Assembly (NCBI GenBank): GCA_964597545.1
Contig: CAZQXN010000001.1
Location: 69,655 to 133,654, forward strand
Source of the DNA: an uncultured Planctomycetia bacterium
GTDB taxonomy: Bacteria > Omnitrophota > Gorgyraeia > 1-14-0-20-64-10
Length of the DNA: 64,000 nucleotides
Reading direction: 5' to 3'
A program made the position numbers and the translations under genes. Numbering within the stretch: position 1 is the first letter of the stretch; each line of letters begins with the position of its first letter. The notes beneath the pieces were generated by a model. That model worked only from the letters and a program-made list of their open reading frames with translations. It did no database searches and was not told where the DNA came from. Positions 1 to 64,000 of the stretch are shown here, one piece after another.

Positions 1-643
1 GCTTTTCCAGGGTTTGGCGGGCAGCAACCACATTGGAAAGCTTCTGGCCGATCGCCACATAGATGCAGACGACCCCGCTCTTGGCCTGATTGATGATGGT
101 GTCCAGCAGTATCGCGGTTTTGCCGGTTTGGCGGTCGCCGATGATCAGCTCTCTCTGGCCCCGGCCAATCGGAATCATGGCGTCGATCGCTTTGATCCCG
201 GTCATCAAGGGGGCCTTGACGGGCTGACGATCGATCACTGAGGGGGCATGCCCTTCGATCGGGCGGAAGTCATCGGTTACAATCGGCCCCTTGCCATCTA
301 AGGGACGGCCCAGGGCATCGACCACGCGGCCCAAGAGAGCCTTGCCCACTGGTACCTGGGCAAGCTTGCCGGTTCGCTTGACCTGGTCGCCGTCCTTGAA
401 CCCCTGGTCAGAGCCGAGGATTACGGCTCCCACGGAGTTGGCCTCAAGGTTGAGCGCCAGACCCATGACGCCCCCCGGAAACTCCAACATCTCTCCGGCC
501 ATCACATGTTCTAGGCCATAGAGGCGGGCAATGCCGTCACCCACCTGAAGGATCACTCCGACCCCTTCGAGTTTGAGTTTGGTTTTGTAAGACTCCAGCT
601 CCTGCTGGAGGATGGCGGTTACCTCTTCGGGTCGAATGCTCAT
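1..643 (-). CDS. atpA: F0F1 ATP synthase alpha subunit, N-terminal part; the gene continues beyond the window start
   Basis: The reverse-complement translation from the ATG at 643 reads [58 protein letters not shown]...[18 protein letters not shown], which includes the Walker A motif. This is a canonical AtpA N-terminus. Confidence 0.9.
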
Positions 644-1239
644 GCCTTCACCTTTATGGACTTTAAATGTTCACGCAGATCGTTCAAGCGCCTCTGGATC
701 GATCCATCCAGCAAAGTGGTTCCAATGCGCACCCGAACACCCCCTAGAATCTCGCCTTCTACAGAGCGCTCCAACACCACCTCTTGACCTAAGCGTTTGG
801 TGAGGCCCTCAGCGATGGCATCGGTCTCAGCATTGGAGATGGGGTGTGCTGTGGTCACCTCTCCCCGGAGTGTTCCCTGGCGCAGCCGAGAGATCCGAAT
901 GGCCTCTTCGGCAATCTCCGGCAGATGATCCATGCGCCGGCGCTTAAGGAGCAAGCCCAGCAACTGCTGGGTCTCAGCGCCAATCCCCTCTGACCAAACC
1001 TTTTTGAAGAGCCCAGCCTTCTCTTTGAGTGCAATCTCCGGAGAATCCAAAAAACGTCTTAATGCCCTCGAGGCTGTGTAAGTTTCGGCGGTAACCTTAA
1101 GCTCCTCCAAACCCGCCTTGAGGCGCTCGCTGGAAGAGAGGGACAACGCTCCCTTGCGCCCAGAGGTCAAGGTTCCCACAAAGGCCTCGGCGTAACGCTG
1201 GGCCACGGTCCGGTCAACCACGGTCTGACCCCATGGCAT
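640..1239 (-). CDS. atpH: F0F1 ATP synthase delta subunit (OSCP)
   Basis: The 199-aa ORF begins ...[10 protein letters not shown]... and has a delta/OSCP-like helical composition. It sits between atpF and atpA in the canonical operon order. The start may instead be the GTG at 1221. Confidence 0.8.
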
Positions 1240-1711
1240 TGACCTCCTGGATAAAGGCTTCGATCATCTTGCGATCGGTCTCTTCATCGAGGTGGCGCTC
1301 GAGGATCTTATGGTTGGCCTGGATGGCCAAGTCCACGACCTGCTCTTTGAGCGCCTCCCGAGCCTTGGCCACCTCGAGAGCAGCGGCCTCTTGGGCTTTC
1401 TCGAGGGTCTCGCGCGCATAGGTGCGCGCATCTTCCTCAATCTCACCGGCAACCCGACGCCCCTCTTGGACTGCCTCCTGGAGTTTTTTGCGCGCGGCCT
1501 CCTCTATCTTGGAGAGGCTCTCCTGGTACTGGACCTTAAGCTGTTCCAGCTCCTCTTTGGCCCGCTCGATGCTGCTGAGCTCATCGGCAATCCGCTTGGA
1601 GCGAGACTCCATGGCTCCTAACAGCTTGCCCCAGGCAAACTTCTTCAGGATCGCCAGAAGGATCAAGAAACCTAAGGCATGGACCAGGATCTGCTTGGGA
1701 TCAATCTCCAT
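1214..1711 (-). CDS. atpF: F0F1 ATP synthase subunit b
   Basis: The 165-aa ORF has an N-terminal TM helix (ILVHALGFLILLAILKKF) followed by a long charged coiled-coil (AKEELEQLKVQYQESLSKIEEAARKK...). Its operon position is consistent with atpF. Confidence 0.8.
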   Translation of the reverse strand: MEIDPKQILVHALGFLILLAILKKFAWGKLLGAMESRSKRIADELSSIERAKEELEQLKVQYQESLSKIEEAARKKLQEAVQEGRRVAGEIEEDARTYARETLEKAQEAAALEVAKAREALKEQVVDLAIQANHKILERHLDEETDRKMIEAFIQEVNAMGSDRG

Positions 1712-1736
1712 AGAAACGCTTCCCGCTGAATGCTTG

Positions 1737-1763
1737 TACGAAAGGGTCTGACCCCTTCGTACA
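1737..1763. repeat. Hairpin built on GGGTCTGACCCC, the reverse orientation of the GGGGTCAGACCCC repeat family; lies in the atpF-atpE intergenic spacer
   Basis: The sequence gtacgaaagggtctgaccccttcgtac is a near-perfect inverted repeat. The same 13-mer core recurs in tandem pairs inside era. Confidence 0.5.
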
Positions 1764-1768
1764 AATGT

Positions 1769-2014
1769 TTAGTGGATCCGCCCCTGCAGGATGAAGACCG
1801 TCACCAACGCGTAGATCGTCAAGGCCTCAATGAAGGCGCAGCCGATCACCATGCCGGTCTGAATCTTAGGTGCTGCCTCGGGTTGACGTCCCATCGCTTC
1901 CATCGCCGCAGAAACTGCCCGACCCAGCGCCGTCGCGCAGGCGATGGCAGCCAGGGCCAGCCCGAAGGGGAGCGCAAACCCCAGAACCACATTGGCTTCA
2001 AGTGCTGCTAACAC
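1769..2014 (-). CDS. atpE: F0F1 ATP synthase subunit c (proteolipid)
   Basis: The 81-aa ORF is a two-helix hairpin with GxGxGxG-like packing and the conserved acidic residue in helix 2 (...AFIEALTIYALV...). The revcomp RBS GGAGG lies at 2021-2030. Confidence 0.85.
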   Translation of the reverse strand: MLAALEANVVLGFALPFGLALAAIACATALGRAVSAAMEAMGRQPEAAPKIQTGMVIGCAFIEALTIYALVTVFILQGRIH

Positions 2015-2037
2015 GGTGTAGCCTCCTCTCTGAAATC

Positions 2038-2085
2038 GGTACCGGGTACACTTGCTAACAGCTGTGGATAACTGTACCCGGTACC
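2038..2085. repeat. Dispersed palindromic element, copy A (GGTACCGGGTACA - 22-nt loop - TGTACCCGGTACC), in the atpB-atpE intergenic region
   Basis: A perfect 13-bp inverted repeat. Related copies occur at 15818-15848 and 21826-21866, and their loop sequences are related (ctgtggataac versus ctgttgataag). Confidence 0.65.
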
Positions 2086-2091
2086 GGGGTT

Positions 2092-2841
2092 TTATTCCGC
2101 GGGGTGCGGAAGCATCATGCTGATAAAGACCGCGCTTAGGGTGGCAAAGACCACTGCCTGTGCGGTCGCCAAGATGAGTCCCAGCCCCATGGCCATCAAC
2201 TGCAGCAGAATCCCCATAGGACCAAAACCCACCGCCACCGCCAAGAAGGCATCCTCGGCGGTGATGTTAAAACCAAGCCGCATGGAAAGTGAGAGTGGCT
2301 TGACCAGCTCGCCAAACAAGTGGATAAAACCGATCAAGAGCCCAATCAAAACCATGAAGGCCCCCTTGGGCTCTCCCATCATGTGCGAGAGGTACCCCTT
2401 AAACCCAAAGGAACGAATCCCGGTGTATTGAATGTAAACAAAGACGCACAGGGCCAGTCCCGCGGTAGTGTTGAGATCCGCGGTGGGGGATTTCATGCCG
2501 GGGACAAGCCCCATCAAGTTCATGGCCCAGATGTAAAGAAAGAGGGTGCCGATGAAGGGCGCATAGTGGCGGGCGTGAGAACCCATGATCCCTTCAATAA
2601 AGCGGTTGAGCCCCTCGACCAAGATCTCAACAAAGTTCTGCCAGCCCTTTGGGATAAGCTCAGGCTTGCGGCTGACCAGACGGGCCAGAACACACAGGGC
2701 AAGAGCGGTGATGGCAGCAAAGATCAGATTCTCGTAGGTATGCAAAAAGCGGCCCAGGACAGTATCGGCGCCCACGGTCTCAGTTAGCCAGCTGACCCAA
2801 TTGGCGATGTGGGGGATGCCGCCGTGGCCTGTCTCAGACAT
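2092..2841 (-). CDS. atpB: F0F1 ATP synthase subunit a
   Basis: The 249-aa polytopic membrane protein carries a conserved Arg-containing C-terminal helix region (...SLSMRLGFNITAEDAFLAVAVGFG...). Its operon position is upstream of atpE. Confidence 0.8.
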   Translation of the reverse strand: MSETGHGGIPHIANWVSWLTETVGADTVLGRFLHTYENLIFAAITALALCVLARLVSRKPELIPKGWQNFVEILVEGLNRFIEGIMGSHARHYAPFIGTLFLYIWAMNLMGLVPGMKSPTADLNTTAGLALCVFVYIQYTGIRSFGFKGYLSHMMGEPKGAFMVLIGLLIGFIHLFGELVKPLSLSMRLGFNITAEDAFLAVAVGFGPMGILLQLMAMGLGLILATAQAVVFATLSAVFISMMLPHPAE

Positions 2842-3205
2842 GAGAAGCCTCGACCGGCTGATCCAGCGCCACGCAAGCTGCGATCACAGCCAAAACCACG
2901 GTAAACCCTAAGGCAAAGGAACCCACCCCAACCCAGCCCGACCAGAGGAGGGCAATCGCAGCAGGATAGAGCAGGCCGAACTTGGCCGCCAAAAGAAGGA
3001 TGAGCCTTCCCTTGCGCCGGCCATCGCTGCTTAAGAGCCAGCGCATCAGCCGCTCCAGCAGGAAGACATTGACGCTATTCCAAAGGGCGCCGCAGGCAAA
3101 TCCGATGGCTGCTGCCCGACTCCAAAAAAGGCCGATGGGCGCGGCGCAGAGGGTCGCAACTAAGGCAAGGATGAGCCCTTTCTGGATCGATCGTTCAGTC
3201 GGCAT
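2834..3205 (-). CDS. atpI: ATP synthase protein I-like small membrane protein
   Basis: A hydrophobic 4-TM ORF immediately upstream of atpB. I chose the internal ATG at 3205 (MPTERSIQKG...) because it abuts the stop of the upstream gene at 3195-3197, whereas the longer ORF starting at 3274 would overlap that gene. Confidence 0.5.
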   Translation of the reverse strand: MPTERSIQKGLILALVATLCAAPIGLFWSRAAAIGFACGALWNSVNVFLLERLMRWLLSSDGRRKGRLILLLAAKFGLLYPAAIALLWSGWVGVGSFALGFTVVLAVIAACVALDQPVEASHV

Positions 3206-3506
3206 CAGACTCCTTTTGTGCGTAACGGAACAGCCGGATGGTCTCAACGAAGGCTGCAACCAGCCCCACCACAACCAGGATCAAGACCCCCCAGGGGTCG
3301 GAATTCAAGCGCTGATCCAGGAAGCGGCCCAAAAAGAATCCGACTGTCGGCCCCCCCACCAGGACTAAGGGGATGGAGATGTAAATTCCCGCTTGGCGTA
3401 CCAGTTGGATGAGATGGCGCTCAGATTGCGGAGAAGCCAACGATAGTCTACCTTCTGTGATAAGAAGCGGTGAGAGGTACTTATCTATTATACGAGGCCT
3501 TTGCAC
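3195..3506 (-). CDS. AtpZ/AtpR-like small membrane protein; first gene of the atp operon
   Basis: A 103-aa ORF with two TM helices (IYISIPLVLVGGPTVGFFLGRFLD ... GVLILVVVGLVAAFVETI) at the 5' end of the atp operon. Placement and size match the AtpZ/AtpR family. This is inferred from context and composition only. Confidence 0.4.
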   Translation of the reverse strand: MQRPRIIDKYLSPLLITEGRLSLASPQSERHLIQLVRQAGIYISIPLVLVGGPTVGFFLGRFLDQRLNSDPWGVLILVVVGLVAAFVETIRLFRYAQKESDAD

Positions 3507-3554
3507 CTAAGTCAAAGCCCCCCTAGGGGTTTGAGGTTGGCCATGTCAGCGTCG

Positions 3555-3563
3555 TGCTATAAT
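3555..3563 (+). promoter_or_regulatory. Candidate extended -10 (TGcTATAAT) for the Nudix gene; implies a leaderless or near-leaderless transcript
   Basis: TGCTATAAT lies 9 nt upstream of the ATG at 3572, and no Shine-Dalgarno sequence lies between them. There is no good -35 at 17-bp spacing (ttgagg is 21 bp away). Confidence 0.25.
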
Positions 3564-3571
3564 CAATTCCT

Positions 3572-4123
3572 ATGGCGGTCCCGAAAATACGACTGGTCAA
3601 ATCCAAGCTGATCTACAAGGGGAGGCTTGCTACCCTCTCCCTGGACACCTGTCGGACTGCCGAGGGCCACCGCTTCTTCAGGGAGACCATCCAACACCCC
3701 CCATCTGCGGTGATTGTCCCCCTTTTACCGGGCAAGAAGGTCCTCCTGATCCGGCAATTCAGGCATGCGGTGGGCAAAACCATCTATGAGATCCCGGCGG
3801 GGACCCGAGAGCCCGGGGAATCCCTCTTGCGCTGTGCCAAAAGGGAGCTGGCCGAGGAGACCGGATACTCGGCTGCCGCCTGGAAGCGGCTGTGCCTCTT
3901 TTATCCGGCCCCCGGAATCTCAATGGAGCGGATGGTCCTCTACCGGGCCTTGGGGCTTAAAGCCATGAAGCGCCCAGCCAAGAAGGACAAGGACGAATAC
4001 ATCGCCACAGAGGCGGTGACAGTGGCGCGCGCAATGCGGCTCATCCGAGACAACCGAATCATCGACGGAAAAACCTTGCTGGGACTCCTCTGGGGACTGG
4101 GAAGGATCCGCTGGACACCCTAA
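3572..4123 (+). CDS. Nudix hydrolase (ADP-ribose pyrophosphatase-like)
   Basis: The Nudix box GTREPGESLLRCAKRELAEETG is present, matching GX5EX7REUXEEXGU. Confidence 0.85.
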   Translation: MAVPKIRLVKSKLIYKGRLATLSLDTCRTAEGHRFFRETIQHPPSAVIVPLLPGKKVLLIRQFRHAVGKTIYEIPAGTREPGESLLRCAKRELAEETGYSAAAWKRLCLFYPAPGISMERMVLYRALGLKAMKRPAKKDKDEYIATEAVTVARAMRLIRDNRIIDGKTLLGLLWGLGRIRWTP

Positions 4124-4124
4124 G

Positions 4125-4508
4125 ATGAATCCAACCACTGAGCTTTTAGAGAAGATCGAGACCCTCTGCAGGAAGGACAAGCGGTACAAGGTCGAGGCTT
4201 ACCTTTTTGTCTTGGGGGGCCTGCACTTTACCGTGACTCAAATGCCCAAGCCTCGTCATGTGACCGGCAAGGAGCTCTTGGAGGGGATCCGCCTCTATGC
4301 GGTCGAGCAGTTCGGCCCCTTGGCGATCCAGGTCTTTGAGCACTGGGGGGTCACCACCACTGAGGATTTTGGCCGCATCGTCTTTAACCTGGTGGATGCC
4401 AAGCTCTTGGGCAAGACCGAGGAGGACTCTTTGAGTGACTTCAAGGAGATCTACGACTTTACCTCGGCCTTTGACCCCAAGCCCCTCTTTAAGCTGGCCG
4501 AGGAGTAA
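4125..4508 (+). CDS. Conserved hypothetical protein, 127 aa
   Basis: A clean ORF that begins 1 nt after the Nudix stop. It contains no motif I can assign. Confidence 0.5.
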   Translation: MNPTTELLEKIETLCRKDKRYKVEAYLFVLGGLHFTVTQMPKPRHVTGKELLEGIRLYAVEQFGPLAIQVFEHWGVTTTEDFGRIVFNLVDAKLLGKTEEDSLSDFKEIYDFTSAFDPKPLFKLAEE

Positions 4509-4533
4509 TTGCTTCGCCGGCCCCGCCGGGCCC

Positions 4534-5787
4534 TTATCCCTTTCCCATCCGGACCGCCAGCCACCTGCCCATCTGCCGCAGGCCCTGCGCCGTCAGGATC
4601 AATAAAACCGGCTCGACCGCCCACCGATGCCGAGTCTCAATGTAGGCGAGGCTCTGGATTGCGGCGATCGAAAGCATCAGAAGAATCGGCAACCACTTGC
4701 CGCTGCCTGCCGCAGCATCCCTGAAGAAAGAGCGCGCCCCCAGCAGCGCACCGGCCAGCACCAAAAGATAGAACAGCTTGTATAACAGAAACCAGAGCTT
4801 CGGATACAGCAGTCCCGCCTGCGGCGTGAACCACCAGAAGAAATAAAACTTCTTGGCCGTCCTAGCCAAAAACCCAATGGGGTGCTCAGCCACATACCCT
4901 GTGGCCTCTTTCCAAAAGAGCTTATTCTGTCCCATCTCGTCGAGGCGGAAGATCTGCTCCTTGAGGGCCGGATCAGCCAGATTGAAGATATCTTCGCGCT
5001 CCGAGGATAAAGCAGAACCTGAGAAGTTCTCGTTGTTGCCCAGCCAGAAGACATAAGGTGTATTGGAGCGGGTCAAAACAAACTCCCCTTGCACTTGGTA
5101 ATTCCTGAAAACCCAAGGAGCAAGCACACACCCCAGCACCGCGACAAAGAGCAGGGTGCGGCGAGCAGCGAGCCCAAGACCCATCTTGCGTACGCGGAAG
5201 ATGTAGACAAAGGCCAGAGGCAGGAAGACCAGCGCTGTCGGTCGAGTAAGAGCACATACGCCGCTCACCAGTGCCGCCCCCACCCAATCCCTCAACCGAA
5301 AGTGCTTAAGCACCCGGAGCATCATCAAAAGCACTAAGCTCATCCCAAGAGCATCCAGGGTCAAGGGGTGGAGCTTGGTGGCATAGACAATCAGCCCTGG
5401 ATGCAGGGCGACGAGGGCCGCGGCCAAAAGGGCTGCCTTGGGTGAAACGATCGCCCGAGCACAGTGATAGATCACCACAACCAGCCCCGCCGACAAAAGG
5501 GCCTGGACCACCTGAAGTGCTAACACATTGTGCTTGGTCAAGAAATAGATGAATGCCGCCAGGGCCGGGTAAAGGGGCTCGCAGTAAGAACGATATAGGG
5601 TCCCAAGGTGCGGATAGACAAAGCCATTGCCCTCAAGCAGGTTGGTGGCGATCACCTCATACTCCCAAAACTGAGGGGGGATCACCGCCAGCGCCAAGAG
5701 GCGCACGGCCAAGGCCAGAGCGAAAATAGAGACAATCCAAAGGCCCCAGCGGGATTGCGCAACGGCTTGAGGAGGTGCGGTATCCAT
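4534..5787 (-). CDS. GT39/GT83-family membrane glycosyltransferase (ArnT/PMT-like)
   Basis: The 417-aa polytopic ORF has an N-terminal architecture typical of ArnT/dolichyl-phosphate-mannose mannosyltransferase-like enzymes (...RLLALAVIPPQFWEYEVIATNLLEGNGFVYPH...). Confidence 0.65.
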   Translation of the reverse strand: MDTAPPQAVAQSRWGLWIVSIFALALAVRLLALAVIPPQFWEYEVIATNLLEGNGFVYPHLGTLYRSYCEPLYPALAAFIYFLTKHNVLALQVVQALLSAGLVVVIYHCARAIVSPKAALLAAALVALHPGLIVYATKLHPLTLDALGMSLVLLMMLRVLKHFRLRDWVGAALVSGVCALTRPTALVFLPLAFVYIFRVRKMGLGLAARRTLLFVAVLGCVLAPWVFRNYQVQGEFVLTRSNTPYVFWLGNNENFSGSALSSEREDIFNLADPALKEQIFRLDEMGQNKLFWKEATGYVAEHPIGFLARTAKKFYFFWWFTPQAGLLYPKLWFLLYKLFYLLVLAGALLGARSFFRDAAAGSGKWLPILLMLSIAAIQSLAYIETRHRWAVEPVLLILTAQGLRQMGRWLAVRMGKG

Positions 5788-5925
5788 AGGACCTAAGTAT
5801 CACCACTTCTGTCGGACCCGTCAATACCTATCCATTCTGGATTCCCCCTGCTCCGTACGTTAATATACATAAAGTTGGTTATTTTCCTTGTTTTTTACCC
5901 CCTTTATAGGCCATACTTTCCTTAT

Positions 5926-8900
5926 ATGGTACATCATACGATGACACGCCCATTGGCCTTCCTGCTGGCCCTCCTGATTGGTTTGCCTGCCCCTGCTCTC
6001 CTGGGCAGCCAGGCACTGGCTGCGGAGCATGGTGCGGCTTCCTCTAGCCGCAGCCATCATCTGCGCCCTTCCATTGAAGAGCGGGTGGAGGCTGATCTCG
6101 CCTCCGGCCTGGAGGAGGGGGCTGAGGATCTCGCAACCATTCTTGAGGTGCCGACAATCCAGCAGCTGAGCGCAATCCCCCTCGAAAGAATCGGAGAGGC
6201 CTATCTGCTGGATCCCAGACCGACAACATCCGATTTGAAAGATCAATTTGAGTCTGCCCAGCGGGAGCTCTGGTCGGTTGGATTCAAGCACCGGGAGGCC
6301 CCTCATCTTGTCGTCGGCGTGGGCAGAGAGATTAAAGCGTCGGGGATAACCCATTTCTTGGGCAAGCTGTATTCACGGACAAGACCGACCTCTGTGAGGA
6401 TGCTTCACAAACATCCCGTTCGCTCAGCAATCCCGTCGCACAAGGATTTCAGCGGACTCAAGGAGTGGCGTAAGCGATATGGAAAAAGCGTTCGGCGGCA
6501 GCGCAATTGGATCAACGGCGCAGACAACGGCATCCAGCGCTTTGTGGAGTACGGACACCGGCGCTTGTGGCGCATATTCTCATCCAAGAAGCTACAGGCG
6601 CGGATCTGGAGGGGCGGTCCCAAGAAACCCGCCGAAGCATTCTTCATCCCGGGCACCGATCGATGGCATGTCAGCGACATCAGAAATCACTCTTTGCCGG
6701 GAACCGACCAGGAAGGACACTCCTACTTCTTCAGCCTGGTGGATACGCCGGGCGTTCAGCGGGTTGAATTCAACGACCATCAAGGACGCTGGGCAAGCTG
6801 CAGTGCGAGCGACACCTGGGAAGAGCTACTTGAGTCACAGGGTTACACCAGGCCAGCCTACTCCGGCCTGGAGGAGGAGTGGGTGGAGCGTATCCGTACA
6901 GCAACCCAGCAGTGGCAAGCCAAGGGTTGGAAGCTTTATGACCCTGAGGAGCTCTCCTCAGCTTTTGCCAAGATTGCCGCAAAGCTCGGGTCGGGTTTGG
7001 AGAAAACCCAAGCCTTGGACGCGCAGGATACCAGGCGTTTCATCTGGGAGCGCCGTCAAGAATTCATGGTGGCCTTCTCGCATCTGGCCGAGGCGCTGCA
7101 TCTGCCCCCTGAAAACAATCCGCTAAGCGTCATCGCACTCACCCCTGCACGCGGCAAGTCCCCACCAAAACAAGCTGTGTTGGATCTACCCTATGGTGAA
7201 GGGGTGCTCAGGGCGACGATCCATTTCCAGAACCCTTCCCAAACTCCCAGAACCAAATTCCAGTTTCAGATTCGGGATGCAGCGGGCACCGCCCGGCGTC
7301 TGGGTGAGATGCGCATGGGAGCTGACAAGGAACGGCGCGACACCCTTCCGCTGCTTCACATTGACGTGGTAGATCCGTTGCGCCCAAGAACACCTCACGG
7401 TGAAAAGAGGAAATGGATCTGGCACCTGGGTATCGATTGGGCCTTCACGCAGCAAGATGGCATTCAAGAGAAGCTCATCGCCTACAAGACATTCCAGGAT
7501 AATCTCGGCCAACGGGTGAGACAACTGAGCAGGCGCCCCACAAGGGACACTACCGCTGCTTCCGGCCAAGAAGAGCCAATCCTCTCCCTGCCTGGTGCAG
7601 TACAAGTACCGCTTGCAGATCTTCGCCTGGCTGAAAGAATTGAGGCACACACAGGGGTTGCCGGGATTGATCCTGTCCGGACAGCGCTGAAGCAATTGCC
7701 GAATTCGCTCGTTCTGGCGGTGGTCGGCTCTGCCTTCTTGAGTCCAGGCGAGGCGATTGCCGATCTGGACCTGGCAGTCTATGACACCGCAGAGGATGGC
7801 GCAGGGGTGTGGGAATTACTGGACAGGCTTGAAGATTGCTTGGGCCCATTGGGTGAGGTTACGCGCAGCCCGGCAGCCGGAGATGAGAAGGCGTGGACAG
7901 ACCCCTATACCCTGAGTGTCGAGGATGTGCGAGGCGGAGGAGAGAGTTTCCAGGTGGATATCTTTGCCCTTCCCATGAGTTTATTGCGCACCAACCCGAT
8001 TGTGGATGGCCTAGACGCCTTATTCTACGTCGGGGGATTCAATCCCCTCTTCCCGGTCTATGGGGTTCAAAGCAGTCAAGCGGCAGAGCAATTCGTTGAG
8101 ATTGCTGCAGCAATTCCAGAGACCACCCTGGTTGGCAATCTCACACAATGGAAGCAAGCGCTCCTGGAGGATGCGCAGATGCGTTTGAGGTTCGGCGAGT
8201 CCGAAGCAGAGGCCATCCAAAAAGTGCGCCGACGAGCCCGTACCGTTTTGTATGCCCTAGACAGCAATGAGGTCCCGGCACCAGATGCACTTCCAGGGAA
8301 CCAAAAAGAGCTTGGCGAATTGCTAAGAACCCTGCAGACCCGGCAGGGTGATTTCGTAGAGCGGGTGCGGGCAATCCGTCTCGCCTCCGGCCTGGAGGAG
8401 GGAATAGAGTTGGCTACTGTGCCGATCCCGCGAAGCGCCGATGAGACCGACGCGTACGTTAACCGGCTCCATAGAACACGAGTGGTTATCGGAGATGCCC
8501 TCCGCATTCCCTATGACCCTTCCTTTCCGGAAACGGTGGCAGAACGGCACCACCTTTCGGTGATCCGCCATCTGAACGACAATGCCTTCCTCCATTTCCT
8601 TGACAGGACCTCGATCGCCAATCCTCAGGCGCAATTTACCTTCTTCCTCACCCAAGGGGTGGTTGACGGCGCTCTGCGCTGGTTTCTGAATGTTCAATAC
8701 CAAGATAACAATCCAGAGGCGTGGGAACATCCCATCGAGAGCGCGGTGACGAAGTTAAGCGGTGGAAGCCAAAGGGATGGCGGCGGAGTGGGATTGTGGA
8801 CTGCTTACCAAGCAGTAGCGCAAATTCCTGATGCGGCCCTTATCGTTGAGGCTCGGGATGTAGACGGCCATCGGAAACGGCTGAAGTTTGTAAAGGCCTT

Positions 8901-11900
8901 AAGCAGCCCTGCTTCCTTGGAGATTCGTAATCCTGATGGGGGAACAGAAATCTTGGTCCGGCTTCCAATCCTCCCCTTGGAGATAAACCTTGGGGAGGCA
9001 GCAGAACAAACTCGAGAACTGTTGGCCGGCAGATTTGGGCAGGGGCTCTCCAGGGAAATGACCGAATCTACCATCACCCAAATCTTGCGGCACAGCCTTC
9101 TGCTGCGCGCTGTGCAGATAGGCTCAGGGGCTAGAGCGGTCCTGATTCAAGGAGAAGCTGCGCAAGAGGTGACCGGACAAGCGGTGGCAAGGGCTCTCGA
9201 CGCACTTCCAGGGTCTTCTGATGGCAATCGGTTTGTTATGCACATTGGCAGGCACCCTTCAGAAGGTCTGGCTGTATACATTGCTCCGCTGCGAGGTGAA
9301 TATCATGCCCTCAGTTCAGGAGAGGCTGTTGAGATCGCGGATCTGCTTCGACAGAGAGAGCCGACGGTAGCTTCCATTCGCTTTCCTGGGCAAGGGTCTC
9401 ATCTGGATGTTCCGCTCGGAGCGCTCAGCCGAGAGTTGATTGCGGCGAGTGTCGATCGGATTCTCCAGGGCGGCAATGGCGTCATCCAGGTGGTGCCCTT
9501 TGAGCTTGGCGAAACAGATAGGCTCGCCATTGAAGTCTTATCAACCTCCGGCCAGGAGGAGAAGCGCCCCGCCCTAGGGCAGCTTACCAAACAGCTGCGT
9601 CAAATTCACAGACCCGGTTCCACGTGGACCCCTTCACAGATTGTTGATGCAGTCCGAGCCGCCTCTGAGACAGAGGATTTTGAGCTAGAGTGGCTTGCTC
9701 CCGGACAGATCAACTCCCCTGCGCAAAGAAAGACCGCCTGGGGGAAGATCCTTCACGCCGCTTACAGTGCGGTCAACAGGGGAGGGCTGGATCCGCTCAC
9801 CTGGCGGAAGGTTCTGGAGCAAGCAGGGCTTGATCCGAATCAGGTCTATGGGCGCAAACGAAGATCGCGAAAAGGGGATGGGATAGCATCCCCGGTTGCC
9901 GTCCACCTCCATCCTCCTTTCAAGGATGGCAAGCCGAACCTGGAGGCGTTAGGGGAACCAAACCACACAGGTGTGCGACTGCCCCGCCGTCCTTGGTGGA
10001 AGGAACACGCTCCTGCTCGCGCTCTGTTCATGAACCTTGAAACAGCTGGGAGTTCAACTGGGCAAGCGATCGTTAATGCTTACGGCCCCTCCTACTCACT
10101 CCCGCTGCCCTACAACGAATCCAACCCGGACCGCGTGGTGGTGTTGGCAGATGTCCCTGAGCCGGATCAGATCCGCGTACTGGCCATCTACCACGCTCAA
10201 ACCTTAAAGCAACTCTACCCCACCGCCAATCAGATATGGATCTATCCTCGCTTCCACCTGCAAGGAGGAAAGCTCCGAGGAGATTCTTTCTTCTTAAGGG
10301 CTACAGAGAAGATCAAAGATACCTCCTGGGACAATCTGGCCGCACGGGGCCCGCAAGTCGCCCTGGCGCATAGCCGCATTGGCGTCGACTCTGGCAGTTC
10401 ATACGTCCACTGCAGGGGTATCCCGCGCCTCATTCCGTACCGTAAAGGGGTAACGCATTCAAATCCTATGCTGGTCATTGCTGATACGCGCGCAGAGGCT
10501 GAAGCACCACCCATTGCCATCTATAACAACCAGGGGGATCAAGTTGCTCCTCACTGGGAAGATGCGTCGGTTCTGGAATTTGATGCGGTCGAGCTGGCAT
10601 CGCAGCTGCTGCGCCAACTGGCAGGCGCCTCCAATCTACTGCAAGGATCCGGCAGCGAACGAACTGTGCAACATCTCGACGTCAGCCAGCTGCTCGGCGG
10701 AACACCGGCTGCCATTGCCTTCCGTGATGACAGCGAGGACGGCTTAAGGCGGCGCCTGGAAGTGGCGCTGGCGGTAGCACTTGACCCCTGGAAACCTGCT
10801 CTTTATGATCCGGCTCGTGGGCAATATCTGCCGGCCTGGGAGGCGGGCGAACCCTTAAGGGAAGCGGGAATTGCCTCTATTCAAATTACGGTTCCACCTC
10901 GACCGGAACAGCCGGAAACCGCCTGGTTGGTTGTTCCGAGCAACGGTACGGCGGGGCTGCCGGCTTACGAGGCTGATGCGTTTAGAGGGTTTCATCCGAA
11001 TCAAGCGCAAAAGCTTCCCGCCGACACAACCCACGTCATCACGCGGCCCCTCACCAGGGAAGCCCTCTCCAGAGAGGTTGTGATTCCGTTGCACTACAAC
11101 GAGCGCGCAACCAGCGTTGTGGCGCTGCTTTCCCGGGAAGCTGGGGTCAGTACGGGAGAACGCATTCCAGCAGGAAAGAATACTCGGCTCTTCTTTGAGC
11201 CGACACTTCAATTGGATCACTGGGTAGGCGAAGAGGATAACGGCAGGCCGGCTCTGGTGTTGTGGTCGCATCCCTGGCCTGGTGATACCGTTCCAGACAG
11301 CTTCACCATACCCACCATTGATCTACATCCCGATCAAACCTTTTCACTTACCCTAAGACAGCTGTTTCATGCAGCACTGCTCGGCCACACAGCAGCAGCG
11401 CACCTGAATGTCTCAGCCCTCTGGACCTTCTTAGACAGCGAAAATCAGCCGCTGTTGGCCGCTGCTATCGGCCCGGAGCGCACTGCCGGCCAGGAGGAGG
11501 CTGATACCCTCGCAGGGGTCAGCACCCGCAGTGTGGTGTCGACTTACTTTGATCCGCCATTTTACGAGCACGGAACGCTCAAGGAAGTCACAGCAGATTC
11601 AGTTTGGGAATTCACAAATTTGCCGCCTGCCTTCTGGGAAACCGCCCGAGAGAGAGCCCAGAAGCATGTTGTACTCCGCGGCGTGCGCTCGATCGACACC
11701 AATGGGCAAGCGCACTTTGCAGCCACAACAGCACAAAGGAAAACCGGCCGCTATCCCACCGCAGTGCCTTACGGCGCAGATGTTGCATTTACGGTGGCGT
11801 TTAACATGCAGCATCCCCTTCTGGGGATTCCCGAGAAAGCTTTTCACAACGGAATCCAAGTGTACCCGGCAGCAAACCATGTCGAGATGTATCTGCATTT

Positions 11901-14900
11901 CGAGGTACGCCATGGCAAGCTGGTGCCTGAAGCCTCCTTCCTGTTTAAAGCAACTGAGCGATCGATTAAGGGGGTTTGGGATCTCCCTGAAGTTTTGGAG
12001 GCAAGCTCAGTGGCGTTGGCAAACGTTTCAACACTTACGAGGCCAATCCGAAACAAGCCCAATGTATCGTTTCGGTACCGCACAAAGCGTTTCACCATTT
12101 CGGTGCCGAATGGGGAATCCGCTCCACAGCGTGTTCTGATCCTCGGCAATCCCAAGAGACCGGATGGAGATCCCCCGGAAATCGTCCACGATATGAAAAC
12201 AGGCCGAGAGGTTTGGCCCACCTGGGGGGCAGTCCCCGCGCAAACCCTGGCCGACGCCTTAGAGCGATACCACGATGAGGAGGTGGCCAGTCAGTTTCGG
12301 CGCCCTTACGACCCCCGCTACTTCAACGAGTTGCTCCAGCAGGCGCAGCGAAGTTTTCCGCAGCCTACTGAGGGGGAACGTATTGTGTTCGATCTGCTAC
12401 AAGCGGCCGCCCGAGCTGCTCGGGCGGCTCAAGGGAACAATCCTCAGCACATCGAGGACTTTTTCAGCACCAGCGCCGACCGAATCCAACAAAGGGAGCC
12501 AATCAGAGTCAACGGCGGCCTGGAGGAGACTGGAAAATTTGATTTGATACGGGCAGAGGAACCGATTCCGCCCTTCCGGCTGCCGGAGTTGCCTGATGGG
12601 TTCCGGGTAAGCGAAGGGACCTTTCCTCTGGATCCCTCAACAGCCATGTTCAGCACCTTGATTCGAGAGCACCCGGAGCTGTTTCAAGGCATGGTCCTGG
12701 ACCTTGGAACCGGAAGCGGAGCTTTGGCCATTCAACTGGCCCGCCAGGGCGCCACTGTGGTGGGTATAGACAAATTAAGAGGAGCCATCGACGATGCGCG
12801 CCACAACCTCTCCCTAGAATCACCAGAGGTGCAGGCCCGGGTCACCTTCGGAGTCAGCGATCTATACGAGAATCTTCCTCAGATCACCGGGGAAGACAGT
12901 CCTCAATTCGACGTGGTGATTTACAACAACGGTATTCGCTTAGAGAAGGTCGCCCAAATCATCCCTCGAGATGCGATGTTGAAGGCCGGGGAGGCAGGGG
13001 AAGAGGTGGCCCGGGCCGTCAGCGGGTTGGACCAGGTGCTCACTCCAAATGGCAGAAGCTTTTTCCTGGGGGGTTCGGATCGCAATCTCGTCAACCTTTT
13101 CGGGTGGGGCCATTTTGAGGAGGCAAAACCAGAGGGGTGGAGGGTGCACCCCACAACATACAAGAAAAGCATGGCGCGCATCGTAAGGCAGGTGTTGATC
13201 TTCCGGGTGGCACCCCCGGGCGTTCCGGAATCTGCCGAGGTGGTGGCCGAGCCGAGCCTTCTCAATGTCCTCTTCCTTCCGGAGCGAAGGTTTGAAGTCC
13301 CGGCCGGCCAGGAGGAGAGACGGGAGATTGAGCTGGATACGATACCGCTTCAAGAAGCCGGCTCGAGAGAGACTGATGCGCATACACCCCTCTTCGACCC
13401 CCTGAATAGACCGTTCCAAGACCCTTTAAGTCCCTTTCATCCAATCCGCATTGACATGGGACCGATCCTCACGAATCTAGCAGACAACGCCAGAGAGCAT
13501 TTCCTGGAGCGCTTCCCGGATGTTGCGAACAAGACGGCTCAACTCAAACTTTCTGTTGCTGAACGAGATGCTGGGGATCGGTCCCTCATCATCCGCTACC
13601 AGGACAACAATCCGCATCCCTGGGAAATTCCGATTGACGAGGCGGTCCGAGGCTGGGGTGAGAGCAGAAAAGAACTTTCATGGGGAATAGGAGAGGGCTT
13701 GACAGGATCTTATAGAAGGACAATGAAGCTGGGTGGTCGCTTCACCGTGGAGGGGATGGACCCGAACGAAGGGCGCACCCGTCTGATCTACGCCGAGCCT
13801 GACCAAGAGCCTGCACCGGAAGATCGTCGCTACCAGAGCGATGGGACAGAGATCGTAGCTGAGCTTCCGATTCAAGCTCCAGATCAGTCCCTTGAAGCGC
13901 TTGCCGAATCCTTCCGTCAGAGCCTGGCCTCCGGCCAGGAGGGGCGTTCTGACGAATGGCGCCTCAGGGATAAAAAGGTTTCTGGGGGTCCGGCGATTCG
14001 GTGGCGGCCTCTCACCAATACGCCTGAGATGGTAAGTCGGTCGGAGCTAGAGCACGCCCAGCGGCGCGCTTACGACGAACATATTTTTGACCACCTCCCA
14101 AAGGATCTGGTACCCGCCCTTTCTGGTGGCATCTCTGGATTGCTGGCTCAGTTTGAGCAAGAAAACCGAGCAAGCGGCAAACCCTTCGCTTGGTGGGATG
14201 GGGCAGGCGGCATCGGCACGGCACTCCATCAGGCACGCGGCAGCGGCCATTATCCACACTTGGTACCTGTCCTTGTCGATCTTGTCAACTGGAAAGAAGA
14301 AGAGCTACCCCAGAAAGCAAGAGGGTGGCTCCGTCAGATGGCGCCGATTTGGGGGGTGGATTACCAAGATTTCTGGTCTAAGAAAGGTGTTGGGTTTATT
14401 TCGGGGGATCTTTCGACGCTTTATATTCCGCCAGAAGAAGCATCTTCCATCCGCCTTTTTACAATCATCGGATCGCTGGGTTTCTTTGATAATCCTTTGG
14501 GTGCCCTGCTAAACGTCTATAATCAACTCCCGGATGACGCCATCCTCCTAGCACCCTTATTCATCTCGATGGAAGACCCTCGGCGCCCTGAGCCAGAGGA
14601 GGCCGTCGTTGACTTCTATCGGGACGTGGTGGTTCCTGATCTTAAAGCGCATGGTGTTCAAGTCGATTTCAAGAAGACCAATCAGATGGAAGAGGCGGCC
14701 GTTGCTCAGGGACTCGGCGCGGGCATTCCGCAATTCCAGGCCGGATTCGTGTTCGTTAAGACGCCTGGATCAATCAAGCTGCTCCTTACGCCTAAAGTAC
14801 GCACCTTCCCGCAGAAGACAACCCGTGACGTTCTAGCGAAGGTCGTTCATTATGAGGGGGATCTTGAGAACCCCTTCGCTTACCATCCTCCTACCTCCGG

Positions 14901-15360
14901 CCTGGAGGAGGCGGTTGTGTGGGAATCAACGGTGTTTCGGGGGCAATTCCCGCAACTGGCAGACCAGATTCCAGCAAACGCCACTCATCTTTTGGGGGTG
15001 CCCCTCGACGGTGCGGTCACGCTGTATCGGCCTGAGACCTTGGCCGGAGGGCTGGAGGAACGAATTCGAGTAGAAGCAGAGCATTTCCCTGGTGTCGTCA
15101 TCCGGGCACAGCCGATTCCGCCGGCCGAGCGCAGCGTTCAGCGCCCTGCAGTTTTTGTGCTGGATACCCTCTTGGAGCTTAAGCTCCCCTACGAGCCCAC
15201 TCCTGCTGTGCACCACCAACTGGGCCAAGCGCTCCCGCCGCTGTTGAGGCTTATTGCCATGGCTTTAGCAGGTCGGACCGATGTCGTTGCTGCCTGGGTT
15301 GTCGGCCAGGTGGTTGAGGAAGATGGCCGGCAATACTTTGTCCTGGCGGTTCAACTGTAA
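5926..15360 (+). CDS. Giant protein of about 3,145 aa with a predicted signal peptide; NTase-like motif, two GHKL-like ATPase-like segments, two SAM-MTase-like segments and an internally duplicated module; function unknown
   Basis: One stop-free frame runs from 5875 to 15360 (9.5 kb). The first in-frame ATGs are 5926 (MVHHTMTRPLAFLLALLIGLPAPALLGSQALAAE) and 5941; the ORF-track start at 5875 is a TTG. The N-terminus looks like a signal peptide. The motifs I read are: VVGSAFLSPGEAIADLDLAVYD (hG[GS]x9-13DhD, about 7710-7790); LNDNAFLHF...YQDNNPEAWE...GGVGLW (about 8560-8900) and LADNAREHF...YQDNNPHPWE...GGRFTVE (about 13470-13800), which are GHKL N-box/G-box-like; VLDLGTGSGALAI...DVVIYN (about 12690-13000) and WWDGAGGIGTAL...VDLVNW (about 14190-14300), which are MTase motif I/II-like; and the duplication FFLRATEKIKDTSWDNL versus FLFKATERSIKGVWDLP (about 10290 and 11940). 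Confidence 0.85.
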   Translation: MVHHTMTRPLAFLLALLIGLPAPALLGSQALAAEHGAASSSRSHHLRPSIEERVEADLASGLEEGAEDLATILEVPTIQQLSAIPLERIGEAYLLDPRPTTSDLKDQFESAQRELWSVGFKHREAPHLVVGVGREIKASGITHFLGKLYSRTRPTSVRMLHKHPVRSAIPSHKDFSGLKEWRKRYGKSVRRQRNWINGADNGIQRFVEYGHRRLWRIFSSKKLQARIWRGGPKKPAEAFFIPGTDRWHVSDIRNHSLPGTDQEGHSYFFSLVDTPGVQRVEFNDHQGRWASCSASDTWEELLESQGYTRPAYSGLEEEWVERIRTATQQWQAKGWKLYDPEELSSAFAKIAAKLGSGLEKTQALDAQDTRRFIWERRQEFMVAFSHLAEALHLPPENNPLSVIALTPARGKSPPKQAVLDLPYGEGVLRATIHFQNPSQTPRTKFQFQIRDAAGTARRLGEMRMGADKERRDTLPLLHIDVVDPLRPRTPHGEKRKWIWHLGIDWAFTQQDGIQEKLIAYKTFQDNLGQRVRQLSRRPTRDTTAASGQEEPILSLPGAVQVPLADLRLAERIEAHTGVAGIDPVRTALKQLPNSLVLAVVGSAFLSPGEAIADLDLAVYDTAEDGAGVWELLDRLEDCLGPLGEVTRSPAAGDEKAWTDPYTLSVEDVRGGGESFQVDIFALPMSLLRTNPIVDGLDALFYVGGFNPLFPVYGVQSSQAAEQFVEIAAAIPETTLVGNLTQWKQALLEDAQMRLRFGESEAEAIQKVRRRARTVLYALDSNEVPAPDALPGNQKELGELLRTLQTRQGDFVERVRAIRLASGLEEGIELATVPIPRSADETDAYVNRLHRTRVVIGDALRIPYDPSFPETVAERHHLSVIRHLNDNAFLHFLDRTSIANPQAQFTFFLTQGVVDGALRWFLNVQYQDNNPEAWEHPIESAVTKLSGGSQRDGGGVGLWTAYQAVAQIPDAALIVEARDVDGHRKRLKFVKALSSPASLEIRNPDGGTEILVRLPILPLEINLGEAAEQTRELLAGRFGQGLSREMTESTITQILRHSLLLRAVQIGSGARAVLIQGEAAQEVTGQAVARALDALPGSSDGNRFVMHIGRHPSEGLAVYIAPLRGEYHALSSGEAVEIADLLRQREPTVASIRFPGQGSHLDVPLGALSRELIAASVDRILQGGNGVIQVVPFELGETDRLAIEVLSTSGQEEKRPALGQLTKQLRQIHRPGSTWTPSQIVDAVRAASETEDFELEWLAPGQINSPAQRKTAWGKILHAAYSAVNRGGLDPLTWRKVLEQAGLDPNQVYGRKRRSRKGDGIASPVAVHLHPPFKDGKPNLEALGEPNHTGVRLPRRPWWKEHAPARALFMNLETAGSSTGQAIVNAYGPSYSLPLPYNESNPDRVVVLADVPEPDQIRVLAIYHAQTLKQLYPTANQIWIYPRFHLQGGKLRGDSFFLRATEKIKDTSWDNLAARGPQVALAHSRIGVDSGSSYVHCRGIPRLIPYRKGVTHSNPMLVIADTRAEAEAPPIAIYNNQGDQVAPHWEDASVLEFDAVELASQLLRQLAGASNLLQGSGSERTVQHLDVSQLLGGTPAAIAFRDDSEDGLRRRLEVALAVALDPWKPALYDPARGQYLPAWEAGEPLREAGIASIQITVPPRPEQPETAWLVVPSNGTAGLPAYEADAFRGFHPNQAQKLPADTTHVITRPLTREALSREVVIPLHYNERATSVVALLSREAGVSTGERIPAGKNTRLFFEPTLQLDHWVGEEDNGRPALVLWSHPWPGDTVPDSFTIPTIDLHPDQTFSLTLRQLFHAALLGHTAAAHLNVSALWTFLDSENQPLLAAAIGPERTAGQEEADTLAGVSTRSVVSTYFDPPFYEHGTLKEVTADSVWEFTNLPPAFWETARERAQKHVVLRGVRSIDTNGQAHFAATTAQRKTGRYPTAVPYGADVAFTVAFNMQHPLLGIPEKAFHNGIQVYPAANHVEMYLHFEVRHGKLVPEASFLFKATERSIKGVWDLPEVLEASSVALANVSTLTRPIRNKPNVSFRYRTKRFTISVPNGESAPQRVLILGNPKRPDGDPPEIVHDMKTGREVWPTWGAVPAQTLADALERYHDEEVASQFRRPYDPRYFNELLQQAQRSFPQPTEGERIVFDLLQAAARAARAAQGNNPQHIEDFFSTSADRIQQREPIRVNGGLEETGKFDLIRAEEPIPPFRLPELPDGFRVSEGTFPLDPSTAMFSTLIREHPELFQGMVLDLGTGSGALAIQLARQGATVVGIDKLRGAIDDARHNLSLESPEVQARVTFGVSDLYENLPQITGEDSPQFDVVIYNNGIRLEKVAQIIPRDAMLKAGEAGEEVARAVSGLDQVLTPNGRSFFLGGSDRNLVNLFGWGHFEEAKPEGWRVHPTTYKKSMARIVRQVLIFRVAPPGVPESAEVVAEPSLLNVLFLPERRFEVPAGQEERREIELDTIPLQEAGSRETDAHTPLFDPLNRPFQDPLSPFHPIRIDMGPILTNLADNAREHFLERFPDVANKTAQLKLSVAERDAGDRSLIIRYQDNNPHPWEIPIDEAVRGWGESRKELSWGIGEGLTGSYRRTMKLGGRFTVEGMDPNEGRTRLIYAEPDQEPAPEDRRYQSDGTEIVAELPIQAPDQSLEALAESFRQSLASGQEGRSDEWRLRDKKVSGGPAIRWRPLTNTPEMVSRSELEHAQRRAYDEHIFDHLPKDLVPALSGGISGLLAQFEQENRASGKPFAWWDGAGGIGTALHQARGSGHYPHLVPVLVDLVNWKEEELPQKARGWLRQMAPIWGVDYQDFWSKKGVGFISGDLSTLYIPPEEASSIRLFTIIGSLGFFDNPLGALLNVYNQLPDDAILLAPLFISMEDPRRPEPEEAVVDFYRDVVVPDLKAHGVQVDFKKTNQMEEAAVAQGLGAGIPQFQAGFVFVKTPGSIKLLLTPKVRTFPQKTTRDVLAKVVHYEGDLENPFAYHPPTSGLEEAVVWESTVFRGQFPQLADQIPANATHLLGVPLDGAVTLYRPETLAGGLEERIRVEAEHFPGVVIRAQPIPPAERSVQRPAVFVLDTLLELKLPYEPTPAVHHQLGQALPPLLRLIAMALAGRTDVVAAWVVGQVVEEDGRQYFVLAVQL

Positions 15361-15407
15361 CACCCCCCTGAGCCTTTTGTTGGCCTCGTTCTCAAATCAG
15401 CGTACAA

Positions 15408-16445
15408 TTGTTCTCAGAAATGAGCTCATCTAACCCAAAAGGGGTCAGACCCCCTGAAGGGGGTCAGACCCCTGCGTCCCACCGCTGTGGATCGGTCGTG
15501 ATCCTGGGCCGCCCCAATGTGGGTAAGTCCACCCTTTTGAACCGCCTCCTGGGCGAGAAGATCGCGATTGTCTCGCATAAGCCGGAGACCACCCGGGAGC
15601 AACTCTTAGGCATCCTGACCCTGGCCGATGCTCAAATCCTTTTCTATGACACCCCTGGGATTTATCGAGCCCCCTCCACCCTCTTGGGCAAGCACCAGGT
15701 GCAGGCAGCTCGGGATGCCCTGGAGGCCGCGGATGTCATGCTGCTCATGACCGAAGCGCAGGCCGGGTTGACCGATGAGGATAAGCAGATTGTGGGGCTG
15801 CTGAAAACCAGAACAACGGTACCGGGTACAGCAAGTGTACCCGGTACCGAAACCGAGGGGTTGCCGGTGTTGCTGGCAATCAACAAGGCTGACCGGGTCA
15901 AGAAGTCGCTCATTCTGCCGCAGATCGAGGAAGCAAATCATCTTTATCCATTCCGGGAAATTGTGCCGATATCCGCCAGGGACGGAGACAACACCGAGCC
16001 CCTCTTAAAGGCGCTGGTCCAAGCATTGCCTGTTGGACCAGCCCTGTATCCTGCGGATGAGCTGACCGATAAGCCCGCACGTACTCTGGTCCAGGAGCTC
16101 ATCCGCGAGAAGACCTTGCTCTTTACCCACGAAGAGGTGCCTTATGCGGTGGCGGTCCTCGTTGAGGAATGGCGAGAGGGAGAAAAGCCAAAAGGGGTCA
16201 GACCCCTTAAGAAGAAGGGGTCAGACCCCGTCTACATTCGGGCAACGATCTATGTGGAGCGGGATTCGCAGAAGGGGATCTTGATCGGCAAGGGGGGAGG
16301 ACTCCTAAAGAAGATCGGGGAGGCAGCCCGCAAAGAGATTGAGGCGCTGTTGAAAGGGCCAATCTTTCTTGATCTTTGGATCAAGGTTGCCAAGAACTGG
16401 CGCAAGGACCCCCAGATGCTAAGGAGGCTGGGATATGGTGCATGA
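15408..16445 (+). CDS. era: GTPase Era, carrying three in-frame palindromic-repeat insertions
   Basis: The G1 motif ([16 protein letters not shown]), DTPG, NKAD and a C-terminal KH domain (VAVLVEEW...[37 protein letters not shown]...LDLWIKV) are all present. Relative to E. coli Era there are extra segments at the N-terminus, before the G4 motif and in the KH domain, and these coincide with the repeat elements. Confidence 0.85.
15441..15472 (+). repeat. Tandem pair of GGGGTCAGACCCC palindromes inside the era 5' coding region
   Basis: ccaaaaGGGGTCAGACCCCctgaaGGGGGTCAGACCCC, which encodes [14 protein letters not shown] in frame. Confidence 0.7.
15818..15848 (+). repeat. Dispersed palindromic element, copy B (GGTACCGGGTACA gcaag TGTACCCGGTACC), inserted in frame in era
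   Basis: A perfect 13-bp inverted repeat with a 5-nt loop. It encodes [12 protein letters not shown] in the loop between the G3 and G4 motifs of Era (E. coli has ...LREGKAPVILAVNK... here). Confidence 0.75.
16198..16239 (+). repeat. Second tandem pair of GGGGTCAGACCCC palindromes, inside the era KH domain
   Basis: ccaaaaGGGGTCAGACCCCttaagaagaaGGGGTCAGACCCC, which encodes [14 protein letters not shown] in frame. The 19-nt lead-in ccaaaaggggtcagacccc is identical to the one at 15435-15453. Confidence 0.75.
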
Positions 16446-16496
16446 CAAAAACAAAAAAGGGTCAGGCACCTTTTCACCTATTCGTGAGGTAGCGCA

Positions 16497-18053
16497 ATGA
16501 AAAGGAGCCAGACCCTGTATCCTTGGTGGGTGAAGCGGGATTTTGACGGTTTCTTCGGGTTGTTCCTGGATAACCTTATTCAGCTGATGCTGATTGTCAC
16601 CCTCTGCGGGGGGCTGCTGGGCTTTCCGGCGGAGCTCATCCTCAAAACCATCCTTCCTGGTGCGGCCATCTCCATTTTGCTCGGCAACATCGCTTATGCC
16701 TTCCAGGCCAAGCGCTTGGCCCGCAAGACCGGGCGGGATGACATCACAGCCCTTCCCTATGGGATCAATACGGTCTCTCTCTTTGGTTATGTCTTCTTTG
16801 TGATGCTGCCGGTAGTGCGGGCCACCGGGAACCCGGTCTTGGCCTGGCAGGTGGGATTGGTGGCCTGTTTGGGATCAGCTGTAATTGAGTTTGTCGGGGC
16901 CTTTGTGACCGAGTGGGTGAGACGCATCACTCCGCGTGCCGCGATGCTGAGTACTTTGGCCGGCATTGCGATCACCTTTATCTCGATGGAGTTTGTCTTT
17001 AGGATCTTTGAGTATCCGGCGCTCAGCATAATCCCGTTGGGGATTCTGCTCCTCTCTTATGCCGGGCGGGTGCGCCTGCCGCTGGGGCTGCCCGGTGGAT
17101 TGGCAGCGCTGCTGGTGGGCGTAGTGCTTGGATTCGTCTTTCGAAAGCTCGGGATGTCAGAGTCGGTGCCACTGCCTTCTGCTTTAAGTTTCACCGGCAT
17201 CCGCTGGGTTGTCGCAGATCTAGCGGCCGGGCTTAGAAGCGGGGCACTCATTGATTACCTCTCGATCATCATCCCGATGGGGCTGTTCAATGTGTTGGGC
17301 TCACTGCAAAACCTAGAATCTGCAGAGGCCGCCGGTGACAAGTACCCCACCCGAAGTTCCCTGGTGATCAACGGGGTAGGCTCCGGGATTGCAGCATGTC
17401 TCGGAAGCTGTTTTCCCACGACCATCTACATTGGACATCCCGGCTGGAAGGCGATGGGGGCAAGGACCGGTTACTCCATTGCCAATGGGGTGGCGATCTC
17501 GGCAATCTGTCTCACCGGTGCGATGGGCTGGATCTTCCGTTGGATCCCCTTTGAAGCAGGAATTGGAATTCTCCTCTGGATCGGCATCATCATCATTGCC
17601 CAGGCCTTCCAAGAAACCCCCAAGCCCCATGCCCTGGCAGTCGCAGTAGGGCTCTTTCCGGCGCTGGCCGCCTGGGGGCTCAACCTCGTTGAGGCCACCC
17701 TGCGTGCGGCCGGCACCTCTGTAAACGCCTTGGGCACCTCGGCCTTTGCCGGGCATCTCGGGATTGCCGGGATGATTGCCTTGGAGCGGGGCTTTATCTT
17801 TACCTCGATGCTCTGGGCAGCCTTCATGGTGGCCTTGATTGAGCATAAATTCCGGCAGGCAGCCAGCTGGATGATTGCCCTTTCCTTCCTCTCCTGGGTG
17901 GGGATGATCCATGCCTATCGAATCACTGAGGCCGGCATCATGAATCACTTCGGTTTCTGCGCCGCCCCGGTCTTTGCAGCGGCCTACCTCGGGGTGGCCT
18001 CCATCTGCTTCGGGATGCACCTGCGCATCCACTATTTTTCTGCCCGGCACTGA
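16497..18053 (+). CDS. Polytopic membrane permease, possibly of the NCS2/AzgA-like nucleobase transporter family
   Basis: The 518-aa ORF has about 12-14 predicted TM helices. The family assignment is a weak guess from the N-terminal pattern (FDGFFGLFLDNLIQLMLIV...). Confidence 0.4.
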   Translation: MKRSQTLYPWWVKRDFDGFFGLFLDNLIQLMLIVTLCGGLLGFPAELILKTILPGAAISILLGNIAYAFQAKRLARKTGRDDITALPYGINTVSLFGYVFFVMLPVVRATGNPVLAWQVGLVACLGSAVIEFVGAFVTEWVRRITPRAAMLSTLAGIAITFISMEFVFRIFEYPALSIIPLGILLLSYAGRVRLPLGLPGGLAALLVGVVLGFVFRKLGMSESVPLPSALSFTGIRWVVADLAAGLRSGALIDYLSIIIPMGLFNVLGSLQNLESAEAAGDKYPTRSSLVINGVGSGIAACLGSCFPTTIYIGHPGWKAMGARTGYSIANGVAISAICLTGAMGWIFRWIPFEAGIGILLWIGIIIIAQAFQETPKPHALAVAVGLFPALAAWGLNLVEATLRAAGTSVNALGTSAFAGHLGIAGMIALERGFIFTSMLWAAFMVALIEHKFRQAASWMIALSFLSWVGMIHAYRITEAGIMNHFGFCAAPVFAAAYLGVASICFGMHLRIHYFSARH

Positions 18054-18063
18054 CGCCTCCACA

Positions 18064-18102
18064 GGGGAAAGGGGCGCATTTACACATTCGCGCCTTTTCC
18101 CC
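18064..18102 (+). terminator. Stem-loop immediately after the permease stop (GGGGAAAGGGGCGC...GCGCCTTTTCCCC)
   Basis: A 13-bp imperfect GC-rich inverted repeat located 11 nt after the TGA at 18051-18053. It has no clear U-tract. Confidence 0.35.
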
Positions 18103-18413
18103 GAGCTATTGATTCCGGGCGGAGAATGTGGCATGGTTGAAGTGAAGGCCGATAAGGGCAAACTCGTCGAAAGGCGGGGACGCAAAACCACAGACCTAAC
18201 CCGACTCCGGCGCCCCGATGTCAACGGCCTGGCCCACAAATCTTAAAGGGCAGGGGCATCCGATGGGCGAGGGGGTCGACAAGGTGGCTGGGTTGCCGAT
18301 CACCGGGCCAAAAAATAAAGGTCCCTACTCCCGGCTTCGCGGTCGGGCACACCGGGACGGGCCGTTCAGGTGATTGTACGGTAGCCTTTATCGGCTTGGC
18401 TTCATACAACTTA

Positions 18414-18475
18414 AGTCCCGCTTGCGCCAGCGGATGCGCCGTTCATCCGTCGGTGTGAGCGGGACTTTTCTTTTA
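18414..18475 (+). terminator. Intrinsic-terminator-like nested hairpin followed by TTTTCTTTT, 30 nt upstream of the cNMP/patatin gene; a candidate attenuator or the 3' end of an sRNA
   Basis: AGTCCCGCT (18414-18422) pairs with AGCGGGACT (18457-18465), and an inner stem cggatg...catccg is nested between them. The T-run spans 18466-18474. Confidence 0.45.
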
Positions 18476-18503
18476 AGACTCAGGCTGATATCATGAGCCC
18501 ACG

Positions 18504-20564
18504 ATGAGTGCTCCCCGTCAACCGGCGGAACATTCCGCCCGATCCAATAAGCGTCTTCTGCTGCAGCAAATTTCTCTGTTCGCTGACCTTACGGACGAGC
18601 AGCTGGATTTCGTTGCCGACCGATCCCGCCTGGATGAATTCGACAAGGGTCAAACCATTTATACCCGGGGGGACAAGCCGGATTCCTTCTATGGCTTAGT
18701 CAGCGGCCGGGTTCGGATCTATGGGGGAGCCCCCGACCAGGCCCAGCGAGAGATCCTGGAGGTCCTGCACCGCGGCGACTACTTCGGGATGATCTCGATC
18801 CTCACCAATGAGCCTCATTCGGTGACGGCCGAGGTGGTCAACGATTCAATCCTCTTTAGAATTCAGCGGCCGGACTTCGAGGCGATCCTCAAAGAGATCC
18901 CAGCAGTTGCCGTTCACCTGTCCACCACCCTCTCTCGACGCCTGCGCCAAAAGGACTTAGGTGAGAAAAAGATCTTTGAGTCCACTCTGATCTCCATCTA
19001 CAGCCCGCTTAAGGGGACCGGACGCACCATGTACGGGATCAATCTGGCGAGCTCCCTTCACCGGGAAACCGGCAAGAAGGTGATTCTCCTCGATATGAGC
19101 CCTGCCGGGGATGCGGTCTGCCAGGCGATGGAGCGGCCTAAATGCCCCACCCCATTGAAGCTCAAGGGGGTGCGGTTTAATCAAGATCAAGTGGCCTTAG
19201 CCATTGCCCACCACCCTGAGGTGGGCTTTGACACGCTGAACATCGCGCACGACCCCAATGTCGCCTCGGATGTGACACAGATCACCCCGCTGTTATCCTA
19301 TTTGGCGAACTCCTATCATTTTGTCATCAGTGATCTGCCGCACGAGATGGACCGCACGGTCTTCAAGGCGCTGGCGCAGGCAGACCTCATTCACTTGGTC
19401 TCAACCGGGGCCAGGGCTCAATTGCATACCACCGCCGATGTCCTCGAGGATCTCAAGAAAACCGTGCAGATGGTGGACGAGCGGGTCAAGGTGGTGGTCA
19501 ACGAGAGCACCGCCAATACCGATCAGGCAGAGCGGACCTTGATTCTCAATCGCAAGGTGTACGCTACCCTGCCCCGGGTCGATGCCACCCCGGCTCCGGG
19601 GCATCCCATTGTCTCGGCCCATCCGAATTGGGAATATGCCCAATCGGTCCGCCGGATCGCGCGGGAGATCGGAGAGGTGCTGGTGGGCCTGGTACTTGGC
19701 TCCGGGGCAGCCTTGGGGCTGGCGCACATCGGGATCTTAAGGATCTTAGAGCGTGAGAAGATCCCCATCGACATCATTGCTGGTTCTTCCATGGGGGCGC
19801 TGATCGGCACCTTATGGGCCTCGGGGCTCTCCTCAAACCAGATTGAGGAGATTGCCAGCAATTTCAAAACCAAGGCCTCCCTTCTGCAATTGATCGACTT
19901 GACCATCCCGAAGTTTGGGATCTTTACCGGCCGGCGCATCACCAAATTCTTGGCGAATGAGTTCGAGGATATGACCTTCCGAGACCTGAAGCTGCCCATG
20001 AAGGTGGTGGCCTGCGATTATGTCCGGCGGGAGGTAGTGGTGTTGGACGAAGGGCCGGTGGTGCCGGCCATTCGGGCTTCGGTCTCGATCCCGGGAATCT
20101 TTGAGCCGGTCAAGATCAACCACCGTTGGTTGATTGACGGCGGCGTGCTGGATCCGGTGCCGGTAGACACGCTGGCTCAGATGGGGGTGCACAAGATCAT
20201 TGCGGTCAATACCCTGCCCAGCCCCACAGACATTCGCCGCAAGCAGGTGGAGGGAGCTGCCGAGTGGGGAGAGATCCGCCGCCAGGCACAGCGCAAGGGA
20301 CTGCTGCATGCCCTTTTGTTCCAGATGAGGCTCGCCTTCCGCAACTGGCGAGATCCCAACATCTTGGACGTCATCATGCATTCGATGCAGGCCATGGAGT
20401 ACGAGCTGGCGGAGGCTGCTTGCGCTCAGGCAGATGTGGCACTCCACCCGACGATCCCCCGAATCAACTGGTGGGAGTTCTATAATGTGGATGAGTTGAT
20501 TGAAGAGGGGACGCGCCGGGCAGAAGCGCACTTGGATGAAATCAAGCGATTGGTGTCTGAATGA
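18504..20564 (+). CDS. Cyclic-nucleotide-binding domain / degenerate ParA-MinD-like domain / patatin-like phospholipase fusion protein
   Basis: The N-terminal cNMP-binding fold reads ...FDKGQTIYTRGDKPDSFYGLVSGRVRIY.... The middle region has a degenerate Walker A (SPLKGTGRTMYGINLASSLHRETGKKVILLDMS). The C-terminal part is patatin-like, with GSSMG (GxSxG), DGG and oxyanion-like VLGSGAALG motifs. Confidence 0.8.
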   Translation: MSAPRQPAEHSARSNKRLLLQQISLFADLTDEQLDFVADRSRLDEFDKGQTIYTRGDKPDSFYGLVSGRVRIYGGAPDQAQREILEVLHRGDYFGMISILTNEPHSVTAEVVNDSILFRIQRPDFEAILKEIPAVAVHLSTTLSRRLRQKDLGEKKIFESTLISIYSPLKGTGRTMYGINLASSLHRETGKKVILLDMSPAGDAVCQAMERPKCPTPLKLKGVRFNQDQVALAIAHHPEVGFDTLNIAHDPNVASDVTQITPLLSYLANSYHFVISDLPHEMDRTVFKALAQADLIHLVSTGARAQLHTTADVLEDLKKTVQMVDERVKVVVNESTANTDQAERTLILNRKVYATLPRVDATPAPGHPIVSAHPNWEYAQSVRRIAREIGEVLVGLVLGSGAALGLAHIGILRILEREKIPIDIIAGSSMGALIGTLWASGLSSNQIEEIASNFKTKASLLQLIDLTIPKFGIFTGRRITKFLANEFEDMTFRDLKLPMKVVACDYVRREVVVLDEGPVVPAIRASVSIPGIFEPVKINHRWLIDGGVLDPVPVDTLAQMGVHKIIAVNTLPSPTDIRRKQVEGAAEWGEIRRQAQRKGLLHALLFQMRLAFRNWRDPNILDVIMHSMQAMEYELAEAACAQADVALHPTIPRINWWEFYNVDELIEEGTRRAEAHLDEIKRLVSE

Positions 20565-20590
20565 AGTCGGTACCCAAAGGAGAGCGTTGA

Positions 20591-21823
20591 ATGGCTATTT
20601 ATAAAGCAGGTGTGATCGGTGCCGGAACGATGGGTGCCGGAATCGCTCAGGTGTTGACCTTTAACGGCATCCCCGTGGTCTTAAAAGAGGTCAATGATGA
20701 GTTTCTCCAGCGCGGCATGGGGATGATCCGCAAGGTGTACGAGGGACGGGTCGCCAAGAAGCGGATGACGTCGGAGGAGATGGAAGAGAAGCTTAAGCTC
20801 GTCACCCCAACCACCAGCTACGACCCCTTGAAGGAAGCGGATCTGGTGATCGAGGCGGTGCCGGAGCTGATCAAGCTTAAGATCGAGATCTTCAAGGCGC
20901 TCGATGAGATCTGCTCTGAGGGGACCATCTTGGCCACCAATACATCGGCCCTGTCGGTCTCCGGGATTGGGGCGGTGACCAAGCGCCCGGAGCGCGTAGT
21001 CGGTATGCACTTCTTTTTCCCTGCCCACATCATGAAGCTGGTGGAGGTGATCCCGGGGCTTAACACCAGCGACGAAACCGTCGAAGAGGTGACGGGGCTG
21101 GCAGAGAATCTGCGAAAATTCCCGGTCAAGGTCAAGGAGTGTCCGGGCTTTCTGGTCAACCGGCTGCTCATGCCGTACTTGAACGAAGCGGTGATGGCAC
21201 TCGAGGAGGGGGCTGCCGGTGTCGAGGAGATCGACAAGGGCATGAAGGATCTGGGCTGGCCGATGGGCCCCTTCACCCTGATTGATGCGTTGGGGCTGGA
21301 CATCTGTGCGGAGGCCGGTAAGGTCCTCTGGCAGGGTTACGGCGACCGGATGCACCCGGCTCGACTGTGGATGCGGATGCTGGAGCTCAAGCGCTTGGGC
21401 CGAAAATCCGGCAAGGGCTTCTACGATTACGGAGAGCCCGGTTCCAAGGCAGCCGGTCAGGTGGATGCAGCACTTCAAGCAGAGATTGAGAAGCTCAGAA
21501 AAGAAACCGGCAAACCCAAGACTGCCTTTACCCCGGAGCGGCTGATGACCCTCATCATCAATGAAGCGGTGCTCGCTCTGCAGGAGGAGGTCTCCTCGGC
21601 AAGTGAGATTGAGATCGCAGTGCTGGCGGGGCTGGGGTACCCACCCTCCAAGGGGGGGCTGCTGCATGCCGCCGACCAAATAGGAATCGATACGCTCACC
21701 GATACCCTGGACCGGCTCGCCCAGGAGTTGGGCTTTCGGTTTCATCCGGCCTATCGCTTGAGGACCATGCGCAATGCCGGGTACCTGGGGGCCAAAACCA
21801 AACAAGGATTCTTTAGTTATTAA
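20591..21823 (+). CDS. 3-hydroxyacyl-CoA dehydrogenase (NAD-binding)
   Basis: The N-terminus has a Rossmann GxGxxG motif (IYKAGVIGAGTMGAGIAQV), followed by 3HCDH N and C domains. The RBS AAGGAG lies 9 nt upstream of the ATG. Confidence 0.85.
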   Translation: MAIYKAGVIGAGTMGAGIAQVLTFNGIPVVLKEVNDEFLQRGMGMIRKVYEGRVAKKRMTSEEMEEKLKLVTPTTSYDPLKEADLVIEAVPELIKLKIEIFKALDEICSEGTILATNTSALSVSGIGAVTKRPERVVGMHFFFPAHIMKLVEVIPGLNTSDETVEEVTGLAENLRKFPVKVKECPGFLVNRLLMPYLNEAVMALEEGAAGVEEIDKGMKDLGWPMGPFTLIDALGLDICAEAGKVLWQGYGDRMHPARLWMRMLELKRLGRKSGKGFYDYGEPGSKAAGQVDAALQAEIEKLRKETGKPKTAFTPERLMTLIINEAVLALQEEVSSASEIEIAVLAGLGYPPSKGGLLHAADQIGIDTLTDTLDRLAQELGFRFHPAYRLRTMRNAGYLGAKTKQGFFSY

Positions 21824-21825
21824 AC

Positions 21826-21866
21826 CCGGTACCGGGTACGCCTGTTGATAAGTGTACCCGGTACCG
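21826..21866. repeat. Dispersed palindromic element, copy C (CCGGTACCGGGTAC - loop - GTACCCGGTACC), between the dehydrogenase and the hydratase
   Basis: It begins 3 nt after the TAA at 21821-21823. The stem is 12-13 bp, and the loop gcctgttgataagt is related to the loop of copy A. Confidence 0.65.
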
Positions 21867-21881
21867 CTTGAAGGAGGAGTG

Positions 21882-22667
21882 ATGGCTGACTACCAATATT
21901 TAGGTGTTTCAACCGAGGAGAAGATCTGTACGCTGACCATCAGTAACCCGCCGGCGAACCTGCTCTCCCGAGCTGTGTTGACTGAGATCAACGGCTTCTT
22001 GGAGGGGCTGGAGAAGGATCCGGGTGAGGTCAAGGTGCTCTTGATCACCGCTGCCGGCACCTTTTTTATCGTGGGGGCCGACATCACTGAAATCTCGAAC
22101 ATCAAAGGGGCAGCCGAAGGCGAGGAGGCAGCCTCCCTGGGTCAGAAGGTGATCAACAGGCTTGAGAAGCTTCCAATCCCGACGATTGCCGTCATCAACG
22201 GCCACTGCTTGGGTGGGGGCAATGAGCTGGTCATGGCCTGCTCGATCCGAATCGCCAATGAGCGGGCCCGATTCGGCCAGCCGGAAATCAGCCTAGGGAT
22301 CTTGCCCGGCTTTGGCGGCACGCAGCGGCTGACCCGGCTTGTGGGCAAATCCCGCGCTCTGGAGCTGATGCTGACCGGCGACATGATCAACGGCAAGGCG
22401 GCCGAGGCGATGGGGTTGGTCAATAAGGCAGTTCCTGAGTCGGAGCTGATGAAGCAGGCCAAGGGGCTGGCCAAGAAGATCGCCGAGAAGAGCCGGCCTG
22501 CATTGGAACGAATCCTGCGGCTTGCTCGAGAAGGGGTGACCCTACCCTTGGAGGAAGCCCTTAAAATCGAGGCCAAGCTCTTCGGTGAGCTGTGCGCGAC
22601 CGAGGACATGAAAGAGGGGCTTTCTGCATTCCTGCAGAAGCGCCGACCCAAATTCCAGGACAAATGA
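21882..22667 (+). CDS. Enoyl-CoA hydratase/isomerase (crotonase family)
   Basis: The crotonase fold is evident (...AVINGHCLGGGNELVMACSIRIANERARFGQPEISLGILPGFGGTQRL...). I placed the start at MADYQYLG, which has a GGAGG RBS 7 nt upstream; the longer ORF beginning at 21852 would start inside the palindromic element. Confidence 0.85.
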   Translation: MADYQYLGVSTEEKICTLTISNPPANLLSRAVLTEINGFLEGLEKDPGEVKVLLITAAGTFFIVGADITEISNIKGAAEGEEAASLGQKVINRLEKLPIPTIAVINGHCLGGGNELVMACSIRIANERARFGQPEISLGILPGFGGTQRLTRLVGKSRALELMLTGDMINGKAAEAMGLVNKAVPESELMKQAKGLAKKIAEKSRPALERILRLAREGVTLPLEEALKIEAKLFGELCATEDMKEGLSAFLQKRRPKFQDK

Positions 22668-24460
22668 CCGAAAACGAAAAAACAATCCCCGGGATGTTTG
22701 ACGCTAGAACCCAGCGGTACGGGGATCGAGCAGTGTGCAAGGTCAAGCGAGGCCTGACCTACCAAGATATTTCTTGGAGGGAGCTCAACGCCCAAGTCGA
22801 GGAGCTGGCCCTGGGGCTTCTGGATCTTGGGGTTAAACCCGGGGACCGGCTGGCCATTCTCGCCGGGAACCGGCCGGAGTGGGCAGCGGCAGATCTGGCA
22901 ATCCTGTCGGTCGGGGGTGTGACCGTTCCGATTTACACCTCCCTGACCCCCGAGGAGATTGAGTACATCCTCCGGCATGCCCAGACACACGTTGTTTTTG
23001 TCGCAGATCCGGAGTTGATGAGCAAGGTCCTTCCGTATCAAGAATCGCTGGACCTTAAGATCATCCTCTTCGACGCCCCTTACCGCGCCTCTGGACCGCG
23101 CATCTGGTGGATCGGAGAATTCATCGGGCTCGGGCGCACTGCAGGCCCCGCCCTGCGCCGGATGCTGCCTGAGCGCCGTGGGGCGATCGGTCCCAATGAC
23201 TTGGCCTCGATCATCTACACCTCCGGCACCACCGGCCCCCCTAAGGGGGCGATGCTCACACATGACAATTTTCTCTCCAACTGCCGCGCCATTGCCCAAA
23301 TCGTCCCCATGGGATCGGAGGATTTGACCCTTTCTTTTCTGCCCCTCTCGCACGTCTTTGAGCGAACCGCCGGATATTACTTCGTCCTCTTCCAGGGGGG
23401 AACCATCGCCTATGCCGAGAACCAGGAATCAGTGCCTCGGAATCTCCTGGAGGTTCGCCCCACGGTGGTGACGGCAGTGCCCCGTTTCTACGAGAAGATC
23501 TACGAACAGATTGAGACCAACATTCGCTCTGCCTCCAAGCTCAAGCAGAAAATCTTTGCCTGGGCCTTGGAGGTCGGACGCAAACGAACGCAGCGTTTTC
23601 TCGACGGGCTGCCGATTGCACCCACCTTAGCCGGTGCTTACGTGGCGGCGGATCTCGTGGCTTTCTCCAAGCTGCGCGAGCGCCTCGGGGGAAGGTTGCG
23701 CTTCTTTGTCTCAGGGGGCGCACCGCTCTCTAAACCATTGGCTGAATTCTTCTATGCCGCAGGGATCTTGGTGCTGGAGGGCTACGGCCTGACAGAAACC
23801 TCGCCGGTCATTACCGTCAATCGCCCGGGGCAATTTCGCTTCGGCTCGGTGGGACCCCACATCCCGGATGTGGAGCTTCGAATCGCCGAGGACGGCGAGA
23901 TCCTAACGCGCGGTCCCCACGTCATGCAAGGGTATTTCCAGAACGAAGAAGCGACTCGCAGCGCGATCGATGCCGAGGGGTGGTTCCGTACCGGCGACAT
24001 CGGCAGCTTAAGCCCGGAGGGATTCTTAACGATTACCGACCGGAAGAAAGACCTCATCAAGACTTCAGGCGGCAAGATGGTGGCTCCCCAGAACCTGGAG
24101 GCTAAGCTCAAAGCTGATCCTTACATTGCTGACTGTGTTGTAATCGGAGATCGCCATAAGTATCTGGTAGCACTTGTGGTTGCGAATTTCGCGAAACTTG
24201 AAAATCTCGCCTGCCACCTCTCGATCCCCGCTGTCAACCTCAAGGATCTGCTGGAGCATCCCGGAATCCTGGAGTTCATGGACAAACGGCTAGCCCAGAT
24301 TAACAAGGAGCTTGCCCCCTTCGAGCAAATCAGGAAGATTGCCCTGCTGCAGGAGCCTTTCAGTCAGCTGGGCAGGGAATTGACCCCTACCTTGAAGGTG
24401 AGGCGCCGGGTTGTGGCCGAGCGGTATGCCGACCGGATTGAAGCGCTGTACCAAGATTGA
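22664..24460 (+). CDS. Long-chain fatty-acid--CoA ligase (AMP-binding family)
   Basis: The AMP-binding motif IYTSGTTGPPKGAMLTH, TGD and a C-terminal ...GGKMVAPQNLE are present. The start ATGA overlaps the stop of the hydratase. Confidence 0.85.
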   Translation: MTENEKTIPGMFDARTQRYGDRAVCKVKRGLTYQDISWRELNAQVEELALGLLDLGVKPGDRLAILAGNRPEWAAADLAILSVGGVTVPIYTSLTPEEIEYILRHAQTHVVFVADPELMSKVLPYQESLDLKIILFDAPYRASGPRIWWIGEFIGLGRTAGPALRRMLPERRGAIGPNDLASIIYTSGTTGPPKGAMLTHDNFLSNCRAIAQIVPMGSEDLTLSFLPLSHVFERTAGYYFVLFQGGTIAYAENQESVPRNLLEVRPTVVTAVPRFYEKIYEQIETNIRSASKLKQKIFAWALEVGRKRTQRFLDGLPIAPTLAGAYVAADLVAFSKLRERLGGRLRFFVSGGAPLSKPLAEFFYAAGILVLEGYGLTETSPVITVNRPGQFRFGSVGPHIPDVELRIAEDGEILTRGPHVMQGYFQNEEATRSAIDAEGWFRTGDIGSLSPEGFLTITDRKKDLIKTSGGKMVAPQNLEAKLKADPYIADCVVIGDRHKYLVALVVANFAKLENLACHLSIPAVNLKDLLEHPGILEFMDKRLAQINKELAPFEQIRKIALLQEPFSQLGRELTPTLKVRRRVVAERYADRIEALYQD

Positions 24461-24522
24461 CCCTCCCTTAAGCACCCCCTTTTCACCCCCTGATTCTTTT
24501 TTTAGCCCCAAATAATCCTTGC

Positions 24523-24552
24523 TTGTAACTCACCAAAAAACCTTGCTAAAAT
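24523..24552 (+). promoter_or_regulatory. Candidate sigma70-like promoter (TTGTAA - 18 nt - TAAAAT) in an AT-rich spacer upstream of the hydrolase gene
   Basis: It lies in an unusually AT-rich 170-bp intergenic stretch within a 60% GC genome. This rests on hexamer similarity only. Confidence 0.2.
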
Positions 24553-24632
24553 ATGACCTTAGTGTATGTCTAGCTGAGTGTTCCAGCGCCCAGCTCCCCG
24601 GGGTCCTGGATGGCAGGAGAGGTGTGTCTAGG

Positions 24633-25469
24633 ATGACGGAGAGCTCTGACAATTTGGTCTCCGGAGATGGGCTGCGTCTGTCTTATCGCCGTTGGGAGGC
24701 AGCTCAAGCGAAGGGGGTTTGCCTGGTGACGCACGGGATTGCGGAACACAGCGGACGATACGCAGGGCTGGCCAAGACCCTGACTGAGCACGGACTGTCT
24801 GTCTGGGCTCTGGATCATCGGGGACATGGCCGATCCCAAGGGCGGCGGGGAGATTGCCGCACGCTCGGGGATTATGTTCAGGATCTCCATCGACTGCTTG
24901 AGGTTTCTCTGCAAGCCACACCCACCCTGCCCCGTATCTTAATCGGACACAGCCTGGGAGGATTGATTGCCTTGGCTTTTGCAGTACGATTCCCCTCTTG
25001 CATCAAGGGAGTTGCCGTTTCCTCCCCTGCCTTCAAGCTGGCCGAAGAGCCTTCCCGCATCAAGCTCCTTGCGGCTCAGCTCTTTTCGCACCTTCTCCCT
25101 ACAGTTCCCATTCCCAACGGGGTTAACCCTAAGCATCTCTGTCGAGATCCCCAGGTGGTCCAAGGCTACAGGACAGATCCCCTGATTCACCGAGTCGTTA
25201 CCGCCCGGGCAGCCGTGGTGCTCAGACAAGCCCTCTCAGATTCCATCAAGCTCGCAGGCCAGCTGCGCATCCCGGTCCTCATGCTTCAAGCAGGGGCCGA
25301 CCGGGTCTGCGACACCCGAGCGGCCGAGCGCTTTGTGCGCGCCGTGGATCCCAAGTGGATCACCACCCATCGATACGAAGGCCTTTATCATGAGCTCTTC
25401 AATGAACCTGAGCTGGAGCGTGTCATGGCCGATCTCATCCGCTGGACAGAAAAGGTGCTTGAGTCATGA
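24633..25469 (+). CDS. Alpha/beta hydrolase (lysophospholipase / monoacylglycerol-lipase-like)
   Basis: A GHSLGG nucleophile elbow and the fold order HG...GHSLGG...D...H are present. I chose the start at MTESSDN. Confidence 0.75.
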   Translation: MTESSDNLVSGDGLRLSYRRWEAAQAKGVCLVTHGIAEHSGRYAGLAKTLTEHGLSVWALDHRGHGRSQGRRGDCRTLGDYVQDLHRLLEVSLQATPTLPRILIGHSLGGLIALAFAVRFPSCIKGVAVSSPAFKLAEEPSRIKLLAAQLFSHLLPTVPIPNGVNPKHLCRDPQVVQGYRTDPLIHRVVTARAAVVLRQALSDSIKLAGQLRIPVLMLQAGADRVCDTRAAERFVRAVDPKWITTHRYEGLYHELFNEPELERVMADLIRWTEKVLES

Positions 25470-26026
25470 GGCGCATGGGGAGTGCGGGGGGAGCTGTTAA
25501 GTTCGCAGTGCTGCTGGCCCTGCCTGTGCTGGTGCTGGCACTGCTTTATCCCACCCTCTCGGTTGCCTGGTTCAAGTTGCAGGAGCCAACCTTCGCGATC
25601 CCCTTGGGTGTTAACCAAGATGTGCAGGTCCGCGAGGATGGTTATGGCTCAGGTTATTTTGGGGCTCGCCGAAGCGGCGGGCGCAAGCATCGTGGGGTAG
25701 ATCTCACAGCCCCGGTAGGAACACCGGTTTTGGCGGCCAAATCCGGCACCGCCCTGATCGGACGCAAGAAGAATGGCATGGGTCGTTACGTGGAGGTGCT
25801 TCATCCGGACGGCTGGAAGACCCTGTACGGGCATCTGAGCCAAATTGCCATTGAAGACCACCAGCGCATCCGGCAGGGGGAAGCGGTTGGGGCTGTTGGA
25901 AAAAGCGGCAATGCAAGTTACCGGACGATGCGCGCGCACCTCCACTTTGAGCTATGGAGCAACGAAGGGGTACCTGTTGATCCCTTAGAGCATTTACCGG
26001 TCAGAGAGAAAGCGTATGGAGCATAG
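25466..26026 (+). CDS. M23 family metallopeptidase (LytM domain) with signal peptide
   Basis: HRGVDLTAPVGTPV...GRYVEVLHPDGWKTLYGHL...HLHFELW, i.e. the HxxxD and HxH motifs of M23. Confidence 0.8.
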   Translation: MRRMGSAGGAVKFAVLLALPVLVLALLYPTLSVAWFKLQEPTFAIPLGVNQDVQVREDGYGSGYFGARRSGGRKHRGVDLTAPVGTPVLAAKSGTALIGRKKNGMGRYVEVLHPDGWKTLYGHLSQIAIEDHQRIRQGEAVGAVGKSGNASYRTMRAHLHFELWSNEGVPVDPLEHLPVREKAYGA

Positions 26027-26891
26027 CGTGGGGCGGCGGCAAGAGTGTCGATGGGTGTGGGTGCTGGCGGCTTTGGCGCTGGCAGGCTGCACCACCATCT
26101 ACAACCCGGCTACCGAACAACGGGAGACGGTCTTGACCACATCGGTCGAGATGGCCCTGGGGAATCTGGCCCGGGCGCAGATGGGATTGGGCTCCCTTAC
26201 GGTCGGTGAGGTCAAGCCCGAGATGCTGACTCGAGTGCAGCGAATCGGCAAACGGCTCGCCGCTGTCAGCGACCGAAAGGATCTTCCCTATCACTTTGGC
26301 GTGGTCAAAGCAAAATCGCTCAACGCCTTTGCCTTGCCGGGAGGGACGATCTACGTGCATACGACGCTCGCTGAGAAAGCAACCGATGAGGAGCTGGCAG
26401 CGGTTCTCGCCCATGAGATCGGTCACGTAGCGGCCCGCCACGCTGCCAAGCATCTTCAGTGGAACTTAGGGATAACCACCCTGCTGTCGATCGCCTCCTC
26501 GGCCGGGGCCAGCGCGGATTCTGCCCGCATGGTCAACTCCATCTATGGCTTGATCTCCAATGGATACGGCCGCCGGGATGAGCTGGAGGCAGACCGCCTG
26601 GCCATCCGATACATGAACCGGGCCCACTATAATCCGAAGGCCATCATCTCCTTTTTCGAAAAGATGGACGCAGAGGACCCGGAGACCACCCTGGACAAAG
26701 CGCTGATCTGGCAGCGCTCACACCCTTTGACCAGCGATCGCATTGAGCAGGTGCGTCGAGAGATTAAGCGGCTCGCCGGTGAAACGTTCTGCCCTGCCTG
26801 CGGCAGGACATACGGCCCCGAGGTCAAATTCTGTGAGCGGGACGGAACAGTCCTTAAAAAGAAACAGTTACCTGAGGAGGAGGTGTCATGA
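26016..26891 (+). CDS. M48 family zinc metallopeptidase lipoprotein with a C-terminal zinc-ribbon-like CxxC...C motif
   Basis: A lipobox (LALAGCTT), a HEIGH zinc site (LAHEIGHVAARH) and a C-terminal CPACGRTYGPEVKFCERDG. Confidence 0.75.
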   Translation: MEHSVGRRQECRWVWVLAALALAGCTTIYNPATEQRETVLTTSVEMALGNLARAQMGLGSLTVGEVKPEMLTRVQRIGKRLAAVSDRKDLPYHFGVVKAKSLNAFALPGGTIYVHTTLAEKATDEELAAVLAHEIGHVAARHAAKHLQWNLGITTLLSIASSAGASADSARMVNSIYGLISNGYGRRDELEADRLAIRYMNRAHYNPKAIISFFEKMDAEDPETTLDKALIWQRSHPLTSDRIEQVRREIKRLAGETFCPACGRTYGPEVKFCERDGTVLKKKQLPEEEVS

Positions 26892-27003
26892 TCCCACCAC
26901 CTGACTTAGCCCCCACGGGGCTGTCGAATCAGAGATTCGACCCGTCTTGGACGGGTCAGGCGGAAGGGGTGCATCCGCCCAAGACAGAAAGGGAGGTGGT
27001 GGG

Positions 27004-27477
27004 GTGATCCGGATTCTTGCGCTGGGAGCGGTTTGTCTGGCGGTATTCATCCTAATTGTAGTCCTGCGCGAGGAACGCCTCCAAATCAAGGGTAAGGTGC
27101 CGTTGGGGCGCCTGCGCAAGCTGTGGTTTCGCAATGAACGCAGAATCGCCCCCCGCTACCGGCTGGATTGGCCGGTTCGGTACCGCCGAACAGACAAGGT
27201 GTCGAACCTACCGGCCACCACCCGGGATGTCAGCCAAACCGGCGCCGGACTGATGGTGGAAGAGCGCATGGAGGTGGGCTCCGAGGTTGAGCTGCAGTTT
27301 ACCCTGCCCACCCATCCACAGCCCATCTGGGTGATTTCAGAAATCATGTGGCAGAAAGAGGTTGCGCGCAATCCCAGCACCCCGGACAACAAGCGGGTCT
27401 TTTACATCGGTGTGCACTTTAAGGGGCTTAGCCCCAAGATAGAAAAGGAGCTGACAAAATCACTTCGCCAGGAATGA
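27004..27477 (+). CDS. PilZ domain protein (putative c-di-GMP receptor) with an N-terminal TM helix
   Basis: RRIAPRYRLDWPVRY...TRDVSQTGAGL matches the PilZ RxxxR ... D/NxSxxG signature. I chose the GTG start at VIRILALGAV (TM helix); the ORF track starts at 26947. Confidence 0.55.
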   Translation: MIRILALGAVCLAVFILIVVLREERLQIKGKVPLGRLRKLWFRNERRIAPRYRLDWPVRYRRTDKVSNLPATTRDVSQTGAGLMVEERMEVGSEVELQFTLPTHPQPIWVISEIMWQKEVARNPSTPDNKRVFYIGVHFKGLSPKIEKELTKSLRQE

Positions 27478-28577
27478 CCCAAGAGGCGCAGCAATACGCA
27501 AAGCGCAAGCGGCAACTGTGGCTTGCAGAGTTAGGGGTAACCTTTGCCCTGTTGGCGGGCCTCATGGTAAGCGGCTGGGCCCAAACCTTTGGGCAGTGGG
27601 TCAGCATCCGCGTCCAAGGCTGGCCGCTCCAGACCGCTGTCTATGTCGGTGTGCTCTGGGGCGGGCTAACGCTTGTCGGTTTCCCGCTGGACTGGATCCG
27701 AGGTTTTTGGCTGGAACACCGCTTCGGCCTTTCCAACCAGCGAGGGGGGCAGTGGGCAATCGAGTATGGCAAGGCATTGGCAGTCGGGGCGATACTGGGT
27801 TTGATTCTGGTGGAAGGGTTGGCGGGTCTGCTGCGGACTTTCCCGGAGCGCTGGTGGTTGTGGGCGGCGTTCGCCTGGCTCGGGTGGTCGGTTGTGCTGG
27901 CGCGCGTAGCCCCCACACTGCTCATTCCGATCTTCTACCGACAGCGGCCCCTCAGCAATGAAGCCCTCAAAGCGCGGTTGGAGAAATTTCTTGAGCGCTG
28001 CAGCATGCCGGTCAAGGGGATCTTTGAGCTGAACTTAAGCCGCACGACCAAGAAGGCCAATGCATGTCTGACCGGCATGGGCAAGACGCGGCGGGTACTG
28101 GTGAGTGACACCTTGGCTTCAAAATACCCAGCAGAAGAGGTCGAAGTGGTCTTAGCGCACGAGGTGGGGCACCACCGCCTGCATCACATGGGGATCTTGA
28201 TTGGGGTCAGCACCGTTGCCACCGCGGTAAGCTGCTTTGCGGTCCATCATCTGCTGCAGGCTACCCTGGCGCGATTGGGCATATTGAGCATGAGCGATTT
28301 AGCGGTCCTGCCGCTGGTGGGACTGTATCTGTTGGCAGCGAGTTTGATCCTCATGCCGATCACCAACGGCCTCTCCAGGCGGCTGGAGGCCCGGGCAGAC
28401 CGCTTTGCGCTTGAGCAAACTAGAAATCCCGGCGCTTTCATTGCAACCATGAAACGCTTGGGCGAACAGAACTTGGCCGAGACCACGCCGCCGCGCTGGG
28501 TGGAGTGGCTGCTCTATGACCACCCGGCCATTGCTAGGCGGATCCATATGGCTCAAGCTTTCGAGAGGGCAGCGTGA
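27474..28577 (+). CDS. M48 family membrane metalloprotease (Ste24/HtpX-like)
   Basis: A polytopic N-terminal half followed by VVLAHEVGHHRLHHM (HExxH) and a downstream E. Confidence 0.75.
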   Translation: MTQEAQQYAKRKRQLWLAELGVTFALLAGLMVSGWAQTFGQWVSIRVQGWPLQTAVYVGVLWGGLTLVGFPLDWIRGFWLEHRFGLSNQRGGQWAIEYGKALAVGAILGLILVEGLAGLLRTFPERWWLWAAFAWLGWSVVLARVAPTLLIPIFYRQRPLSNEALKARLEKFLERCSMPVKGIFELNLSRTTKKANACLTGMGKTRRVLVSDTLASKYPAEEVEVVLAHEVGHHRLHHMGILIGVSTVATAVSCFAVHHLLQATLARLGILSMSDLAVLPLVGLYLLAASLILMPITNGLSRRLEARADRFALEQTRNPGAFIATMKRLGEQNLAETTPPRWVEWLLYDHPAIARRIHMAQAFERAA

Positions 28578-28921
28578 TGGCAGGGTGCATTTTTTGCAAG
28601 ATCGCCTCCAAGGAGATTCCGGCAAAGATCGCCTACGAGGACGACGGCGTGGTGGCCTTTCATGACATCAACCCCCAGGCGCCGGTCCACATCCAGATCA
28701 TTCCCAAAGAACACATTGAACGGGTGTCGAATTTGACAGAGAAAACGGTGCCGGTGATGGATAAGTTGATCTTGGTTGCCAATCAGTTGGCCCGGCAGAT
28801 GCAGGTGGCCGAACCCGGATACCGGATGGTCATCAACTGCAATCCAGGGGCCGGCCAATCGGTCTACCACTTGCATCTGCATCTTTTGGGCGGGCGACCC
28901 ATGCAGTGGCCGCCAGGGTAA
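28574..28921 (+). CDS. HIT family protein (histidine triad nucleotide-binding)
   Basis: An N-terminal CIFCKI zinc-binding motif and an HxHxHxx histidine triad (HLHLHLLGG). Confidence 0.85.
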   Translation: MMAGCIFCKIASKEIPAKIAYEDDGVVAFHDINPQAPVHIQIIPKEHIERVSNLTEKTVPVMDKLILVANQLARQMQVAEPGYRMVINCNPGAGQSVYHLHLHLLGGRPMQWPPG

Positions 28922-29158
28922 AGCGATGAGGCAAGGAATGTTCAAGCAAATCAAGGTAATGCACATTTCGGTTTCGCAGTCGTGCGCGGCCAAGCAAGCC
29001 GCCTCATCGCTTTTCAGGGGGGAAACGCCCTCTGGTGGTTTCCCCCCTGGGATTCCCCCTTCCCAGGCCCGCTTTCAGCGGGAAGGTCTTGCAGGGGGCG
29101 ATTTCCCATCTCCCCCTGCATGCCCCTCTTCCGAAGGAAGGAGGCAACGCGGATAACC

Positions 29159-30319
29159 ATGAGTCAACCGTATGACGTGGTGGTGATCGGAGCAGGGCCG
29201 GCAGGGAGTGTCTGCAGTTATCTTACTGCCAAAGCGGGCCTGAAGACCCTGGTCCTTGAGGAGCACGCAGGAGCCGGGATGTTTGTCAATTGTACCGGCA
29301 TCATCGGGATGGAGGCCTTTAGGCACCTCAATCTCCCCACCACGCCGATCTTGGGCTCCCTCCAGCGCATCACCTTCTTCTCTCCCTCGGGCACCTCATT
29401 CCAGTACGATCCGGGCCAACCCCTGGCCCATGTGGTCAGCCGCCGCCAGTTCGATCAAGCGTTGGTGGAGTTGGCTGAATCTCAAGGTGCGCGCTTTAGG
29501 TACGGCTACCACGCGCGCTTAATCCGCGCAGATTCCGACGGGGTGGAGATACGACAGCAGGAAGAGGATGCAGAGCCCGTGACAGCACAGATGGCAGTTA
29601 TCGCCGCCGGGTTTGGCTCGAATCTCACAGCCCAAGTGGGCTTGGCCGCCCCCCGCCAAATCGTCTATGGGGCACAGGTCGAGGTGGAGATGGAGGGCTT
29701 AAGTGACGTTGAGATTTACTTAGGACGCAAGGTGGCTCCCGAGGCCTTTGCCTGGGCGGTACCCACAGAGGCGGGAAAGGCCCGGGTGGGACTCATTACC
29801 TCCAAGGAGGCCCCGCGCTATTTGAAGAACTTACTTCATCACCCCGCCATCCGAGAGCGCATCCGGACCCAGGAACCTAAGATGCTCTTAAGCCCCATCC
29901 CGGTGGAACCCATTGAGCAAAGCTACGCCGAGCGGGTCTTGGTGGTGGGGGAGGCGGCAGGCCAAGTTAAAACCACCACCCAAGGGGGAATCTACTACGG
30001 GATGCTGTGTGCGGCCATGGCCGCAGAAACCGCTGAGGAGGCGCTGCGCAGGAAGGATTTCCGGGAAGTGATCCTGCGCGGCTACCAAACTGCCTGGACG
30101 CGGTCCATCGGGGAGGAGCTTAAGATGGGCTCGGCCTTGCGTCAGCTTTTCGCGCGCCTCAGCGACGAACAGGTCGACGCCTTTGTAGAGCTGGGAACGC
30201 GCAAGGATGTCTTAGGATTGGTCAAGCGCCTGGCGCAATTCGACTGGCACCGGGAGCTGATTCAGACTTCACTTAAACTTCCGGCGCTTCGAGAAGTGGT
30301 TCGAGGAGGGCTTTGGTAA
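29159..30319 (+). CDS. Geranylgeranyl reductase family FAD-dependent oxidoreductase
   Basis: YDVVVIGAGPAGSVCSYLTAKAGLKTLVLEE (FAD-binding GxGxxG) with the overall GGR-like layout. I chose the start at MSQPYDVVV; the longer upstream ORF lacks support. Confidence 0.7.
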   Translation: MSQPYDVVVIGAGPAGSVCSYLTAKAGLKTLVLEEHAGAGMFVNCTGIIGMEAFRHLNLPTTPILGSLQRITFFSPSGTSFQYDPGQPLAHVVSRRQFDQALVELAESQGARFRYGYHARLIRADSDGVEIRQQEEDAEPVTAQMAVIAAGFGSNLTAQVGLAAPRQIVYGAQVEVEMEGLSDVEIYLGRKVAPEAFAWAVPTEAGKARVGLITSKEAPRYLKNLLHHPAIRERIRTQEPKMLLSPIPVEPIEQSYAERVLVVGEAAGQVKTTTQGGIYYGMLCAAMAAETAEEALRRKDFREVILRGYQTAWTRSIGEELKMGSALRQLFARLSDEQVDAFVELGTRKDVLGLVKRLAQFDWHRELIQTSLKLPALREVVRGGLW

Positions 30320-30321
30320 TC

Positions 30322-30732
30322 ATGTTTCGTCATCGATTTGGGCAGCGCTACAAGTACCAGAATACGCGCCAGTATTTGAGGCTGCCGATCTCATGGCCGG
30401 TCAAGTGCGAACCCAAGCAAGCCGAGGAGGGTCGGCACGTCACCGCCACGCAGGATGTCAGCGCCGGGGGTATGCGCATGATTGTCCGGGAGGAGGTTCC
30501 GGTCGATTCCGAGGTCGTCCTGGAGATTCATGTGCCGCCGCTGGAGCGCTCCATCCAAGCCGTGGGCCGTGTGCTGCGCTGCCAACCGAGCCGCAGGGGT
30601 TTTGAGCTGGGGGTGCGCTTTGAGAAGATCGACCCGAGAGATCAGGTAGCGCTCAATGAAGCGGTGGAGCAATTTTACAGTCCCCGCAAACGGGTTCGCC
30701 ACCAACAGTCGTGGTGGCGAAAGATCACTTAA
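30322..30732 (+). CDS. PilZ domain protein (putative c-di-GMP receptor)
   Basis: RQYLRLPISWPVKC...TQDVSAGGMRM, i.e. the PilZ signatures. Confidence 0.55.
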   Translation: MFRHRFGQRYKYQNTRQYLRLPISWPVKCEPKQAEEGRHVTATQDVSAGGMRMIVREEVPVDSEVVLEIHVPPLERSIQAVGRVLRCQPSRRGFELGVRFEKIDPRDQVALNEAVEQFYSPRKRVRHQQSWWRKIT

Positions 30733-30752
30733 GGGGGTGTGTTAAGTCCGGG

Positions 30753-32258
30753 ATGAAGCGGCTGCTCAGGGCGGGGTTGGTGTTGGGCATGATACTCGCA
30801 GGCAGCCAGTTTTCGCCGGCAGAGGCAAGATCGGTGTTGACGTTGGACGAGATTGTAGCCATGGAGAAACGAATCCGTATGGCAGCAGCGCTCGAGGAAA
30901 AAAGGGCTCGAACCGAAGCTGAGGCCTGGGCCAAAGCAGATGCTGAGGCGGAGGCGCTCGTGCAGACCGAGGCTGAACCGGAGCCGCCGCCAGAGGTCGA
31001 ACCGGCCCAGAGGCCCGCAGTGCCTGAAGCAGAAGCGGCTCAGCTTGCAACCGAGGAGGAGCATTTGCAGCCAGAGATCCCCCCTAATCTCCTTGCTGGA
31101 GGCGAGACGGCTGAGTCGGATGAGGCCATAGGAGAAGAATCGGGCCTGGAGGAAAAACTTGGAGGCGGCGGGCTGTGGCGATACCTCAAGGAGCGGACCA
31201 AATGGGGTGTGGGCTATGACATGACCTACACCGATAACCTGCTCTTAGAGGACAACGACAAGCAGGAGGAGCTGACCAGCGTGTTGGAAAGTCAGATGTT
31301 TTTTCTAGATACTGTGGGATCTCTGGTCTACGGCACCACCTATGAGGTCAACGCCTACCGCTACCACTGCAGCGACGCCAACAGTATCGACCATGATCTA
31401 TCGGCCTTTGTGGATCTTGCGCCTTCGGCACCCTACTCCATGGGGGTGAACTACCACCTGGATGTCACCAACAGCCTAGTGACCACAACCGATGAGATCG
31501 ACATCTTCTTAAGAAGTACGGACTTTCAGCGGCAAGTGACGCACACAGGAACTGGGGAATTTTCTTACTTCATCAACAACTTAGACACTCTGGACTTGAG
31601 CATGGCGTATAAGGTTGTCGACAGCCAGAGGCAGCCGGATGCCGGCCGAGACAAGAATACGCTTACGGCAACCGCGGACCTCTCCCATGAGTTTAGACCC
31701 GGCTGGTTTGTGAGTGGCGGTTATGCATTCACCAAGAAGAGGATCCCCGACGACGAAGATAAAAACTCAGTAAAGCACTTGGGGACTTTGGGCTTGCGCT
31801 ATGACTTGACCGAAGAGGCGAAGCTGAATCTCAGGCTCCAAGTAGGCAAGATCACCTTCAATGAGCTCGGGGAAAAGAGCATCCTCAGCTTTGACGGCGC
31901 AGTGAAATATCCCATCCGGCTCAGGCCCCGCCTCACGATTAATCTGGGATATCGAGACACAGAATCTTCTTCCGAGGCGGTTGGAACTACCACTGTCCGC
32001 GCCCGGAGGTCCTCCATCGGCCTGGAGTATGCGGTGACATCGCTCATCACCTTTGAATCGAAGGCCGCCTACATCAAAAACCGGTCTACCTCTTCCGCCG
32101 GTCTGACTACATTTGGCCGAAGTTATACAGTTAACAGCGGCTTTGCCTGGAACCTGCGAGAAAACGCAAAGCTTCTATTGGGCCACACACACGCGCGGTC
32201 GAAAAGCGGCGATTATACGAGCAACGTTGTGGCACTCGAATTTGAGATGGAGATCTAG
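30753..32258 (+). CDS. Putative outer-membrane beta-barrel protein of the EPS locus with a low-complexity Ala/Glu/Pro-rich N-region
   Basis: A signal peptide (MKRLLRAGLVLGMILAGSQFSPAEA), an AE-rich low-complexity region, and a C-terminal half of alternating amphipathic strands (...YTVNSGFAWNLRENAKLLLGHTHARSKSGDYTSNVVALEFEMEI). Confidence 0.4.
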   Translation: MKRLLRAGLVLGMILAGSQFSPAEARSVLTLDEIVAMEKRIRMAAALEEKRARTEAEAWAKADAEAEALVQTEAEPEPPPEVEPAQRPAVPEAEAAQLATEEEHLQPEIPPNLLAGGETAESDEAIGEESGLEEKLGGGGLWRYLKERTKWGVGYDMTYTDNLLLEDNDKQEELTSVLESQMFFLDTVGSLVYGTTYEVNAYRYHCSDANSIDHDLSAFVDLAPSAPYSMGVNYHLDVTNSLVTTTDEIDIFLRSTDFQRQVTHTGTGEFSYFINNLDTLDLSMAYKVVDSQRQPDAGRDKNTLTATADLSHEFRPGWFVSGGYAFTKKRIPDDEDKNSVKHLGTLGLRYDLTEEAKLNLRLQVGKITFNELGEKSILSFDGAVKYPIRLRPRLTINLGYRDTESSSEAVGTTTVRARRSSIGLEYAVTSLITFESKAAYIKNRSTSSAGLTTFGRSYTVNSGFAWNLRENAKLLLGHTHARSKSGDYTSNVVALEFEMEI

Positions 32259-32259
32259 C

Positions 32260-33411
32260 GTGCTTCAAAAATCTTGGATTACACCATGGGTTTGGGTCGG
32301 CATGATAAGTCTTCTGGCGGGCTGCAGTCGTTTTAACATCTTCGCCTCCAAAGGGATCATTTCGGCACAAGAGGCTAAGAATGTTGTCTATCGGCTTAAA
32401 GGCGGTGATGAGCTGGAGATCACGGTCTGGGGCCATGATCATTTAAACCGCAAGGCTGAAGTTCGCGAGAAAGGGACAATCCCCTTTCCCATGATCGGAG
32501 AAATTCAGGCCGCCGGAAAGAGCCTCAGGGAGGTCGAGACGGCAATCCAGGAGAAGCTGGACCACGCCTTCAAGGAGGATGCTTTCCGTCAGCAGGAGGC
32601 CCTGGATTTGCCTAAGCGAATCATCTCTGCCAGCGAGATCCCAAGCTCCATCTATCGCCTCCGGCGTGGGGACGAGTTGACTGTTTCCGTTTGGAACCAC
32701 AACGACCTGAACCAAAGAGGTCAAATCCGGGAGGATAGAACCTTTTCCTTCCCCCTCATTGGGGACGTGCAGACAGCGGGGCTTTCTCTCCGGGGCCTGG
32801 AAACAGAAATTCGTAAGCGTCTCAATAAAGATTACATCGTCAATCCTCAGGTCAACGCGCGGCTGGTGAATGCGAAGTTCACCATCCTGGGTCAGGTTGG
32901 GCGTCCCGGCTCCTTCCAAACAGACGGAATGGTGGACCTGCTGTCAGCCTTGAGCAGCTCGGGGGGCGTGGATCTACAGCGTTCCAGCCAGGTGGATATC
33001 ATCCGCCAAATCGGAGAGGAGAAGGTGATCATTCGCGTCCACCCGAACTTGGTGCTCCAAGGAAAGGAGCCCCGGATTGACCTCTGGCCGCATGACGTTC
33101 TGTACGTTCAAATGATCTCTGATGAGGGATTCCAGGTAAAGGTGCAGCTTTTGGGAGCCAAGTATACCGTGATCGGCGAGGTAAACCGTCCGGGTTCGTA
33201 CGACATGGAGGAGCGGCTGGATCTTTTGACCGCGGTCAGCAAGGCCGGCGGCATCAACAAGTTCGGATCAAGCAACCTTGAAATCATCCGGGGAGAAGGA
33301 GAGGGGCGTGCAGTCATTCGTGTGGATTTAAACCGTGTCATTGAGGGGCTGGACCCCAATATTGCGATCCAGCCGGATGACACCATCTACGTGAGGCGGC
33401 GCTTGATCTGA
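32260..33411 (+). CDS. Polysaccharide export protein (Wza / Poly_export + SLBB repeats)
   Basis: A lipobox (LLAGCS), then repeated motifs Y(R/K)L..GDEL.(I/V).VW and IPFP(M/L)IG(E/D)(I/V)Q.AG.(S)LR..E..I....L (3-4 copies), typical of the PES/SLBB architecture. I chose the GTG start at 32260. Confidence 0.75.
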   Translation: MLQKSWITPWVWVGMISLLAGCSRFNIFASKGIISAQEAKNVVYRLKGGDELEITVWGHDHLNRKAEVREKGTIPFPMIGEIQAAGKSLREVETAIQEKLDHAFKEDAFRQQEALDLPKRIISASEIPSSIYRLRRGDELTVSVWNHNDLNQRGQIREDRTFSFPLIGDVQTAGLSLRGLETEIRKRLNKDYIVNPQVNARLVNAKFTILGQVGRPGSFQTDGMVDLLSALSSSGGVDLQRSSQVDIIRQIGEEKVIIRVHPNLVLQGKEPRIDLWPHDVLYVQMISDEGFQVKVQLLGAKYTVIGEVNRPGSYDMEERLDLLTAVSKAGGINKFGSSNLEIIRGEGEGRAVIRVDLNRVIEGLDPNIAIQPDDTIYVRRRLI

Positions 33412-35267
33412 TGGCAAGCTTGAGGCGCTGGCTCGTCCTGCTGCGCATTCCCATCGTCCTGGTGGGGGTGGGGATCTTTTTTGCCTGCTACAACCGCTAT
33501 CTCCTGGATACCAACCTCCAAAACTTAAAGACCTCATTGTCTATCTTGGATGCGGCCACTGGTGTCGGGCAGGCCGAGGCAGCGCTTCTGCTGCTGGACC
33601 AAACCCTGGTCACACAGATGGCTCAAGAGAAGTTGGATTTAAAGAAAGTCGCCACCCTTCAATACGTGCAGGGAACGCTGGCCTCTGGGAGTCGCATGCG
33701 GTCTGTCGCGGATACGCAAACCATGGTGGCCACCTTGGCTGAGGATAGGGCGGTAGCGCGCCCGGGATTTCTTAAAACCTTGGACGGTGTAGCCACCGGA
33801 GTGCGAGAGACCTTCCGGCGGGCTCAGCTTCTGCCTCGCCGCTTTCTTGGGAAGGCAACCTCACGCAGGATCGATCAGGGTCTGCTGCAGGAGGCCATCC
33901 GTTCGGAACGGTTGGGTCTTTTGGCTAAGTCTGCTCAGATTTACGAAACCCTCTTAGAGGAATCTCCGAACTACATGGGCCGCGCAACCTTGAAGCTTCG
34001 ACTGGGATTCCTCTATCAACGCCTTCAGGACTGGCGCCGGGCAGAACGCCTCTTTCAGGAGGTGCTCGGTGAAACCAGCGATTCCAAGCAGCTGGAGGTG
34101 GCGCGCCAGATGCTTCAGTACCTTGGAACAATGCGCGGTAAGGTAGATGAGGCAAAAGTGCTGCAGGGCCGCCTAGAAACCCTGGGAGCCGGCCGACAGC
34201 GCCAACTGGCTGCGTATGAGCTGGGCTCCCTGCAGATCGAGCTGTATGCTTTTGAGGAAGCGGCCAAGGTCTTTCGCGAGGCTTACCGGGCCAATCCGGA
34301 TGGGAAGCTCGCACTGCCTTCTCTCTTCAAAGAGGGGTGGTGCCTGAGGAATGTGGGGCGATTTGACGATGCCTTTGACCGGTTCAAAGAAATCATTGAC
34401 CAGGAGCCCCAGAGCGGCTGGGCGGCATCGGCCTACCACCAGATGGCCGAAGCTTATAAATCGACCGGAGACTACGAGGCGGCAACCAAGGCGTACGAAA
34501 AGATCCTGGATGAAACCCGGGATTACGCGTTTGTGGCGATGGTGCACGCGCAAGCAGGCTCAACCCTCCGATACGATTTGAACAAACCGGAGCGAGCTCA
34601 GATCCATTTTGGTGAGCTGGCAAAATCCTTCCCGGCCAGCCAATTCGTCGGAATAGAGCGGTCCATCGACCGGCTTGAGCGTGCCAAGGGGATTCCGGTG
34701 GTCCCGGCAGTACCCGGTGCCGCACCTGAAGTCAGTCCTGCGGCCCCCCAGCCCAAGCCCTCTTTGCTACAGTTAGGGGTTCAGCAGTTGGCGGAGGGGA
34801 CGCCGCTGATGAACTGGTTGGAGAATTTCATTCCGGTTTTCGTAGAAGTCTTTACCAATCGCCTGGTCCGCTACATGCAGATTGCGGGGGTCAAGGAGTT
34901 GACCCGGCGATTCAGCGAAGATGAGTTTAACAAGCTGGTCGTCCGACGCGTGAGGGAGCGCTTCCCCGGCCAGGTCAAAGACGTCAAAATGCAGATTCGG
35001 GAGAACGGCTATATCGGCACAGGAACGGTGAAGCTCGGAATTCTCACCTTCCCTGTCAAGGCACGTATTGGTATTAACGTCATCGATGAACGGGCCCATG
35101 CCGTTGTTCATGAGATCCACGTCGGCAAGCTCGCAGTTCCCGAACCCTTGAGAAAGGTTCTGGAGGCCCGGGTGAACCTTGCCATTGTGAAGGCCAAATA
35201 TCCTTTGCGCATCAAGGCGTATGAACTGGAGGATGGTTATGCCTTTATCTCCGTCGAGATGGATTGA
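33411..35267 (+). CDS. Membrane-anchored TPR-like repeat protein of the EPS locus
   Basis: An N-terminal TM helix, then helical-repeat regions with a TPR-like pattern (...AEAYKSTGDYEAATKAYEKILDE...). The C-terminal 150 aa are unassigned. Confidence 0.4.
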   Translation: MASLRRWLVLLRIPIVLVGVGIFFACYNRYLLDTNLQNLKTSLSILDAATGVGQAEAALLLLDQTLVTQMAQEKLDLKKVATLQYVQGTLASGSRMRSVADTQTMVATLAEDRAVARPGFLKTLDGVATGVRETFRRAQLLPRRFLGKATSRRIDQGLLQEAIRSERLGLLAKSAQIYETLLEESPNYMGRATLKLRLGFLYQRLQDWRRAERLFQEVLGETSDSKQLEVARQMLQYLGTMRGKVDEAKVLQGRLETLGAGRQRQLAAYELGSLQIELYAFEEAAKVFREAYRANPDGKLALPSLFKEGWCLRNVGRFDDAFDRFKEIIDQEPQSGWAASAYHQMAEAYKSTGDYEAATKAYEKILDETRDYAFVAMVHAQAGSTLRYDLNKPERAQIHFGELAKSFPASQFVGIERSIDRLERAKGIPVVPAVPGAAPEVSPAAPQPKPSLLQLGVQQLAEGTPLMNWLENFIPVFVEVFTNRLVRYMQIAGVKELTRRFSEDEFNKLVVRRVRERFPGQVKDVKMQIRENGYIGTGTVKLGILTFPVKARIGINVIDERAHAVVHEIHVGKLAVPEPLRKVLEARVNLAIVKAKYPLRIKAYELEDGYAFISVEMD

Positions 35268-35414
35268 CGGATGTCTGCGTCATTCCCGCCCTCGATCGGG
35301 GTCGAGGACATGCTCCAGCGGGAATCTGGTCCTCGCTTTCGCGAGGAGAGGATCTGACGTCGTCCTCGAATCGATCGAGGATCCCCGCTTCCGCGGGGAT
35401 GACAGGGGGGTGCG

Positions 35415-35993
35415 GTGAGCGACTGGTATCGCCGGTGGGGCAAACGGGTGCTGGACATTGGGCTTTCCTTGTTTGGGCTGGTCCTTTTCGCCTGGCCCAT
35501 GGCAGGTATTGCCTGTGTGATCTTCTGTCAGGCAGGCAAACCGGTTTTGTTTCATCAGGCGCGAATCGGGCTTCGGGGAAAACGCTTCGGGATTGTGAAG
35601 TTTCGAACCATGCGGGAGGATGATCGAGTTTTCTCTGCTTTTGCCCATTCGCTGCGCATAACAGCCATGGATGAGCTGCCGCAGCTGGTCCACATTTTGA
35701 AGGGGCAAATGAGCTTTGTGGGGCCGCGCCCTTTGGTGCCGGATGACTTAGTTGAGGTTCACCGGATGTCCGAAGGTCCCAAGCGGTTTTCTATGCGGCC
35801 GGGCTTAACGGGCCTGGCGCAGATTAACGCCGTCAAAGCGCCCTCTTTGGAGGAGCGGCTCAAGTGGGATCTGGCATACGCGAACCAGTGCTCTCTTTGG
35901 CTGGACATGCGCACCATATTGAAGTCGGTGTGGGTGACTCTGCGCGGTGCCTGGGAAGATGACTCTTCCGCGCAACTTCCGGGACAAGGATAG
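35415..35993 (+). CDS. Undecaprenyl-phosphate sugar phosphotransferase (small bacterial sugar transferase, PglC/WbaP C-terminal-domain type); the priming enzyme
   Basis: KRVLDIGLSLFGLVLFAWPM...KPVLFHQARIGLRGKRFGIVKFRTM...MSFVGPRPLVPDD, which are canonical motifs of the bacterial sugar transferase family. Confidence 0.85.
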   Translation: MSDWYRRWGKRVLDIGLSLFGLVLFAWPMAGIACVIFCQAGKPVLFHQARIGLRGKRFGIVKFRTMREDDRVFSAFAHSLRITAMDELPQLVHILKGQMSFVGPRPLVPDDLVEVHRMSEGPKRFSMRPGLTGLAQINAVKAPSLEERLKWDLAYANQCSLWLDMRTILKSVWVTLRGAWEDDSSAQLPGQG

Positions 35994-35995
35994 AG

Positions 35996-37909
35996 ATGGC
36001 ACGCACACTTGAGGAGTGGCATCTGGACGATTACTTGAGGACCCTGGCGCTCAACAAGTGGTTTATCCTGCTGATCACAGCCATCGCGGTTGGGGTTTCG
36101 GTGGCTTCTCTCTCGCAAAAACCAGATCGCTACACCACCACCGCACAAATCCTCATTGAGACCGAGCCTCCCCGGTATCTTAAATTCCAACAGGAAGGAT
36201 CCTCGCACGGACAGTCTTGGGACAAGCGTTTCCTGGAGACAGAGTATTACCTTATTTCAAGCCCTGTTGTTTTGGATCGCGTGGCCGAGACATTACGCCT
36301 CGCAGACTTTGCCCCCTTTTCTAACGCAGCGGATCCAACCGAACAACTTGCTGCGATGGTTTCCGTCCAGCCCCTCCGGGGGACAAAGCTAGTGGATGTC
36401 AAGGTGACCGGCGAAAAACCGGAGCTGATTTCCAAGATCGCCGATGCGGTGGCAGATACGTATGTTCGGTTTAACTTAGAGCGCCGGCGATCCCTCACCA
36501 CGGGGGGGCTGTATTGGATCCGGGAAGAGCTGCGCAAGATGGAAGGTCGCATTCAAGCTTCCCAGGAACAGCTTCGCGTACTTTTGGCAAAACACCCGGA
36601 CATCGATATGAGCGCAGAGCAGCAGAGGGCAGTGCTTCGGCGCCTGCAGAGCTTAAACACTGCTCTGACGAATACACGCAAGGAGCGCATTGAAGCGCAG
36701 GCCCGTTTTCGCGAAAAGCACCCCAAGATCTTAGAGCTGGCAGCCAAGGAAAAAGAGCTGAGCCTGGCCCTCTTTGACCAGGAGCAAAGCGCCCTGGAGG
36801 CCAATCGAATTTCCATCCAGTACAGCGCCCTTGAGCGAGAGGTCAAGACCGGCGAGCAGATCTACAATATTCTGCTGACCCGAATGAAGCAGCTCGCAGT
36901 CCAGGAGGGGCTGGAGACCAACAATGTGCAGGTGGTCAACCATGCTAGAATTCCCATTAAACCGTTCGCACCCAACCGGCAATCCGTTTTGTGGGGCGCT
37001 ATTCTGTTGGGCCTGGTGGTCGGGGGCAGCTTGAGCATTCTGCGCACGGCGCTGGCTAAGGTGATTCTCACGCGCCAAGAGTTCGAGGAGATTGTCGGTA
37101 TACCGTACTTGGGGCAGATCCCCTCTGTCCCCAGGCGGATACACAGCAGCAATAAACAACTACCCCTTCTGAATGCACCTCAATCCTCTGCCGCAGAAGC
37201 AATCCGGGGTATCCGAACAAGCCTTGCCTTTATCGTCTCTGGCAAAGGATCGCATGTGCTGGTGGTTACCAGCGCTCTGCCGGAGGAAGGGAAATCGCTG
37301 ACCTGCGCCAATCTGGCCATCGGACTCAAAGAGCTGGGCGAAGAGGTACTGTTGATCGATGCGGACATGCGCCGCCCCTCCGTCCACCAGCGCTTCAATC
37401 TGCCCCTGGCTCCGGGTTTGAGCGCTTATCTCCAGCATCGGGTAAATGTCGAGGATTTGGTACAATCTACTCAAGGGGCCAGAGGGCTTTCTGTGATCTC
37501 GGCTGGGACAAACGTTTTGCACCCCAGTGATCTCTTGGCCAGTGAACGCATGGGGGAGCTGCTGCGCTTGAGCCGGGAGCGGTATCGGTTCTGCCTCATA
37601 GATACGCCACCGGTGCTGGCTGTCCCGGATACAGCGGCTCTCTCCAAGTTTGTGGATGGAGCCATCTATGTGGTGCGGGGAAACCGAACGCATCAAGAGG
37701 CCGCCCAGGCGGGGAAGGCCAGGCTTTCCGATGTGGGCATCCGGGTGGTTGGGGGGATTCTGAATGCCGTGCCTATTAAGATTGCCCGACATTATCCTGA
37801 CGCCTATTACCCCAGGAGCTATACGGTCAGCGGTGACTGGGAGAAGGGGCCCGTGACAAAATCGGATTTTTCATCGGAGATAAACCGTGAAGGCTCTCAA
37901 CCCGGATAA
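35996..37909 (+). CDS. Polysaccharide co-polymerase / BY-kinase (Wzc / GumC-like), paralog 1
   Basis: An N-terminal Wzz-like TM and periplasmic coiled-coil, and a C-terminal P-loop ATPase (VTSALPEEGKSLTCANLAIGL...LLIDADMRRP) with a Tyr-containing tail. Confidence 0.8.
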   Translation: MARTLEEWHLDDYLRTLALNKWFILLITAIAVGVSVASLSQKPDRYTTTAQILIETEPPRYLKFQQEGSSHGQSWDKRFLETEYYLISSPVVLDRVAETLRLADFAPFSNAADPTEQLAAMVSVQPLRGTKLVDVKVTGEKPELISKIADAVADTYVRFNLERRRSLTTGGLYWIREELRKMEGRIQASQEQLRVLLAKHPDIDMSAEQQRAVLRRLQSLNTALTNTRKERIEAQARFREKHPKILELAAKEKELSLALFDQEQSALEANRISIQYSALEREVKTGEQIYNILLTRMKQLAVQEGLETNNVQVVNHARIPIKPFAPNRQSVLWGAILLGLVVGGSLSILRTALAKVILTRQEFEEIVGIPYLGQIPSVPRRIHSSNKQLPLLNAPQSSAAEAIRGIRTSLAFIVSGKGSHVLVVTSALPEEGKSLTCANLAIGLKELGEEVLLIDADMRRPSVHQRFNLPLAPGLSAYLQHRVNVEDLVQSTQGARGLSVISAGTNVLHPSDLLASERMGELLRLSRERYRFCLIDTPPVLAVPDTAALSKFVDGAIYVVRGNRTHQEAAQAGKARLSDVGIRVVGGILNAVPIKIARHYPDAYYPRSYTVSGDWEKGPVTKSDFSSEINREGSQPG

Positions 37910-37925
37910 GGGGACCGTGTAACCC

Positions 37926-39872
37926 ATGGCGCGCTCGCTCGAGGAGTGGCAGCTAGACGATTATCTGCGAAGCCTGCTGCTTCACAAGTGGGGCATCCTT
38001 CTGATCACCCTCCTTTTCGGCGGATACACAGCCCTTCAGATGGCCCAACAGCCCAACATCTATAGGGCAGCCACTCGAATCCTGATCGAAACAGACACGC
38101 CGCGGTATCTTCGGTTCCAAGAGGTGATGCCTTACGGTGGCAGGGGGTCGGACCGCGAATTCCTTCAAACCGAGTATCAGGTAATCGCTAGCCGCGCGGT
38201 CATGTCCCAGGTCGTCGACAACCTCCACCTGGCAGCCTTCCCTCCTTTCTCGCGTGCCAAGGATCCGGTACGCCGCCTGCAGTCCATGGTCGCTGTCCAG
38301 CCGGTCCGGGGAACCAAGCTCGTGGACATCGGGGCCACCGGACTCAAGCCTGAGCTCATCTCCAGGATTGCCGATTCTGTTGCAGATACCTATGCGCGCC
38401 TTAATCTGGAGCGCCGGCGGAGCCTCACGAGCGGCGGCATCGGGTGGATTCAGAAAGAGCTCGAGAAGATGGAGGAGAAGATCCAGGCTGCCCAGCAGGG
38501 ACTCCACAACTTCCTGGAGGAAAATTCGGGGGTTGACTTCGGGGTGGAGCAGCAGAAGTCGGTTCTTCAGCGCCTTCAAGCCCTAAACGCCGCCTTGACC
38601 AATACGCGCAAGGAACGCATTGAGGCTCAAACCCGGTTCCGGCAGAAGCACCCCAAGATCCTGGAGCTGCAGGCCAAGGAACAGGAGCTGCAGCTTGCCC
38701 TCTTTGATCAGGAGCAAAGAGCCCTTGAGGCCAACCGGCTCTCCATCCAGTACAGCGCCCTCCATCGGGAGGTCAAGACCAGCGAGCAGATCTACAACAT
38801 TTTGCTCACCCGCATGAAACAGCTTTCGGTTCAGGAGGGGCTCGAAACCAACAATGTGCAGGTGGTGGATTACGCCATCGTTCCGGATTTCCCCATCGGG
38901 CCTCCGCGGCGAAGCCGCACCAGTTCCTCCGCCATGGTCGGTTTTGCAATCGGCTGCGGCCTGGCAATCTTGAGGGAGCTCTTAAGCCGCACCATCCGAA
39001 CGCGCCAGGAGTTCGAACAGCTCCTGGAGATACCCTTCCTTGGACACCTGCCCATGGTTCAAAAAGAGCACTTGAAGCGCGGGGCCGCAACATTCGTGGC
39101 GCCCAACATTGCCCTCGGCGGCTTTGGCGAAGCGCTGCGCTCAGTCAGAACTACCCTTGAATTCGTGCTGCCTTCGGCGGAGTCTCATTTATTGCTCGTT
39201 ACCAGCTCCCTTCCGGAAGAAGGCAAAACCTTCTGCTCGGTGAACTTGGCCGTCGCGCTCCATGAACTCGGACGTAAGGTGCTCCTTATAGATGGAGATT
39301 TGCGCCGCCCTTCGCTTCATCGCATGCTGAAAATCCCGCTTGAGCCGGGCTTGAGCGGTTTCTTAGAGGGCCGTATCGGCGAGGAGGAGTTAATCCAAAC
39401 GGTTCCCTCCATAGAGGGGTTCCCGGTGGTGGCGGCCGGCATGTCACCCACGCAACCCACCGATCTTCTGAGCAGCCCGAAGTTGGCGGAACTGCTCAAG
39501 AGTTGGAGAGCACAGTTCCAGTACATCCTCATCGACTCGCCGCCTACATTGGTGGCTGCAGATTCGGTCGTTCTGGCCTCAGCGACAGATGGTGTTATCT
39601 TCGTTGTTCGGGCCAACCGGACACACGACGAGGCGGCCATCGCCGGAAAGCAGCGGCTCGTCGATGTAGGGGCAAAAATCCTTGGAGGGATATTGAACGT
39701 CGCCAACCTCCAGATGGAGCGGGGCTACCGGTACTACTATTCCTATCGCTACTATCACTCCAAGGGGTACGGGAAAGAGCGCAGAGGGCACCGCCCCTCC
39801 CGCCGCGCCTCGGGTGACTCGGGAATCTCCCCAATCGGGCCTACGCCCGGTGGGCCAGATGAAACAACCTGA
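37926..39872 (+). CDS. Polysaccharide co-polymerase / BY-kinase (Wzc-like), paralog 2
   Basis: Collinear with paralog 1 (MARSLEEWQLDDYLRSL versus MARTLEEWHLDDYLRTL; the LQSLNTALTNTRKERIEAQ.RFR.KHPKILEL segment is near-identical), plus a C-terminal Tyr cluster YRYYYSYRYYHSKGY. Confidence 0.8.
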   Translation: MARSLEEWQLDDYLRSLLLHKWGILLITLLFGGYTALQMAQQPNIYRAATRILIETDTPRYLRFQEVMPYGGRGSDREFLQTEYQVIASRAVMSQVVDNLHLAAFPPFSRAKDPVRRLQSMVAVQPVRGTKLVDIGATGLKPELISRIADSVADTYARLNLERRRSLTSGGIGWIQKELEKMEEKIQAAQQGLHNFLEENSGVDFGVEQQKSVLQRLQALNAALTNTRKERIEAQTRFRQKHPKILELQAKEQELQLALFDQEQRALEANRLSIQYSALHREVKTSEQIYNILLTRMKQLSVQEGLETNNVQVVDYAIVPDFPIGPPRRSRTSSSAMVGFAIGCGLAILRELLSRTIRTRQEFEQLLEIPFLGHLPMVQKEHLKRGAATFVAPNIALGGFGEALRSVRTTLEFVLPSAESHLLLVTSSLPEEGKTFCSVNLAVALHELGRKVLLIDGDLRRPSLHRMLKIPLEPGLSGFLEGRIGEEELIQTVPSIEGFPVVAAGMSPTQPTDLLSSPKLAELLKSWRAQFQYILIDSPPTLVAADSVVLASATDGVIFVVRANRTHDEAAIAGKQRLVDVGAKILGGILNVANLQMERGYRYYYSYRYYHSKGYGKERRGHRPSRRASGDSGISPIGPTPGGPDETT

Positions 39873-39954
39873 TTCCTTGGGATGGCTGATGTCCGCAACC
39901 GTTATACCTGCGGAACCTTTCGTTCTTCGACCTGGCTGCACTCGCTGAACACCT

Positions 39955-41376
39955 ATGGTTAAAACTCAAAAAAACACCTCTGGGGTGTGGGGAACCATCT
40001 CTGTGCTGGCCGCAGCCTGGATCATCCTGTATGTTACGAAATTCCGCTGGGCAAGCGCCGAAGAAGCGCACTGGACGGCACTGCTCTATGTGCTGTGCTG
40101 CATTCCAACCGTCGCTTTTGTCGCCGGACATAAGTTTCGCATTCCGCTCATGCCGATGTGGGGCCTCGGTTATTTCATGCTTTTCGGCGTTCCTCTTCTG
40201 GGAGAAGCAGAATTGGGGGTGTTCGGCTGGATACCCTCAGAGCTTGTCGCAGCAGCGCTTCGATTGACGGTTGCAGGGGCTCTGGCCTGCCTGATCGCAT
40301 TCTACTCGCCTCTAGGCCAGCTGGTGGAAAGTTTTGTTCCGCATCTGAAGCTTCCCTGGGATGTAGAGCGAGCTCCAAAAATAGGAATCGCCCTCATCAT
40401 CGTCGGTCTTGCCTGTTACTACTATAAATTGACTTCGCCGCCCTCCTTGGTAATGGGGCAGCTTGTATTTCTGCTGTCGCAGCTGGTTATTGTCGGCTCC
40501 CTTACACTGTTTCTCCTTCAGCTGCGAGGACATCTCTCCCGCATGCTCAAGGTTTTCCTGTGGGGTGTCACTATACCGATATTGTTCCTGATGGGATTGG
40601 GGACGGGAGCTCTTTGGCAGGTCATCCGGAGCTTGGCCCCCTTGTTGTTCTGCTACGCTGCCGAACGCCGCAGGCTCCCGTGGGTTGGGATGGCTGTTCT
40701 GGCCATCAGCATCATCCCATTTCTGGGCTTTAAGCATGAGTATCGCTCGTACGCCTGGCATAGGGAAGAGCCCGAAACCATGGCCGCGCCCCCTTCGCCG
40801 ATCGAGCGAGGTTTGGCCTTTGTTCGGCTGACCAGCCAACGCCTGACCGAAGGGGGCGTGGAAAGTTACGCCGTGGCGGCAGAAACAGCAGAGGCTCGAG
40901 TGAATCACCTGCAAGTTCTCGCTACCGTCATGGACATGACGCCTTCCCTGATCCCTTACTGGCGCGGAGAAACTTATCAAACGCTCTGGTGGGTGCTTGT
41001 TCCTCGGTTTCTGTTCCCAGAGAAACCCACCAAGATGCTGGGACAAGAATTTGGTCACCGCTACAGCCTTCTTCATCCGGAGGATTTCACGACCTCCTTC
41101 AACCTTCCACACCAAGTCATCGAGATGTACATCAACTTTGGCACCATCGGTGTGGTCATCGGGATGATCGTCGTGGGGCTGGTCTACCGGACCACTCTGA
41201 CGCTGCTCAGCCACCCGGACTCCGGTGAGCGCGGTATCATCATCGGTTGCGCGCTGCTGGGCAACCTCATGGCCCTGGACAGTGACTTCTCTCTTGTGTT
41301 CGGAGGGCTGTTCTACTACGTTGCGCTGATGGCCTTCTTCACGCGATTCCTCCAGCCGAGGACATCAACGGCCTGA
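39955..41376 (+). CDS. Polytopic membrane protein, putative polysaccharide polymerase/ligase (Wzy/O-antigen-ligase-like)
   Basis: The 473-aa ORF has about 10-12 TM helices and a larger loop. The call rests on its location between the Wzc genes and the glycosyltransferases and on its topology. Confidence 0.4.
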   Translation: MVKTQKNTSGVWGTISVLAAAWIILYVTKFRWASAEEAHWTALLYVLCCIPTVAFVAGHKFRIPLMPMWGLGYFMLFGVPLLGEAELGVFGWIPSELVAAALRLTVAGALACLIAFYSPLGQLVESFVPHLKLPWDVERAPKIGIALIIVGLACYYYKLTSPPSLVMGQLVFLLSQLVIVGSLTLFLLQLRGHLSRMLKVFLWGVTIPILFLMGLGTGALWQVIRSLAPLLFCYAAERRRLPWVGMAVLAISIIPFLGFKHEYRSYAWHREEPETMAAPPSPIERGLAFVRLTSQRLTEGGVESYAVAAETAEARVNHLQVLATVMDMTPSLIPYWRGETYQTLWWVLVPRFLFPEKPTKMLGQEFGHRYSLLHPEDFTTSFNLPHQVIEMYINFGTIGVVIGMIVVGLVYRTTLTLLSHPDSGERGIIIGCALLGNLMALDSDFSLVFGGLFYYVALMAFFTRFLQPRTSTA

Positions 41377-42239
41377 TGAAACCGCCCGTCACCGCAGTGG
41401 TGTTAACCCTCAACGAGGAGCTGAATCTCCCCGCCTGTCTGGATTCGCTTGGGGGCTTGTGCAAGCAAACCTTTGTTGTCGACTCCGGCAGCACGGATCG
41501 AACGGCAGAGATCGCCCAGCGGTTCGGAGCACAGGTGATTCAGCACCCGTTCGAAACCCACGCCAAGCAATGGAATTGGGCGTTTCAGCGCTTGCCTATC
41601 ACCGGCGAATGGGTTCTCGCTCTGGATGCGGACCAGCGCGTCACGCCGGAACTTAAAGATGAGATTCTCCACGCCCTGCCCGAGACTCCCGATGAGGTCG
41701 CCGGCTACTACCTCCCCCGCAAGCAGTTCTTCCGGGGACGCTGGATTCGCTGGGGAGGCTACTGGCCAAAGCATCTGTTGAAATTGTTCCGGAGGGGTGC
41801 AGCGCATTCAGATGAACAAGAGCTCGTGGACTTCCGATTCTACGTGAGAGGAGAAACCCGCTGCCTGAAACAGCCTCTCATTGAAGAGAATCTCAAGGAG
41901 CGACACATCGCATTCTGGCTGCAGAAACATCTACGCTTCATCGATCTGCAAGCGCAGGAAGAATACCGAAGGCGGCACCGCCGGGTAGGATGGGCCATCC
42001 CGCCGGCGCCCCTGGGAACGCCGGATCAGCGGGTGCTATTTTGGAAGCGGATTTGGTATTGGATGCCCCGTTATGCCAGACCCTTTCTCTACTATGGGCA
42101 CCGCTACATCTTCCAGCTTGGGGTGCTGGATGGTCGGCAAGGGGCCCTGTTCCATTTCTTGCAGGCGTTCTGGCTAAGGCTTATGATTGATGTTCGGCTG
42201 GGAGAGCTTGAACGAGCAGATAAGATCTCGCTATCGTGA
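41376..42239 (+). CDS. Family 2 glycosyltransferase
   Basis: VTAVVLTLNEELNLPACLDSL...FVVDSGSTDRT, i.e. an N-terminal GT-A fold with a DxD-like motif. Confidence 0.75.
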   Translation: MKPPVTAVVLTLNEELNLPACLDSLGGLCKQTFVVDSGSTDRTAEIAQRFGAQVIQHPFETHAKQWNWAFQRLPITGEWVLALDADQRVTPELKDEILHALPETPDEVAGYYLPRKQFFRGRWIRWGGYWPKHLLKLFRRGAAHSDEQELVDFRFYVRGETRCLKQPLIEENLKERHIAFWLQKHLRFIDLQAQEEYRRRHRRVGWAIPPAPLGTPDQRVLFWKRIWYWMPRYARPFLYYGHRYIFQLGVLDGRQGALFHFLQAFWLRLMIDVRLGELERADKISLS

Positions 42240-42970
42240 TCAACGAATGGAGCCCCGAAGCGTGGGAGGCTTACTGCACCGCCAATCCAGCCAGACGCAT
42301 CAAAATGGAACGAGACCGCCAGTTGGCATCAGAGCTACTGGGCAGCAGAGGGAATGCGCGCCTCCTCGAAGCCGGCTGCGGATACGGAAGGCTCACCCCC
42401 ACCCTGCTTCAGAGCGGTCGAGTAGTCGTCATGGATCGGGAGCTTAAAATGGTCCGGGCAGTCTGCAAAGGGTTGGGCCGCAGGTTATCCGGTGTTGTGT
42501 CGAACATCGAGAAGCTCTCGGTCCGTCCTGGGGCGTTTGATGCTGTGGTGTGCATCGGAGTTCTCATGCACCTGCGCGATCCCCTGAAAGCCACCGAAGA
42601 ACTCGCCCAAACCGTCAAACCGGGAGGGAAATTGATCTTGAGCTGGAACAACAGCTGGTCCCCTTGGGCGTGGTTGCTCGCCGGCTGGGCCCGCCGCCCC
42701 GGTGCGCTGCCCCAAAGGTTTTTGAGCAGGCAGCGGCTCTTGCGAAAACTGCAGCAACTCGGATTCTCCATCCGGATTGTGCGGGGCGACGCACTGATCC
42801 CGCTTGCGGCGTCGATCCCGGGAATCCAGCGATCCTTGTGGCCCTTGTGGCTGGCGAGGATGGCTGTTCGGATTGAGCGATGGCCGGGCGCGCGCCGCTT
42901 ATTGGCAGCGCAGGGTTATGAGCTATTTGCCTTGGCCCAGCGGAGAGCAGAACCCCTGTGCTCATCCTAG
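42236..42970 (+). CDS. Class I SAM-dependent methyltransferase
   Basis: LLEAGCGYGRLTP (motif I) ... VVCIGVLMHL ... VKPGGKLIL. Confidence 0.7.
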   Translation: MINEWSPEAWEAYCTANPARRIKMERDRQLASELLGSRGNARLLEAGCGYGRLTPTLLQSGRVVVMDRELKMVRAVCKGLGRRLSGVVSNIEKLSVRPGAFDAVVCIGVLMHLRDPLKATEELAQTVKPGGKLILSWNNSWSPWAWLLAGWARRPGALPQRFLSRQRLLRKLQQLGFSIRIVRGDALIPLAASIPGIQRSLWPLWLARMAVRIERWPGARRLLAAQGYELFALAQRRAEPLCSS

Positions 42971-44700
42971 GCATCAACGCCTATCACGCCGATGCCTCCG
43001 CTGCTCTGTTGTGCGACGGAAGGCTGATCGCGGCAGCCGAGGAAGAGCGTTTCGTTCGAATCAAGCACGTTTCCGGCTTCCCGTCGAAAGCCATCCGGTA
43101 CTGCCTTAAGGCGGGAGGCGTTCGTCCGGAAGATCTTGGCGCCATCGCCATCTCCCGCAACCCCAGAGCACACCTTCTGCCCAGGGCCTGGGCAGCGTTC
43201 CGCAGGGGCTTGAATCGCCAGGCGCTCCAAGACCGCCTGGCCAATCTGGTCAGCGTTCAGAACGTCAAGAAGGCGTTGGCGTACGCGCTCGAGGTGCCCC
43301 CTAAGCGTCTCAAAGCGAAAACCTACTTTGCAGAACATCATCGCGCCCACACCGCATCAAGCTTCTATCCATCCGGCTGGGAGGAGGCCGTGGTTCTCTC
43401 GCTGGACGGATTGGGTGACTTCATGAGTGGCGCTTGGGGAATGGGGCGGGGAAATCGTTTGTTCATCCATGGAGGGGTCTCATTCCCTCACTCATTGGGC
43501 ATCCTGTACACCGCCATCACGCAATTCCTGGGATTCTCCTTTTACGGGGATGAATACAAGGTGATGGGTCTGGCGGCATACGGCAGACCGGAACGGTACC
43601 GGCAGGCGATGGCCACCTTGGTTCAGGAGGGGAAGCGTCGGGGGTACCGGCTGGGACTTCAATATTTCCGACACCAGGCAGCGGGCGCCCTCATGACGTG
43701 GGCCAGCGGGGCCCCTTCGCTGGAACCCCTGTTCGCACCCTCTCTAGAAAAACTGCTGGGGCCCGCCCGCCAACCCCAGGATGCGTTAGAAGAGCGACAT
43801 GCCGACATCGCCGCTGCCCTGCAGGAGCGCTTGGAACAGGTTGTCTTTCGCCTCATGCAGGCTCTTGCTGTGCGGTACAGAAGCTCCCGGCTCTGCTATG
43901 CGGGGGGTGTTGCGCTGAACTGCACGCTCAACGGCAAGATCACCCAACAGACCCCTTTTCGCCACCTCTTCATTCAGCCCGCTGCATATGATGGCGGAAC
44001 TTCTTTGGGGGCAGCGCTTTATGTTGCGCACCACCTACAGGGGCGGCCTCGCGCTCTTGTCATGACCCACGCGGCGTGGGGTCCTGATGTCGATGAAGAG
44101 AGGTGTCGCCAAGCCCTGGACCAACAGGGTGTTCCGTTCCGGAGATTGAATGAGGCAAGTCTATGTGAGGCAGCGGCAGCGGCCTTGTCCAAAGGTAAAA
44201 TTGTGGGATGGTTCCAGGGGCGGATGGAATTCGGCCCTCGAGCCCTGGGGCACCGATCGCTTCTGGCAGATCCCAGGGATCCAAAAATGAAAGAGCGCAT
44301 CAATGCGTGCGTTAAGCGACGGGAGTCGTTCCGTCCATTTGCCCCCTCGATTTTGACGGAAGCGCTCCCGGCTTACTTTCCAGGCGCGCGCCCGGATCCC
44401 TTCATGCTGTTTACCGCTCCGGCGGATGACGGCCTTAAAACGCGCATTCCCGCTGTCGTACACGCAGACAGCACAGGGCGACTTCAAGCGGTCGATCCAG
44501 AAGTCGATCCACTCTTCTGGAAACTGCTCAAGACCTTTGAAACCCGCACGGGGGTACCGGTCCTGCTCAACACCTCATTCAACGAGCAGGAACCGATTGT
44601 CTGCCATCCAAAAGAGGCTCTGGCCTGTTTCCAGCGCAACGGCGTGGACTGTTTAGCGCTCGGCCCCTTCTGGGTAGAACAAAAACGGGGAGCAGCATGA
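42958..44700 (+). CDS. Carbamoyltransferase (NodU/CmcH family)
   Basis: LILGINAYHADASAALLCDGRLIAAAEEERFVRIKH... is the canonical N-terminal Kae1/YgjD-like domain of NodU/CmcH O-carbamoyltransferases, and the C-terminal domain is present. Confidence 0.85.
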   Translation: MLILGINAYHADASAALLCDGRLIAAAEEERFVRIKHVSGFPSKAIRYCLKAGGVRPEDLGAIAISRNPRAHLLPRAWAAFRRGLNRQALQDRLANLVSVQNVKKALAYALEVPPKRLKAKTYFAEHHRAHTASSFYPSGWEEAVVLSLDGLGDFMSGAWGMGRGNRLFIHGGVSFPHSLGILYTAITQFLGFSFYGDEYKVMGLAAYGRPERYRQAMATLVQEGKRRGYRLGLQYFRHQAAGALMTWASGAPSLEPLFAPSLEKLLGPARQPQDALEERHADIAAALQERLEQVVFRLMQALAVRYRSSRLCYAGGVALNCTLNGKITQQTPFRHLFIQPAAYDGGTSLGAALYVAHHLQGRPRALVMTHAAWGPDVDEERCRQALDQQGVPFRRLNEASLCEAAAAALSKGKIVGWFQGRMEFGPRALGHRSLLADPRDPKMKERINACVKRRESFRPFAPSILTEALPAYFPGARPDPFMLFTAPADDGLKTRIPAVVHADSTGRLQAVDPEVDPLFWKLLKTFETRTGVPVLLNTSFNEQEPIVCHPKEALACFQRNGVDCLALGPFWVEQKRGAA

Positions 44701-45893
44701 AGGTTCTCCACGTCGTTGCCTCCCTGGCGTTAAGACACGGCGGCTCTACGATGAGCGTACGGGAGCTCTGCCGAGGGCTGGCACGCACCGGCATGGAGGT
44801 GGAGATACTGACAACCCTCCGAGGATACAACCCGAAGGTGGACGGCCCTGACGACGAATCGCTGAAAGAGACAGGGGTGAAGATTCAATACGTCCCTGTC
44901 CACCCATGGCGCTGGCTCGGACAGGGCTATGCTTACAGCCCAGTTTTTCGCCGCGTACTGGAACAGGCCGCCGCTCATTCAGACATCGTGCACATCCACG
45001 CCCTATGGCTCCATACTACCTACGCCGCCTCGCGCCTGTGCCAAAAGCGTCAAACCCCCTATGTTCTGTCTCCCTGCGGACTGCTGGACCCTTACGGATT
45101 CCGTTCCCGAGGCATCCTCAAGTGGCCTTACGGATTCCTGATCGAGCGCAAAACCCTCAGGGGTGCAGCAAGTATCCATTTCACAAGCGACTTGGAACAG
45201 CGCAGGGCGTTCAGGTTCGGCGTCACACAACCCACTGAAGTTGTCCCTTGCGCCATTCAAACACAAGACATTCCGAACCCATCCCCCGGGGCTTTCCGGG
45301 CACGGCACCCCGAGGCGGGGAACCGCAAAATCCTTCTGTTTCTCGGACGCCTTCATCCGAAAAAGCGGCCGGATTTCGTCGCCAAAACGTTCGTCCAGAT
45401 CGCCCGCCGCCGCAACGACATCCATCTTGTGGTTGCGGGCCCCGATGGCGGTGCCGGCTCAACCGTTCAGCAAATCCTCCGCCGGTCCGGATTGATGGAC
45501 CGCGCAACGCTTCCGGGCCTGCTCTCAGGCCCAGATAAATGGGCGGCTCTATACGACAGCAGCCTCTTCCTCCTTCCCTCTCTTGACGAAAATTTCGGCA
45601 TTGCCGTTCTGGAAGCCATGGCAGCGCGCCTACCCGTTCTCATTTCCCCTGAGGTGGGACTGGCCGATACGGTTGCCGGCGCTGGAGCTGGTGTCGTTGT
45701 TCAAGGCAATATAGAAAAATGGGTTTCTGCGGCCGAAGGCCTTCTGGGCAACCCGGAACGCTGCAGGCAAATGGGGAGGGCGGGGCGGCACCTTGCGATG
45801 AGCAGGTTTTCCGGCGACCACGTCGCCTCCATCACGAAAGACCTCTATGGCGCCATCATCAAAGAGGCGCACCAGGACTGCCGTGCCCGCTGA
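44697..45893 (+). CDS. GT4 family glycosyltransferase
   Basis: A GT-B fold with C-terminal motifs typical of GT4 (...LFLLPSLDENFGIAVLEAMAARLPVLISPEVG...). Confidence 0.75.
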   Translation: MKVLHVVASLALRHGGSTMSVRELCRGLARTGMEVEILTTLRGYNPKVDGPDDESLKETGVKIQYVPVHPWRWLGQGYAYSPVFRRVLEQAAAHSDIVHIHALWLHTTYAASRLCQKRQTPYVLSPCGLLDPYGFRSRGILKWPYGFLIERKTLRGAASIHFTSDLEQRRAFRFGVTQPTEVVPCAIQTQDIPNPSPGAFRARHPEAGNRKILLFLGRLHPKKRPDFVAKTFVQIARRRNDIHLVVAGPDGGAGSTVQQILRRSGLMDRATLPGLLSGPDKWAALYDSSLFLLPSLDENFGIAVLEAMAARLPVLISPEVGLADTVAGAGAGVVVQGNIEKWVSAAEGLLGNPERCRQMGRAGRHLAMSRFSGDHVASITKDLYGAIIKEAHQDCRAR

Positions 45894-47022
45894 ATCCCGA
45901 CAGCGCCACATCCTCCTGCTGGGAAACGACCCGGGCGACCAACAATGGAGCATGCTGCATTACGGAGAACAGCTCCTCCGGCACCTCGCCCAGCTCTGCC
46001 CGCCTCAGTGGAAAATCTCTCTGTGCGCTCCCCAAACGCAACAGATGGCATTCAGGCGCTGGTGGAGAGGCCCATCTGCTGGAATGTACTGGTCCCGATA
46101 CGTGCGGTATCCTCGACTGCTCAAGGGGGTGCGGTCGCATCTGTATCACATCTTGGATCATGGAAACGGATGGCTCATTCGGTACCTGGACCCCTCTCGA
46201 ACAGTCATCACCTGTCACGACCTCATCCCGCTGCTCTTCGGCAGACAGAGGCGTTCTCTCTTTGGGCCTCTGACCAAAGCGGCATTTCAACATGCCGTCA
46301 CAGGGCTGACCAAAGCAAAGGCCCTGCTGGTCAACTCAAGCCAAACCAGAAAGGATCTTGTCTGCCGCCTTCAGCTGGACCCGCGGCGCATCCACATTAC
46401 TCCCTTGGGGGTCGAGCCAGAGTTCCGACCGCTCCCTTCGGGTGAAAACCCCACGGGGTTGCGAAAAAAGTTCGATTTGCCTGAAGGAGTCCTCTTGCTG
46501 CATGTCGGACACACTGCCTTCTACAAGAACGTGGAGGGGCTGCTGCACTGCCTTAAGATTCTCAGGGCCCGGGAGCAACCGGTGTGGCTGATCAGGGTTG
46601 GGGAGGGACTTCAGCTCCATCAGCGGACTTTGGCGAAGCGCTTCGGTATCGCCGACCGGGTCGTTGAGCTGGGCTCGGTATCTCGAGGGCAGCTGCAAGA
46701 GCTGTATCGAGCCGCCGATCTGTTGGTCTTTCCCTCGTGGTACGAGGGGCAAGGCCTGCCTCCGCTTGAAGCGATGGCATCTGGGCTGCCTGTCGTCGCC
46801 TCCAACCGGGGCGCCTTACCGCAGACCCTAGGGCAAGCCGGCATCCTGGTGGAGCCAAACGCGCCTGCGCAAATGGCCGATGCGGTGGGGCGCATCCTTG
46901 GAGACAGAGCGTTGCGAACTCAGCTGTGTGCGCGCGGCTTGAAGCGTGCTGCCGACTTTCGCTGGGAAACCACGGCCCAAGAAACTCTACGGGTGTACCG
47001 GTCGCTGCTCGAAAACCTATGA
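45880..47022 (+). CDS. GT4 family glycosyltransferase
   Basis: EGQGLPPLEAMASGLPVVASNRGALPQTLG (E-x7-E region). I chose the GTG start at RHILLLGN, giving a 14-nt overlap with the upstream gene. Confidence 0.7.
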   Translation, partial: AVPAESRQRHILLLGNDPGDQQWSMLHYGEQLLRHLAQLCPPQWKISLCAPQTQQMAFRRWWRGPSAGMYWSRYVRYPRLLKGVRSHLYHILDHGNGWLIRYLDPSRTVITCHDLIPLLFGRQRRSLFGPLTKAAFQHAVTGLTKAKALLVNSSQTRKDLVCRLQLDPRRIHITPLGVEPEFRPLPSGENPTGLRKKFDLPEGVLLLHVGHTAFYKNVEGLLHCLKILRAREQPVWLIRVGEGLQLHQRTLAKRFGIADRVVELGSVSRGQLQELYRAADLLVFPSWYEGQGLPPLEAMASGLPVVASNRGALPQTLGQAGILVEPNAPAQMADAVGRILGDRALRTQLCARGLKRAADFRWETTAQETLRVYRSLLENL

Positions 47023-47047
47023 TATACTCTCCGTCGGGAGGAAACGA

Positions 47048-48079
47048 ATGATCTGGAGGGGCCGAAAGATTTTGATTACCGGTGGAGCTTCTTTTATCGG
47101 CTCTCACTTGACCGATGCGCTCGTTGAGCAGGGTGCTTCGGTTCGAATCGTCGACGATCTCTCAAGCGGAAAACGAGAGAATCTCGAGAGGCATCTGAAA
47201 ACCGGCGCCATAGAATTCATCCAGGATGACCTGCGGAATCAAGAGGTCGCCCAGCGTGCGGTTGGCGGGATGCAAGTCGTATTCCACCTGGCAGCCGCTC
47301 ATGGCGGACGCGGCTATGTCGATCTGCACCAAGCTGCCTGTGCAGAAAACCTCACGCTGGATGGCTTAGTCTTTCAGGCCTGCCAGAAGACCGGCGTGGA
47401 GAAGATTGTTTATGCCTCGAGCGGGTGCGCCTACCCCAACCACCTTCAAGCAGACCCCAACCAAATCCTCTACCTCACCGAGGCAATGGTGGGACCGCCC
47501 TATGATGCGGATAACCTATACGGCTGGGCGAAACTGATGGGGGAACTTACCCTAAAGGCGCTCTATAAAGAGCGCGGCTTGAAATCGGCCTCCTGCCGGT
47601 ACTTCACAGTCTACGGGCCGAGGGGCCATGAGAATCACGCCGTGATTGCCATGATCGCCCGGGCTTTCATCAAACAAGATCCCTTTGAGGTCTGGGGTGA
47701 TGGGACGCAGTTGAGGAATTGGACGTGGATAGGAGACATCGTCGAGGGCACCATGCTGGCGGCCGAGAAAATCGACGATGGGGCGGCCATCAACCTCGGC
47801 ACCATGGAGCGGATTCGGGTGAACGATGCGGTCAAGATGGTCATGGATTACACGGGCCACAAACCCAAAATTCGTTTTCGACCCGACATGCCAACGGGTC
47901 CGCGCAACCGCGTAGCAGACAATGCCCTGGCCAAACAACTCCTGAGCTGGGAGCCCAAGGTTCCATTTCGGGAGGGGCTTCGCCGCACCATTGACTGGTA
48001 CTTCTCAACCAAAGATCCCAAGCGCATTCAACGGCTGGCGTTCGAGCAGCTGTTGACCGAGCGGGGCATCCACTCTTGA
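47048..48079 (+). CDS. NAD-dependent sugar-nucleotide epimerase/dehydratase (SDR; UDP-glucuronate decarboxylase / dTDP-glucose dehydratase-like)
   Basis: ILITGGASFIGSHL (a GxxGxxG Rossmann motif) and the YxxxK catalytic motif region. Confidence 0.75.
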   Translation: MIWRGRKILITGGASFIGSHLTDALVEQGASVRIVDDLSSGKRENLERHLKTGAIEFIQDDLRNQEVAQRAVGGMQVVFHLAAAHGGRGYVDLHQAACAENLTLDGLVFQACQKTGVEKIVYASSGCAYPNHLQADPNQILYLTEAMVGPPYDADNLYGWAKLMGELTLKALYKERGLKSASCRYFTVYGPRGHENHAVIAMIARAFIKQDPFEVWGDGTQLRNWTWIGDIVEGTMLAAEKIDDGAAINLGTMERIRVNDAVKMVMDYTGHKPKIRFRPDMPTGPRNRVADNALAKQLLSWEPKVPFREGLRRTIDWYFSTKDPKRIQRLAFEQLLTERGIHS

Positions 48080-50310
48080 GCGCTCCATCCTCAAAAAAGA
48101 CCAATCCAAAGGTTGCGCTTATCACGGGAATCACCGGCCAGGACGGCTCTTACCTTGCGGAGCTTCTCCTTTCCAAGGGCTACATTGTCCATGGCCTCAT
48201 CCGGCGAGCCAGCACGTTCAATACCCAACGGCTGGAACACCTTTACCAAGACCCGCACGACGCCAAGGCCCATCTGCTTCTTCACTACGGGGATCTTTCC
48301 GATGCCAGCCGGCTTACGAATCTCCTCTATGAGATTCGCCCTGACGAAATCTATCACTTGGGCGCCCAAAGCCACGTTCGAGTCAGCTTCGATTCCCCGG
48401 ATGACACGGGCGAGATTAACGCCTTAGGAACCGTTCGGCTTCTTGAAGCCATCCGCCGAGGGCTTCCTCGCTGCCGAATCTACCAAGCCTCCTGCTATGA
48501 CGACCAAACACGGGTCCTTACAACGGAAGGTCTTAAGACGTATAAGGAGATCGGAATCGGCGATCTGGTACTTACAGTCGACACCACCACAAATCGGTTG
48601 GAAGCCAAGCCCGTAAAGCGCGTAATAGTCTCCCCTTACCGAGGAGACATGATGCGGCTCAAGAGCCGCCGGTTCGACCTCTTGGTGACTCCCAATCATC
48701 AACTCCTTCTGCACGGCACAGCAGGACTCTTTTATTCGACCGCAGGTGATTTACAGATGCCAGATCAAGAGCAGTTTTACTCCGGTCACAGCTCGGTCAA
48801 ATTTCCTAATCCCCTTTGGCAAAAGGAGCGGAAACCCTCCATTCAACTAAGCCAAGTGGCCCCGTGCGAACTCCCCTGTAACGCAACGAAGAACCTGGTT
48901 GATGAAATTGAGACGAACGATTTGTTCTGGCTCGTTGGTCTCTATGTGGGAGATGGTTACTGCTCGCCGGACAAGCGCGCCCTGAGGAGTGGGTCGAAGG
49001 ATCAATTTATCGCGTTCCGTGGCCAGCAGGGCCGCTTCGTAGCCCAGCCTAAAACGGAGGCAGTCACTTACCCCAGTCACAACATCTACTTCGCGATCCC
49101 CTCGTCCGACAAGTCGCGCGGCCGGTTAGTCCTATGGCTTGAAAAATATGGCATCGAGTATCGTGCCAGCCGGGAATGGATCCGATATTCGTCGTACCCG
49201 TTGGCACACTTTCTGCGGAGCTGCGGGACAACCGCCAAAGAAAAGCACATCCCCCCATGGATGCTGACTTATGACCGTGAGCATCTCCGTGCATTATTTG
49301 ACGGCCTGATCGGATCTGACGGCCATATGCGGCGCAACCAGAAAACCTACACGTATACCACAACCTCCGATACGCTGTTGAATCAGGTGGTGGAACTATC
49401 GGTCAAGCTCGGATTCCGGTGCTCGACGTCCAAAAAACTGGGCAGGGACGTCCTTTACGTCAAGGAACAGCGAATCATCCGCGCGTCGCAAGCGTACGTT
49501 GCGCACATCTCCAACAATCATCGAAAGCGGCCAATTACTTTGTACCCATCACAGGTCCGACGCACCCCTTATGCGGGAACGGTATGGTGCTTGGAGATCG
49601 CTGACAACCACAATTTTCTCGTGGAGCGCAACGGCCGATATGCATTCTGCGGGAACAGTTCCGAGATGTTCGGCGCAGCCCCCGCACCCCAAAACGAGAA
49701 GACGCCTTTCTGTCCCTGCAGCCCGTACGCCACCTCCAAGGTCTATGCCTATTGGATGGCCCGGAACTACAGGCAAGCCTATCGGCTCTTCGCCTGCAAC
49801 GGCATCATGTTCAACCACGAGTCTCCTCGGCGCGGGGCAACCTTCGTCTCCCGGAAGATTACGCGTGCCGTTGCGGCCATCGCGGCCGGCAAACAAAAGA
49901 AACTTTTCCTCGGCAATCTCAAATCCCGCCGCGACTGGGGATACGCGCCGGAGTACGTTCAAGCCATGTGGCTGCTGCTCCAGCAAAGGACCCCTCAGGA
50001 TCTGGTCTTTGGAACCGGAGAGGCTCACTCTGTACAGGAGTTTGTTGAAACCGCCTTTGGCTACGCAAATCTCGATTGGAAGAAATACGTCAAGACCGAT
50101 CTCCGTTATCTGCGCCCCACCGATGTCTCTCTGCTCAGAGCAAATGCTTCCCTGGCCAAGCGGCGGCTGGGATGGACGCCTCAGATCCGTTTTAAAGCTT
50201 TGGTCCGGCTGATGGTGGATGCCGACATGGAAGCCATCGGCTTAACACCTCCTGCCAGTAGCCGCTCACAACAAGGATACAAACGGCTCAAATGGCTCCG
50301 GCGGCCGTAA
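48076..50310 (+). CDS. gmd: GDP-mannose 4,6-dehydratase interrupted by an in-frame intein
   Basis: The N-extein reads [27 protein letters not shown]...RIYQAS, and the C-extein reads SSEMFG...[61 protein letters not shown]. Spliced together they form a canonical Gmd (compare E. coli YQASTSELYG...[55 protein letters not shown]). Confidence 0.85.
48493..49656 (+). mobile_element. Intein (388 aa) with a LAGLIDADG homing-endonuclease domain inside gmd
   Basis: It starts with Cys1 ([30 protein letters not shown], block A), has block B TPNHQ, two LAGLIDADG motifs ([15 protein letters not shown] and [15 protein letters not shown]), blocks [29 protein letters not shown], and ends in Asn followed by the +1 Ser of the extein. 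Confidence 0.8.
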
Positions 50311-51245
50311 CCGCTCTGCACAATCAACGCATTCTGGTCACCGGTGGAGCAGGCTTTCTGGGCCAACATCTGGTGCAAGCCCTTCGGAATCGAGGGTGCC
50401 AAGAGGCCTTTATCCCCAGGAAAAAGGATTATGACCTCACGCAGCAGGATGCGGTCCGTCGCCTCTATCGAGACAGTCGGCCTACCTTGGTTTTCCATCT
50501 GGCTGCTGTCGTGGGTGGAATCCTTGCCAACCAGGCCAATCCAGGTCGATTTCTCTACGAAAACCTCATCATGGGCCTGCAGTTGATGGAGGGCGCTAGG
50601 CAATCGGGCGTTCAGAAATTCGTGACGGCTGGAACCATCTGTTCCTACCCGAAACACACCCCCACCCCGTTCCAAGAGAAGGACCTCTGGAGCGGGTACC
50701 CCGAAGAGACCAATGCCCCTTATGGCCTTGCCAAGAAGACGCTGCTCGTTCAGGGCCAAGCCTATCGCCAGCAGTACGGGTTTAATTCCATCCATCTGAT
50801 GCCGGTCAACCTGTATGGCCCCGGAGATCACTTCGACCTGCAGACTTCCCACGTCATCCCCGCGCTGATCCGCAAATGCTTGGAGGCCATTCGGGACAAG
50901 AAGCCGGAAATCATCTGCTGGGGAGACGGTTCGCCGACCCGGGAATTCCTCTATGTGGCAGATTGCGCGGAGGGCCTCACGCTGGCTGCGGAACGATACG
51001 AGGGCGGTGAGCCGATTAATCTTGGTTCCGGATCAGAGATCTCAATTAAGGATCTGGTGCACTTGATCGCCGAACTGACCGGATACAATGGCCGAATCAT
51101 CTGGGACACCTCCAAGCCGAACGGGCAACCGAGGCGCTGTCTAGACACTCGTCTTGCCCAAGAACGCTTTGGCTTCCAGGCAAAAACGCCCCTTCGCGAA
51201 GGTCTTGAGCAAACCATCCGATGGTATCGAGAGCATCCGGCCTAA
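50292..51245 (+). CDS. fcl: GDP-L-fucose synthase (GDP-4-keto-6-deoxy-D-mannose 3,5-epimerase/4-reductase)
   Basis: [14 protein letters not shown]...[37 protein letters not shown]...GTICSYPK is a canonical Fcl/WcaG sequence, and the gene lies directly downstream of gmd. Confidence 0.8.
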
Positions 51246-51334
51246 CCCCTTTGAGCCGCAAAGCCCTGCATAACGCTCTCCTTAAGATGTCAAGTAGCGC
51301 ACGCAGACTGCTTCCGATACCTCAGGAGGATTGA

Positions 51335-52405
51335 ATGGTTAGGGTAAAACACAAGGCGATATTAATCCTTACGGCCATTGTGGCTGGCGTTGCCCTCTTA
51401 GAAGCATCCTGCAGGTTTTATCAGTATGTGGTTCGGAATCGAGTCTTAGAGGATGCCATCTTCCATCCCTGTTACAGGCATTATTATTTCTTCGGGCCTA
51501 ATTTTAAGCCGAATTCTGGAGGCGCTTGGCAGGCAATTCCGAATCTGAAAATCAACAGCTTGGGATTCAGGGGTGGCGAGTTTACCATCGAGAAGCAGCC
51601 GGGCATTTATCGGATCATCTGTCTTGGCGGGAGCACAAGTCATGCGGGCAATTATCCAGAGAAGTTAAGCGCACTGCTCAAGATGCGCGAGGAATCTTTG
51701 GGTAAGAAGGTGGAGGTCATTAATGCAGCCGTTCCTGCCTGGAATACTACTCAAAGCCTCATACAGTTTGTTACGAGGGCAATCTATCTGCAGCCCGACC
51801 TGATCATCATTTACCATGCCACCAACGACCACTACATGGAGGACAATTATTGGCTTCATCGCTTACCGGAAGTCGATTACAAGGAATATGGCGGTTTTTT
51901 GAGAAATCACTCTTTGCTGTACTGCTTTGCGTTGAACCGGATTAGAAATTTGTCCAATTGGGTAAAGAGCAAGCGCTGGAAAAGCACCTTAAGGGGCGCG
52001 AGCGCAGCTGCCTCCGACGGAGCGGATCGCAGCGATTCTACGCAGGTCTATGCCATGAATCTAGAGAACTTTGCTGCGCTTGCGAAATACCGCGGCATCG
52101 GCGCAGTGTTCGTCACCATGCCCGTGGCTTACGATGAGGGGCTTGGCCGCACAGAGAACGCCGTGCAGGCTGGTTATATGTATCGCGATTTCAAGCGGCA
52201 TGCCAGAAGAATAGGGCAGCATAACGACGTGATGCGGCAGTTGGCTCAGAAGCTTCCGATTACGTTGGTTGATGTCGCGAGGTCAGGATTCAGCGGAGAG
52301 GCCGAATATTTTGTTGACCTCGTTCATTTCTCAGAAGAGGGAGCGCACCTCTTCGCAAAGCGCATCGCAAGCGCAATATATCCCCTTATAAAAGAGGGCA
52401 ATTAA
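51335..52405 (+). CDS. Membrane-anchored SGNH/GDSL-like hydrolase-fold protein (possible polysaccharide O-acyl esterase/transferase)
   Basis: An N-terminal TM helix, IICLGGSTS (a block-I-like variant of GDS) and a late DxxH-like segment (FVDLVHF). This is a weak, motif-level call. Confidence 0.35.
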   Translation: MVRVKHKAILILTAIVAGVALLEASCRFYQYVVRNRVLEDAIFHPCYRHYYFFGPNFKPNSGGAWQAIPNLKINSLGFRGGEFTIEKQPGIYRIICLGGSTSHAGNYPEKLSALLKMREESLGKKVEVINAAVPAWNTTQSLIQFVTRAIYLQPDLIIIYHATNDHYMEDNYWLHRLPEVDYKEYGGFLRNHSLLYCFALNRIRNLSNWVKSKRWKSTLRGASAAASDGADRSDSTQVYAMNLENFAALAKYRGIGAVFVTMPVAYDEGLGRTENAVQAGYMYRDFKRHARRIGQHNDVMRQLAQKLPITLVDVARSGFSGEAEYFVDLVHFSEEGAHLFAKRIASAIYPLIKEGN

Positions 52406-52424
52406 AGGGCCTAAAGCGCATCCG

Positions 52425-53723
52425 ATGGCACCAAAAACACCAGAATCAGCCTCCTTGAGCTCTCGACCGTTGCACATCGCTTTCTTTAACCGGGCTTTTT
52501 ACCCGGAAATGAGCGCCACCGGACAACTGCTTGCTGAGTTAACCGAGGGGTTAGCGAGAGATCACGGTTGTCAGGTCACGGTCGTCACAGGCATCCCAAT
52601 GGGAGGTGTCTCCGGTGCCTGGTCTCGACCGAAGAGGTGGCGCTTCATCACTCAGGAGCAGCTCGGTTCCGTCCGCATCTTGAGAGCCAATGGAACCACT
52701 TTTTCTAAACGGACCTTTCTGGGTCGGGCCGTCAACTATCTGACTTACTTTTTGTCTTCCTGTCTGGCGGGATTTCATCTGAAGCACCCGGATGTCATCG
52801 TCGCCTTGACGGATCCCCCCATCATCGGTCTGTCTGCGCTTCTGGCGGCTCGAAGGTTCCGTTGTCCCATGGTAAATTCCTACCGGGACATCTTCCCTGA
52901 AGTAGGCCGGCTGCTGGAAGACTTCAAAAGCCCCTTCGTAGACTGGGTGCTTCAACAAACCAACCGCATCATCATCCGGCAAGCAACGCGCCTCGTGGTG
53001 CTGGGCGAGGCCATGCGCGACCGTCTCATCCAAGAAAAGGGGGCCCGGGCAGAACAGATCGCTATCATCCCGGATTGGGCAGATGGCAAGAGCATCGTTC
53101 CCAGCGCAAGGCAGAACCGCTTTTCTGCAGCACATGAGTTGGATAACCGTTTTGTGGTGATGCACTGCGGCAATATGGGCGCATCCCAAAATCTTGATGT
53201 TGTGCTGGAAGCAATCGCTCTATTGCGCAACTTGCCGGAGTTGATGTTGGTCTTTGTGGGGGATGGCATCAAGAAGGCATCCCTGGAGCAGCGTGCACTC
53301 CGGATGCAGCTGACAAACGTGCGTTTTCTTCCCTATCAACCCAAAGAGGAGCTCTCAGACACCTTTGCCGCCGCTGACTGCTTCGTGATCTCCCTCAAGC
53401 CCGGGTTGGCCGGATACATCACCCCCAGCAAGCTGTACGGAATTCTTGCTTCGGGACGGCCTTACGTCGCAGTGGTGGATGAGGAGTGTGACGTGGCTCG
53501 GATCACGAAGCGGTACCGGTGTGGCCTTCTGGCACAACCTGGAAATGCTCAAGATCTGGCTGAAAAGATTCGAACCCTCTATCGGAATCGAGTCCTCGCC
53601 CAACAGCTGGGGGTCAGTGCTCGCCAGGCGTTCAGCGCCTTTGATCGCCCGGTGGGCGTGAAGGCATACTACAATCTCTTCCGAACCCTGGCGACCCAAA
53701 AAACAGCGCCGGATTCAGCCTAG
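52425..53723 (+). CDS. GT4 glycosyltransferase, WcaI-like
   Basis: The N-terminus IAFFNRAFYPEMSATGQLLAELTEGL resembles the WcaI subfamily, and the C-terminal part is a GT-B fold. Confidence 0.7.
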   Translation: MAPKTPESASLSSRPLHIAFFNRAFYPEMSATGQLLAELTEGLARDHGCQVTVVTGIPMGGVSGAWSRPKRWRFITQEQLGSVRILRANGTTFSKRTFLGRAVNYLTYFLSSCLAGFHLKHPDVIVALTDPPIIGLSALLAARRFRCPMVNSYRDIFPEVGRLLEDFKSPFVDWVLQQTNRIIIRQATRLVVLGEAMRDRLIQEKGARAEQIAIIPDWADGKSIVPSARQNRFSAAHELDNRFVVMHCGNMGASQNLDVVLEAIALLRNLPELMLVFVGDGIKKASLEQRALRMQLTNVRFLPYQPKEELSDTFAAADCFVISLKPGLAGYITPSKLYGILASGRPYVAVVDEECDVARITKRYRCGLLAQPGNAQDLAEKIRTLYRNRVLAQQLGVSARQAFSAFDRPVGVKAYYNLFRTLATQKTAPDSA

Positions 53724-54943
53724 CCCGCTGGGGAAGCGTCCTTTAAACGGCTCAAGCAAACCGATTCAAAATCTTCAGCTGCCTCCGCCCAGCTGCGGGG
53801 GCGATGCTTTTCTGGAATCCGGCGTGCCATATCGGCAAGCTCCTTCCGATGCTGAGCACACCAAAGGAGCCGTTGGACGAATGCTTCCGGGGTTCGGATC
53901 GGAAGAATCCAGCCGTTCTTGCCTTCCTGAACCAAGTCCGGTCCAGCGCAATTGGATGTAGCCAAAACCGGTAAGGCGCTTGCCAGTGCCTGGGCCAAAA
54001 CCAAACCGTATCCATCTTGAAGCGTAGGGAACAAAAACAGGTCCGCCCGGGCATACCACTGCGGAAGTCTCCCCTGAGGCTGGCTGGGAACAAGGTCGGT
54101 AAATCGCTGTACTGCTTTTAAAAACCTTACAGCGTCTGGTGAAGGCGCGCCGACCCATGTGAATTGGAAGCGTTCTGAGCTCAAGCGGCGATAAATCTGC
54201 ATGGCATCCCACAACCCCTTTTGGAAGGAGAGCGATCCTGTCGTGAGAACATGCAACGGCTTTCCCGAAAGGATTCTCCGGCACCGCGCCTCCACAGTTT
54301 CGGGGGCTGCGCAAAAAGCTTCCAAATCGGCCCCCAGGGGGATAACGGCCAGCTTGTGACGCGGAACACCTTCCTCCACAAAGGTATCGTACGCAAACCG
54401 CGAAAGAACGCAGATCTGGTCTGCTAAGGCATACTCTCTCTCCTCTCGCTCAATGATCCAGTTGCTGGGGCAGTCGACTTTGCTTCCAGTCCGCTGCTCT
54501 TCCTCCCGAAGGATCTTGGACTGCGTTCGGATGTGCGCTGAGCCGCGCATCAGCAATCGCTTGACCCGCTGTCCCTCGAGGGCTCGAAACGTTTCCTCAG
54601 CGACGCCGCTCCAGCAATGCACCACGTCCCAGGACTCCGTCTTAATCTGCGCAGCTGACCAGCGCCCAAACCAGCGACAGAAGAAAGCGGTGGGGAAGGG
54701 GAACATTGCCCATTTGTTGAGAAGGGCAAAAAAGCGTTCAAAAAGAACCTCCACCCAGAAACTGCGTACGTGCCCTGACGAAATGCCAAACCGCCGGACA
54801 GCCCATTTGGGATGGTTGGTAAAAAGCTTCACCTCAACGCCTCGTCGCAAAAGTTCTCGCGTGAGGTCAAACGCATGAAAGCGACCGGGGACAACGATAG
54901 CGATCTTCAGGCGTTTCTGGTTCCGGCCAGACGCACGCATCAT
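53720..54943 (-). CDS. GT4 family glycosyltransferase
   Basis: A 407-aa GT-B-like ORF (...GLVLAQALASALPVLATSNCAGPDLVQEGKNGWIL...). It is convergent with the WcaI-like gene and shares a CTAG stop overlap with it. Confidence 0.65.
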   Translation of the reverse strand: MMRASGRNQKRLKIAIVVPGRFHAFDLTRELLRRGVEVKLFTNHPKWAVRRFGISSGHVRSFWVEVLFERFFALLNKWAMFPFPTAFFCRWFGRWSAAQIKTESWDVVHCWSGVAEETFRALEGQRVKRLLMRGSAHIRTQSKILREEEQRTGSKVDCPSNWIIEREEREYALADQICVLSRFAYDTFVEEGVPRHKLAVIPLGADLEAFCAAPETVEARCRRILSGKPLHVLTTGSLSFQKGLWDAMQIYRRLSSERFQFTWVGAPSPDAVRFLKAVQRFTDLVPSQPQGRLPQWYARADLFLFPTLQDGYGLVLAQALASALPVLATSNCAGPDLVQEGKNGWILPIRTPEAFVQRLLWCAQHRKELADMARRIPEKHRPRSWAEAAEDFESVCLSRLKDASPAG

Positions 54944-55983
54944 CCCTGCTCCTGAAGCACTTGGCTGAGTACGCTGCGCAGACGATCTTCGTAGCTGTAG
55001 CCCTCCAGGCAGCGCGCACGCCCTGCCTGCGCGATGGCTTCGCGCTGATCGTCGTCTGCCAGGTAGCGTTTGATCTTCTCCATCATTTCATCGGAGGAAC
55101 TGTAAAACTCTGCCTGCACGCCCTCTTGAAAAAGGGCCAGGTGCTCTTCGTTTCGCTCGGCAAGCATAAACGCTCCGCAGGCAGGAATCTCCACAGACCG
55201 CGTTGTCGTTCTATCGAAAAACCAGCGGGAGAGGAAACAGAGATTTATCTTGGCGCCGCAAAGGGCCTTGACGTACTCATCTGCAACCAGGTGACAGCTC
55301 TCTCGAAAAAGGGGATGCCTTCTGCGCCTGGCCCGCCTCCATCCCCCGCCCCAAACCTTGATGCGGTATCCCTGCTTCCACAATTGGAAAAGCGTTTCTT
55401 CCCGGGAGGGCTCCCAGTGCCCGACAAAACCTATGTCACATCCAAACCGTTCGCGCTCCTTGGGAGTCAGCGTTACCGGGCGATGGAGGTCAGGGTCAAA
55501 CCCGTTGCCCATGTGCATCACGCGACGAGCGCCCCGCTGAATCAGCCATTTTATGTTGTGGGTCTTTGTGGTGATGTGGACGTCATACAATGGGATGGCC
55601 TTAAGATAAAGCGGGCTTTGGTTAGCGGGGATCATCATGTTGTCCGGGCTGAAATGAACGGACAGGCGGCATCCTGCGCGACGGATGGCCACCAGTGTCT
55701 GGGGGAGTAGGTGGAGCCCTTTGTCCACCCATAACAACTCCGGCTGAAACCGGCGGGCACTCTCCAATGTTTCATGGTTGATGGCCCGGACGCGGGGTCC
55801 CCAATAGAGATGATTGGTCAGGGCTTGCTGCCATAGCGAAAGACCGCTGATTCGACCCTTGGTCGAAACCGCCTTAACCTCTCGGGAAAAGCGCCGCAGC
55901 GCCCTCAGCCTTGAAAAGCTGGTGCTTCCCTCGTCCAGCTCGCCCACCATAAAAACCCGATGTGGGATCTGTGCTCCCTTCAT
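54940..55983 (-). CDS. CgeB-family / DUF3880-like glycosyltransferase-fold protein
   Basis: The C-terminal part (...PACGAFMLAERNEEHLALFQEGVQAEFYSSSDEMMEKIKRYLADDDQREAIAQAGRARCLEGYSYEDRL) is typical of the CgeB family. I chose the start at MKGAQIPHRVFMVGE, which abuts the stop of the upstream gene at 55980. Confidence 0.5.
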   Translation of the reverse strand: MKGAQIPHRVFMVGELDEGSTSFSRLRALRRFSREVKAVSTKGRISGLSLWQQALTNHLYWGPRVRAINHETLESARRFQPELLWVDKGLHLLPQTLVAIRRAGCRLSVHFSPDNMMIPANQSPLYLKAIPLYDVHITTKTHNIKWLIQRGARRVMHMGNGFDPDLHRPVTLTPKERERFGCDIGFVGHWEPSREETLFQLWKQGYRIKVWGGGWRRARRRRHPLFRESCHLVADEYVKALCGAKINLCFLSRWFFDRTTTRSVEIPACGAFMLAERNEEHLALFQEGVQAEFYSSSDEMMEKIKRYLADDDQREAIAQAGRARCLEGYSYEDRLRSVLSQVLQEQG

Positions 55984-57167
55984 GCCTTGACGCCCGTTAC
56001 GTCCCGGTACGCCTCTGCGATACCCGCAGCCGCATTCATAACTGAATAACCACTCACTTTCTCTCGACACCTCAGCCGGGTTTCGGAGGGCCTTCTCCAT
56101 GCCAGCACGCGTTGAATTGCAGCCGTCAAGCTTCGAACTGATCCGGCCTGGAAAATCTCCCCTGTAGCGCTGGGCTCTACCAAGTCCGGCGCGCATCCTA
56201 CCGCCTCTGAAACAACGCAGGGCAGCCCATGGCACAGCGCCTCATTGACCACCAACCCCCACGTCTCAGAGTGCAAACTTGGCAATACCAGCAGGTCTGC
56301 TGCATGATAGTAGGGGCTCAGTTGGCTCTGGTTTTGGAACCCGGCAAAATGGGTCTTCACAGTTGGCAGCGCGCCGGCCTGCGCTTCCAATGTCTTGCGA
56401 AGACGTCCCGCTCCGAGAAAGACGGCGCCGGTTTTACGGCGCTCTTCGTGGGGCAACTGCCGGATAGCTCGAAGCAGCATATCAGGCCTCTTGCGCAAAC
56501 ACAGCTTCCCAGAAAAGAGGATGACCGTATCGGCTTCCTCAAACCCCAAGCGCTTGCGCATCTCGGAGCGCAGGCGCACCCGCTCTTCTTCGCTTGAACG
56601 GAAGGGAGCAGCATCAACGCAATAAGGCGAGAAGATAAGTTTTTCTTCCGGACAGCCCAATCGAAGAAAATGCCGATGGGAATGCGTTCCGACATACAGC
56701 AGCCGCGCGCACTGAGCATAGAGCCAGCGCAAGCTCTGATCGCGCATCCACCGTCTCAAAAAGCCGCGCCGCAGAGCATGGTCGGTCGTCTCCGCCCGCA
56801 ACAGAATTGGAATGCCGGTCTTGCGCACCTGAAAGAAAGCGGAACGGTGAAAGCGCGGGCTGTACCCTGTCAGGAGCGCTGCGGCCGGGCGGATCCGGCG
56901 AAGCGCCTCGGACAACCCTCGTGCCGAAACCCCTGCGGCAGACCGAGCCCCTCCCTGGGAGATCCGAGAAAGGAAAATAGGCGTATAGCCCGAGGTCAGA
57001 TTTGTATCCCAGCGCACAGCCGTCCCAAACTCTTTATCCCGGTAGCCGGCAACGCTAAAGTCCGACCCGTAGACCGCAGAGACAGGGATTCGGAAGTGGC
57101 GCTGCAGCGCCGCATAAACCGGGGCATGATACTGGATCGGATGCGTAGAGATAACGGCTAGGGACAT
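55980..57167 (-). CDS. GT4 family glycosyltransferase
   Basis: A 395-aa GT-B ORF (...LLVLPSLHSETWGLVVNEALCHGLPCVVSEAVGCAPDLV...). Confidence 0.7.
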   Translation of the reverse strand: MSLAVISTHPIQYHAPVYAALQRHFRIPVSAVYGSDFSVAGYRDKEFGTAVRWDTNLTSGYTPIFLSRISQGGARSAAGVSARGLSEALRRIRPAAALLTGYSPRFHRSAFFQVRKTGIPILLRAETTDHALRRGFLRRWMRDQSLRWLYAQCARLLYVGTHSHRHFLRLGCPEEKLIFSPYCVDAAPFRSSEEERVRLRSEMRKRLGFEEADTVILFSGKLCLRKRPDMLLRAIRQLPHEERRKTGAVFLGAGRLRKTLEAQAGALPTVKTHFAGFQNQSQLSPYYHAADLLVLPSLHSETWGLVVNEALCHGLPCVVSEAVGCAPDLVEPSATGEIFQAGSVRSLTAAIQRVLAWRRPSETRLRCREKVSGYSVMNAAAGIAEAYRDVTGVKA

Positions 57168-57198
57168 GGGAACACCGCGGGCTTGCTCAAGATGCGCT

Positions 57199-58137
57199 TC
57201 ATGGAGGCAGAAGTTCGTAGAGCCGCTTCTGTTTTTCCGAGGGACACAAAAGCATATTTCCCCAGACGCCCATCGGATGGGTATAGGGCTGCGAGAAGAC
57301 CTTCACCCACTGGGCATTGTTCAGCCGATAAGCCTGATAGTTATGCCGCATCAACAGCGCACCGGTGGCCAGATCTTCTTCCGGGGTATGCGACTCCACC
57401 AGAAAAAGGGGCCTCTTCTGCCGGACGCAGGCATCGCATCCCTTCAGGGCCGCCGCTCCTCCTCCCTCGATGTCCATCTTGATGAAATCAGGCCCTTCGC
57501 GCGGCTTGGAGCCGTAAAAGAAGTTGTCCAGCGTCGTCGTCCTCACAACAACCCGCTCAGCAATGCCCCCTGCCTGACTTACCCAATCTCGATTAACCGA
57601 AGAGCAGCAAGGGTGCACCCCAAGGAACAGCTCCGCCTCTCCCGTTCTATCGGAGCACGCTTCTTCAACAAGCTGGACGTTCGCTGCTTCATTCAGAGAG
57701 AGATTCCTGCTCAATTTCTCAACAGCGGAGGGGGCCGGCTCAAACGCGTATACCACTCCCTTTCCGCGAAGGTGCCGGGAAAACCAGAGGGCATAGGTGC
57801 CGATATTCGCACCCAGATCGCAAACCACCGAGTTGTCCTGGAAAAGCTGCAGCGGAACGGAAATCTTGGAGAGCACCTGAAACTGTTCCGGCTCCCCCAA
57901 TCCCAAAATGGTATGATAATTGACAGAGCGATCGTAGACCATCCGCATCCCGCGCAGCGGCCCAAAGGAAAGACGGTACACCCTGCCCTCCCTGAAGTAG
58001 AGCCCAAGTGCCCTTCTCAGGATAGAGGATCTGAACCGCGCATATCTCAGATCTGCAATCAAGCGCCGCACGGCCCCTCCCTCAAGGGAAGTCCCTTGGC
58101 GTGAGTTGACGCAGCACAGGTGAAAACTGTCGTTCAT
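57199..58137 (-). CDS. FkbM family methyltransferase
   Basis: VCDLGANIGTYALWF...VYAFEPAPSAVEKL...DFIKMDIEGGGAAAL, the FkbM-domain signature. I chose the start at MNDSFHL; it overlaps the 3' end of the next gene by about 56 nt, so the true start is uncertain. Confidence 0.65.
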   Translation of the reverse strand: MNDSFHLCCVNSRQGTSLEGGAVRRLIADLRYARFRSSILRRALGLYFREGRVYRLSFGPLRGMRMVYDRSVNYHTILGLGEPEQFQVLSKISVPLQLFQDNSVVCDLGANIGTYALWFSRHLRGKGVVYAFEPAPSAVEKLSRNLSLNEAANVQLVEEACSDRTGEAELFLGVHPCCSSVNRDWVSQAGGIAERVVVRTTTLDNFFYGSKPREGPDFIKMDIEGGGAAALKGCDACVRQKRPLFLVESHTPEEDLATGALLMRHNYQAYRLNNAQWVKVFSQPYTHPMGVWGNMLLCPSEKQKRLYELLPP

Positions 58138-59260
58138 AATTCCACTCCTCGAGGACCCGCTGCCTTCCCTTCTCTCCCATCGCATGAACCTCTAGGGGGT
58201 GCTCCAAGCACCAGCGCAAGGTTTCCGCAATGCTGTTTGGATCTCCGGGATCACATGCCAATCCATACCCTGGCTCCACATACATCCGCCTCCAATCCGG
58301 ATGATCAGGAACAAGCAGTGCCAGCCCTCGTGCCATGTACTCGAACGGCTTGTTCGAGGCGCCCACCATCCACTGCTCATTTATGTCCGGACTTTTCAAG
58401 GGCACCAAGCACAATCCGACTTGGCACGCGTCTAAGCGTTCGTGCAATTCCCTTCCTCTCGACAGCTCTCCCGCATACTCTACTCGGGATGTAATTCCAA
58501 GGCGGGAGGCAGCCTCTCGCAGTTGGTGCAAATACCCCCGGGAACCGACCGTCTCATATCCCACCACGCAAAGCGTCATCGTATCCGGCAGCTGAGCCAT
58601 GGCGCTCAATACCCCGAGTGGAAGCCGAGAAGATCCTATGGAGCCGCAATAGATCACCCGGAGGCCCGTGCCCATTGAAGGTCCTGGGCGGGGCGGAGAC
58701 ACTTCATCTCGAGAAGGGCAATTGTAGACGCAGTCCGCCGTGCGACAACCCAGCTGCGCCGAAAAGCGCTTGGTGCGTTCGGCGTTGGGCAGCAAGCAGA
58801 GTTTGGCCCGCCGGGAAAGCCGCCGTCTGCACCATAGAACAAACCGCATCCACATGCTCCCCGGCCAAGATTCCCCGGGAGAATCGTGCTCGTGATAGAT
58901 CACCCGAAGGCCAGGGAAATAACTGAACAGCATCCCCAAAGGAGCCGCCAAGGAATCGGAAACATAGATCCATTGAGGCCGCCACCGAACAACCCAGCTC
59001 ATCGCCCAAAAAAAGAACCCCAAGTAGTGGAGCTTCTGCTTCCATCCCGAAGGACAAAATGCCTGCTTTCGAACTTCAATGTTTGAGTGTGGCGACAGCT
59101 GCAGCGTGTCTCCTCCCAGCGAACTCGTTCCTAAGAAGAGCACTTTCCAGCCCTGCCGGGCCAAGAGATGCGAACTGCGGTCCAGCGGCGGGTAGCAAGC
59201 TGGATTCGTGTACTGAAGGTAGAGGATCCTCTTGCTCCCAGGGTGTCGGAGTGCGCTCAT
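58082..59260 (-). CDS. GT4 family glycosyltransferase
   Basis: A 392-aa GT-B-like ORF (...NEQWMVGASNKPFEYMARGLALLVPDHPDW...). Confidence 0.65.
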   Translation of the reverse strand: MSALRHPGSKRILYLQYTNPACYPPLDRSSHLLARQGWKVLFLGTSSLGGDTLQLSPHSNIEVRKQAFCPSGWKQKLHYLGFFFWAMSWVVRWRPQWIYVSDSLAAPLGMLFSYFPGLRVIYHEHDSPGESWPGSMWMRFVLWCRRRLSRRAKLCLLPNAERTKRFSAQLGCRTADCVYNCPSRDEVSPPRPGPSMGTGLRVIYCGSIGSSRLPLGVLSAMAQLPDTMTLCVVGYETVGSRGYLHQLREAASRLGITSRVEYAGELSRGRELHERLDACQVGLCLVPLKSPDINEQWMVGASNKPFEYMARGLALLVPDHPDWRRMYVEPGYGLACDPGDPNSIAETLRWCLEHPLEVHAMGEKGRQRVLEEWNYERQFSPVLRQLTPRDFP

Positions 59261-60603
59261 CTGGAGTCCAACAGCTTGCGATAGAGCGCGCTCATCTCAG
59301 AGGCAACGGTATCCATCCCTTTGGGTGCAGGGACTGCCCTGCCCAGACGCAAGACAAGGTTCCTGTCATTGCAAACCTCTCGAAGCCTCTGGGCCCATGC
59401 AGCTTCAGAATCGGCCTGCACCAAGAGGCCGTTGACACCATCCTGCACCAGCTCAGGGATTCCACCTAAGTTGGAAGCGATCACCGGAATGCCTGCAGCA
59501 AATGCTTCAAGCACAACCAAGGGGCCGGTCTCCAGCCACTGAGAGGGGACAGCCAGCAAATCGTACCCCTTAAGGCAATCTACCACGTCCGCAGCCGCTA
59601 TCGGTTCCCGGAAAGTGATTCTTGAGTCCGCGCCTGCCATGCTGCGTAACCGTTTGAGGTAGGCGATCTCACGCGAACCCTGCACCACTCCATAGAGGTC
59701 CAATGAAAGATGTGCTTGCGGTATCTGGCGTATCGCTCGAATAAGCAGATGAGCGCCCTTGACGGGGTCCATCCGGCCCAGAAAGGCCAAGCGAATCCCC
59801 GGAGCCTTGAACACACTTGCTTCGCTTGATGGGTCCTCGGAACAGCGCGCCCGATGCTCAGAGCGAACCTCCTGCATCAAGCCTTGGGGGGAAAGGGTAA
59901 TCTTTTGCAAAGGGACGCCGTTGCGCTCCAGCAAATCCTGAACCCAGGCGCACACTGCAACCATGTGGTCTGTCTCCGCAAAGAGCGCACGGACAGCGGT
60001 GAGGCGGACGGAGATGAGCTGGCGCATGCGCAAGGCGGTCCAGACCCCCCCGGACAAGCCAATCGAGGCAAGCGCTTGTCCCACGCTGATGGGTACGCGA
60101 CCGACGGCATCTGCCAATCCGCGGGGAAGCCCCAGGCCGTTTAATGCACACCGTGCGCACAAGTCCACATCCAGCCTGCCATCACACACCTTTTTCCCCC
60201 AGCGCAGAAGGGTACCCCTCTGGCAATTCACGGTAGGGGTATGATAGGTAAAAATGACCGGTATGCCTCTCTGCTTTGCCTGTCGGACGATCCGAACAGA
60301 AACCGCCGGCGTTAAGGCATGCATATGGACGATATCGGGGCGCTCCTGATCCAGAATGCAGCCAAAGGCCTTGGCTGCCTGCTCATCGCCCCCTCCATAT
60401 AAACTCTTAAGATCGGTTGCCGCTGAGGCAAAGCGGTAAACCGGAATTCCTTCGTGACGATACTCCTCATTTCTTCCGCCGGGAGCCGCCACTGCCACCT
60501 GAGCTCCGGCGCGCTGCAGGTGCCGGGCAAGCGCCTCGACATACACCTCGGTGCCGCCTATCGGATCTGGATGAAAGGTAAAGGGAGCTTGGAGGATTCT
60601 CAC
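59257..60603 (-). CDS. GT4 family glycosyltransferase
   Basis: A 448-aa ORF (...LLAVPSQWLETGPLVVLEAFAAGIPVIASNLGGIPELVQDGVNGLL...). Confidence 0.75.
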   Translation of the reverse strand: MRILQAPFTFHPDPIGGTEVYVEALARHLQRAGAQVAVAAPGGRNEEYRHEGIPVYRFASAATDLKSLYGGGDEQAAKAFGCILDQERPDIVHMHALTPAVSVRIVRQAKQRGIPVIFTYHTPTVNCQRGTLLRWGKKVCDGRLDVDLCARCALNGLGLPRGLADAVGRVPISVGQALASIGLSGGVWTALRMRQLISVRLTAVRALFAETDHMVAVCAWVQDLLERNGVPLQKITLSPQGLMQEVRSEHRARCSEDPSSEASVFKAPGIRLAFLGRMDPVKGAHLLIRAIRQIPQAHLSLDLYGVVQGSREIAYLKRLRSMAGADSRITFREPIAAADVVDCLKGYDLLAVPSQWLETGPLVVLEAFAAGIPVIASNLGGIPELVQDGVNGLLVQADSEAAWAQRLREVCNDRNLVLRLGRAVPAPKGMDTVASEMSALYRKLLDSR

Positions 60604-61595
60604 CGGCCGGCTCGGAGCTTCGAGAGGGGCTTAAGCATCCTCTTGATCCGCTCGTAGGGGCTGCGTCCGACAAGGGTGGCCATAAACCGACGCAAGAATC
60701 CAGCGCGCAAAAGCAGGCTGGGCCGGAAGCGCAAAGCCCTTAAATAGCAACGGCGGGCGTCTGGGTTCATCTTCAAGAAGAAGTAGTTTTCCGCATGCTC
60801 TAAATACCGGGCTGCATGCGCACGCCGCCGAACCCGCTGCTTTTTCTTTTCGAGGGCGGGATTCTCCTCCCGTTCGCTGAAGATTTTATCCAGCACCCAA
60901 AAATCAGAGGGTTCCCGACTTCTATCCGAGGAGTAGCGAACATGGCGGTTTTCCGGGTGGACTCGGTAGTCAGCAACCACGCGGTTGAGGTAACAAAACT
61001 CAAATCTCCTAGCCATCATCAAGTGACAATACCAATCCTCATGGACAACGGCCCCTGGAATGGGAACGGCCCAATGCCAAGCATCTCGTCGAGCCAGCAA
61101 TGCAGAGGGGTTAATAAAATTCCTCTCCAAAAGTGATATAAACTCATTGCCTTTAAATCTGGATCCACCGTGTACGGTATCGCAAGCTTTCGAAGTAACT
61201 TCCCCGCTTTCATTCATTGTCACCACATCCCCATACACGAGGCCAACCTCCGGGTGGGCTTTGAAGATCTCGAGGGCTGAGGAGAAAAAGTTTGGTCGGT
61301 AGCGATCGTCGGCATCCAACCTGCCAATAAACTGTCCGCGGGCAAGGGTCACCCCCGCATTGACAACAGCGACAATTCCCAAATTCGTTGGGTGGGTTAC
61401 CACCCGAATGCGCGGATCGGTGAAGGAGCGTAAAACTTCCTGCGTGTCATCGGTTGAACCATCATCCACAATGATTATTTCAAAGCTGTGTTTCCCTCGC
61501 TGGTTAAAAATACTGGTGAGCGCCTCTTTCAGGTATCGGCCGTAGTTGTAGCAGGAGACGATAATGCTGATTGCTGGACCCTCGTGCTCGCTCAT
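60600..61595 (-). CDS. Family 2 glycosyltransferase
   Basis: ISIIVSCYNYGRYLKEALTSIFNQ...EIIIVDDGSTDDT. I chose the start at MSEHEGPAISII, which abuts the upstream gene's stop at 61597. Confidence 0.75.
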   Translation of the reverse strand: MSEHEGPAISIIVSCYNYGRYLKEALTSIFNQRGKHSFEIIIVDDGSTDDTQEVLRSFTDPRIRVVTHPTNLGIVAVVNAGVTLARGQFIGRLDADDRYRPNFFSSALEIFKAHPEVGLVYGDVVTMNESGEVTSKACDTVHGGSRFKGNEFISLLERNFINPSALLARRDAWHWAVPIPGAVVHEDWYCHLMMARRFEFCYLNRVVADYRVHPENRHVRYSSDRSREPSDFWVLDKIFSEREENPALEKKKQRVRRRAHAARYLEHAENYFFLKMNPDARRCYLRALRFRPSLLLRAGFLRRFMATLVGRSPYERIKRMLKPLSKLRAGR

Positions 61596-61596
61596 C

Positions 61597-62535
61597 TTAC
61601 GGGCAGCGCTCTCTCTGGCGTCTGAACATCTCTTTTCGCAGGCCAAGGCGATGACGGAGCGGCCTGGTCCAAGCCAGCAGGGGATACCACACTTGGAGAG
61701 ACCACTGCTCCAAAAGCAATGAACGCCTCCTGGAGATCCTCAGCGCACCTCCCCAGGAAAACCTTAGCCTCGTCGGGGTAAGCCGATGGTTGGCATCCTC
61801 CAGGGTGTAGCGTTTTCTTGGGCCCCCTGCCAGCTCTAGGCTGCGGATGCTCTCTGGGCTCTTGGCCACCTCATCCCAAACAGCAGCCGAGACATGCCCG
61901 TAATCGTGCTTCTGGTGGACGGCCTGGATGACTGCCGTAGCATCGATCAGCAGCGCCCCTTTAGTCCTGGCGTAAGCGAGCAACCAATGATCTGACCACC
62001 CGCGCCCAACTGCAAAAGCCGGCATCTCCTTTACGAAGCCCCGCGGAAAAACAAAGTAATCGATTGCAAAGGAAGAGCCGATTCGCCCGCGCTTGGCCAC
62101 ATCCGCCCTTAAAGAGGCCTCCCAGTTTCCCTTGAAGCGCATCGGCTCGCGCACGTCCAAGTTCCATCGGTGTCCGCACAGCAGGAAGGGCCGCTTCAGG
62201 CACACCACCCTTTGGACCGCCTTCATGAAGTCGCTCATCAGAATCATATCGGCGTTCAGGTGGCACAGAAAATCGGAGGTGGACATCTGCTCAACCCTTT
62301 TAAACATGTCGCTGATCAGTGGGGTGCCAAATTCGTTGGAAGCAACCTCAGGAACATGCGTTAGCCCAAGTTCCTCGCAGAGCTCTGCCGTACCCTCTTC
62401 ATTGCCAGACAGAATCACTTCTGGTTTCGGAGAGAGCTTGCTCCAGCTGGTAATCGCATTTCGCTGAATCAAGCCGATGTGCTGCTTAAAGGGTTTTGGA
62501 CAAGCAAAGAGAGTCAGCATGGCTGCTGCATTCAC
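61597..62535 (-). CDS. Hypothetical protein of the EPS locus (312 aa)
   Basis: A clean ORF tightly packed between two glycosyltransferase genes. I could not assign a motif with confidence. Confidence 0.4.
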   Translation of the reverse strand: MNAAAMLTLFACPKPFKQHIGLIQRNAITSWSKLSPKPEVILSGNEEGTAELCEELGLTHVPEVASNEFGTPLISDMFKRVEQMSTSDFLCHLNADMILMSDFMKAVQRVVCLKRPFLLCGHRWNLDVREPMRFKGNWEASLRADVAKRGRIGSSFAIDYFVFPRGFVKEMPAFAVGRGWSDHWLLAYARTKGALLIDATAVIQAVHQKHDYGHVSAAVWDEVAKSPESIRSLELAGGPRKRYTLEDANHRLTPTRLRFSWGGALRISRRRSLLLEQWSLQVWYPLLAWTRPLRHRLGLRKEMFRRQRERCP

Positions 62536-62545
62536 ATCGCCCCGT

Positions 62546-63844
62546 TTAGGTTTCTTCCAATAAAGCGCAATCCTCTCGGCTCAGCGGACGTCCACCCACC
62601 TTCCTATAAAGCGCTTGGTAAGTCCTCGCCGTCCTCTCCCACTCAAACAGGCGGATGCGCCCTGAACCGCGTTGGCGCAGCGTTTCTCTGAGCCGGGCAT
62701 CTGCGCTCATCCTGCGAAGCGCCTGGGCCATGCTCTCCGTTGAGGTGGGGTCAAAGAGAAGGACCGCATCGCCTCCATATTCAGGAAGGGAGGTCGCGCA
62801 TGAGCAAGCAACGGGAGCCCCTTCCTGGAAGGCTTCAGTGATGGGAAAGCCGCCACCTTCAAAAAGGCTTGGGAAAACGAGGAATTCTGCCAAATGATAA
62901 ATCGCCCGCAACTCCGAAGGACTCACGAAACCAAGAAAGTTGACTTGATTGTCTAACTTGAGCTTCCGGATGCGCGCCTCGATCTGGGGCCAGAAGCTAT
63001 TTTTCTTGCCCGTGCAAACCAGGTGGATCGCGAGGCCATCTCGATCTCGGAGCAATCTGAGGGCCTCCAGTAAGCGGATGTGATTTTTGTGAGCCCAGGT
63101 TTGCGCGGGATAGAAGGCAAAGGCCTCAGGCAGGCGGAATTTCCGCTTCGCCTTTGCAAGGATCTTGCCTGTTGTCTGATCGTACAGCTGCGTAGGGGAT
63201 CCTCTTAGAATGGCGTAAACCTTCCGGGCATCCACGTGATAGCGGCGGACAATGTCTCCTTTAACCCACCGGGACTCCGCCGCAATCGCTTGAGCGTGGC
63301 TGCAACCGGCACGGTAAATGGCTTCGCGCCAAGCCGCATCCTCCTTGGAGAAGAATTGGGGGAACTGCAAATGCTGGAGGTCGTGGGGATTAAAAATGGT
63401 CGGCAGGGAGCAGCGTATAAAACGTTGGTGAGGGAAGTGGAGGAGATCGACGCCCAGGGCTTCGTAGAAGCCGTCTGACTCGGGTACAAAAATGTTCGGC
63501 GTTTCCGGGGATTCGGGGGCAGCCTGAGGATGAATGCCTCTGTGCACGGCCCGCATAGGACGGCGCAGGGGGCCGAGCAAGCGTTTTGCCCTCTCCCAAT
63601 GCCCCGCCTTGGGCGGAGGCGTTATCGCCAGGCGTTGGCAAGCGCCCAGATAGGGCCTGAGTCGCCGATGGTACCTCCAGTGCCCTACGACTGTATATTC
63701 GATTGAGCCGTCGGAAAATCGCCCCAGGGCATGTAGGAGCCCTGTGACGAATTGCTCCACTCCGCCCCAATCGCCTAAAGATTCCAACTGCGCATCAATG
63801 GCAACCTTCAGCGGCTCAGTCCTATTTGGCCCCAGCGCAATCAC
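62546..63844 (-). CDS. GT4 family glycosyltransferase
   Basis: ...FLVFPSLFEGGGFPITEAFQEGAPVACSCATSLPEYGGDAVLLFDP..., the GT4 E-x7-E region. Confidence 0.75.
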   Translation of the reverse strand: MIALGPNRTEPLKVAIDAQLESLGDWGGVEQFVTGLLHALGRFSDGSIEYTVVGHWRYHRRLRPYLGACQRLAITPPPKAGHWERAKRLLGPLRRPMRAVHRGIHPQAAPESPETPNIFVPESDGFYEALGVDLLHFPHQRFIRCSLPTIFNPHDLQHLQFPQFFSKEDAAWREAIYRAGCSHAQAIAAESRWVKGDIVRRYHVDARKVYAILRGSPTQLYDQTTGKILAKAKRKFRLPEAFAFYPAQTWAHKNHIRLLEALRLLRDRDGLAIHLVCTGKKNSFWPQIEARIRKLKLDNQVNFLGFVSPSELRAIYHLAEFLVFPSLFEGGGFPITEAFQEGAPVACSCATSLPEYGGDAVLLFDPTSTESMAQALRRMSADARLRETLRQRGSGRIRLFEWERTARTYQALYRKVGGRPLSREDCALLEET

Positions 63845-64000
63845 CCTTAAGATTCTGTGTCCCTGGCGATTCCAACATCACCCATCTCGGCCTGAATGAG
63901 AAGTTGCGCTCCTGAAAAAGGGGTGGGTTGAACGGCGCTTCAGCGCAAGCTCCCATCCCAAATGGGTCCGCTCTTTCTTTCCGGATCTAACGCACGGGAG

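What the first reader, a model, noticed from the sequence alone, without database searches (positions are those of the whole stretch)
2038..2085. REP/MITE-like dispersed palindrome family GGTACCGGGTAC(A)...(T)GTACCCGGTACC in three contexts
Three copies with a perfect stem of 12-13 bp lie in the atpB-atpE spacer (2038-2085), in frame in era (15818-15848), and 3 nt after the stop of the 3-hydroxyacyl-CoA dehydrogenase gene (21826-21866). Copies A and C have related long loops (ctgtggataac / ctgttgataag) and copy B has a 5-nt loop, which suggests decay or deletion variants of one element. Each half-site contains KpnI-like GGTACC. Placement between atpB and atpE, where translational-coupling hairpins are common, and directly after a stop codon suggests the element is co-opted as a transcript-stabilising, terminator or attenuator structure.
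Basis: seen in the sequence. Interest (0 to 1): 0.55.

Follow-up and report, generated by a model that had tools for sequence, protein, structure and literature searches.

The report
Dispersed GGTACC hairpin repeats, REP-like
The three palindromes are real copies of a short hairpin-forming repeat that occurs in many bacterial phyla, flanks REP-type (RAYT-like) transposase genes in Firmicutes, and in this organism's relatives also sits in frame inside essential genes.

Summary
Three hairpins with perfect 13-14 bp stems (CGGTACCGGGTAC / GTACCCGGTACCG) lie at 2037-2086, 15817-15849 and 21827-21866. This is far above chance, and the first is identical in two independent assemblies.

The window comes from a Candidatus Omnitrophota genome. 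The same 24 specified bases occur in at least 78 loci of public genomes from several phyla.

In four of five Firmicutes-type loci examined, the same 11-bp box (GTACC-N-GGTAC) flanks a gene for a RAYT-like Y1 transposase. That is the hallmark of REP/REPIN elements. No such gene was found in the window or in any Omnitrophota locus I held, so the link is inferred for this genome.

In Omnitrophota-like genomes the repeat also sits in frame in Era, LeuRS, UvrC, AtpG, RlmN, Fmt, Lnt and GltB, mostly read as VPGT...VPGT. Its arms have no stop codon in any frame.

A syntenic relative (Era 86% identical) carries an A/T-centred variant in the same Era loop and the same 3HCDH-ECH spacer.

Its terminator/attenuator reading is not: the sense strand has no U-tract, and positions are not conserved in more distant relatives.

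Verdict: a new variant of a known kind, of moderate interest.

The parts
2037..2086 (.). Copy A. Hairpin element with arms CGGTACCGGGTAC(A) / (T)GTACCCGGTACCG and a 22-24 nt spacer. It lies in the 77-nt atpB-atpE spacer (genes on the minus strand). It starts 5 nt after the atpB stop (2092-2094) and ends 22 nt before the atpE GTG (2012-2014). The Shine-Dalgarno GAGGAGG lies 8 nt downstream of the stem.
15817..15849 (.). Copy B. 14-bp perfect stem with a 5-nt loop, in frame in era. It encodes [11 protein letters not shown] in the loop just upstream of the G4 NKxD motif.
21827..21866 (.). Copy C. 13-bp perfect stem with a 14-nt spacer. It starts 3 nt after the TAA of the 3-hydroxyacyl-CoA dehydrogenase gene and ends 15 nt before the enoyl-CoA hydratase ATG (21882). 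The Shine-Dalgarno AGGAGGAG starts 5 nt after the stem.
20569..20574 (.). Solo GGTACC 16 nt upstream of the dehydrogenase ATG. At this exact site the syntenic relative L081 carries a full A/T-centred element (a 46-nt gap in the window). It is a possible remnant or seed of an element.
15408..16445 (+). era (GTPase Era), host gene of copy B. It is intact, with the GTPase and KH domains.
2092..2841 (-). atpB (ATP synthase subunit a), the gene upstream of copy A.
1769..2014 (-). atpE (ATP synthase subunit c), the gene downstream of copy A.
20591..21823 (+). 3-hydroxyacyl-CoA dehydrogenase gene, upstream of copy C.
21882..22667 (+). Enoyl-CoA hydratase gene, downstream of copy C. The ATG at 21882 matches the start called in L081.

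Best explanation
The three palindromes belong to a family of short non-autonomous repeats. Each is built from two inverted copies of an 11-13 bp box, (C)GGTACC-S-GGTAC, separated by a variable spacer of 0-25 nt. Each box is itself a near-palindrome.

The family behaves like REP/REPIN elements: hairpin-forming DNA that a RAYT-type (HUH, Y1) transposase encoded elsewhere in the genome recognises and moves as single-stranded DNA.

Shown here:
- The family exists and is dispersed in many genomes and phyla.
- In Firmicutes-type genomes the same boxes lie within about 10-110 nt of RAYT-like genes, on both sides where both flanks were held.
- In the Omnitrophota clade of this window the elements sit directly after stop codons. 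They also sit in frame inside housekeeping genes, where the stop-free arms are read mostly as V-P-G-T.
- Two of the window's sites (the Era loop and the 3HCDH-ECH spacer) are also occupied in a syntenic relative whose Era protein is 86% identical, by a variant whose centre base is changed on both arms.

Inferred:
- The window's own genome has, or once had, a cognate RAYT.
- Mobilisation is by hairpin recognition and cleavage.
- Any effect of copies A and C on the atp and fatty-acid operon transcripts is a by-product of a stable hairpin of about -28 kcal/mol placed 3-5 nt after a stop codon and 5-8 nt before the next Shine-Dalgarno. It is not the reason the elements are there.
For: - Family size. 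From one search's titles I count Halanaerobium/Halanaerobiales 23 loci, Omnitrophota 20, 'Planctomycetia'-labelled MAGs 11, Gemmatimonadota 6, other Bacillota 6, Actinomycetota 5, Acidobacteriota 3, one further Planctomycetota MAG and 3 unclassified. My estimate of the chance expectation is about 0.07 in 596 Gb.
- RAYT link, L043. Bacillota locus L043 has a 198-aa Y1_Tnp gene (Pfam E 1.2e-14). Boxes lie 83-108 nt upstream and 7-95 nt downstream.
- RAYT link, L017. Halobacillus locus L017 has a homologue 54% identical, 46 nt from its element.
- RAYT link, Halanaerobium. Its RayT (P0125, 64% identical, also next to uvrA) is flanked on both sides by GGTACCAGGTAC-N14-GTACCTGGTAC.
- RAYT link, L173. 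The homologue P0201 (locus L173) is flanked by clusters of GTRCCWGGYAC boxes.
- Family assignment of the proteins. Their best NCBIfam match is REP_Tyr_transpos (57-71 bits), against at most 24 bits for the IS200 model.
- In-frame copies. Pfam confirms the host genes LeuRS, Lnt, UvrC, RlmN, AtpG, Fmt, GltB, a DEAD/DSHCT helicase and PGK.
- Lineage-specific presence and absence. There are no elements in 681 kb of more distant relatives.
- Mobility of whole elements, loop included. The loop GAT(T/C)CTCGCAGCTGCGAG occurs at two non-orthologous sites in two assemblies (L012 and the era of L085).
- The W-type element with the spacer ..GAAAAAYCG occurs in the era of L081 and in the GltB of L014.
Against: - No Y1 transposase gene was found in the 64-kb window or in any Omnitrophota locus held (HMM search).
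- The 240 closest database homologues that carry a name are almost all Firmicutes. The cognate enzyme in this lineage is therefore unproven.
- The classical 5' GT(A/G)G head of REPs (PMC2817692) is absent. The arms carry GTAC.
- The RAYT homologues score below NCBI's curated cut-off for REP_Tyr_transpos (80 bits).
- One Halanaerobium saccharolyticum RayT (P0159) is not flanked by the boxes.
- REPs are by definition extragenic, whereas many copies here are genic.
- No target-site duplication or defined insertion target could be derived.
- Some hits in Actinomycetota, Gemmatimonadota and Acidobacteriota look like tandem heptamer (GGTACCS)n tracts and may be a different phenomenon.
Confidence: 0.68

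Rival explanations
1. The hairpins are selected cis-regulatory RNA structures: mRNA 3'-end stabilisers, attenuators or terminators, or translational-coupling devices between cistrons. Their dispersal would be secondary.
For: - Copies A and C start 5 and 3 nt after a stop codon and end 8 and 5 nt before a Shine-Dalgarno sequence.
- In AT-rich genomes most copies lie 1-25 nt after a stop codon and/or 17-29 nt before an ATG with a Shine-Dalgarno.
- The hairpins are very stable.
- From my own knowledge: E. coli REPs are known to protect upstream mRNA, and those within about 15 nt of a stop codon reduce translation of the upstream gene.
Against: - There is no T-run after the stem on the sense strand for A or C.
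- Positions are not conserved beyond close relatives.
- The identical sequence is found in frame in a dozen housekeeping genes.
- No Rfam family matches.
Confidence: 0.15
2. This is a RAYT-independent selfish or self-generating palindrome, comparable to Rickettsia palindromic elements. It would either be spread by an unknown mechanism or arise repeatedly by slippage and hairpin template-switching from GGTACC(S) heptamer tracts. The link to RAYT genes in Firmicutes would then be irrelevant to Omnitrophota.
For: - No RAYT was found in Omnitrophota loci.
- The arms are 1.7-3 tandem copies of a GGTACCS heptamer. Some genomes hold long heptamer tracts.
- In-frame genic insertion is the defining habit of Rickettsia palindromic elements (my own knowledge).
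- Solo GGTACC sites and half elements occur at orthologous sites.
Against: - The arms (24 bases) and the 14-nt box spacing of copy C are identical to those of the RAYT-flanking repeats of L043.
- Whole elements, loops included, recur at non-orthologous sites. That fits transposition better than de novo growth.
Confidence: 0.15
3. The boxes are operator sites for a dimeric DNA-binding protein that recognises GTACC-N-GGTAC, that is, a regulon rather than a mobile repeat.
For: - Each box is an 11-13 bp near-palindrome.
- In L043 two paralogous upstream regions each carry four boxes with regular 25-nt spacing.
Against: - There are copies inside coding sequences of unrelated essential genes.
- Many copies per genome sit next to unrelated genes.
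- Presence varies at orthologous sites.
Confidence: 0.04
4. The copies are chance matches or assembly artefacts.
For: None found.
Against: - 16 matches against 2.0 expected.
- Copy A and its whole spacer are identical in two independent assemblies.
- There are at least 78 loci in other genomes.
Confidence: 0.01

Closest known systems
REP / REPIN elements with their RAYT (REP-associated tyrosine transposase), as in E. coli, Pseudomonas and Stenotrophomonas (PMC2817692; PMC5581495)
   Same: - Short hairpin-forming palindromes of 24-50 nt, present in many dispersed copies.
- Mostly placed between genes, close to stop codons.
- Two inverted sub-units form a longer hairpin, as in a REPIN.
- Copies flank a Y1_Tnp gene whose best NCBIfam match is REP_Tyr_transpos.
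- Compensatory changes keep the stem paired.
   Different: - There is no GT(A/G)G head. The arms carry GTAC.
- The boxes are shorter and are themselves palindromic.
- The same arm sequence is shared across phyla, whereas classical REPs are species-specific.
- Many copies are inside genes and are translated.
- The RAYT homologues are Firmicutes-type and fall below the curated family cut-off.
- No RAYT has yet been seen in the window's lineage.
Rickettsia palindromic elements (RPE) (my own knowledge: Ogata et al. 2000)
   Same: Palindromic repeats inserted in frame into housekeeping protein genes. They add a short peptide to a tolerated loop without destroying the gene.
   Different: RPEs are about 100-150 bp, are confined to Rickettsia, have an unrelated sequence and have no known transposase partner. 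The elements here are 24-50 nt and link to RAYT-like genes, at least in Firmicutes.
MITEs such as the Correia elements of Neisseria (my own knowledge)
   Same: Non-autonomous, with terminal inverted repeats. They are often found between genes and co-transcribed with them.
   Different: MITEs have defined target-site duplications and derive from IS elements with DDE transposases. No duplication was found here, and the element is little more than the two arms.
HIP1 highly iterated palindrome of cyanobacteria (PMC5861425)
   Same: A short palindrome over-represented in both genes and spacers. GGTACC itself occurs 25 times in the window against 6.4 expected from dinucleotide shuffles.
   Different: HIP1 is a solitary octamer at far higher density. 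Under a higher-order Markov model GGTACC is only 1.4-fold enriched here. The unit here is a composite hairpin.

Membership tests
REP/REPIN-RAYT system | Short (about 20-40 nt) palindromic sequence able to form a stable hairpin | tested here: met
   Stems of 13-14 perfect bp, dG -28 to -29 kcal/mol, z -4.6 to -7.7.
REP/REPIN-RAYT system | Many dispersed copies per genome, predominantly extragenic | tested here: inconclusive
   There are 3 copies in 64 kb here and 3 in 16.6 kb of L081. Several other genomes contribute many loci. The rest of this genome could not be read. One of the three copies here, and many in related MAGs, are intragenic.
REP/REPIN-RAYT system | A RAYT gene flanked by the same repeats | tested here: inconclusive
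   Met in 4 of 5 Firmicutes-type loci (L043, L017, L170-172, L173). No Y1_Tnp gene was found in the window or in the Omnitrophota loci held, and the full genome was not available.
REP/REPIN-RAYT system | Conserved GT(A/G)G tetranucleotide head at the 5' end of the repeat (PMC2817692) | tested here: not met
   The arms read CGGTACCGGGTAC. They carry GTAC, not GTAG or GTGG.
REP/REPIN-RAYT system | The associated protein belongs to the RAYT family rather than to IS200 TnpA | tested here: inconclusive
   The best NCBIfam hit is NF047646 REP_Tyr_transpos at 57-71 bits, below the curated cut-off of 80. The IS200 model scores at most 24 bits. Several database sources name the homologues RayT.
Rickettsia palindromic elements | In-frame insertion into protein-coding genes | tested here: met
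   Era in the window. LeuRS, Lnt, UvrC, RlmN, AtpG, Fmt, GltB, a helicase and PGK in related MAGs.
Rickettsia palindromic elements | Element size and lineage (about 100-150 bp, Rickettsia; figures from my own knowledge) | tested here: not met
   The elements are 24-50 nt and occur in Omnitrophota, Firmicutes and other phyla. Sequence similarity to RPE families was not compared.
MITE | Terminal inverted repeats plus a target-site duplication | tested here: inconclusive
   Inverted arms are present. In the Omnitrophota clade they extend to about AAAACAWC...GWTGTTTT. The filled/empty comparison with L081 and the flank listings show no consistent duplication.
Intrinsic (Rho-independent) terminator | GC-rich hairpin followed by a U-tract on the transcribed strand | tested here: not met
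   On the sense strand, the tail after A is ATTTCAGAGAGG and the tail after C is CTTGAAGGAGGAG. Only copy B matches the scan, and on the strand antisense to era.

The most novel reading that the evidence does not exclude
A REP-type hairpin family, driven by a RAYT-like enzyme, has crossed phylum boundaries with its arm sequence intact. In Omnitrophota it has become a generator of in-frame loop insertions (VPGT modules) in essential proteins.

Permissive sites such as the Era loop before the G4 motif are hit or overwritten again and again by different element variants, and by a second box family (GGGGWC-N-GWCCCC).

The perfect DnaA box in the loop of copy A could then be a docking site for the DnaA-domain-IV-like helix-turn-helix carried by the long RAYT homologues. 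That would link hairpin recognition to a second DNA-binding module.
Probability: 0.3. Interest if true: 0.75.

Novelty: new variant of a known kind. Interest (0 to 1): 0.58.

Why it matters
REP/RAYT systems have been characterised almost only in Proteobacteria. There the repeats are species-specific and extragenic.

Three things would follow if the reading is right:
- A REP family with the same arm sequence in Firmicutes, Omnitrophota and other phyla would show that these systems can move between phyla, or are held by a very conserved recognition code.
- It would give a second, independent example, after Rickettsia, of palindromic DNA colonising essential genes in frame, this time with a candidate enzyme.
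- It would offer a simple marker for annotating odd short inserts (VPGT..VPGT) in proteins of uncultivated lineages.

For annotation of this window, it means that copies A and C should not be called terminators or riboregulators without transcript evidence.

Tried and rejected
1. I clustered all ORFs within the 78 pattern loci to find a recurrent neighbour. Only ABC ATPases, PyrK and an aminotransferase recurred, and no transposase. The RAYT was found later by reading L043.
2. Viral contigs: no exact match.
3. Rfam: nothing at the copies.
4. The one metagenome scan, with the dehydrogenase protein as query, returned only relatives at 58% identity or less. There were no elements in 681 kb, so no empty-site comparisons came from it.
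5. A search for an Omnitrophota RAYT failed.
   - Two protein searches gave almost only Firmicutes.
   - A 120-sequence HMM found nothing in the window or the Omnitrophota loci.
   - A profile search of 1.84 billion representatives gave a huge family (7,092 clusters at E <= 1e-30).
   - The two GC-rich members I could look up (L174, L175) are flanked by other inverted repeats (GGGGTC.../GGGGAC...), not by GGTACC boxes.
6. tblastn of the RAYT against plasmids gave only distant homologues (41% identity or less). No plasmid vehicle was identified.
7. integron attC-site-like core sites, CRISPR repeats and restriction-site fill-in products were considered and dropped, because the sequences do not fit.
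8. The idea that all copies in a genome share one centre base (concerted evolution) was weakened. The assembly CAYJUA01 and locus L067 each hold both G/C-centred and A/T-centred elements.
9. No target-site duplication or insertion consensus could be defined.
10. The literal sequence does not occur in any relevant paper of the library.

Full report
**Observation**

The arms are CGGTACCGGGTAC / GTACCCGGTACCG.
- Copy A lies at 2037-2086.
- Copy B lies at 15817-15849 (14 bp, 5-nt loop).
- Copy C lies at 21827-21866.

The 12-mer with up to two mismatches occurs 16 times against 2.0 expected, and no shuffle reaches that number. Copy A with its whole spacer is identical in two independent assemblies of runs SRR8146442 and SRR8146443. 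The predicted hairpins have dG of -28 to -29 kcal/mol.

Read on consistent strands, the loop of A (AGTTATCCACAGCTGTTAGCAAGT) resembles the loop of C in its 5' part (ACTTATCAACAGGC). Its last seven bases equal the whole loop of B (AGCAAGT).

Each arm is itself a near-palindrome, GGTACC-S-GGTAC(C), and amounts to 1.7 copies of a heptamer GGTACCS.

**Context in the window**

- Copy A starts 5 nt after the atpB stop. It ends 22 nt before the atpE GTG, with GAGGAGG 8 nt after the stem.
- Copy C starts 3 nt after the dehydrogenase TAA. It ends 15 nt before the enoyl-CoA hydratase ATG at 21882, with AGGAGGAG 5 nt after the stem.
- Copy B is in frame in era and adds [11 protein letters not shown] shortly before the NKxD (G4) motif.

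Neither A nor C is followed by a T-run on the sense strand. Only B matches a terminator pattern, and on the strand antisense to era. No Rfam family covers the copies.

**Organism**

The Era protein's nearest named relatives are Candidatus Omnitrophota MAGs. Some MAGs labelled Planctomycetia belong to the same clade. For example, the Era of CAYJUA01 is 70% identical to the window's.

**The family is large and crosses phyla**

By my estimate, chance would give about 0.07 in 596 Gb.

By record title the loci divide as follows:
- 23 Halanaerobium/Halanaerobiales;
- 20 Omnitrophota;
- 11 'Planctomycetia' MAGs;
- 6 Gemmatimonadota;
- 6 other Bacillota;
- 5 Actinomycetota;
- 3 Acidobacteriota;
- 1 further Planctomycetota MAG;
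- 3 unclassified.

The spacers are lineage-specific:
- Halanaerobium (35% G+C) has TTGGAAAnnnTTTCCAA, giving a 41-nt perfect palindrome.
- One Omnitrophota MAG has AAGCTT.
- The Planctomycetia-labelled clade has CGGRACG. Its arms extend outwards to roughly AAAACAWC...GWTGTTTT.

Some hits in high-G+C Actinomycetota, Gemmatimonadota and Acidobacteriota look like tandem heptamer tracts and may be a separate thing.

The family is not universal. 681 kb around dehydrogenase relatives (58% identity or less) from metagenomes held none, and viral contigs held none.

**Link to a transposase**

Reading locus L043 (a Bacillota MAG) showed a 198-aa gene between uvrA and uvrC. It has the HUH motif (HVHL) and a RYIHLNP tyrosine motif. 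Pfam calls it Y1_Tnp (E 1.2e-14). GTACC-S-GGTAC box pairs with 14-nt spacing lie 83-108 nt upstream and 7-95 nt downstream of it.

Further loci give the same picture:
- A homologue 54% identical lies 46 nt from the element of Halobacillus locus L017.
- Database homologues are nearly all Firmicutes, and several sources name them 'REP element-mobilizing transposase RayT'.
- The Halanaerobium homologue P0125 (64% identical, again next to uvrA) is flanked on both sides by GGTACCAGGTAC-N14-GTACCTGGTAC.
- P0201 is flanked by clusters of GTRCCWGGYAC boxes.
- One H. saccharolyticum homologue, P0159, is not flanked.

So four of five loci of this clade show the defining REP-RAYT arrangement described by Nunvar et al. 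(PMC2817692).

The proteins match NCBIfam REP_Tyr_transpos best (57-71 bits), below its cut-off of 80. They score at most 24 bits against the IS200 transposase model.

Copy C of the window has the same 24 arm bases and the same 14-nt box spacing as the repeats that flank the L043 gene.

**The gap**

No Y1 transposase gene was found in the window or in any Omnitrophota locus I held. I could not reach the rest of the genome.

A profile search shows the family is huge, with 7,092 clusters at E <= 1e-30. It includes about 320-aa forms with a C-terminal DnaA-domain-IV-like helix-turn-helix.

The two G+C-rich members I could inspect are flanked by other inverted repeats that begin GGGGTC... or GGGGAC..., not by GGTACC boxes. 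The RAYT link is therefore shown for Firmicutes-type genomes and inferred for this one.

**In-frame copies**

The arms have no stop codon in any of the six frames (read directly from the sequence). In Omnitrophota-clade MAGs the element lies inside genes that Pfam confirms as real:
- LeuRS (editing domain);
- Lnt;
- UvrC;
- RlmN;
- AtpG;
- Fmt;
- GltB (several sites);
- a DEAD/DSHCT helicase;
- PGK.

Among the 31-nt elements in verified genes, seven are read as VPGT..VPGT, one as GTGY.., and none in the third frame. The binomial P is about 0.003 against equal use (my calculation). This indicates that selection filters the encoded peptide.

In AT-rich Firmicutes, all copies are intergenic. Typically they lie 1-25 nt after a stop codon and/or 17-29 nt before a start codon with a Shine-Dalgarno sequence.

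**History at orthologous sites**

L081 is a syntenic contig whose Era is 86% identical to the window's. It carries elements at three sites, all with A/T-centred arms (GGTACCAGGTACC / GGTACCTGGTACC):
- in the same Era loop;
- directly after the dehydrogenase stop, with one decayed arm and a partly alignable loop;
- upstream of the dehydrogenase start, where the window keeps only a solo GGTACC.

The centre base thus differs on both arms, which keeps the pairing. However, other assemblies hold both centre types, so this reflects sub-family turnover, not a genome-wide rule.

More distant syntenic relatives (L086, L087) have no element around the dehydrogenase gene. Omnitrophota locus L029 has one upstream of atpB but none between atpB and atpE.

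The Era loop is a hot spot. Six lineages carry six different inserts within a few codons of each other:
- the window's G/C-centred element;
- three different A/T-centred elements;
- two palindromes of another kind, GGGGACAGTCCCC x2 in L087 and AAGGGGACAGGCCCCTT in L086.

One of the A/T-centred loops (L085) recurs at a non-orthologous site in another assembly (L012). Whole elements therefore move.

In Halanaerobium, orthologous copies keep arms and inner stem 100% identical. Meanwhile the neighbouring spacer accumulates indels, and the loop apex flips orientation.

**Interpretation**

The best reading is a REP/REPIN-type non-autonomous hairpin element mobilised by a RAYT-like enzyme (confidence about 0.68).

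It departs from the classical definition in four ways:
- it has no GT(A/G)G head;
- its boxes are palindromic;
- its arm sequence is conserved across phyla;
- it occupies coding sequence frequently.

A passive effect of a -28 kcal/mol hairpin placed 3-5 nt after a stop codon is plausible from what is known of E. coli REPs (my own knowledge), but it remains untested.

I found no paper in the library that describes this sequence, or REPs in Omnitrophota. Bertels et al. (PMC5581495) report abundant flanking repeats only for their RAYT groups 2 and 3, with one widely distributed group also found in Clostridia.

I rate it a new variant of a known kind, with moderate interest.

Noticed in passing
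window 15441-15472 and 16194-16229: A second palindromic box family. There are four exact copies of GGGGTCAGACCCC (6 matches with up to 1 mismatch against 0.33 expected), and all four lie in era, as two close pairs. They are read in frame (KGVRP / GGQTP / KGSDP) in the N-terminal extension and in a variable region of Era. Relatives carry GGGGACAGTCCCC x2 (L087) in the Era loop. Two long RAYT-DnaA_C genes (L174, L175) are flanked by inverted repeats that begin GGGGTC... or GGGGAC....
   Followed up: partly
window 2063-2071 and 14250-14258: The only two perfect DnaA boxes (TTATCCACA) in the window both lie within 3 nt of a GGTAC(C) motif. One is in the loop of copy A. The other is 3 nt before the solo GGTACC at 14262. 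Copy C has TTATCAACA at the matching loop position. Long RAYT homologues carry a DnaA-domain-IV-like helix-turn-helix. This may be chance.
   Followed up: partly
window 5875-15360: Giant 3161-aa ORF. The peptide motif SGLEE / SGQEE and near variants occurs 11 times in one frame. At six of these places the DNA matches the small hairpin-like 16-mer CTCCGGCCWGGAGGAG with at most one mismatch, against 0.02 expected.
   Followed up: partly
window 18148-18301: Match to the c-di-GMP-I-GGC riboswitch aptamer (61.4 bits, gathering score 59). It lies about 200 nt upstream of the cNMP-binding/patatin gene at 18504-20564. The match spans 154 nt for an 80-position model, so it contains a long insertion.
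   Followed up: no
window 28795-29128: A cluster of four separate inverted repeats (pairs I3, I11, I12, I16) within about 330 nt. They were not examined.
   Followed up: no
L005 4010-4050 vs L010 4143-4183; L033 vs L060/L076: At orthologous Halanaerobium sites the element's stems are identical, but the loop apex is reverse-complemented (AAAAA vs TTTTT; TAA vs TTA). Short duplications or indels lie immediately next to the element.
   Followed up: partly
L043 4736-5332; L170 2501-3097: The RAYT-like gene sits directly downstream of uvrA both in a Bacillota MAG and in Halanaerobium. In L043 it lies between uvrA and uvrC, and box clusters occupy every intergenic spacer of the uvrB-uvrA-RAYT-uvrC stretch.
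   Followed up: partly
L067 6340-6430: A nested, multi-layer palindrome in an Omnitrophota MAG. Outer A/T-centred boxes enclose G/C-centred boxes, which in turn enclose a further inner palindrome. The whole forms a hairpin of about 90 nt.
   Followed up: no

Follow-up and report, generated by a model that had tools for sequence, protein, structure and literature searches.

A single long gene beside era

What lies beside era in the genome of this uncultured bacterium? The window (the whole 64-kb stretch of DNA analyzed here) contains, on the + strand, a single frame free of stop codons from 5875 to 15360. Its neighbors are the atp operon, a NUDIX gene, a PMT_2 glycosyltransferase gene, and era; an earlier note on this DNA had described housekeeping surroundings (the atp operon and era). 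The gene is genuine, 9.4 kb long, and encodes a product of 3,139 aa; its likely start is the ATG at 5941 (MTRPLAF, as in the database protein P0001, also 3,139 aa) or the ATG at 5926. After a putative signal peptide and a leader of ~25 aa, the protein is made up of about ten cassettes: one JAMM-like, one nucleotidyltransferase (NTase)-like, two GHKL-like, one SAM-dependent methyltransferase (MTase), and five others. Its features are as follows:

5788..5925, no strand: AT-rich intergenic region, divergent, flanked by the PMT_2 glycosyltransferase gene (- strand) and the gene for the polyprotein
5941..6024, + strand: putative Sec-type signal peptide, aa 1-28, MTRPLAFLLALLIGLPAPALLGSQALAA, from sequence features
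6025..6105, + strand: short leader or propeptide, aa 29-55, ...HHLRPSIEERVEADLAS, with the first junction at its end
6106..6864, + strand: cassette 1, aa 56-308, JAMM/MPN+ metalloprotease-like
6865..7563, + strand: cassette 2, aa 309-541, recurring in P0007, P0008, and P0016
7564..8388, + strand: cassette 3, aa 542-816, pol-beta nucleotidyltransferase-like, by motif
8389..9549, + strand: cassette 4, aa 817-1203, GHKL-like module 1 with a C-terminal extension, paralog of cassette 8
9550..11487, + strand: cassette 5, aa 1204-1849, not in the L001 ortholog, including a domain related to cassette 6
11488..12516, + strand: cassette 6, aa 1850-2192, 72% identical to P0002 aa 754-1102
12517..13305, + strand: cassette 7, aa 2193-2455, class-I SAM-dependent methyltransferase, by Pfam and PDB matches
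13306..13932, + strand: cassette 8, aa 2456-2664, GHKL-like module 2, with homologs in P0010, P0011, P0013, and P0014
13933..14898, + strand: cassette 9, aa 2665-2986, the "second MTase" of the earlier note
14899..15360, + strand: C-terminal module, aa 2987-3139, and stop codon; kept in P0002, P0007, P0016, and L003, and weakly in P0003

The intergenic region is as AT-rich as had been reported (GC 0.41 vs. 0.575 for the window; rank 6 of 6,387 among the lowest-GC 138-nt windows) and is probably a promoter region, with one weak sigma-70-like match, on the - strand.

Shared cassettes have dN/dS ratios of 0.19-0.59, as compared with 0.05-0.09 in neighboring genes, a 3-8 times higher value that still reflects purifying selection. 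Together with the lack of stops and the matching database entry, these ratios bear out the one giant frame of the earlier note. Could an assembly chimera or a decaying pseudogene nevertheless mimic a long open reading frame? The source is an assembly from an uncultured organism, and many cassettes are without any known homolog. However, intact orthologs sit at the same locus in independent JGI, ENA, and NCBI assemblies, every shared cassette has a dN/dS well below 1, catalytic motifs are kept, and the GC content of the gene is the same as that of its flanks, all of which makes an artefact vanishingly unlikely.

How common are proteins of this kind? Relatives are as scarce as had been anticipated: 15 were found among 1.84 billion representative proteins, and no viral relatives were found. 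The nearest named genome is a Candidatus Omnitrophota metagenome-assembled genome, to which a neighboring gene shows 78% identity; other relatives are labeled Planctomycetia. The order of the locus across relatives is NUDIX, a conserved protein of ~130 aa, the polyprotein, (RHH-Fic), era, and patatin. At this syntenic position the polyproteins measure 944, 1,170, 1,759, 2,088, and 3,139 aa, and they carry differing sets of modules behind the same Sec-type leader.

A pentapeptide at the cassette borders

What separates one cassette from the next? The pentapeptide [A/S/T]-G-[L/Q/M/A]-E-E occurs at 10-12 sites in the protein, where 0.2 would be expected; the narrower G[LQ]EE is found 10 times (~0.2 expected) and only twice in the rest of the window. 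The junction cores are as follows:

6103..6117, + strand: junction 1 (S-G-L-E-E), the first junction core
6862-6876, 7561-7575, 8386-8400, and 9547-9561, + strand: junction cores 2-5
11485-11499, 12514-12528, 13303-13317, 13930-13944, and 14896-14910, + strand: junction cores 6-10

GLEK at aa 352, inside cassette 2, is probably not a true junction. Across the 15 relatives there are 74 pentapeptide sites, as compared with 3.8 +/- 1.9 in shuffles, and among all fetched loci only family members have at least two motifs per protein. The sites always lie between domains, all Pfam domain matches falling inside cassettes, whose median length is 248 aa. The junction logo has five informative positions and uninformative flanks, and the AF2 model shows disorder at the junction residues (pLDDT <50, residues 1-4).

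At the nucleotide level, seven junction cores have the exact 14-mer CCGGCC[AT]GGAGGAG in common, a 15-mer is present in eight copies, and one pair is identical over 24 nt; CCTCCGGCCWGGAGG is an inverted repeat with an SD-like GGAGG inside. The junction codons vary much less than would be expected from codon usage (P=8e-13), and junction-centered 45-mers fold more tightly than background (mean -13.9 vs. -9.8 kcal/mol; Mann-Whitney p=0.003). These properties would suit a repeat that matters first of all at the nucleic-acid level, the peptide being its by-product: it could serve in recombination, form an RNA hairpin or stall ribosomes where domains meet, or provide an internal start of translation. 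We regard this as very unlikely, because the peptide is kept where the nucleotides are not: homogeneity is strong in the window and in L001 and weak in L006, and L008 has no excess identity at all, the observed value being reached in 1338/3000 resamples. L006 has GAA GAA and other Gly codons, L003 and L004 have GGG ATG, and an in-frame start codon does not consistently follow GGAGG. Furthermore, no copy of the exact 14-mer lies outside the junctions on either strand of the window (the shorter 11-nt core has one further copy, at 31143). Since the homogeneity is lineage-specific, any role of the core in recombination would not be general.

Mosaicism between orthologs

Where do orthologs at the same locus differ? 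Their gains and losses of cassettes map exactly to junctions. Protein BLAST blocks with relatives begin and stop at these points, and within the family 50% of HSP ends fall no more than 15 aa from a junction, vs. 16% for random placement. When the window is aligned with L001 by blastn, the blocks end within a few nucleotides of the junction cores, with flanks that are 91% identical and cassettes that are 74-81% identical; a neighboring membrane protein shows 97% identity between these two genomes. As the junctions of this lineage share one nucleotide core and one frame, recombination between them could add, delete, or swap cassettes in frame.

Other cassettes in the 15-protein family include sigma-70, PP2C, GNAT, alpha/beta hydrolase, and 2-hydroxyacid dehydrogenase modules and further MTases. 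The earlier note had overlooked the pentapeptide, the JAMM module, and the mosaicism between orthologs.

What the cassettes encode

Cassette 7 is the first of two MTases that had been proposed, and the Pfam libraries agree (P0001 aa 2230-2372, E=9e-10). Matches above cut-offs are Methyltransf_31 (38.9 bits, cut-off 27), Methyltransf_25 (36.3), MTS (29.1), and PrmA (25.1), and also Methyltransf_12; motif I (VLDLGTGSG) is present, PDB entries 8gdu and 6mro match, and dN/dS is 0.19. The HemK/RsmC-type motif IV, (D/N)PP(Y/F), is absent, the sequence reading IYNNGI here, IYNNPL in P0002, and IFDNPIF in P0011. The second MTase, assigned to cassette 9, is unsupported: this cassette has no match in Pfam, NCBIfam, or PDB, no homolog was found, and it bears no similarity to cassette 7.

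The two segments likened to GHKL ATPases (cassettes 4 and 8) are real paralogs, with 32% identity over 222 aa (E=3e-20), and cassette 4 is 68% identical to P0002. In the family alignment, the N-box Asn61, His65, and a G2-like G129-x-G131-L132 are invariant; at the G1 position, Y-x-D-x-N-P lacks the glycines of DxGxG. HATPase_c matches cassette 8 at E=0.003 (18.4 bits, below the cut-off of 26.4; profile positions 8-109 of 111), does not match cassette 4 in Pfam, and is found in two of seven family members (best E=1.1e-4); a profile search against PDB gives histidine kinases at E ~0.5. Paralogy and the N- and G2-boxes stand; the ATPase profile stays sub-threshold and the G1-box departs from the GHKL pattern. 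The NTase claim for cassette 3 is in a similar position: the motif G-S-x10-D-x-D is present and G55-S56...D67-x-D69 is invariant with P0015 and P0017 (the third Asp occurs in 2/3 sequences), but neither Pfam nor PDB profiles match. Taken together, one of the five enzyme segments in the earlier note is unsupported and two are weakly supported.

Cassette 2 aligns with P0007, P0008, and P0016 at 28-31% identity (E=1e-12 to 1e-20); neither it nor cassette 5 has a Pfam match. Cassette 6 has a dN/dS of 0.29. An internal duplication, thought to span ~550 aa, does exist but is far smaller, with 42 aa at 40% (E=2e-6) and 44 aa (E=1e-3) found directly and ~250 aa at 25% when traced via an ortholog. The AF2 model of the C-terminal module (pLDDT 54) is unusable.

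Cassette 1 looks like a JAMM-type protease. It fits E-x(n)-H-x-H-x(7-10)-S-x-x-D (the JAMM motif being E...HxH...PSxxD), with E54, H101, H103, S111, and D114 invariant in five homologs of 25-42% identity, and the predicted model (pLDDT 88) has the MPN (JAB) fold, the closest structures being RadC, JAMM1, BRCC36, and Cap3. Pfam JAB and Prok-JAB do not match the cassette of the window; Prok-JAB matches only the homolog P0009 (E=0.009, 16.4 bits, cut-off 25), and the profile search against PDB returns JAMM1 at a nonsignificant E=0.56. Known JAMM substrates are ubiquitin-like tails, and no beta-grasp or ubiquitin-like domain was identified upstream of the junctions. The module may be mere cargo, as it occurs in only 5/15 family members and the closest ortholog, L001, is without one.

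Predicted export and cleavage

In which compartment would these enzymes work? The N-terminus has a basic n-region, a hydrophobic stretch of ~19 residues with Pro/Gly, and a c-region with A-L-A; the basic n-region and the AxA c-region (...PAYA, with LRP/Q after the predicted cut) are kept in all full-length relatives. Judged by these sequence features, the signal-peptide-like start recognized in the earlier note is most plausibly a Sec signal peptide, and it is the one hydrophobic segment in 3,139 aa. The leader behind it (aa 29-55) is common to P0002, and a similar LR(P/Q)xIE...GLEE leader is found in P0003 and P0007. No translocation or pore-forming module was recognized in the protein, and no secretion system lies within the 64-kb window.

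The same segment could instead be an uncleaved N-terminal anchor, with the enzymes acting in the cytoplasm of the producer itself and the junctions perhaps still processed. The recognizable cassettes are all enzymes of a cytoplasmic type, among them the complete sigma-70 of P0015; such a location has been suggested in a preprint for multi-enzyme Omnitrophota giants, and the 2026 preprint (bioRxiv 10.64898/2026.06.07.730766) takes Pfam module 1 (MTase + HATPase_c + GNAT) as cytoplasm-compatible. We nonetheless consider an anchor unlikely, because the N-flank of the segment is consistently basic (up to +5) and the segment ends with a classical small-x-small site after Pro, as is characteristic of cleaved signal peptides of N-in orientation, by which the C-terminal part is exported. 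Cys is also very scarce (3 in 3,139 aa), and the fast evolution and cassette turnover are more like those of interaction proteins than of housekeeping enzymes.

The reading we prefer, to which we give about an even chance, is that an Omnitrophota-like (PVC) bacterium exports, by Sec, a multi-effector polyprotein whose cleavage and delivery we infer. It looks like a rare, fast-evolving bacterial polyprotein that exchanges modules at the motif, where they are probably also cleaved from one another. Each junction would be a proteolytic site, cut after the invariant Gly, and cutting would free individual enzymes with the neo-N-termini L/Q/M/A-E-E. Because its relatives cut after a C-terminal Gly, the JAMM cassette is a candidate for the processing enzyme, perhaps acting in cis and, on members without a JAMM, in trans. 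The cassettes need ATP, SAM, acetyl-CoA, or RNA polymerase and so probably act in another cell (host or prey); on this view the protein would be a string of effectors, comparable to the MARTX toxins.

It is possible, though doubtful, that the product stays whole as a multidomain envelope protein (e.g., a periplasmic or surface scaffold) in which the pentapeptide is a linker: a hinge, a handle for chaperones or the export machinery, or a modification site. No protease domain is common to the whole family, the conserved N-terminal leader and C-terminal module fit the ends of one functional polypeptide, and Omnitrophota giant proteins are generally discussed as cell-surface proteins. However, plain linkers do not keep five residues across <30% identity while their flanks vary, and cassettes dependent on ATP, SAM, acetyl-CoA, or RNA polymerase have no obvious periplasmic role. 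Tandem junctions 9-10 aa apart, as in P0008 and P0015, would be odd for a structural hinge, and the free-standing NTase cassette ORF at L009 begins M-E-E, as expected of a neo-N-terminus left by a cut after Gly, which supports the cut-site reading.

Comparison with known systems

How does this putative cleaved polyprotein relate to systems already described? Viral polyproteins (a review is PMC13067793) likewise combine several enzymes and their own protease in one translation product with a short border consensus. Unlike them, the gene here is chromosomal and lies in a conserved housekeeping neighborhood, and its product is predicted to be Sec-exported.

JAMM/MPN+ peptidases (Rpn11, AMSH, archaeal JAMM1, CBASS Cap3, Bil BilC, and RadC-like JAB) have a specificity that fits the invariant Gly at the proposed P1. 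Cassette 1 shares their E...HxH...S..D metal-site motif and, in its predicted model, their fold; it differs in its length of ~250 aa, with ~120 aa past the MPN core, and in being embedded in what appears to be an exported polyprotein.

In polymorphic toxins (CdiA-CT, Rhs, and MafB), a short conserved peptide such as VENN and conserved DNA mark the border between constant and variable parts, and this border peptide is thought to guide the recombinational swapping of cytoplasm-acting domains on a Sec-exported protein. Those toxins carry one variable C-terminal toxin and an immunity gene, whereas here there are about ten cassettes, the C-terminal module is conserved, and no small immunity-like gene lies downstream, era being next. 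None of the cassettes is a recognizable toxin; they are regulators and modifiers, and no RHS or haemagglutinin repeats were found in the protein with Pfam.

The MARTX (multifunctional autoprocessing repeats-in-toxin) toxins of Vibrio and relatives (a review is PMC3153235) are exported polypeptides with an array of unrelated, cytoplasm-acting enzyme modules whose repertoire varies between strains by recombination. An internal protease frees the modules at short inter-domain sites. An exchangeable module array is seen here as well, and release by an internal protease would be a further likeness. MARTX toxins have a C-terminal T1SS signal, in contrast to the putative N-terminal Sec signal of this protein, in which Pfam and NCBIfam searches (E up to 1-10) found no RTX or glycine-rich repeats and no InsP6-activated cysteine protease domain. 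Further differences are the defined pentapeptide junction, the JAMM metalloprotease candidate, and a target that is not necessarily eukaryotic.

The earlier note knew of no described family with such a combination of domains. This has to be qualified: long Omnitrophota proteins are reportedly tiled with domains such as MTase, HATPase_c, GNAT, and NUDIX (bioRxiv 10.1101/2023.11.21.568195 and 10.64898/2026.06.07.730766), and cleavage of such multi-enzyme proteins has already been proposed. The searched texts of these two preprints describe neither a junction motif nor a cut site. Those giants ("Archaeovorin-type" or class 1) resemble the protein in their same or neighboring lineage, tiling of unrelated enzyme domains, N-terminal signal, rapid divergence, few annotated domains, and proposed proteolytic processing. 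They are 10 to 50 times larger (>10,000-147,000 aa) and usually contain many transmembrane helices along with SecA-like domains and peptidases of the C39 or S8 type; Pfam searches found none of these domains here. The present protein is 3,139 aa long, with a single hydrophobic segment and with a JAMM module. A bolder and rather unlikely proposal is that the pentapeptide is a cut-and-shuffle code used generally by Omnitrophota-type multi-enzyme proteins. A JAMM protease within an exported polyprotein would cleave after Gly and release a changeable mix of regulators (a sigma factor, phosphatases, ATPases of kinase-like type, and methyl- and acetyltransferases) to reprogram host or prey, and the 10,000-147,000-aa giants would be cut at sites marked in this way too. 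If this is true, the protein would be the first JAMM-processed bacterial effector polyprotein.

The Gene and Its Neighborhood

The putative polyprotein gene is, as the earlier note had read it, a single frame without stops at 5875-15360 on the forward strand. Its first ATGs lie at 5926 and 5941, and the NCBI protein (P0001, 3,139 aa, from a contig of 208,633 bp; amino acid numbers refer to it throughout) is identical to the product read from 5941. The gene's GC content (0.572) matches that of the window (0.575); the upstream flank described as AT-rich does have a GC content of 0.41 over 138 nt (5788-5925), among the lowest in the 64 kb. The housekeeping neighbors named at the outset, atp and era, were both located in the window:

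atp genes (delta, b, a), - strand, neighbors of the putative polyprotein gene
3572-4123, NUDIX gene
4125-4508, + strand, gene for a 127-aa protein without a Pfam match
4534-5787, - strand, PMT_2 glycosyltransferase gene
5875-15360, + strand, putative polyprotein gene
about 15420-16445, era, downstream of the putative polyprotein gene
18504-20564, + strand, gene for a 686-aa protein combining cyclic-nucleotide-binding, AAA_31/ParA-like, and patatin phospholipase domains

The N terminus resembles a signal peptide, as previously proposed: aa 2-27, with a basic n-region and an A-L-A c-region, are the sole hydrophobic segment of P0001, which contains only three cysteines. An origin in a phage or mobile island was rejected—the locus is syntenic and housekeeping, its GC is like that of its flanks, and there are no viral matches—and a scan of viral contigs found no relatives. 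A defense-system origin was likewise set aside, as PADLOC returned only a generic methyltransferase match.

The remainder of the window holds beta-oxidation genes and, filling its second half (30660-63877), one large exopolysaccharide or capsule cluster. The latter includes a Wza-like exporter, a TPR protein, a carbamoyltransferase, an FkbM methyltransferase, GDP-mannose dehydratase/epimerase genes, at least 10 GT4 or GT2 glycosyltransferases, and an adjacent paralogous pair of the Wzz/GNVR/AAA_31 tyrosine-kinase type (35963-37906 and 37923-39869). A 771-aa stop-free frame at 47995-50307 (+) has two separate GDP-mannose 4,6-dehydratase/epimerase matches and may be a fusion, a read-through tandem pair, or an over-extended frame.

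A Pentapeptide Recurs between Modules

What separates the modules of so large a protein? The peptide G-[L/Q]-E-E occurs at aa 56, 309, 542, 817, 1204, 1850, 2193, 2456, 2987, and 3037 of P0001, with near-variants at 352 (GLEK) and 2665 (GQEG); 0.2 occurrences are expected from composition, and all remaining ORFs of the window combined have two. The sites at 352 and 3037 (GLEE) were rejected as true junctions, since they lie inside modules that homologs keep motif-free and lack the nucleotide core described below. Because these two fall inside conserved modules, ten true junctions were counted, which together with a leader delimit ten cassettes of 209-646 aa (cassettes 1-9 and a C-terminal module).

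Across the family of related proteins, the motif occurs 74 times, compared with 3.8 +/- 1.9 in shuffled sequences, at a median spacing of 248 aa. Logo information is confined to positions -1 to +3 (-1, A44/S15/T8/G5; 0, G75; +1, L44/Q14/A10/M6; +2, E75; +3, E68/Q7), and among all fetched loci the ORFs with two or more motifs are exclusively family members. Some relatives carry tandem motifs 9-17 residues apart, or "empty cassettes" (P0008, aa 42/52; P0015, 37/47 and 445/454; P0011, 34/51), which may record the loss of cassettes or offer several sites for cutting. Full-text literature searches for the pentapeptides and literature searches for JAMM-processed bacterial polyproteins returned nothing relevant.

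Enzyme-Like Cassettes

Which of the enzymes recognized by eye in the earlier note are recovered by profile searches? The class-I SAM methyltransferase of cassette 7 (aa 2230-2372) scores above cut-offs, is the sole Pfam/NCBIfam domain with the whole of P0001 as query, and is backed by a PDB sequence search (8gdu, 6mro). Pfam was also searched module by module at E up to 10. The two segments likened to GHKL ATPases (cassettes 4 and 8) are indeed paralogs (32% identity over 222 aa, E=3e-20). Of the two, only the second matches HATPase_c, below threshold, at E=0.003 and 18.4 bits over positions 8-109 of the 111 in the profile. When seven family copies are aligned, the N-box Asn/His and the G-x-G-L G2-box are invariant and the G1 box is without its glycines; two of the seven match HATPase_c (best E=1.1e-4), with no competing families. 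The profile of this alignment retrieved nothing significant from PDB sequences, and its comparison with the bona fide HATPase_c of the relative P0016 (hhalign, hmmsearch) was not significant.

For the putative nucleotidyltransferase (NTase) of cassette 3, the motif G-S-x10-D-x-D is present and invariant in two homologs, and Pfam and PDB give it no profile support; a profile of its alignment found nothing significant among PDB sequences. The proposed second methyltransferase (cassette 9, aa 2665-2986) gains zero support from Pfam searches, PDB searches, and comparison with the real methyltransferase. The internal duplication is real and smaller than the 550 aa claimed. Directly, it spans 42 aa at 40% identity (E=2e-6) plus 44 aa; traced through the ortholog, it covers about 250 aa at 25%.

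No module is shared more widely than cassette 1 (aa 56-308), which is 25-42% identical to its counterparts in P0003, P0006, P0009, and P0012. The residues invariant in its alignment—E54, H101, H103, P104, P110, S111, and D114—make up the JAMM/MPN+ signature E...HxH...S..D, and one homolog weakly matches Prok-JAB exactly over this stretch. An AlphaFold2 model built from the five-sequence alignment is confident (pLDDT 87.9, pTM 0.87), with junction residues 1-4 disordered. Foldseek against the PDB ranks RadC (JAB) first (probability 0.96-0.97), followed by CSN5, BRCC36, and Prp8-Jab1; these fold-match scores are moderate, and the MPN core leaves about 120 of the 253 residues uncovered. A sequence-profile search of the PDB with the cassette 1 alignment returned nothing significant. 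On the strength of signature and model, cassette 1 is predicted to be a JAMM-like protease.

A Small, Mosaic Family

How widespread are such proteins? A word-indexed search of 5.8 billion proteins recovered only P0001 itself, P0002/P0005 (1,759 aa), and P0003 (2,088 aa), and an exhaustive HMMER search of 1.84 billion representatives with aa 56-1203 yielded 15 proteins altogether. No relatives were found in genome contigs scanned with the whole protein or in metagenome contigs scanned with the C-terminal module and with the JAMM module. The C-terminal module's AF2 model (pLDDT 54) was too poor for a fold search. Common to all full-length relatives are a signal peptide ending P-x-A-[Y/H]-A | L-R-[P/Q], a short leader, and the repeated [A/S/T]-G-[L/Q/M/A]-E-[E/Q].

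BLAST blocks between P0001 and its relatives have both ends at junctions. Four blocks match P0002 (aa 804-1207, 1849-2197, 2181-2459, and 2986-3139), and aa 56-312 match P0003. Family-wide, half of the block ends lie within 15 aa of a junction, compared with 16% under random placement. By Pfam, the cassettes of relatives comprise enzymes and regulators that are unrelated to one another: two PP2C domains, an alpha/beta hydrolase, and GNAT in P0014; sigma-70 regions 2, 3, and 4 in P0015; a 2-hydroxyacid dehydrogenase in P0012; HATPase_c in P0016 (E=7.5e-12); and methyltransferases in P0002 and P0011. Each match falls within one cassette. Near the P0014 gene, a radical-SAM gene (18667-20760 of its locus, L006) has faint intein-splicing and LAGLIDADG matches and may encode an intein-containing radical-SAM enzyme.

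Genes at the locus are arranged as NUDIX, a conserved ~130-aa protein, the putative polyprotein, an RHH-Fic pair in some, era, cNMP-patatin, and 3HCDH. This order is the same around P0005 (locus L001, which carries the closest ortholog), P0003 (an ENA contig), P0016 (L010/L011; 1,170 aa), and P0007 (L012; 944 aa); P0012, P0014, and P0015 lie at other loci. A scan of species-representative genomes with the neighboring 518-aa membrane protein as query recovered one Candidatus Omnitrophota MAG (78% identity) and three MAGs labeled Planctomycetia; in two of these MAGs, the end of a junction-bearing protein (A-G-M-E-E) lies just upstream of era. The 127-aa protein, directly upstream of the putative polyprotein in L010 and L012, is roughly 70% identical across these lineages (judged by inspecting the alignment), compared with 57% for NUDIX and 66% for era; in the window, the PMT_2 gene is inserted between it and the putative polyprotein. 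The 686-aa protein stands beside era in all syntenic relatives. The RHH-antitoxin-like and Fic genes lie between the putative polyprotein and era in the more distant relatives (L010, 8588-9192; the P0003 contig) and are absent from the window and L001.

Between the window and L001, the flanking 9.9 kb are 91% identical and shared cassettes 74-81%; at the protein level, the membrane protein is 97% identical and cassettes 70-79%. Each of the eight internal block ends is no more than a few nucleotides from a junction core. Whole cassettes are gained and lost: compared with L001, the window gene differs in four N-terminal cassettes, carries cassettes 5, 8, and 9 in addition, and is missing one cassette present in L001. 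The dN/dS ratio is 0.19-0.42 in cassettes and 0.59 in the leader, compared with 0.05-0.09 in era, the membrane protein, patatin, and 3HCDH, where dS is similar. The gene is therefore under purifying selection, and hence functional, yet it evolves much faster than its surroundings.

Junctions at the DNA Level

The exact 14-mer CCGGCC[A/T]GGAGGAG is common to seven junctions and is found nowhere else in the window on either strand. Under the gene's codon usage (TCC 0.22, GGC 0.35, CTG 0.33, CAG 0.49, GAG 0.64), the chance of at least seven matches is 8e-13. A repeat search returned the 15-mer CCTCCGGCCWGGAGG in eight copies, in which CCTCC and GGAGG form an inverted repeat by inspection, along with two identical 24-nt stretches (6096-6119 and 8379-8402). 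All cores are in one reading frame, so exchange between any two preserves the frame. Nucleotide uniformity is strong in the window (reached by 0 of 3000 resamples) and L001 (1 of 3000), weak in L006 (65 of 3000), and absent in L008 (1338 of 3000); L003 and L004 junctions read GGG ATG GAG GAG. Because uniformity varies by lineage, the feature conserved family-wide is the peptide, and the uniform DNA is best explained as a lineage-specific overlay from recombination or conversion among junctions. RNA centered on junctions folds somewhat more stably than background (p=0.003), an effect that we attribute to the palindrome. Translation starting internally behind the SD-like GGAGG was rejected, because a consistent following start codon is absent.

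Two further sites in the window deserve mention. An ORF at 30660-32255 (+), which immediately precedes a Wza-type gene for polysaccharide export (32107-33408), has the window's only other junction-like site, ESGLEEK at about 31143 (codons GGCCTGGAGGA). Its product begins with a signal peptide (MKRLLRAGLVLGMILAGSQFSPAEA) and includes a low-complexity acidic region; it has no Pfam match, and its C-terminal part is likely a beta-barrel. The palindromic 13-mer GGGGTCAGACCCC occurs in two tandem copies ~6 nt apart at about 15441-15473 (+), just past the probable era start (ATG 15420); the 5' end of era cannot be aligned with L001, the blastn match beginning at 15477.

A Possible Mode of Action

The giant multidomain gene flagged earlier is thus real, and its main interest comes from the junctions, cassette mosaicism, and JAMM-like module, which had been missed. 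The simplest reading of a five-residue sequence kept across otherwise unrelated proteins is that a common factor recognizes it. JAMM peptidases cleave their substrates immediately behind a C-terminal Gly, and Gly, preceded by A/S/T/G, is the junction's only invariant small residue; we therefore propose cleavage after Gly, which would give products starting L/Q/M/A-E-E. Anecdotal support comes from locus L009 (3440-3560), where P0017 (243 aa), a homolog of the NTase cassette 3, stands alone as an ORF whose product begins M-E-E; the upstream ORF, of at least 1,165 aa and without internal junction motifs, stops 16 codons before it in the same frame. That the JAMM module itself is the junction protease seems to us possible but rather doubtful: only 5 of the 15 family members have it, and the closest ortholog is without it, a weak point of the mechanism. 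A second weak point is that searches of the surroundings turned up neither a translocation module nor a secretion system.

Where would released cassettes work? They need ATP, SAM, acetyl-CoA, NAD, or RNA polymerase, which are lacking in the periplasm, and their products would therefore make sense inside another cell, where we propose that they act. This would fit the rapid turnover of the gene and the proposal that Omnitrophota depend on hosts or live as predators (PMC10066038). Whether P0001 is an exported string of cassettes, putatively cut and delivered as effectors, we judge to be an even call.

Comparison with Known Systems

Omnitrophota and other host-dependent bacteria make long multi-enzyme proteins, and whether these act whole or cut is, to our knowledge, an open puzzle. 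If the junction is a cut site, such proteins could be parsed into mature products, a new JAMM specificity could be tested, and a bacterial effector repertoire would be seen to evolve by in-frame cassette exchange within a single gene at a fixed locus. The closest functional analogue is the MARTX toxin, although all of its defining parts are absent here. The closest biological relatives are the long Omnitrophota proteins, which likewise combine methyltransferase, HATPase_c, GNAT, and other domains. C39 or S8 peptidases have been suggested to process them, without cut sites being given (bioRxiv 10.1101/2023.11.21.568195, 10.64898/2026.06.07.730766), and neither a junction motif nor a cut site came up when the text of both preprints was searched; missing cleavage-point information is said there to block structural analysis of giant gene products (bioRxiv 10.1101/2023.11.21.568195). 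Unlike them, the family described here is 10-50 times smaller, with a single hydrophobic segment, a JAMM module, and an explicit junction motif. It is small and tractable, offering a testable border signal, a candidate protease, and orthologs that differ by whole cassettes as natural "experiments."

Follow-up and report, generated by a model that had tools for sequence, protein, structure and literature searches.

The window (the whole 64-kb stretch of DNA that was analysed) carries a giant modular gene on the plus strand at positions 5875..15360, which was delineated from the list of open reading frames (ORFs) and the translation and comprises 3161 codons when counted from the TTG at 5875. 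The likely start is the ATG at 5926 or 5941, and the database protein P0001, a 100% match to the translation, begins at 5941 with MTRPLAF. The full-length protein has a mass of 340 kDa. A putative Sec signal peptide (MTRPLAFLLALLIGLPAPALLGSQALA↓AEHG; 5941..6021, plus strand) was read by eye from the translation. Housekeeping genes surround it (ATP synthase a, NUDIX, era, and fatty-acid oxidation), and the giant gene occupies a conserved chromosomal slot with NUDIX on one side and era, which lies directly downstream, on the other. Two further genomes show synteny at this locus. At the syntenic locus L001, the gene order is giant gene, era, a 514-aa gene, patatin, and 3HCDH, and the neighbouring proteins are 97% identical to those of the window. 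The dN/dS values of the giant gene against its orthologue (0.18–0.59, versus 0.04–0.10 for the neighbouring genes) indicate a real coding gene under purifying selection. The giant protein is rare and fast-evolving. A Pfam scan of the whole protein detected methyltransferase families only. In the 64-kb window as a whole, a riboswitch was the sole Rfam match and no tRNA was found.

Eleven in-frame copies of the peptide motif [S/A/G]-G-[L/Q]-E-[E/G], designated as junctions 1–11, are present in ORF 5875–15360 (all features below are on the plus strand, and each junction range begins at the first codon of the motif). Junctions 1 (6103..6117), 2 (6862..6876), 4 (8386..8400), and 10 (14896..14910) read TCCGGCCTGGAGGAG (SGLEE), and the first of them forms the border between the leader and the JAB module. 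Junction 3 (7561..7575) is a variant, TCCGGCCAAGAAGAG (SGQEE), and junction 5 (9547..9561) is TCCGGCCAGGAGGAG (SGQEE). Junctions 6 (11485..11499) and 8 (13303..13317) share GCCGGCCAGGAGGAG (AGQEE). Junction 7 (12514..12528) is GGCGGCCTGGAGGAG (GGLEE), junction 9 (13930..13944) is TCCGGCCAGGAGGGG (SGQEG), and junction 11 (15046..15060), the variant GGAGGGCTGGAGGAA (GGLEE), precedes a C-terminal module of 103 aa. A possible degenerate twelfth copy (GSGLEK) lies at 6991. The earlier note on this DNA had listed about ten copies; all ten exist, 1–3 nt from where it had placed them, with the peptides that it quoted and in a single reading frame, and the eleventh (junction 7) had been overlooked. The identical 24-mer that it had described for two copies is real and is located at 6096 and 8379, that is, at junctions 1 and 4.

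The segments between motifs are designated as W in the window protein and J in the syntenic orthologue (L001). W2 (6106..6864) is a JAB/MPN+ (JAMM) metalloprotease-like module, as judged from JAMM residues, an AlphaFold2 model, Foldseek, and weak Pfam similarity. W8 (12517..13305) is a SAM-dependent methyltransferase with Pfam matches above the cut-off (Methyltransf_31, Methyltransf_25, and MTS). The N-terminal half of W5 (8389..9549) is GHKL-ATPase-like. W9 (13306..13932), which has a weak similarity to HATPase_c (GHKL) with an E value of 0.003, below the cut-off, is a paralogue of W5 (32% identity) and of J3.

The abundance of the motif is far above chance at both the nucleotide and the peptide levels. 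With up to 3 mismatches, the 18-mer gave 9 matches against 0.42 expected, a number reached in 0 of 100 shuffles. The 13-mer GGCC[T/A]GGAGGAG occurs 8 times in the window, and all 8 occurrences are inside the giant gene, on the plus strand and in one frame, which bears out the earlier observation that the nucleotide motif is not seen elsewhere in the window. The nucleotide motif is confined to one gene, one strand, and one frame in the window and in five related loci (L001, L002, L003, L005, and L007). The peptide motif has 11 copies in the giant protein against 0.11 expected by shuffling, and the other ORFs of the window hold 2 per 17,007 aa (SGLEE in ORF 30711–32258 and AGLEE in ORF 640–1239).

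The earlier note had proposed two readings of the motif, a module boundary and a short palindromic DNA element, and had called for an alignment of the segments between motif copies. In this alignment, homologous segments match border to border, from the first to the last residue: residues 1–343 of W7 align with 1–343 of J4, 1–263 of W8 with 1–261 of J6 (79% identical), and 1–50 of W11 with 1–50 of J7. The architectures of the window protein and the L001 protein differ in four places (W2–W4 versus J2, W6 absent, J5 extra, and W9–W10 absent). All four breakpoints are inside the motif, and homology ends exactly there. The peptide motif also bounds modules in distant relatives, whose remaining modules are unrelated. 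The segments behave as whole units. The boundary reading is supported, and the palindromic reading is not (see below). What is gained, lost, duplicated, or moved to another place in the order between relatives is in each case a unit delimited by the junctions, and each module is a cassette with A-[A/S]-G-[L/Q/M/A]-E-E on both sides.

The codons of the junctions are unusually uniform. The same-codon fraction among motif copies is 0.83 against 0.39 expected, and 0 of 5000 simulations reached 0.83. In the giant gene, TCC accounts for 18% of Ser codons, GGC for 33% of Gly codons, and CTG for 31% of Leu codons, and of the 116 Gly-Leu pairs in the background, only 9 are written GGCCTG. Neither codon bias nor codon-pair context accounts for the uniformity, since the [SAT]-G and G-L background falls short of it, and both were rejected as its origin. 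The homogeneity reached significance in W, J, L003, and L005 but not in L002. The preferred version of the motif is lineage-specific (TCCGGCCWGGAGGAG, RCCGGGCTGGAGGAG, GCCGGCATGGAGGAG, and GCCGCCGGGGCGGAG). The W/J comparison was also used to look for purifying selection on synonymous sites: 3 of 21 motif codons differ, compared with 29% elsewhere, which is about as expected and has too little statistical power to be informative. The earlier idea that the motif acts at the nucleotide level thus holds in the sense that its codons are homogenised within each gene. Uniform codons together with lineage-specific versions point to recombination at the junctions or to an added nucleotide-level constraint, and the uniformity of 5 synonymous sites per junction is probably more than turnover could maintain by itself.

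These features could also be explained if the selected object were the 13–15-bp DNA itself, as microhomology or as the target of a lineage-specific recombinase for in-frame cassette shuffling, with the peptide being largely a tolerated by-product. Within-gene codon uniformity far above expectation, the lineage-specific versions, the location of 4 of 4 W/J rearrangement breaks in the motif, and the very fast turnover beside 97%-identical neighbours all agree with such a site. However, the Gly and Glu codons change between lineages (GGC or GGG, GAG or GAA) only synonymously, as under protein-level selection, the uniformity in L002 is not significant, no conserved adjacent recombinase gene was found at the four loci with flanks, and silent cassettes were not seen in the flanks, so that we regard a purely DNA-level origin as improbable. 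Another nucleotide-level function would be a Shine-Dalgarno (SD)-like pause, in which base-pairing of GGAGGAG with the anti-SD sequence of the 16S rRNA would slow the ribosomes where a module ends and let the modules fold or be exported singly. GGAGG is present in 9 of the 11 window copies and in most copies of L001–L003 and L007, and such a pause would account for the preference of GAG over GAA. Nevertheless, the enrichment is weak because GAG already makes up 62% of Glu codons, the strongest codon bias lies upstream in TCC-GGC-CTG, which is not SD-like, and only 5 of 9 L005 copies contain GGAGG. Pausing caused by SD-like sequences is itself disputed, and this explanation is quite doubtful. 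Internal translation starts after GGAGGAG were excluded, as no consistent in-frame ATG, GTG, or TTG follows.

We consider it scarcely credible that the motif arose by repeated in-frame insertion of a mobile, REP- or MITE-like palindromic mini-element, as in era of the same genome. Folding of 39-nt windows around all 11 copies gave a CCUCC/GGAGG stem in about 6, with an unremarkable mean z of −0.87. The core inverted repeat described in the earlier note is thus found in about 6 of 11 copies, where CCTCC...GGAGG pairing is possible, while the rest lack the arms and the folding energy is nothing out of the ordinary. The repeat depends on the TCC serine codon with a C before it. It is because the hairpin appears in only about 6 of 11 copies that the palindromic reading was rejected; the arms are missing from 5 of 11 copies, and no other lineage has them. 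Further evidence points the same way. The motif was never intergenic, on the opposite strand, or in another gene in the 64-kb window and the five related loci, and the peptide is kept across lineages despite different codons. The proposed analogy with the in-frame palindromes of era also fails, as the era elements (GGGGTCAGACCCC and GTACCCGGTAC) are unrelated in sequence to the motif. The likeliest role of the motif, which marks every boundary between the swappable modules, is that of a junction for processing and recombination rather than that of a palindromic DNA element with mobility of its own.

A profile search with the W2 module against 1.84 billion representatives found only 7 proteins, and the inclusion of P0002 brings the relatives of the window protein to seven. 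Each relative has 2–9 copies of small-G-[L/Q/M/A]-E-[E/Q], compared with 0.13–0.66 expected, and full-length genes of the family contain 5–11 motifs. All 54 copies contain Gly and the first Glu, as demanded by the search pattern used. Signal-like leaders are present at the N-termini of all relatives except the truncated P0006 and often end in ...AYA↓LRP (P0002–P0005, P0007, and P0008). Many unrelated enzymatic domains per polypeptide and mosaic architectures are found, and roughly 40 orphan modules are bounded by the motif. A search of genome contigs for relatives returned L008 only, which is the P0007 contig, and a search of metagenome contigs returned the L005 contig only. No relatives were found in viral contigs or in phage and plasmid records. 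When P0003 and P0004 were used as queries in word-index searches, they retrieved no other proteins, and no homology between the C-terminal modules of W and those of P0003 was detectable by BLASTP. In the literature, neither the motif strings in a relevant context nor bacterial JAMM polyproteins were found.

The JAB module is common to the window protein and six of the seven relatives. In five of the six relatives that have it, the module extends from one motif to the next. Its place in the order of modules varies: as a whole segment between two motifs, it is found at positions 2/12, 5/6, 8/9, 3/9, 5/6, and 3/10. The AlphaFold2 model of W2 has a pLDDT of 88.6, and its top Foldseek matches are the RadC JAB (probability 1.00), CSN5, BRCC36, and Prp8 Jab1. 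The JAMM motif E...HxHx(7)Sx(2)D is intact, with E54, H101, H103, S111, and D114 invariant in 7 sequences that are 25–43% identical. The Pfam gathering threshold (JAB, Prok-JAB, and RadC) was not reached: the window module had no match, weak Prok-JAB matches were obtained for 4 of 7 relatives (best E = 0.0027), and one gave RadC at 0.1. W2 as modelled thus combines the JAB/MPN fold with all residues of the JAMM zinc-protease motif, and its peptidase activity is putative. At the start of the model, the residues of the junction motif are disordered (pLDDT < 50 for residues 1–6).

JAMM enzymes cut after the C-terminal Gly (Gly-Gly) of ubiquitin-like proteins, and they normally read the non-prime side. 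We infer a protease-substrate link between JAB and the junctions. The giant protein would be exported via Sec, and the embedded JAB module, acting in cis or in trans, may then cleave the chain at its junctions, with the invariant Gly as the most probable residue before the cut. Such cleavage would free enzymatic modules (methyltransferases, GHKL-like ATPases, and others) in the style of a polyprotein or a multi-effector toxin. The junctions may act as microhomology for in-frame recombination, since all carry the same 13–15 in-frame bases, and this would lead to very fast module turnover, with recombination and a further nucleotide-level constraint presumably keeping junction codons uniform within each lineage.

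Several observations weigh against JAB cleavage. The closest solved structure to W2 is RadC, and the authors of PMC5512222 argue that the substrates of this JAB clade may be nucleic acids and not peptides. The best conserved part of the motif is the prime side (L/Q-E-E), which speaks against a JAMM cut. The association of JAB with the motif is partly circular because five of the relatives came from searching with the JAB module, and one of the eight members, the orthologue P0002, has the motif with no JAB module. SAM-, ATP-, and NAD-dependent modules would make little sense in the periplasm unless delivered onward.

An uncleaved inter-domain linker or capping joint, for example a Gly helix breaker followed by an acidic helix N-terminus, would fit the location of the motif at domain borders, the strand or helix that begins a few residues past it in both models, and the orthologue lacking JAB. 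The model of W8 and W9 spanning the junction was too poor to reveal a linker (pLDDT of 48.6). Ordinary linkers are nevertheless not conserved across unrelated domains and distant lineages, and a linker leaves the codon uniformity without a cause. In P0005 and P0008, motif copies are located right after the leader and 2–8 residues from the C-terminus, where there is nothing to join, and a trimming site fits these terminal copies better than an inter-domain linker. The linker is a possible but unlikely alternative. We assign a probability of about 45% to the motif being a conserved junction of rare, signal-peptide-bearing, multi-module giant proteins at which JAB cleavage and recombination would take place. 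More tentatively, the family may represent a new class of chromosomal polyproteins that are Sec-exported, cut by JAMM at A-[A/S]-G↓[L/Q/M/A]-E-E, and equipped with uniform-codon recombination junctions for cargo swapping at the NUDIX/giant gene/era locus.

The giant protein can be compared with several known systems. The cysteine protease domain of MARTX toxins cuts after Leu, and the candidate protease here is a JAMM metalloenzyme. MARTX toxins are very large secreted proteins with unrelated effector modules and internal protease cuts between them (PMC6315884), and their module repertoire varies between strains through recombination (PMC6315884; Kwak et al., 2011, reference 31 therein). The giant protein is also a modular array, and processing would take place at its conserved junctions, but the Pfam scan gave no RTX/glycine-rich repeats and no Peptidase_C80, the leader is N-terminal and of Sec type in place of the C-terminal T1SS signal of MARTX, and the junction is a fixed motif of 5–6 residues with uniform codons. 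Polyvalent proteins are mosaic and fast-evolving, with 2–15 unrelated enzymatic domains including methyltransferases and JAB/RadC, and an embedded peptidase has been suggested to release their parts by autoproteolysis (Iyer, Burroughs, Anand, de Souza, Aravind, 2017; PMC5512222). The giant protein is also multi-enzymatic and mosaic. In contrast to those phage and conjugative-element genes, it has a conserved chromosomal slot and a signal peptide, as well as a conserved junction motif, which is not known to have been described for polyvalent proteins. W2 resembles JAMM/MPN+ peptidases (CSN5, BRCC36, archaeal JAMM1, and Prok-JAB) in the MPN fold and the E...HxHx7Sx2D zinc site, and the proposed cut after a small residue and Gly recalls the ubiquitin-like Gly-Gly. 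It differs in that there is no ubiquitin-like domain ahead of the proposed cut, the prime side is the conserved one, the module is embedded in its presumed substrate, and the Pfam scores are below the cut-off. Polymorphic toxins carry demarcation motifs such as VENN in CdiA and PxxxxDPxGL in Rhs, with one motif per gene, a single C-terminal toxin, and a downstream immunity gene. The window locus has 11 motifs, internal modules, era downstream, and no immunity-like gene. In polymorphic toxins, the short peptide and its coding sequence mark recombinational cassette exchange (PMC3482391). As in viral polyproteins, the same short site is present at every junction and a putative protease is among the modules, but here the gene is cellular and chromosomal, the product would be exported, and cleavage is a prediction.

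Autoprocessed multi-module bacterial proteins have so far been mainly pathogen toxins (MARTX) and the polyvalent proteins of phages and plasmids. If the proposal is true, uncultured environmental bacteria would have a chromosomal, Sec-exported counterpart with a JAMM protease and a fixed junction peptide, and the substrates of prokaryotic JAB enzymes would extend past ubiquitin-like tails. The locus is a clean natural case of domain shuffling, with four in-frame events between genomes whose flanking proteins are 97% identical, and the orphan modules between the motif copies provide a catalogue of domains that are candidate effectors. The codon uniformity raises the question of whether selection can act on one short coding motif in two ways at once, through a signal in the peptide and through a signal in recombination or at the RNA level.

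The window contains a single giant ORF (5875-15360, forward strand, 3161 codons). In its translation [S/A/G]-G-[L/Q]-E-[E/G] appears 11 times, with first codons at 6103, 6862, 7561, 8386, 9547, 11485, 12514, 13303, 13930, 14896 and 15046 (all +), against 0.11 expected from shuffling. The peptides quoted in the earlier note are correct, as is the 24-mer shared by two copies (6096 and 8379); its list lacked the copy at 12514 (GGLEE). The 64-kb window has eight instances of the 13-mer GGCC[T/A]GGAGGAG, every one in the giant gene, on one strand and in one frame. The 18-mer described previously has 9 sites in the window with ≤3 mismatches, 8 of them inside the ORF (mean in shuffles, 0.42; 0 of 100 shuffles reached 9). 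The peptide motif also occurs twice in the other ORFs (17,007 residues).

Cutting the giant protein (P0001) at the motifs gave segments W1-W12, which were compared with those of two relatives from the database search, P0002 (J segments) and P0003 (N segments). Homologous segments align border to border between motifs: W5/J3 (70% identity, residues 3-387/4-387), W7/J4 (72%, 1-343/1-343), W8/J6 (79%, 1-263/1-261), W11/J7 (72%, 1-50/1-50), W12/J8 (73%, 1-103/1-103) and W2/N8 (41%, 3-253/4-251). Two pairs are old internal duplicates, W5 with W9 (32% identity) and W6 with W7 (weak resemblance). The metagenome contig encoding P0002 (L001) is syntenic with the window (giant gene, era, a 514-aa gene, patatin and 3HCDH), and the two architectures are four events apart. 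In P0002 an unrelated J2 stands in place of W2-W4, W6 is missing, J5 is additional, and W9-W10 are missing. At all four events similarity ends at a motif and restarts directly behind it, as in the join ...PERRFEFP-AGQEE-VVSWEVGVFQ in J, which combines the end of W8 with the start of W11. The segments thus behave as modules, and the border-to-border alignments and breakpoints (4/4 at the motif) support the proposal that the motif marks module boundaries or processing sites, at which cleavage would occur. A possible decayed twelfth junction, GSGLEK, lies inside W3 (6991-7005) with the non-consensus codons GGG TCG GGT TTG GAG AAA.

A profile built from W2 and N8 was searched against 1.84 billion representative proteins and gave only seven matches, namely the two query sources and P0004-P0008. 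The family is very rare and comes from uncultured bacteria, with groundwater as the metagenome source in the records. Complete relatives start with a signal-peptide-like leader, often with ...AYA|LRP at its end, and the P0004 gene, like that of the window, is placed between NUDIX (upstream) and era (downstream). In P0002-P0008 the number of small-G-[L/Q/M/A]-E-[E/Q] copies is 2-9 per protein, where 0.13-0.66 would be expected; the search pattern required the Gly and the first Glu. Across 54 junctions the consensus reads A-[A/S]-G-[L/Q/M/A]-E-E, and positions farther out show weak preferences. Two proteins, P0005 and P0008, have a copy 2-8 residues before their C-terminus. In several family members a short element, LLG(V/I)P...x10-15...G-[L/M]-E-[E/Q], is found directly ahead of the last junction or at the C-terminus (W11, window 14899-15048; C-termini of P0003, P0005 and P0008), and once inside W6 (aa 472-501); it may have a junction-linked role in docking or recognition.

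One module is shared by 7 of the 8 proteins and is a complete motif-to-motif segment in 6, where its ordinal place varies (2nd of 12, 5th of 6, 8th of 9, 3rd of 9, 5th of 6 and 3rd of 10); in the truncated P0006 a motif bounds it at the C-terminal end only. P0002 has the junction motif without this module. The JAMM motif E...HxHx7Sx2D (E54, H101, H103, S111 and D114) is invariant in the alignment. The AlphaFold2 model is confident (pLDDT 88.6, pTM 0.87), with the leading GLEEGA disordered, and Foldseek against the PDB retrieved the RadC JAB (2qlc, probability 1.00), CSN5, BRCC36 and Prp8 Jab1. By fold and motif, the module is a JAB/MPN+ domain. Support from sequence methods is weak: Prok-JAB matches four of the seven members (best E 0.0027) and archaeal JAMM1 gave an E of about 0.5. 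The remaining modules are mostly orphans; recognizable ones include SAM methyltransferases (W, J and P0007), GHKL-like modules (weak similarity), an alpha-amylase (P0005) and a 2-hydroxyacid dehydrogenase (P0008).

Between the window and L001, flanking proteins are 97% identical (era 90%), whereas modules shared with P0002 are only 55-80% identical. dN/dS is 0.18-0.59 in modules versus 0.04-0.10 in neighbours, and dS is somewhat higher (0.45-0.83 versus 0.23-0.37, except era at 0.63). The giant gene is therefore truly coding, yet it is fast-evolving, with very rapid turnover of its modules.

The overall codon usage of the giant gene is unremarkable (TCC 18% of Ser, GGC 33% of Gly, CTG 31% of Leu, CAG 48% of Gln, GAG 62% of Glu). 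At the motif, serine is TCC in 7/7, glycine GGC in 10/11 and leucine always CTG. The same-codon fraction between copies is 0.83 versus 0.39 expected, a value reached in 0 of 5000 simulations drawing from the gene's own codon usage, so the nucleotide uniformity is real. Dipeptide context was rejected as its cause, since GGCCTG encodes Gly-Leu in only 9 of 116 cases outside the motif. Each lineage has a nearly uniform version of its own: TCC GGC C[T/A]G GAG GAG (window and L001), [A/G]CC GGG CTG GAG GAG (L002), GCC GGC ATG GAG GAG (L003), GCC GCC GGG GCG GAG (L005) and GCC GGC CTG GAG GAG (L007). The window, L001, L003 and L005 show significant uniformity; L002 does not. An SD-like pause site would make the motif a signal in translation; we regard it as improbable. 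Because lineages differ in their Gly and Glu codons by synonymous changes alone, the deep constraint appears to act on the protein, in which case the uniformity within a gene would need a second cause. With the breakpoints of all four rearrangements inside the motif, junction recombination is the obvious candidate. The same breakpoints would suit a motif that is primarily a DNA-level recombination site, which the synonymous changes make quite unlikely; even so, the junction codons carry a nucleotide-level overlay. Module turnover by itself might not be fast enough to keep five synonymous sites per junction uniform, a question on which the comparison of the window with P0002 (3 of 21 motif codons differ, versus 29% elsewhere) has no power.

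The earlier note also considered a palindromic DNA element that had spread within the gene. Its inverted repeat, CCTCC...GGAGG, forms in about 6 of the 11 copies, requiring a TCC serine preceded by C; the rest lack the pairing, and the sequence around the copies folds with unexceptional energy (mean z = -0.87). Era does contain palindromic inserts in frame (15441-15471, 15817-15849 and 16194-16228), but GGGGTCAGACCCC and GTACCCGGTAC are unrelated in sequence to the junction motif, which was found in no locus examined outside the giant gene. The palindrome is incidental, and a mobile element is highly improbable. The era gene (15408-16445) itself contains paired short in-frame repeats, GGGGTCAGACCCC and GTACCGGGTACA / TGTACCCGGTAC, encoding KGVRP- and VPGT-type inserts, whose number differs between the window and L001 (345 vs 321 aa; 90% identity). 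Intergenic copies of its GTACC element lie at 2037-2086 and 21827-21866.

We propose, with a probability of roughly 45%, a polyprotein-like model. Sec would export the chain, and cleavage would take place at each junction, probably behind the invariant Gly, with the embedded JAB module as the putative protease; the uniform codons would serve, presumably as microhomology, as in-frame recombination points driving cassette turnover. Against this, RadC-type JABs may not be peptidases (PMC5512222), the JAB module is missing from P0002, conservation of the site is stronger on its prime side, and modules that depend on cofactors would have nothing to do in the periplasm unless they were delivered onward. 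An uncleaved linker would equally place the motif at module borders; we consider it somewhat unlikely.

Several further features were noted. About 90 bp directly upstream of the giant gene are conserved between the window and L001; beyond, L001 (2-100) has a 3'-terminal fragment of a transposase/integrase-like ORF (...HSSLGYRTPAQAE..., identified by eye) where the window has a divergent PMT_2 glycosyltransferase (4534-5787). A c-di-GMP-I-GGC riboswitch aptamer (RF03167; 18148-18301, +; 61.4 bits, gathering score 59) precedes a gene for a cNMP-binding patatin-like phospholipase (18504-20564). A large exopolysaccharide cluster (33411-63844) includes two tandem Wzc-like tyrosine autokinase/chain-length genes (35996-37909 and 37926-39872), a Wzy-like gene, a NodU-like carbamoyltransferase and GT4 glycosyltransferases. 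The GDP-mannose 4,6-dehydratase ORF (48076-50310, +, 744 aa) is interrupted by a ~380-aa insert (about residues 140-516) matching Intein_splicing, Hint_2, LAGLIDADG_3 and Hom_end, probably an intein with a homing endonuclease.

Polymorphic toxin systems (VENN, Rhs) have one demarcation motif and an immunity gene. They are a precedent in that the coding sequence of a short motif directs the exchange of cassettes, although the giant gene carries 11. The giant protein also resembles polyvalent proteins of phages and plasmids (PMC5512222), but its gene lacks a mobile-element context, and no relatives were found in viral, phage or plasmid collections. An incomplete literature search, and hence weak evidence, found no paper on this motif or on a JAMM-processed bacterial polyprotein. 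MARTX toxins combine arrayed effectors, internal autoprocessing and repertoire change through recombination (PMC6315884). With its module array, proposed autoprocessing and recombining repertoire, the giant protein would work most like these, although it has neither RTX repeats nor a C80 protease. As an autoprocessed, recombining multi-module protein, it would be a variant of a known theme.
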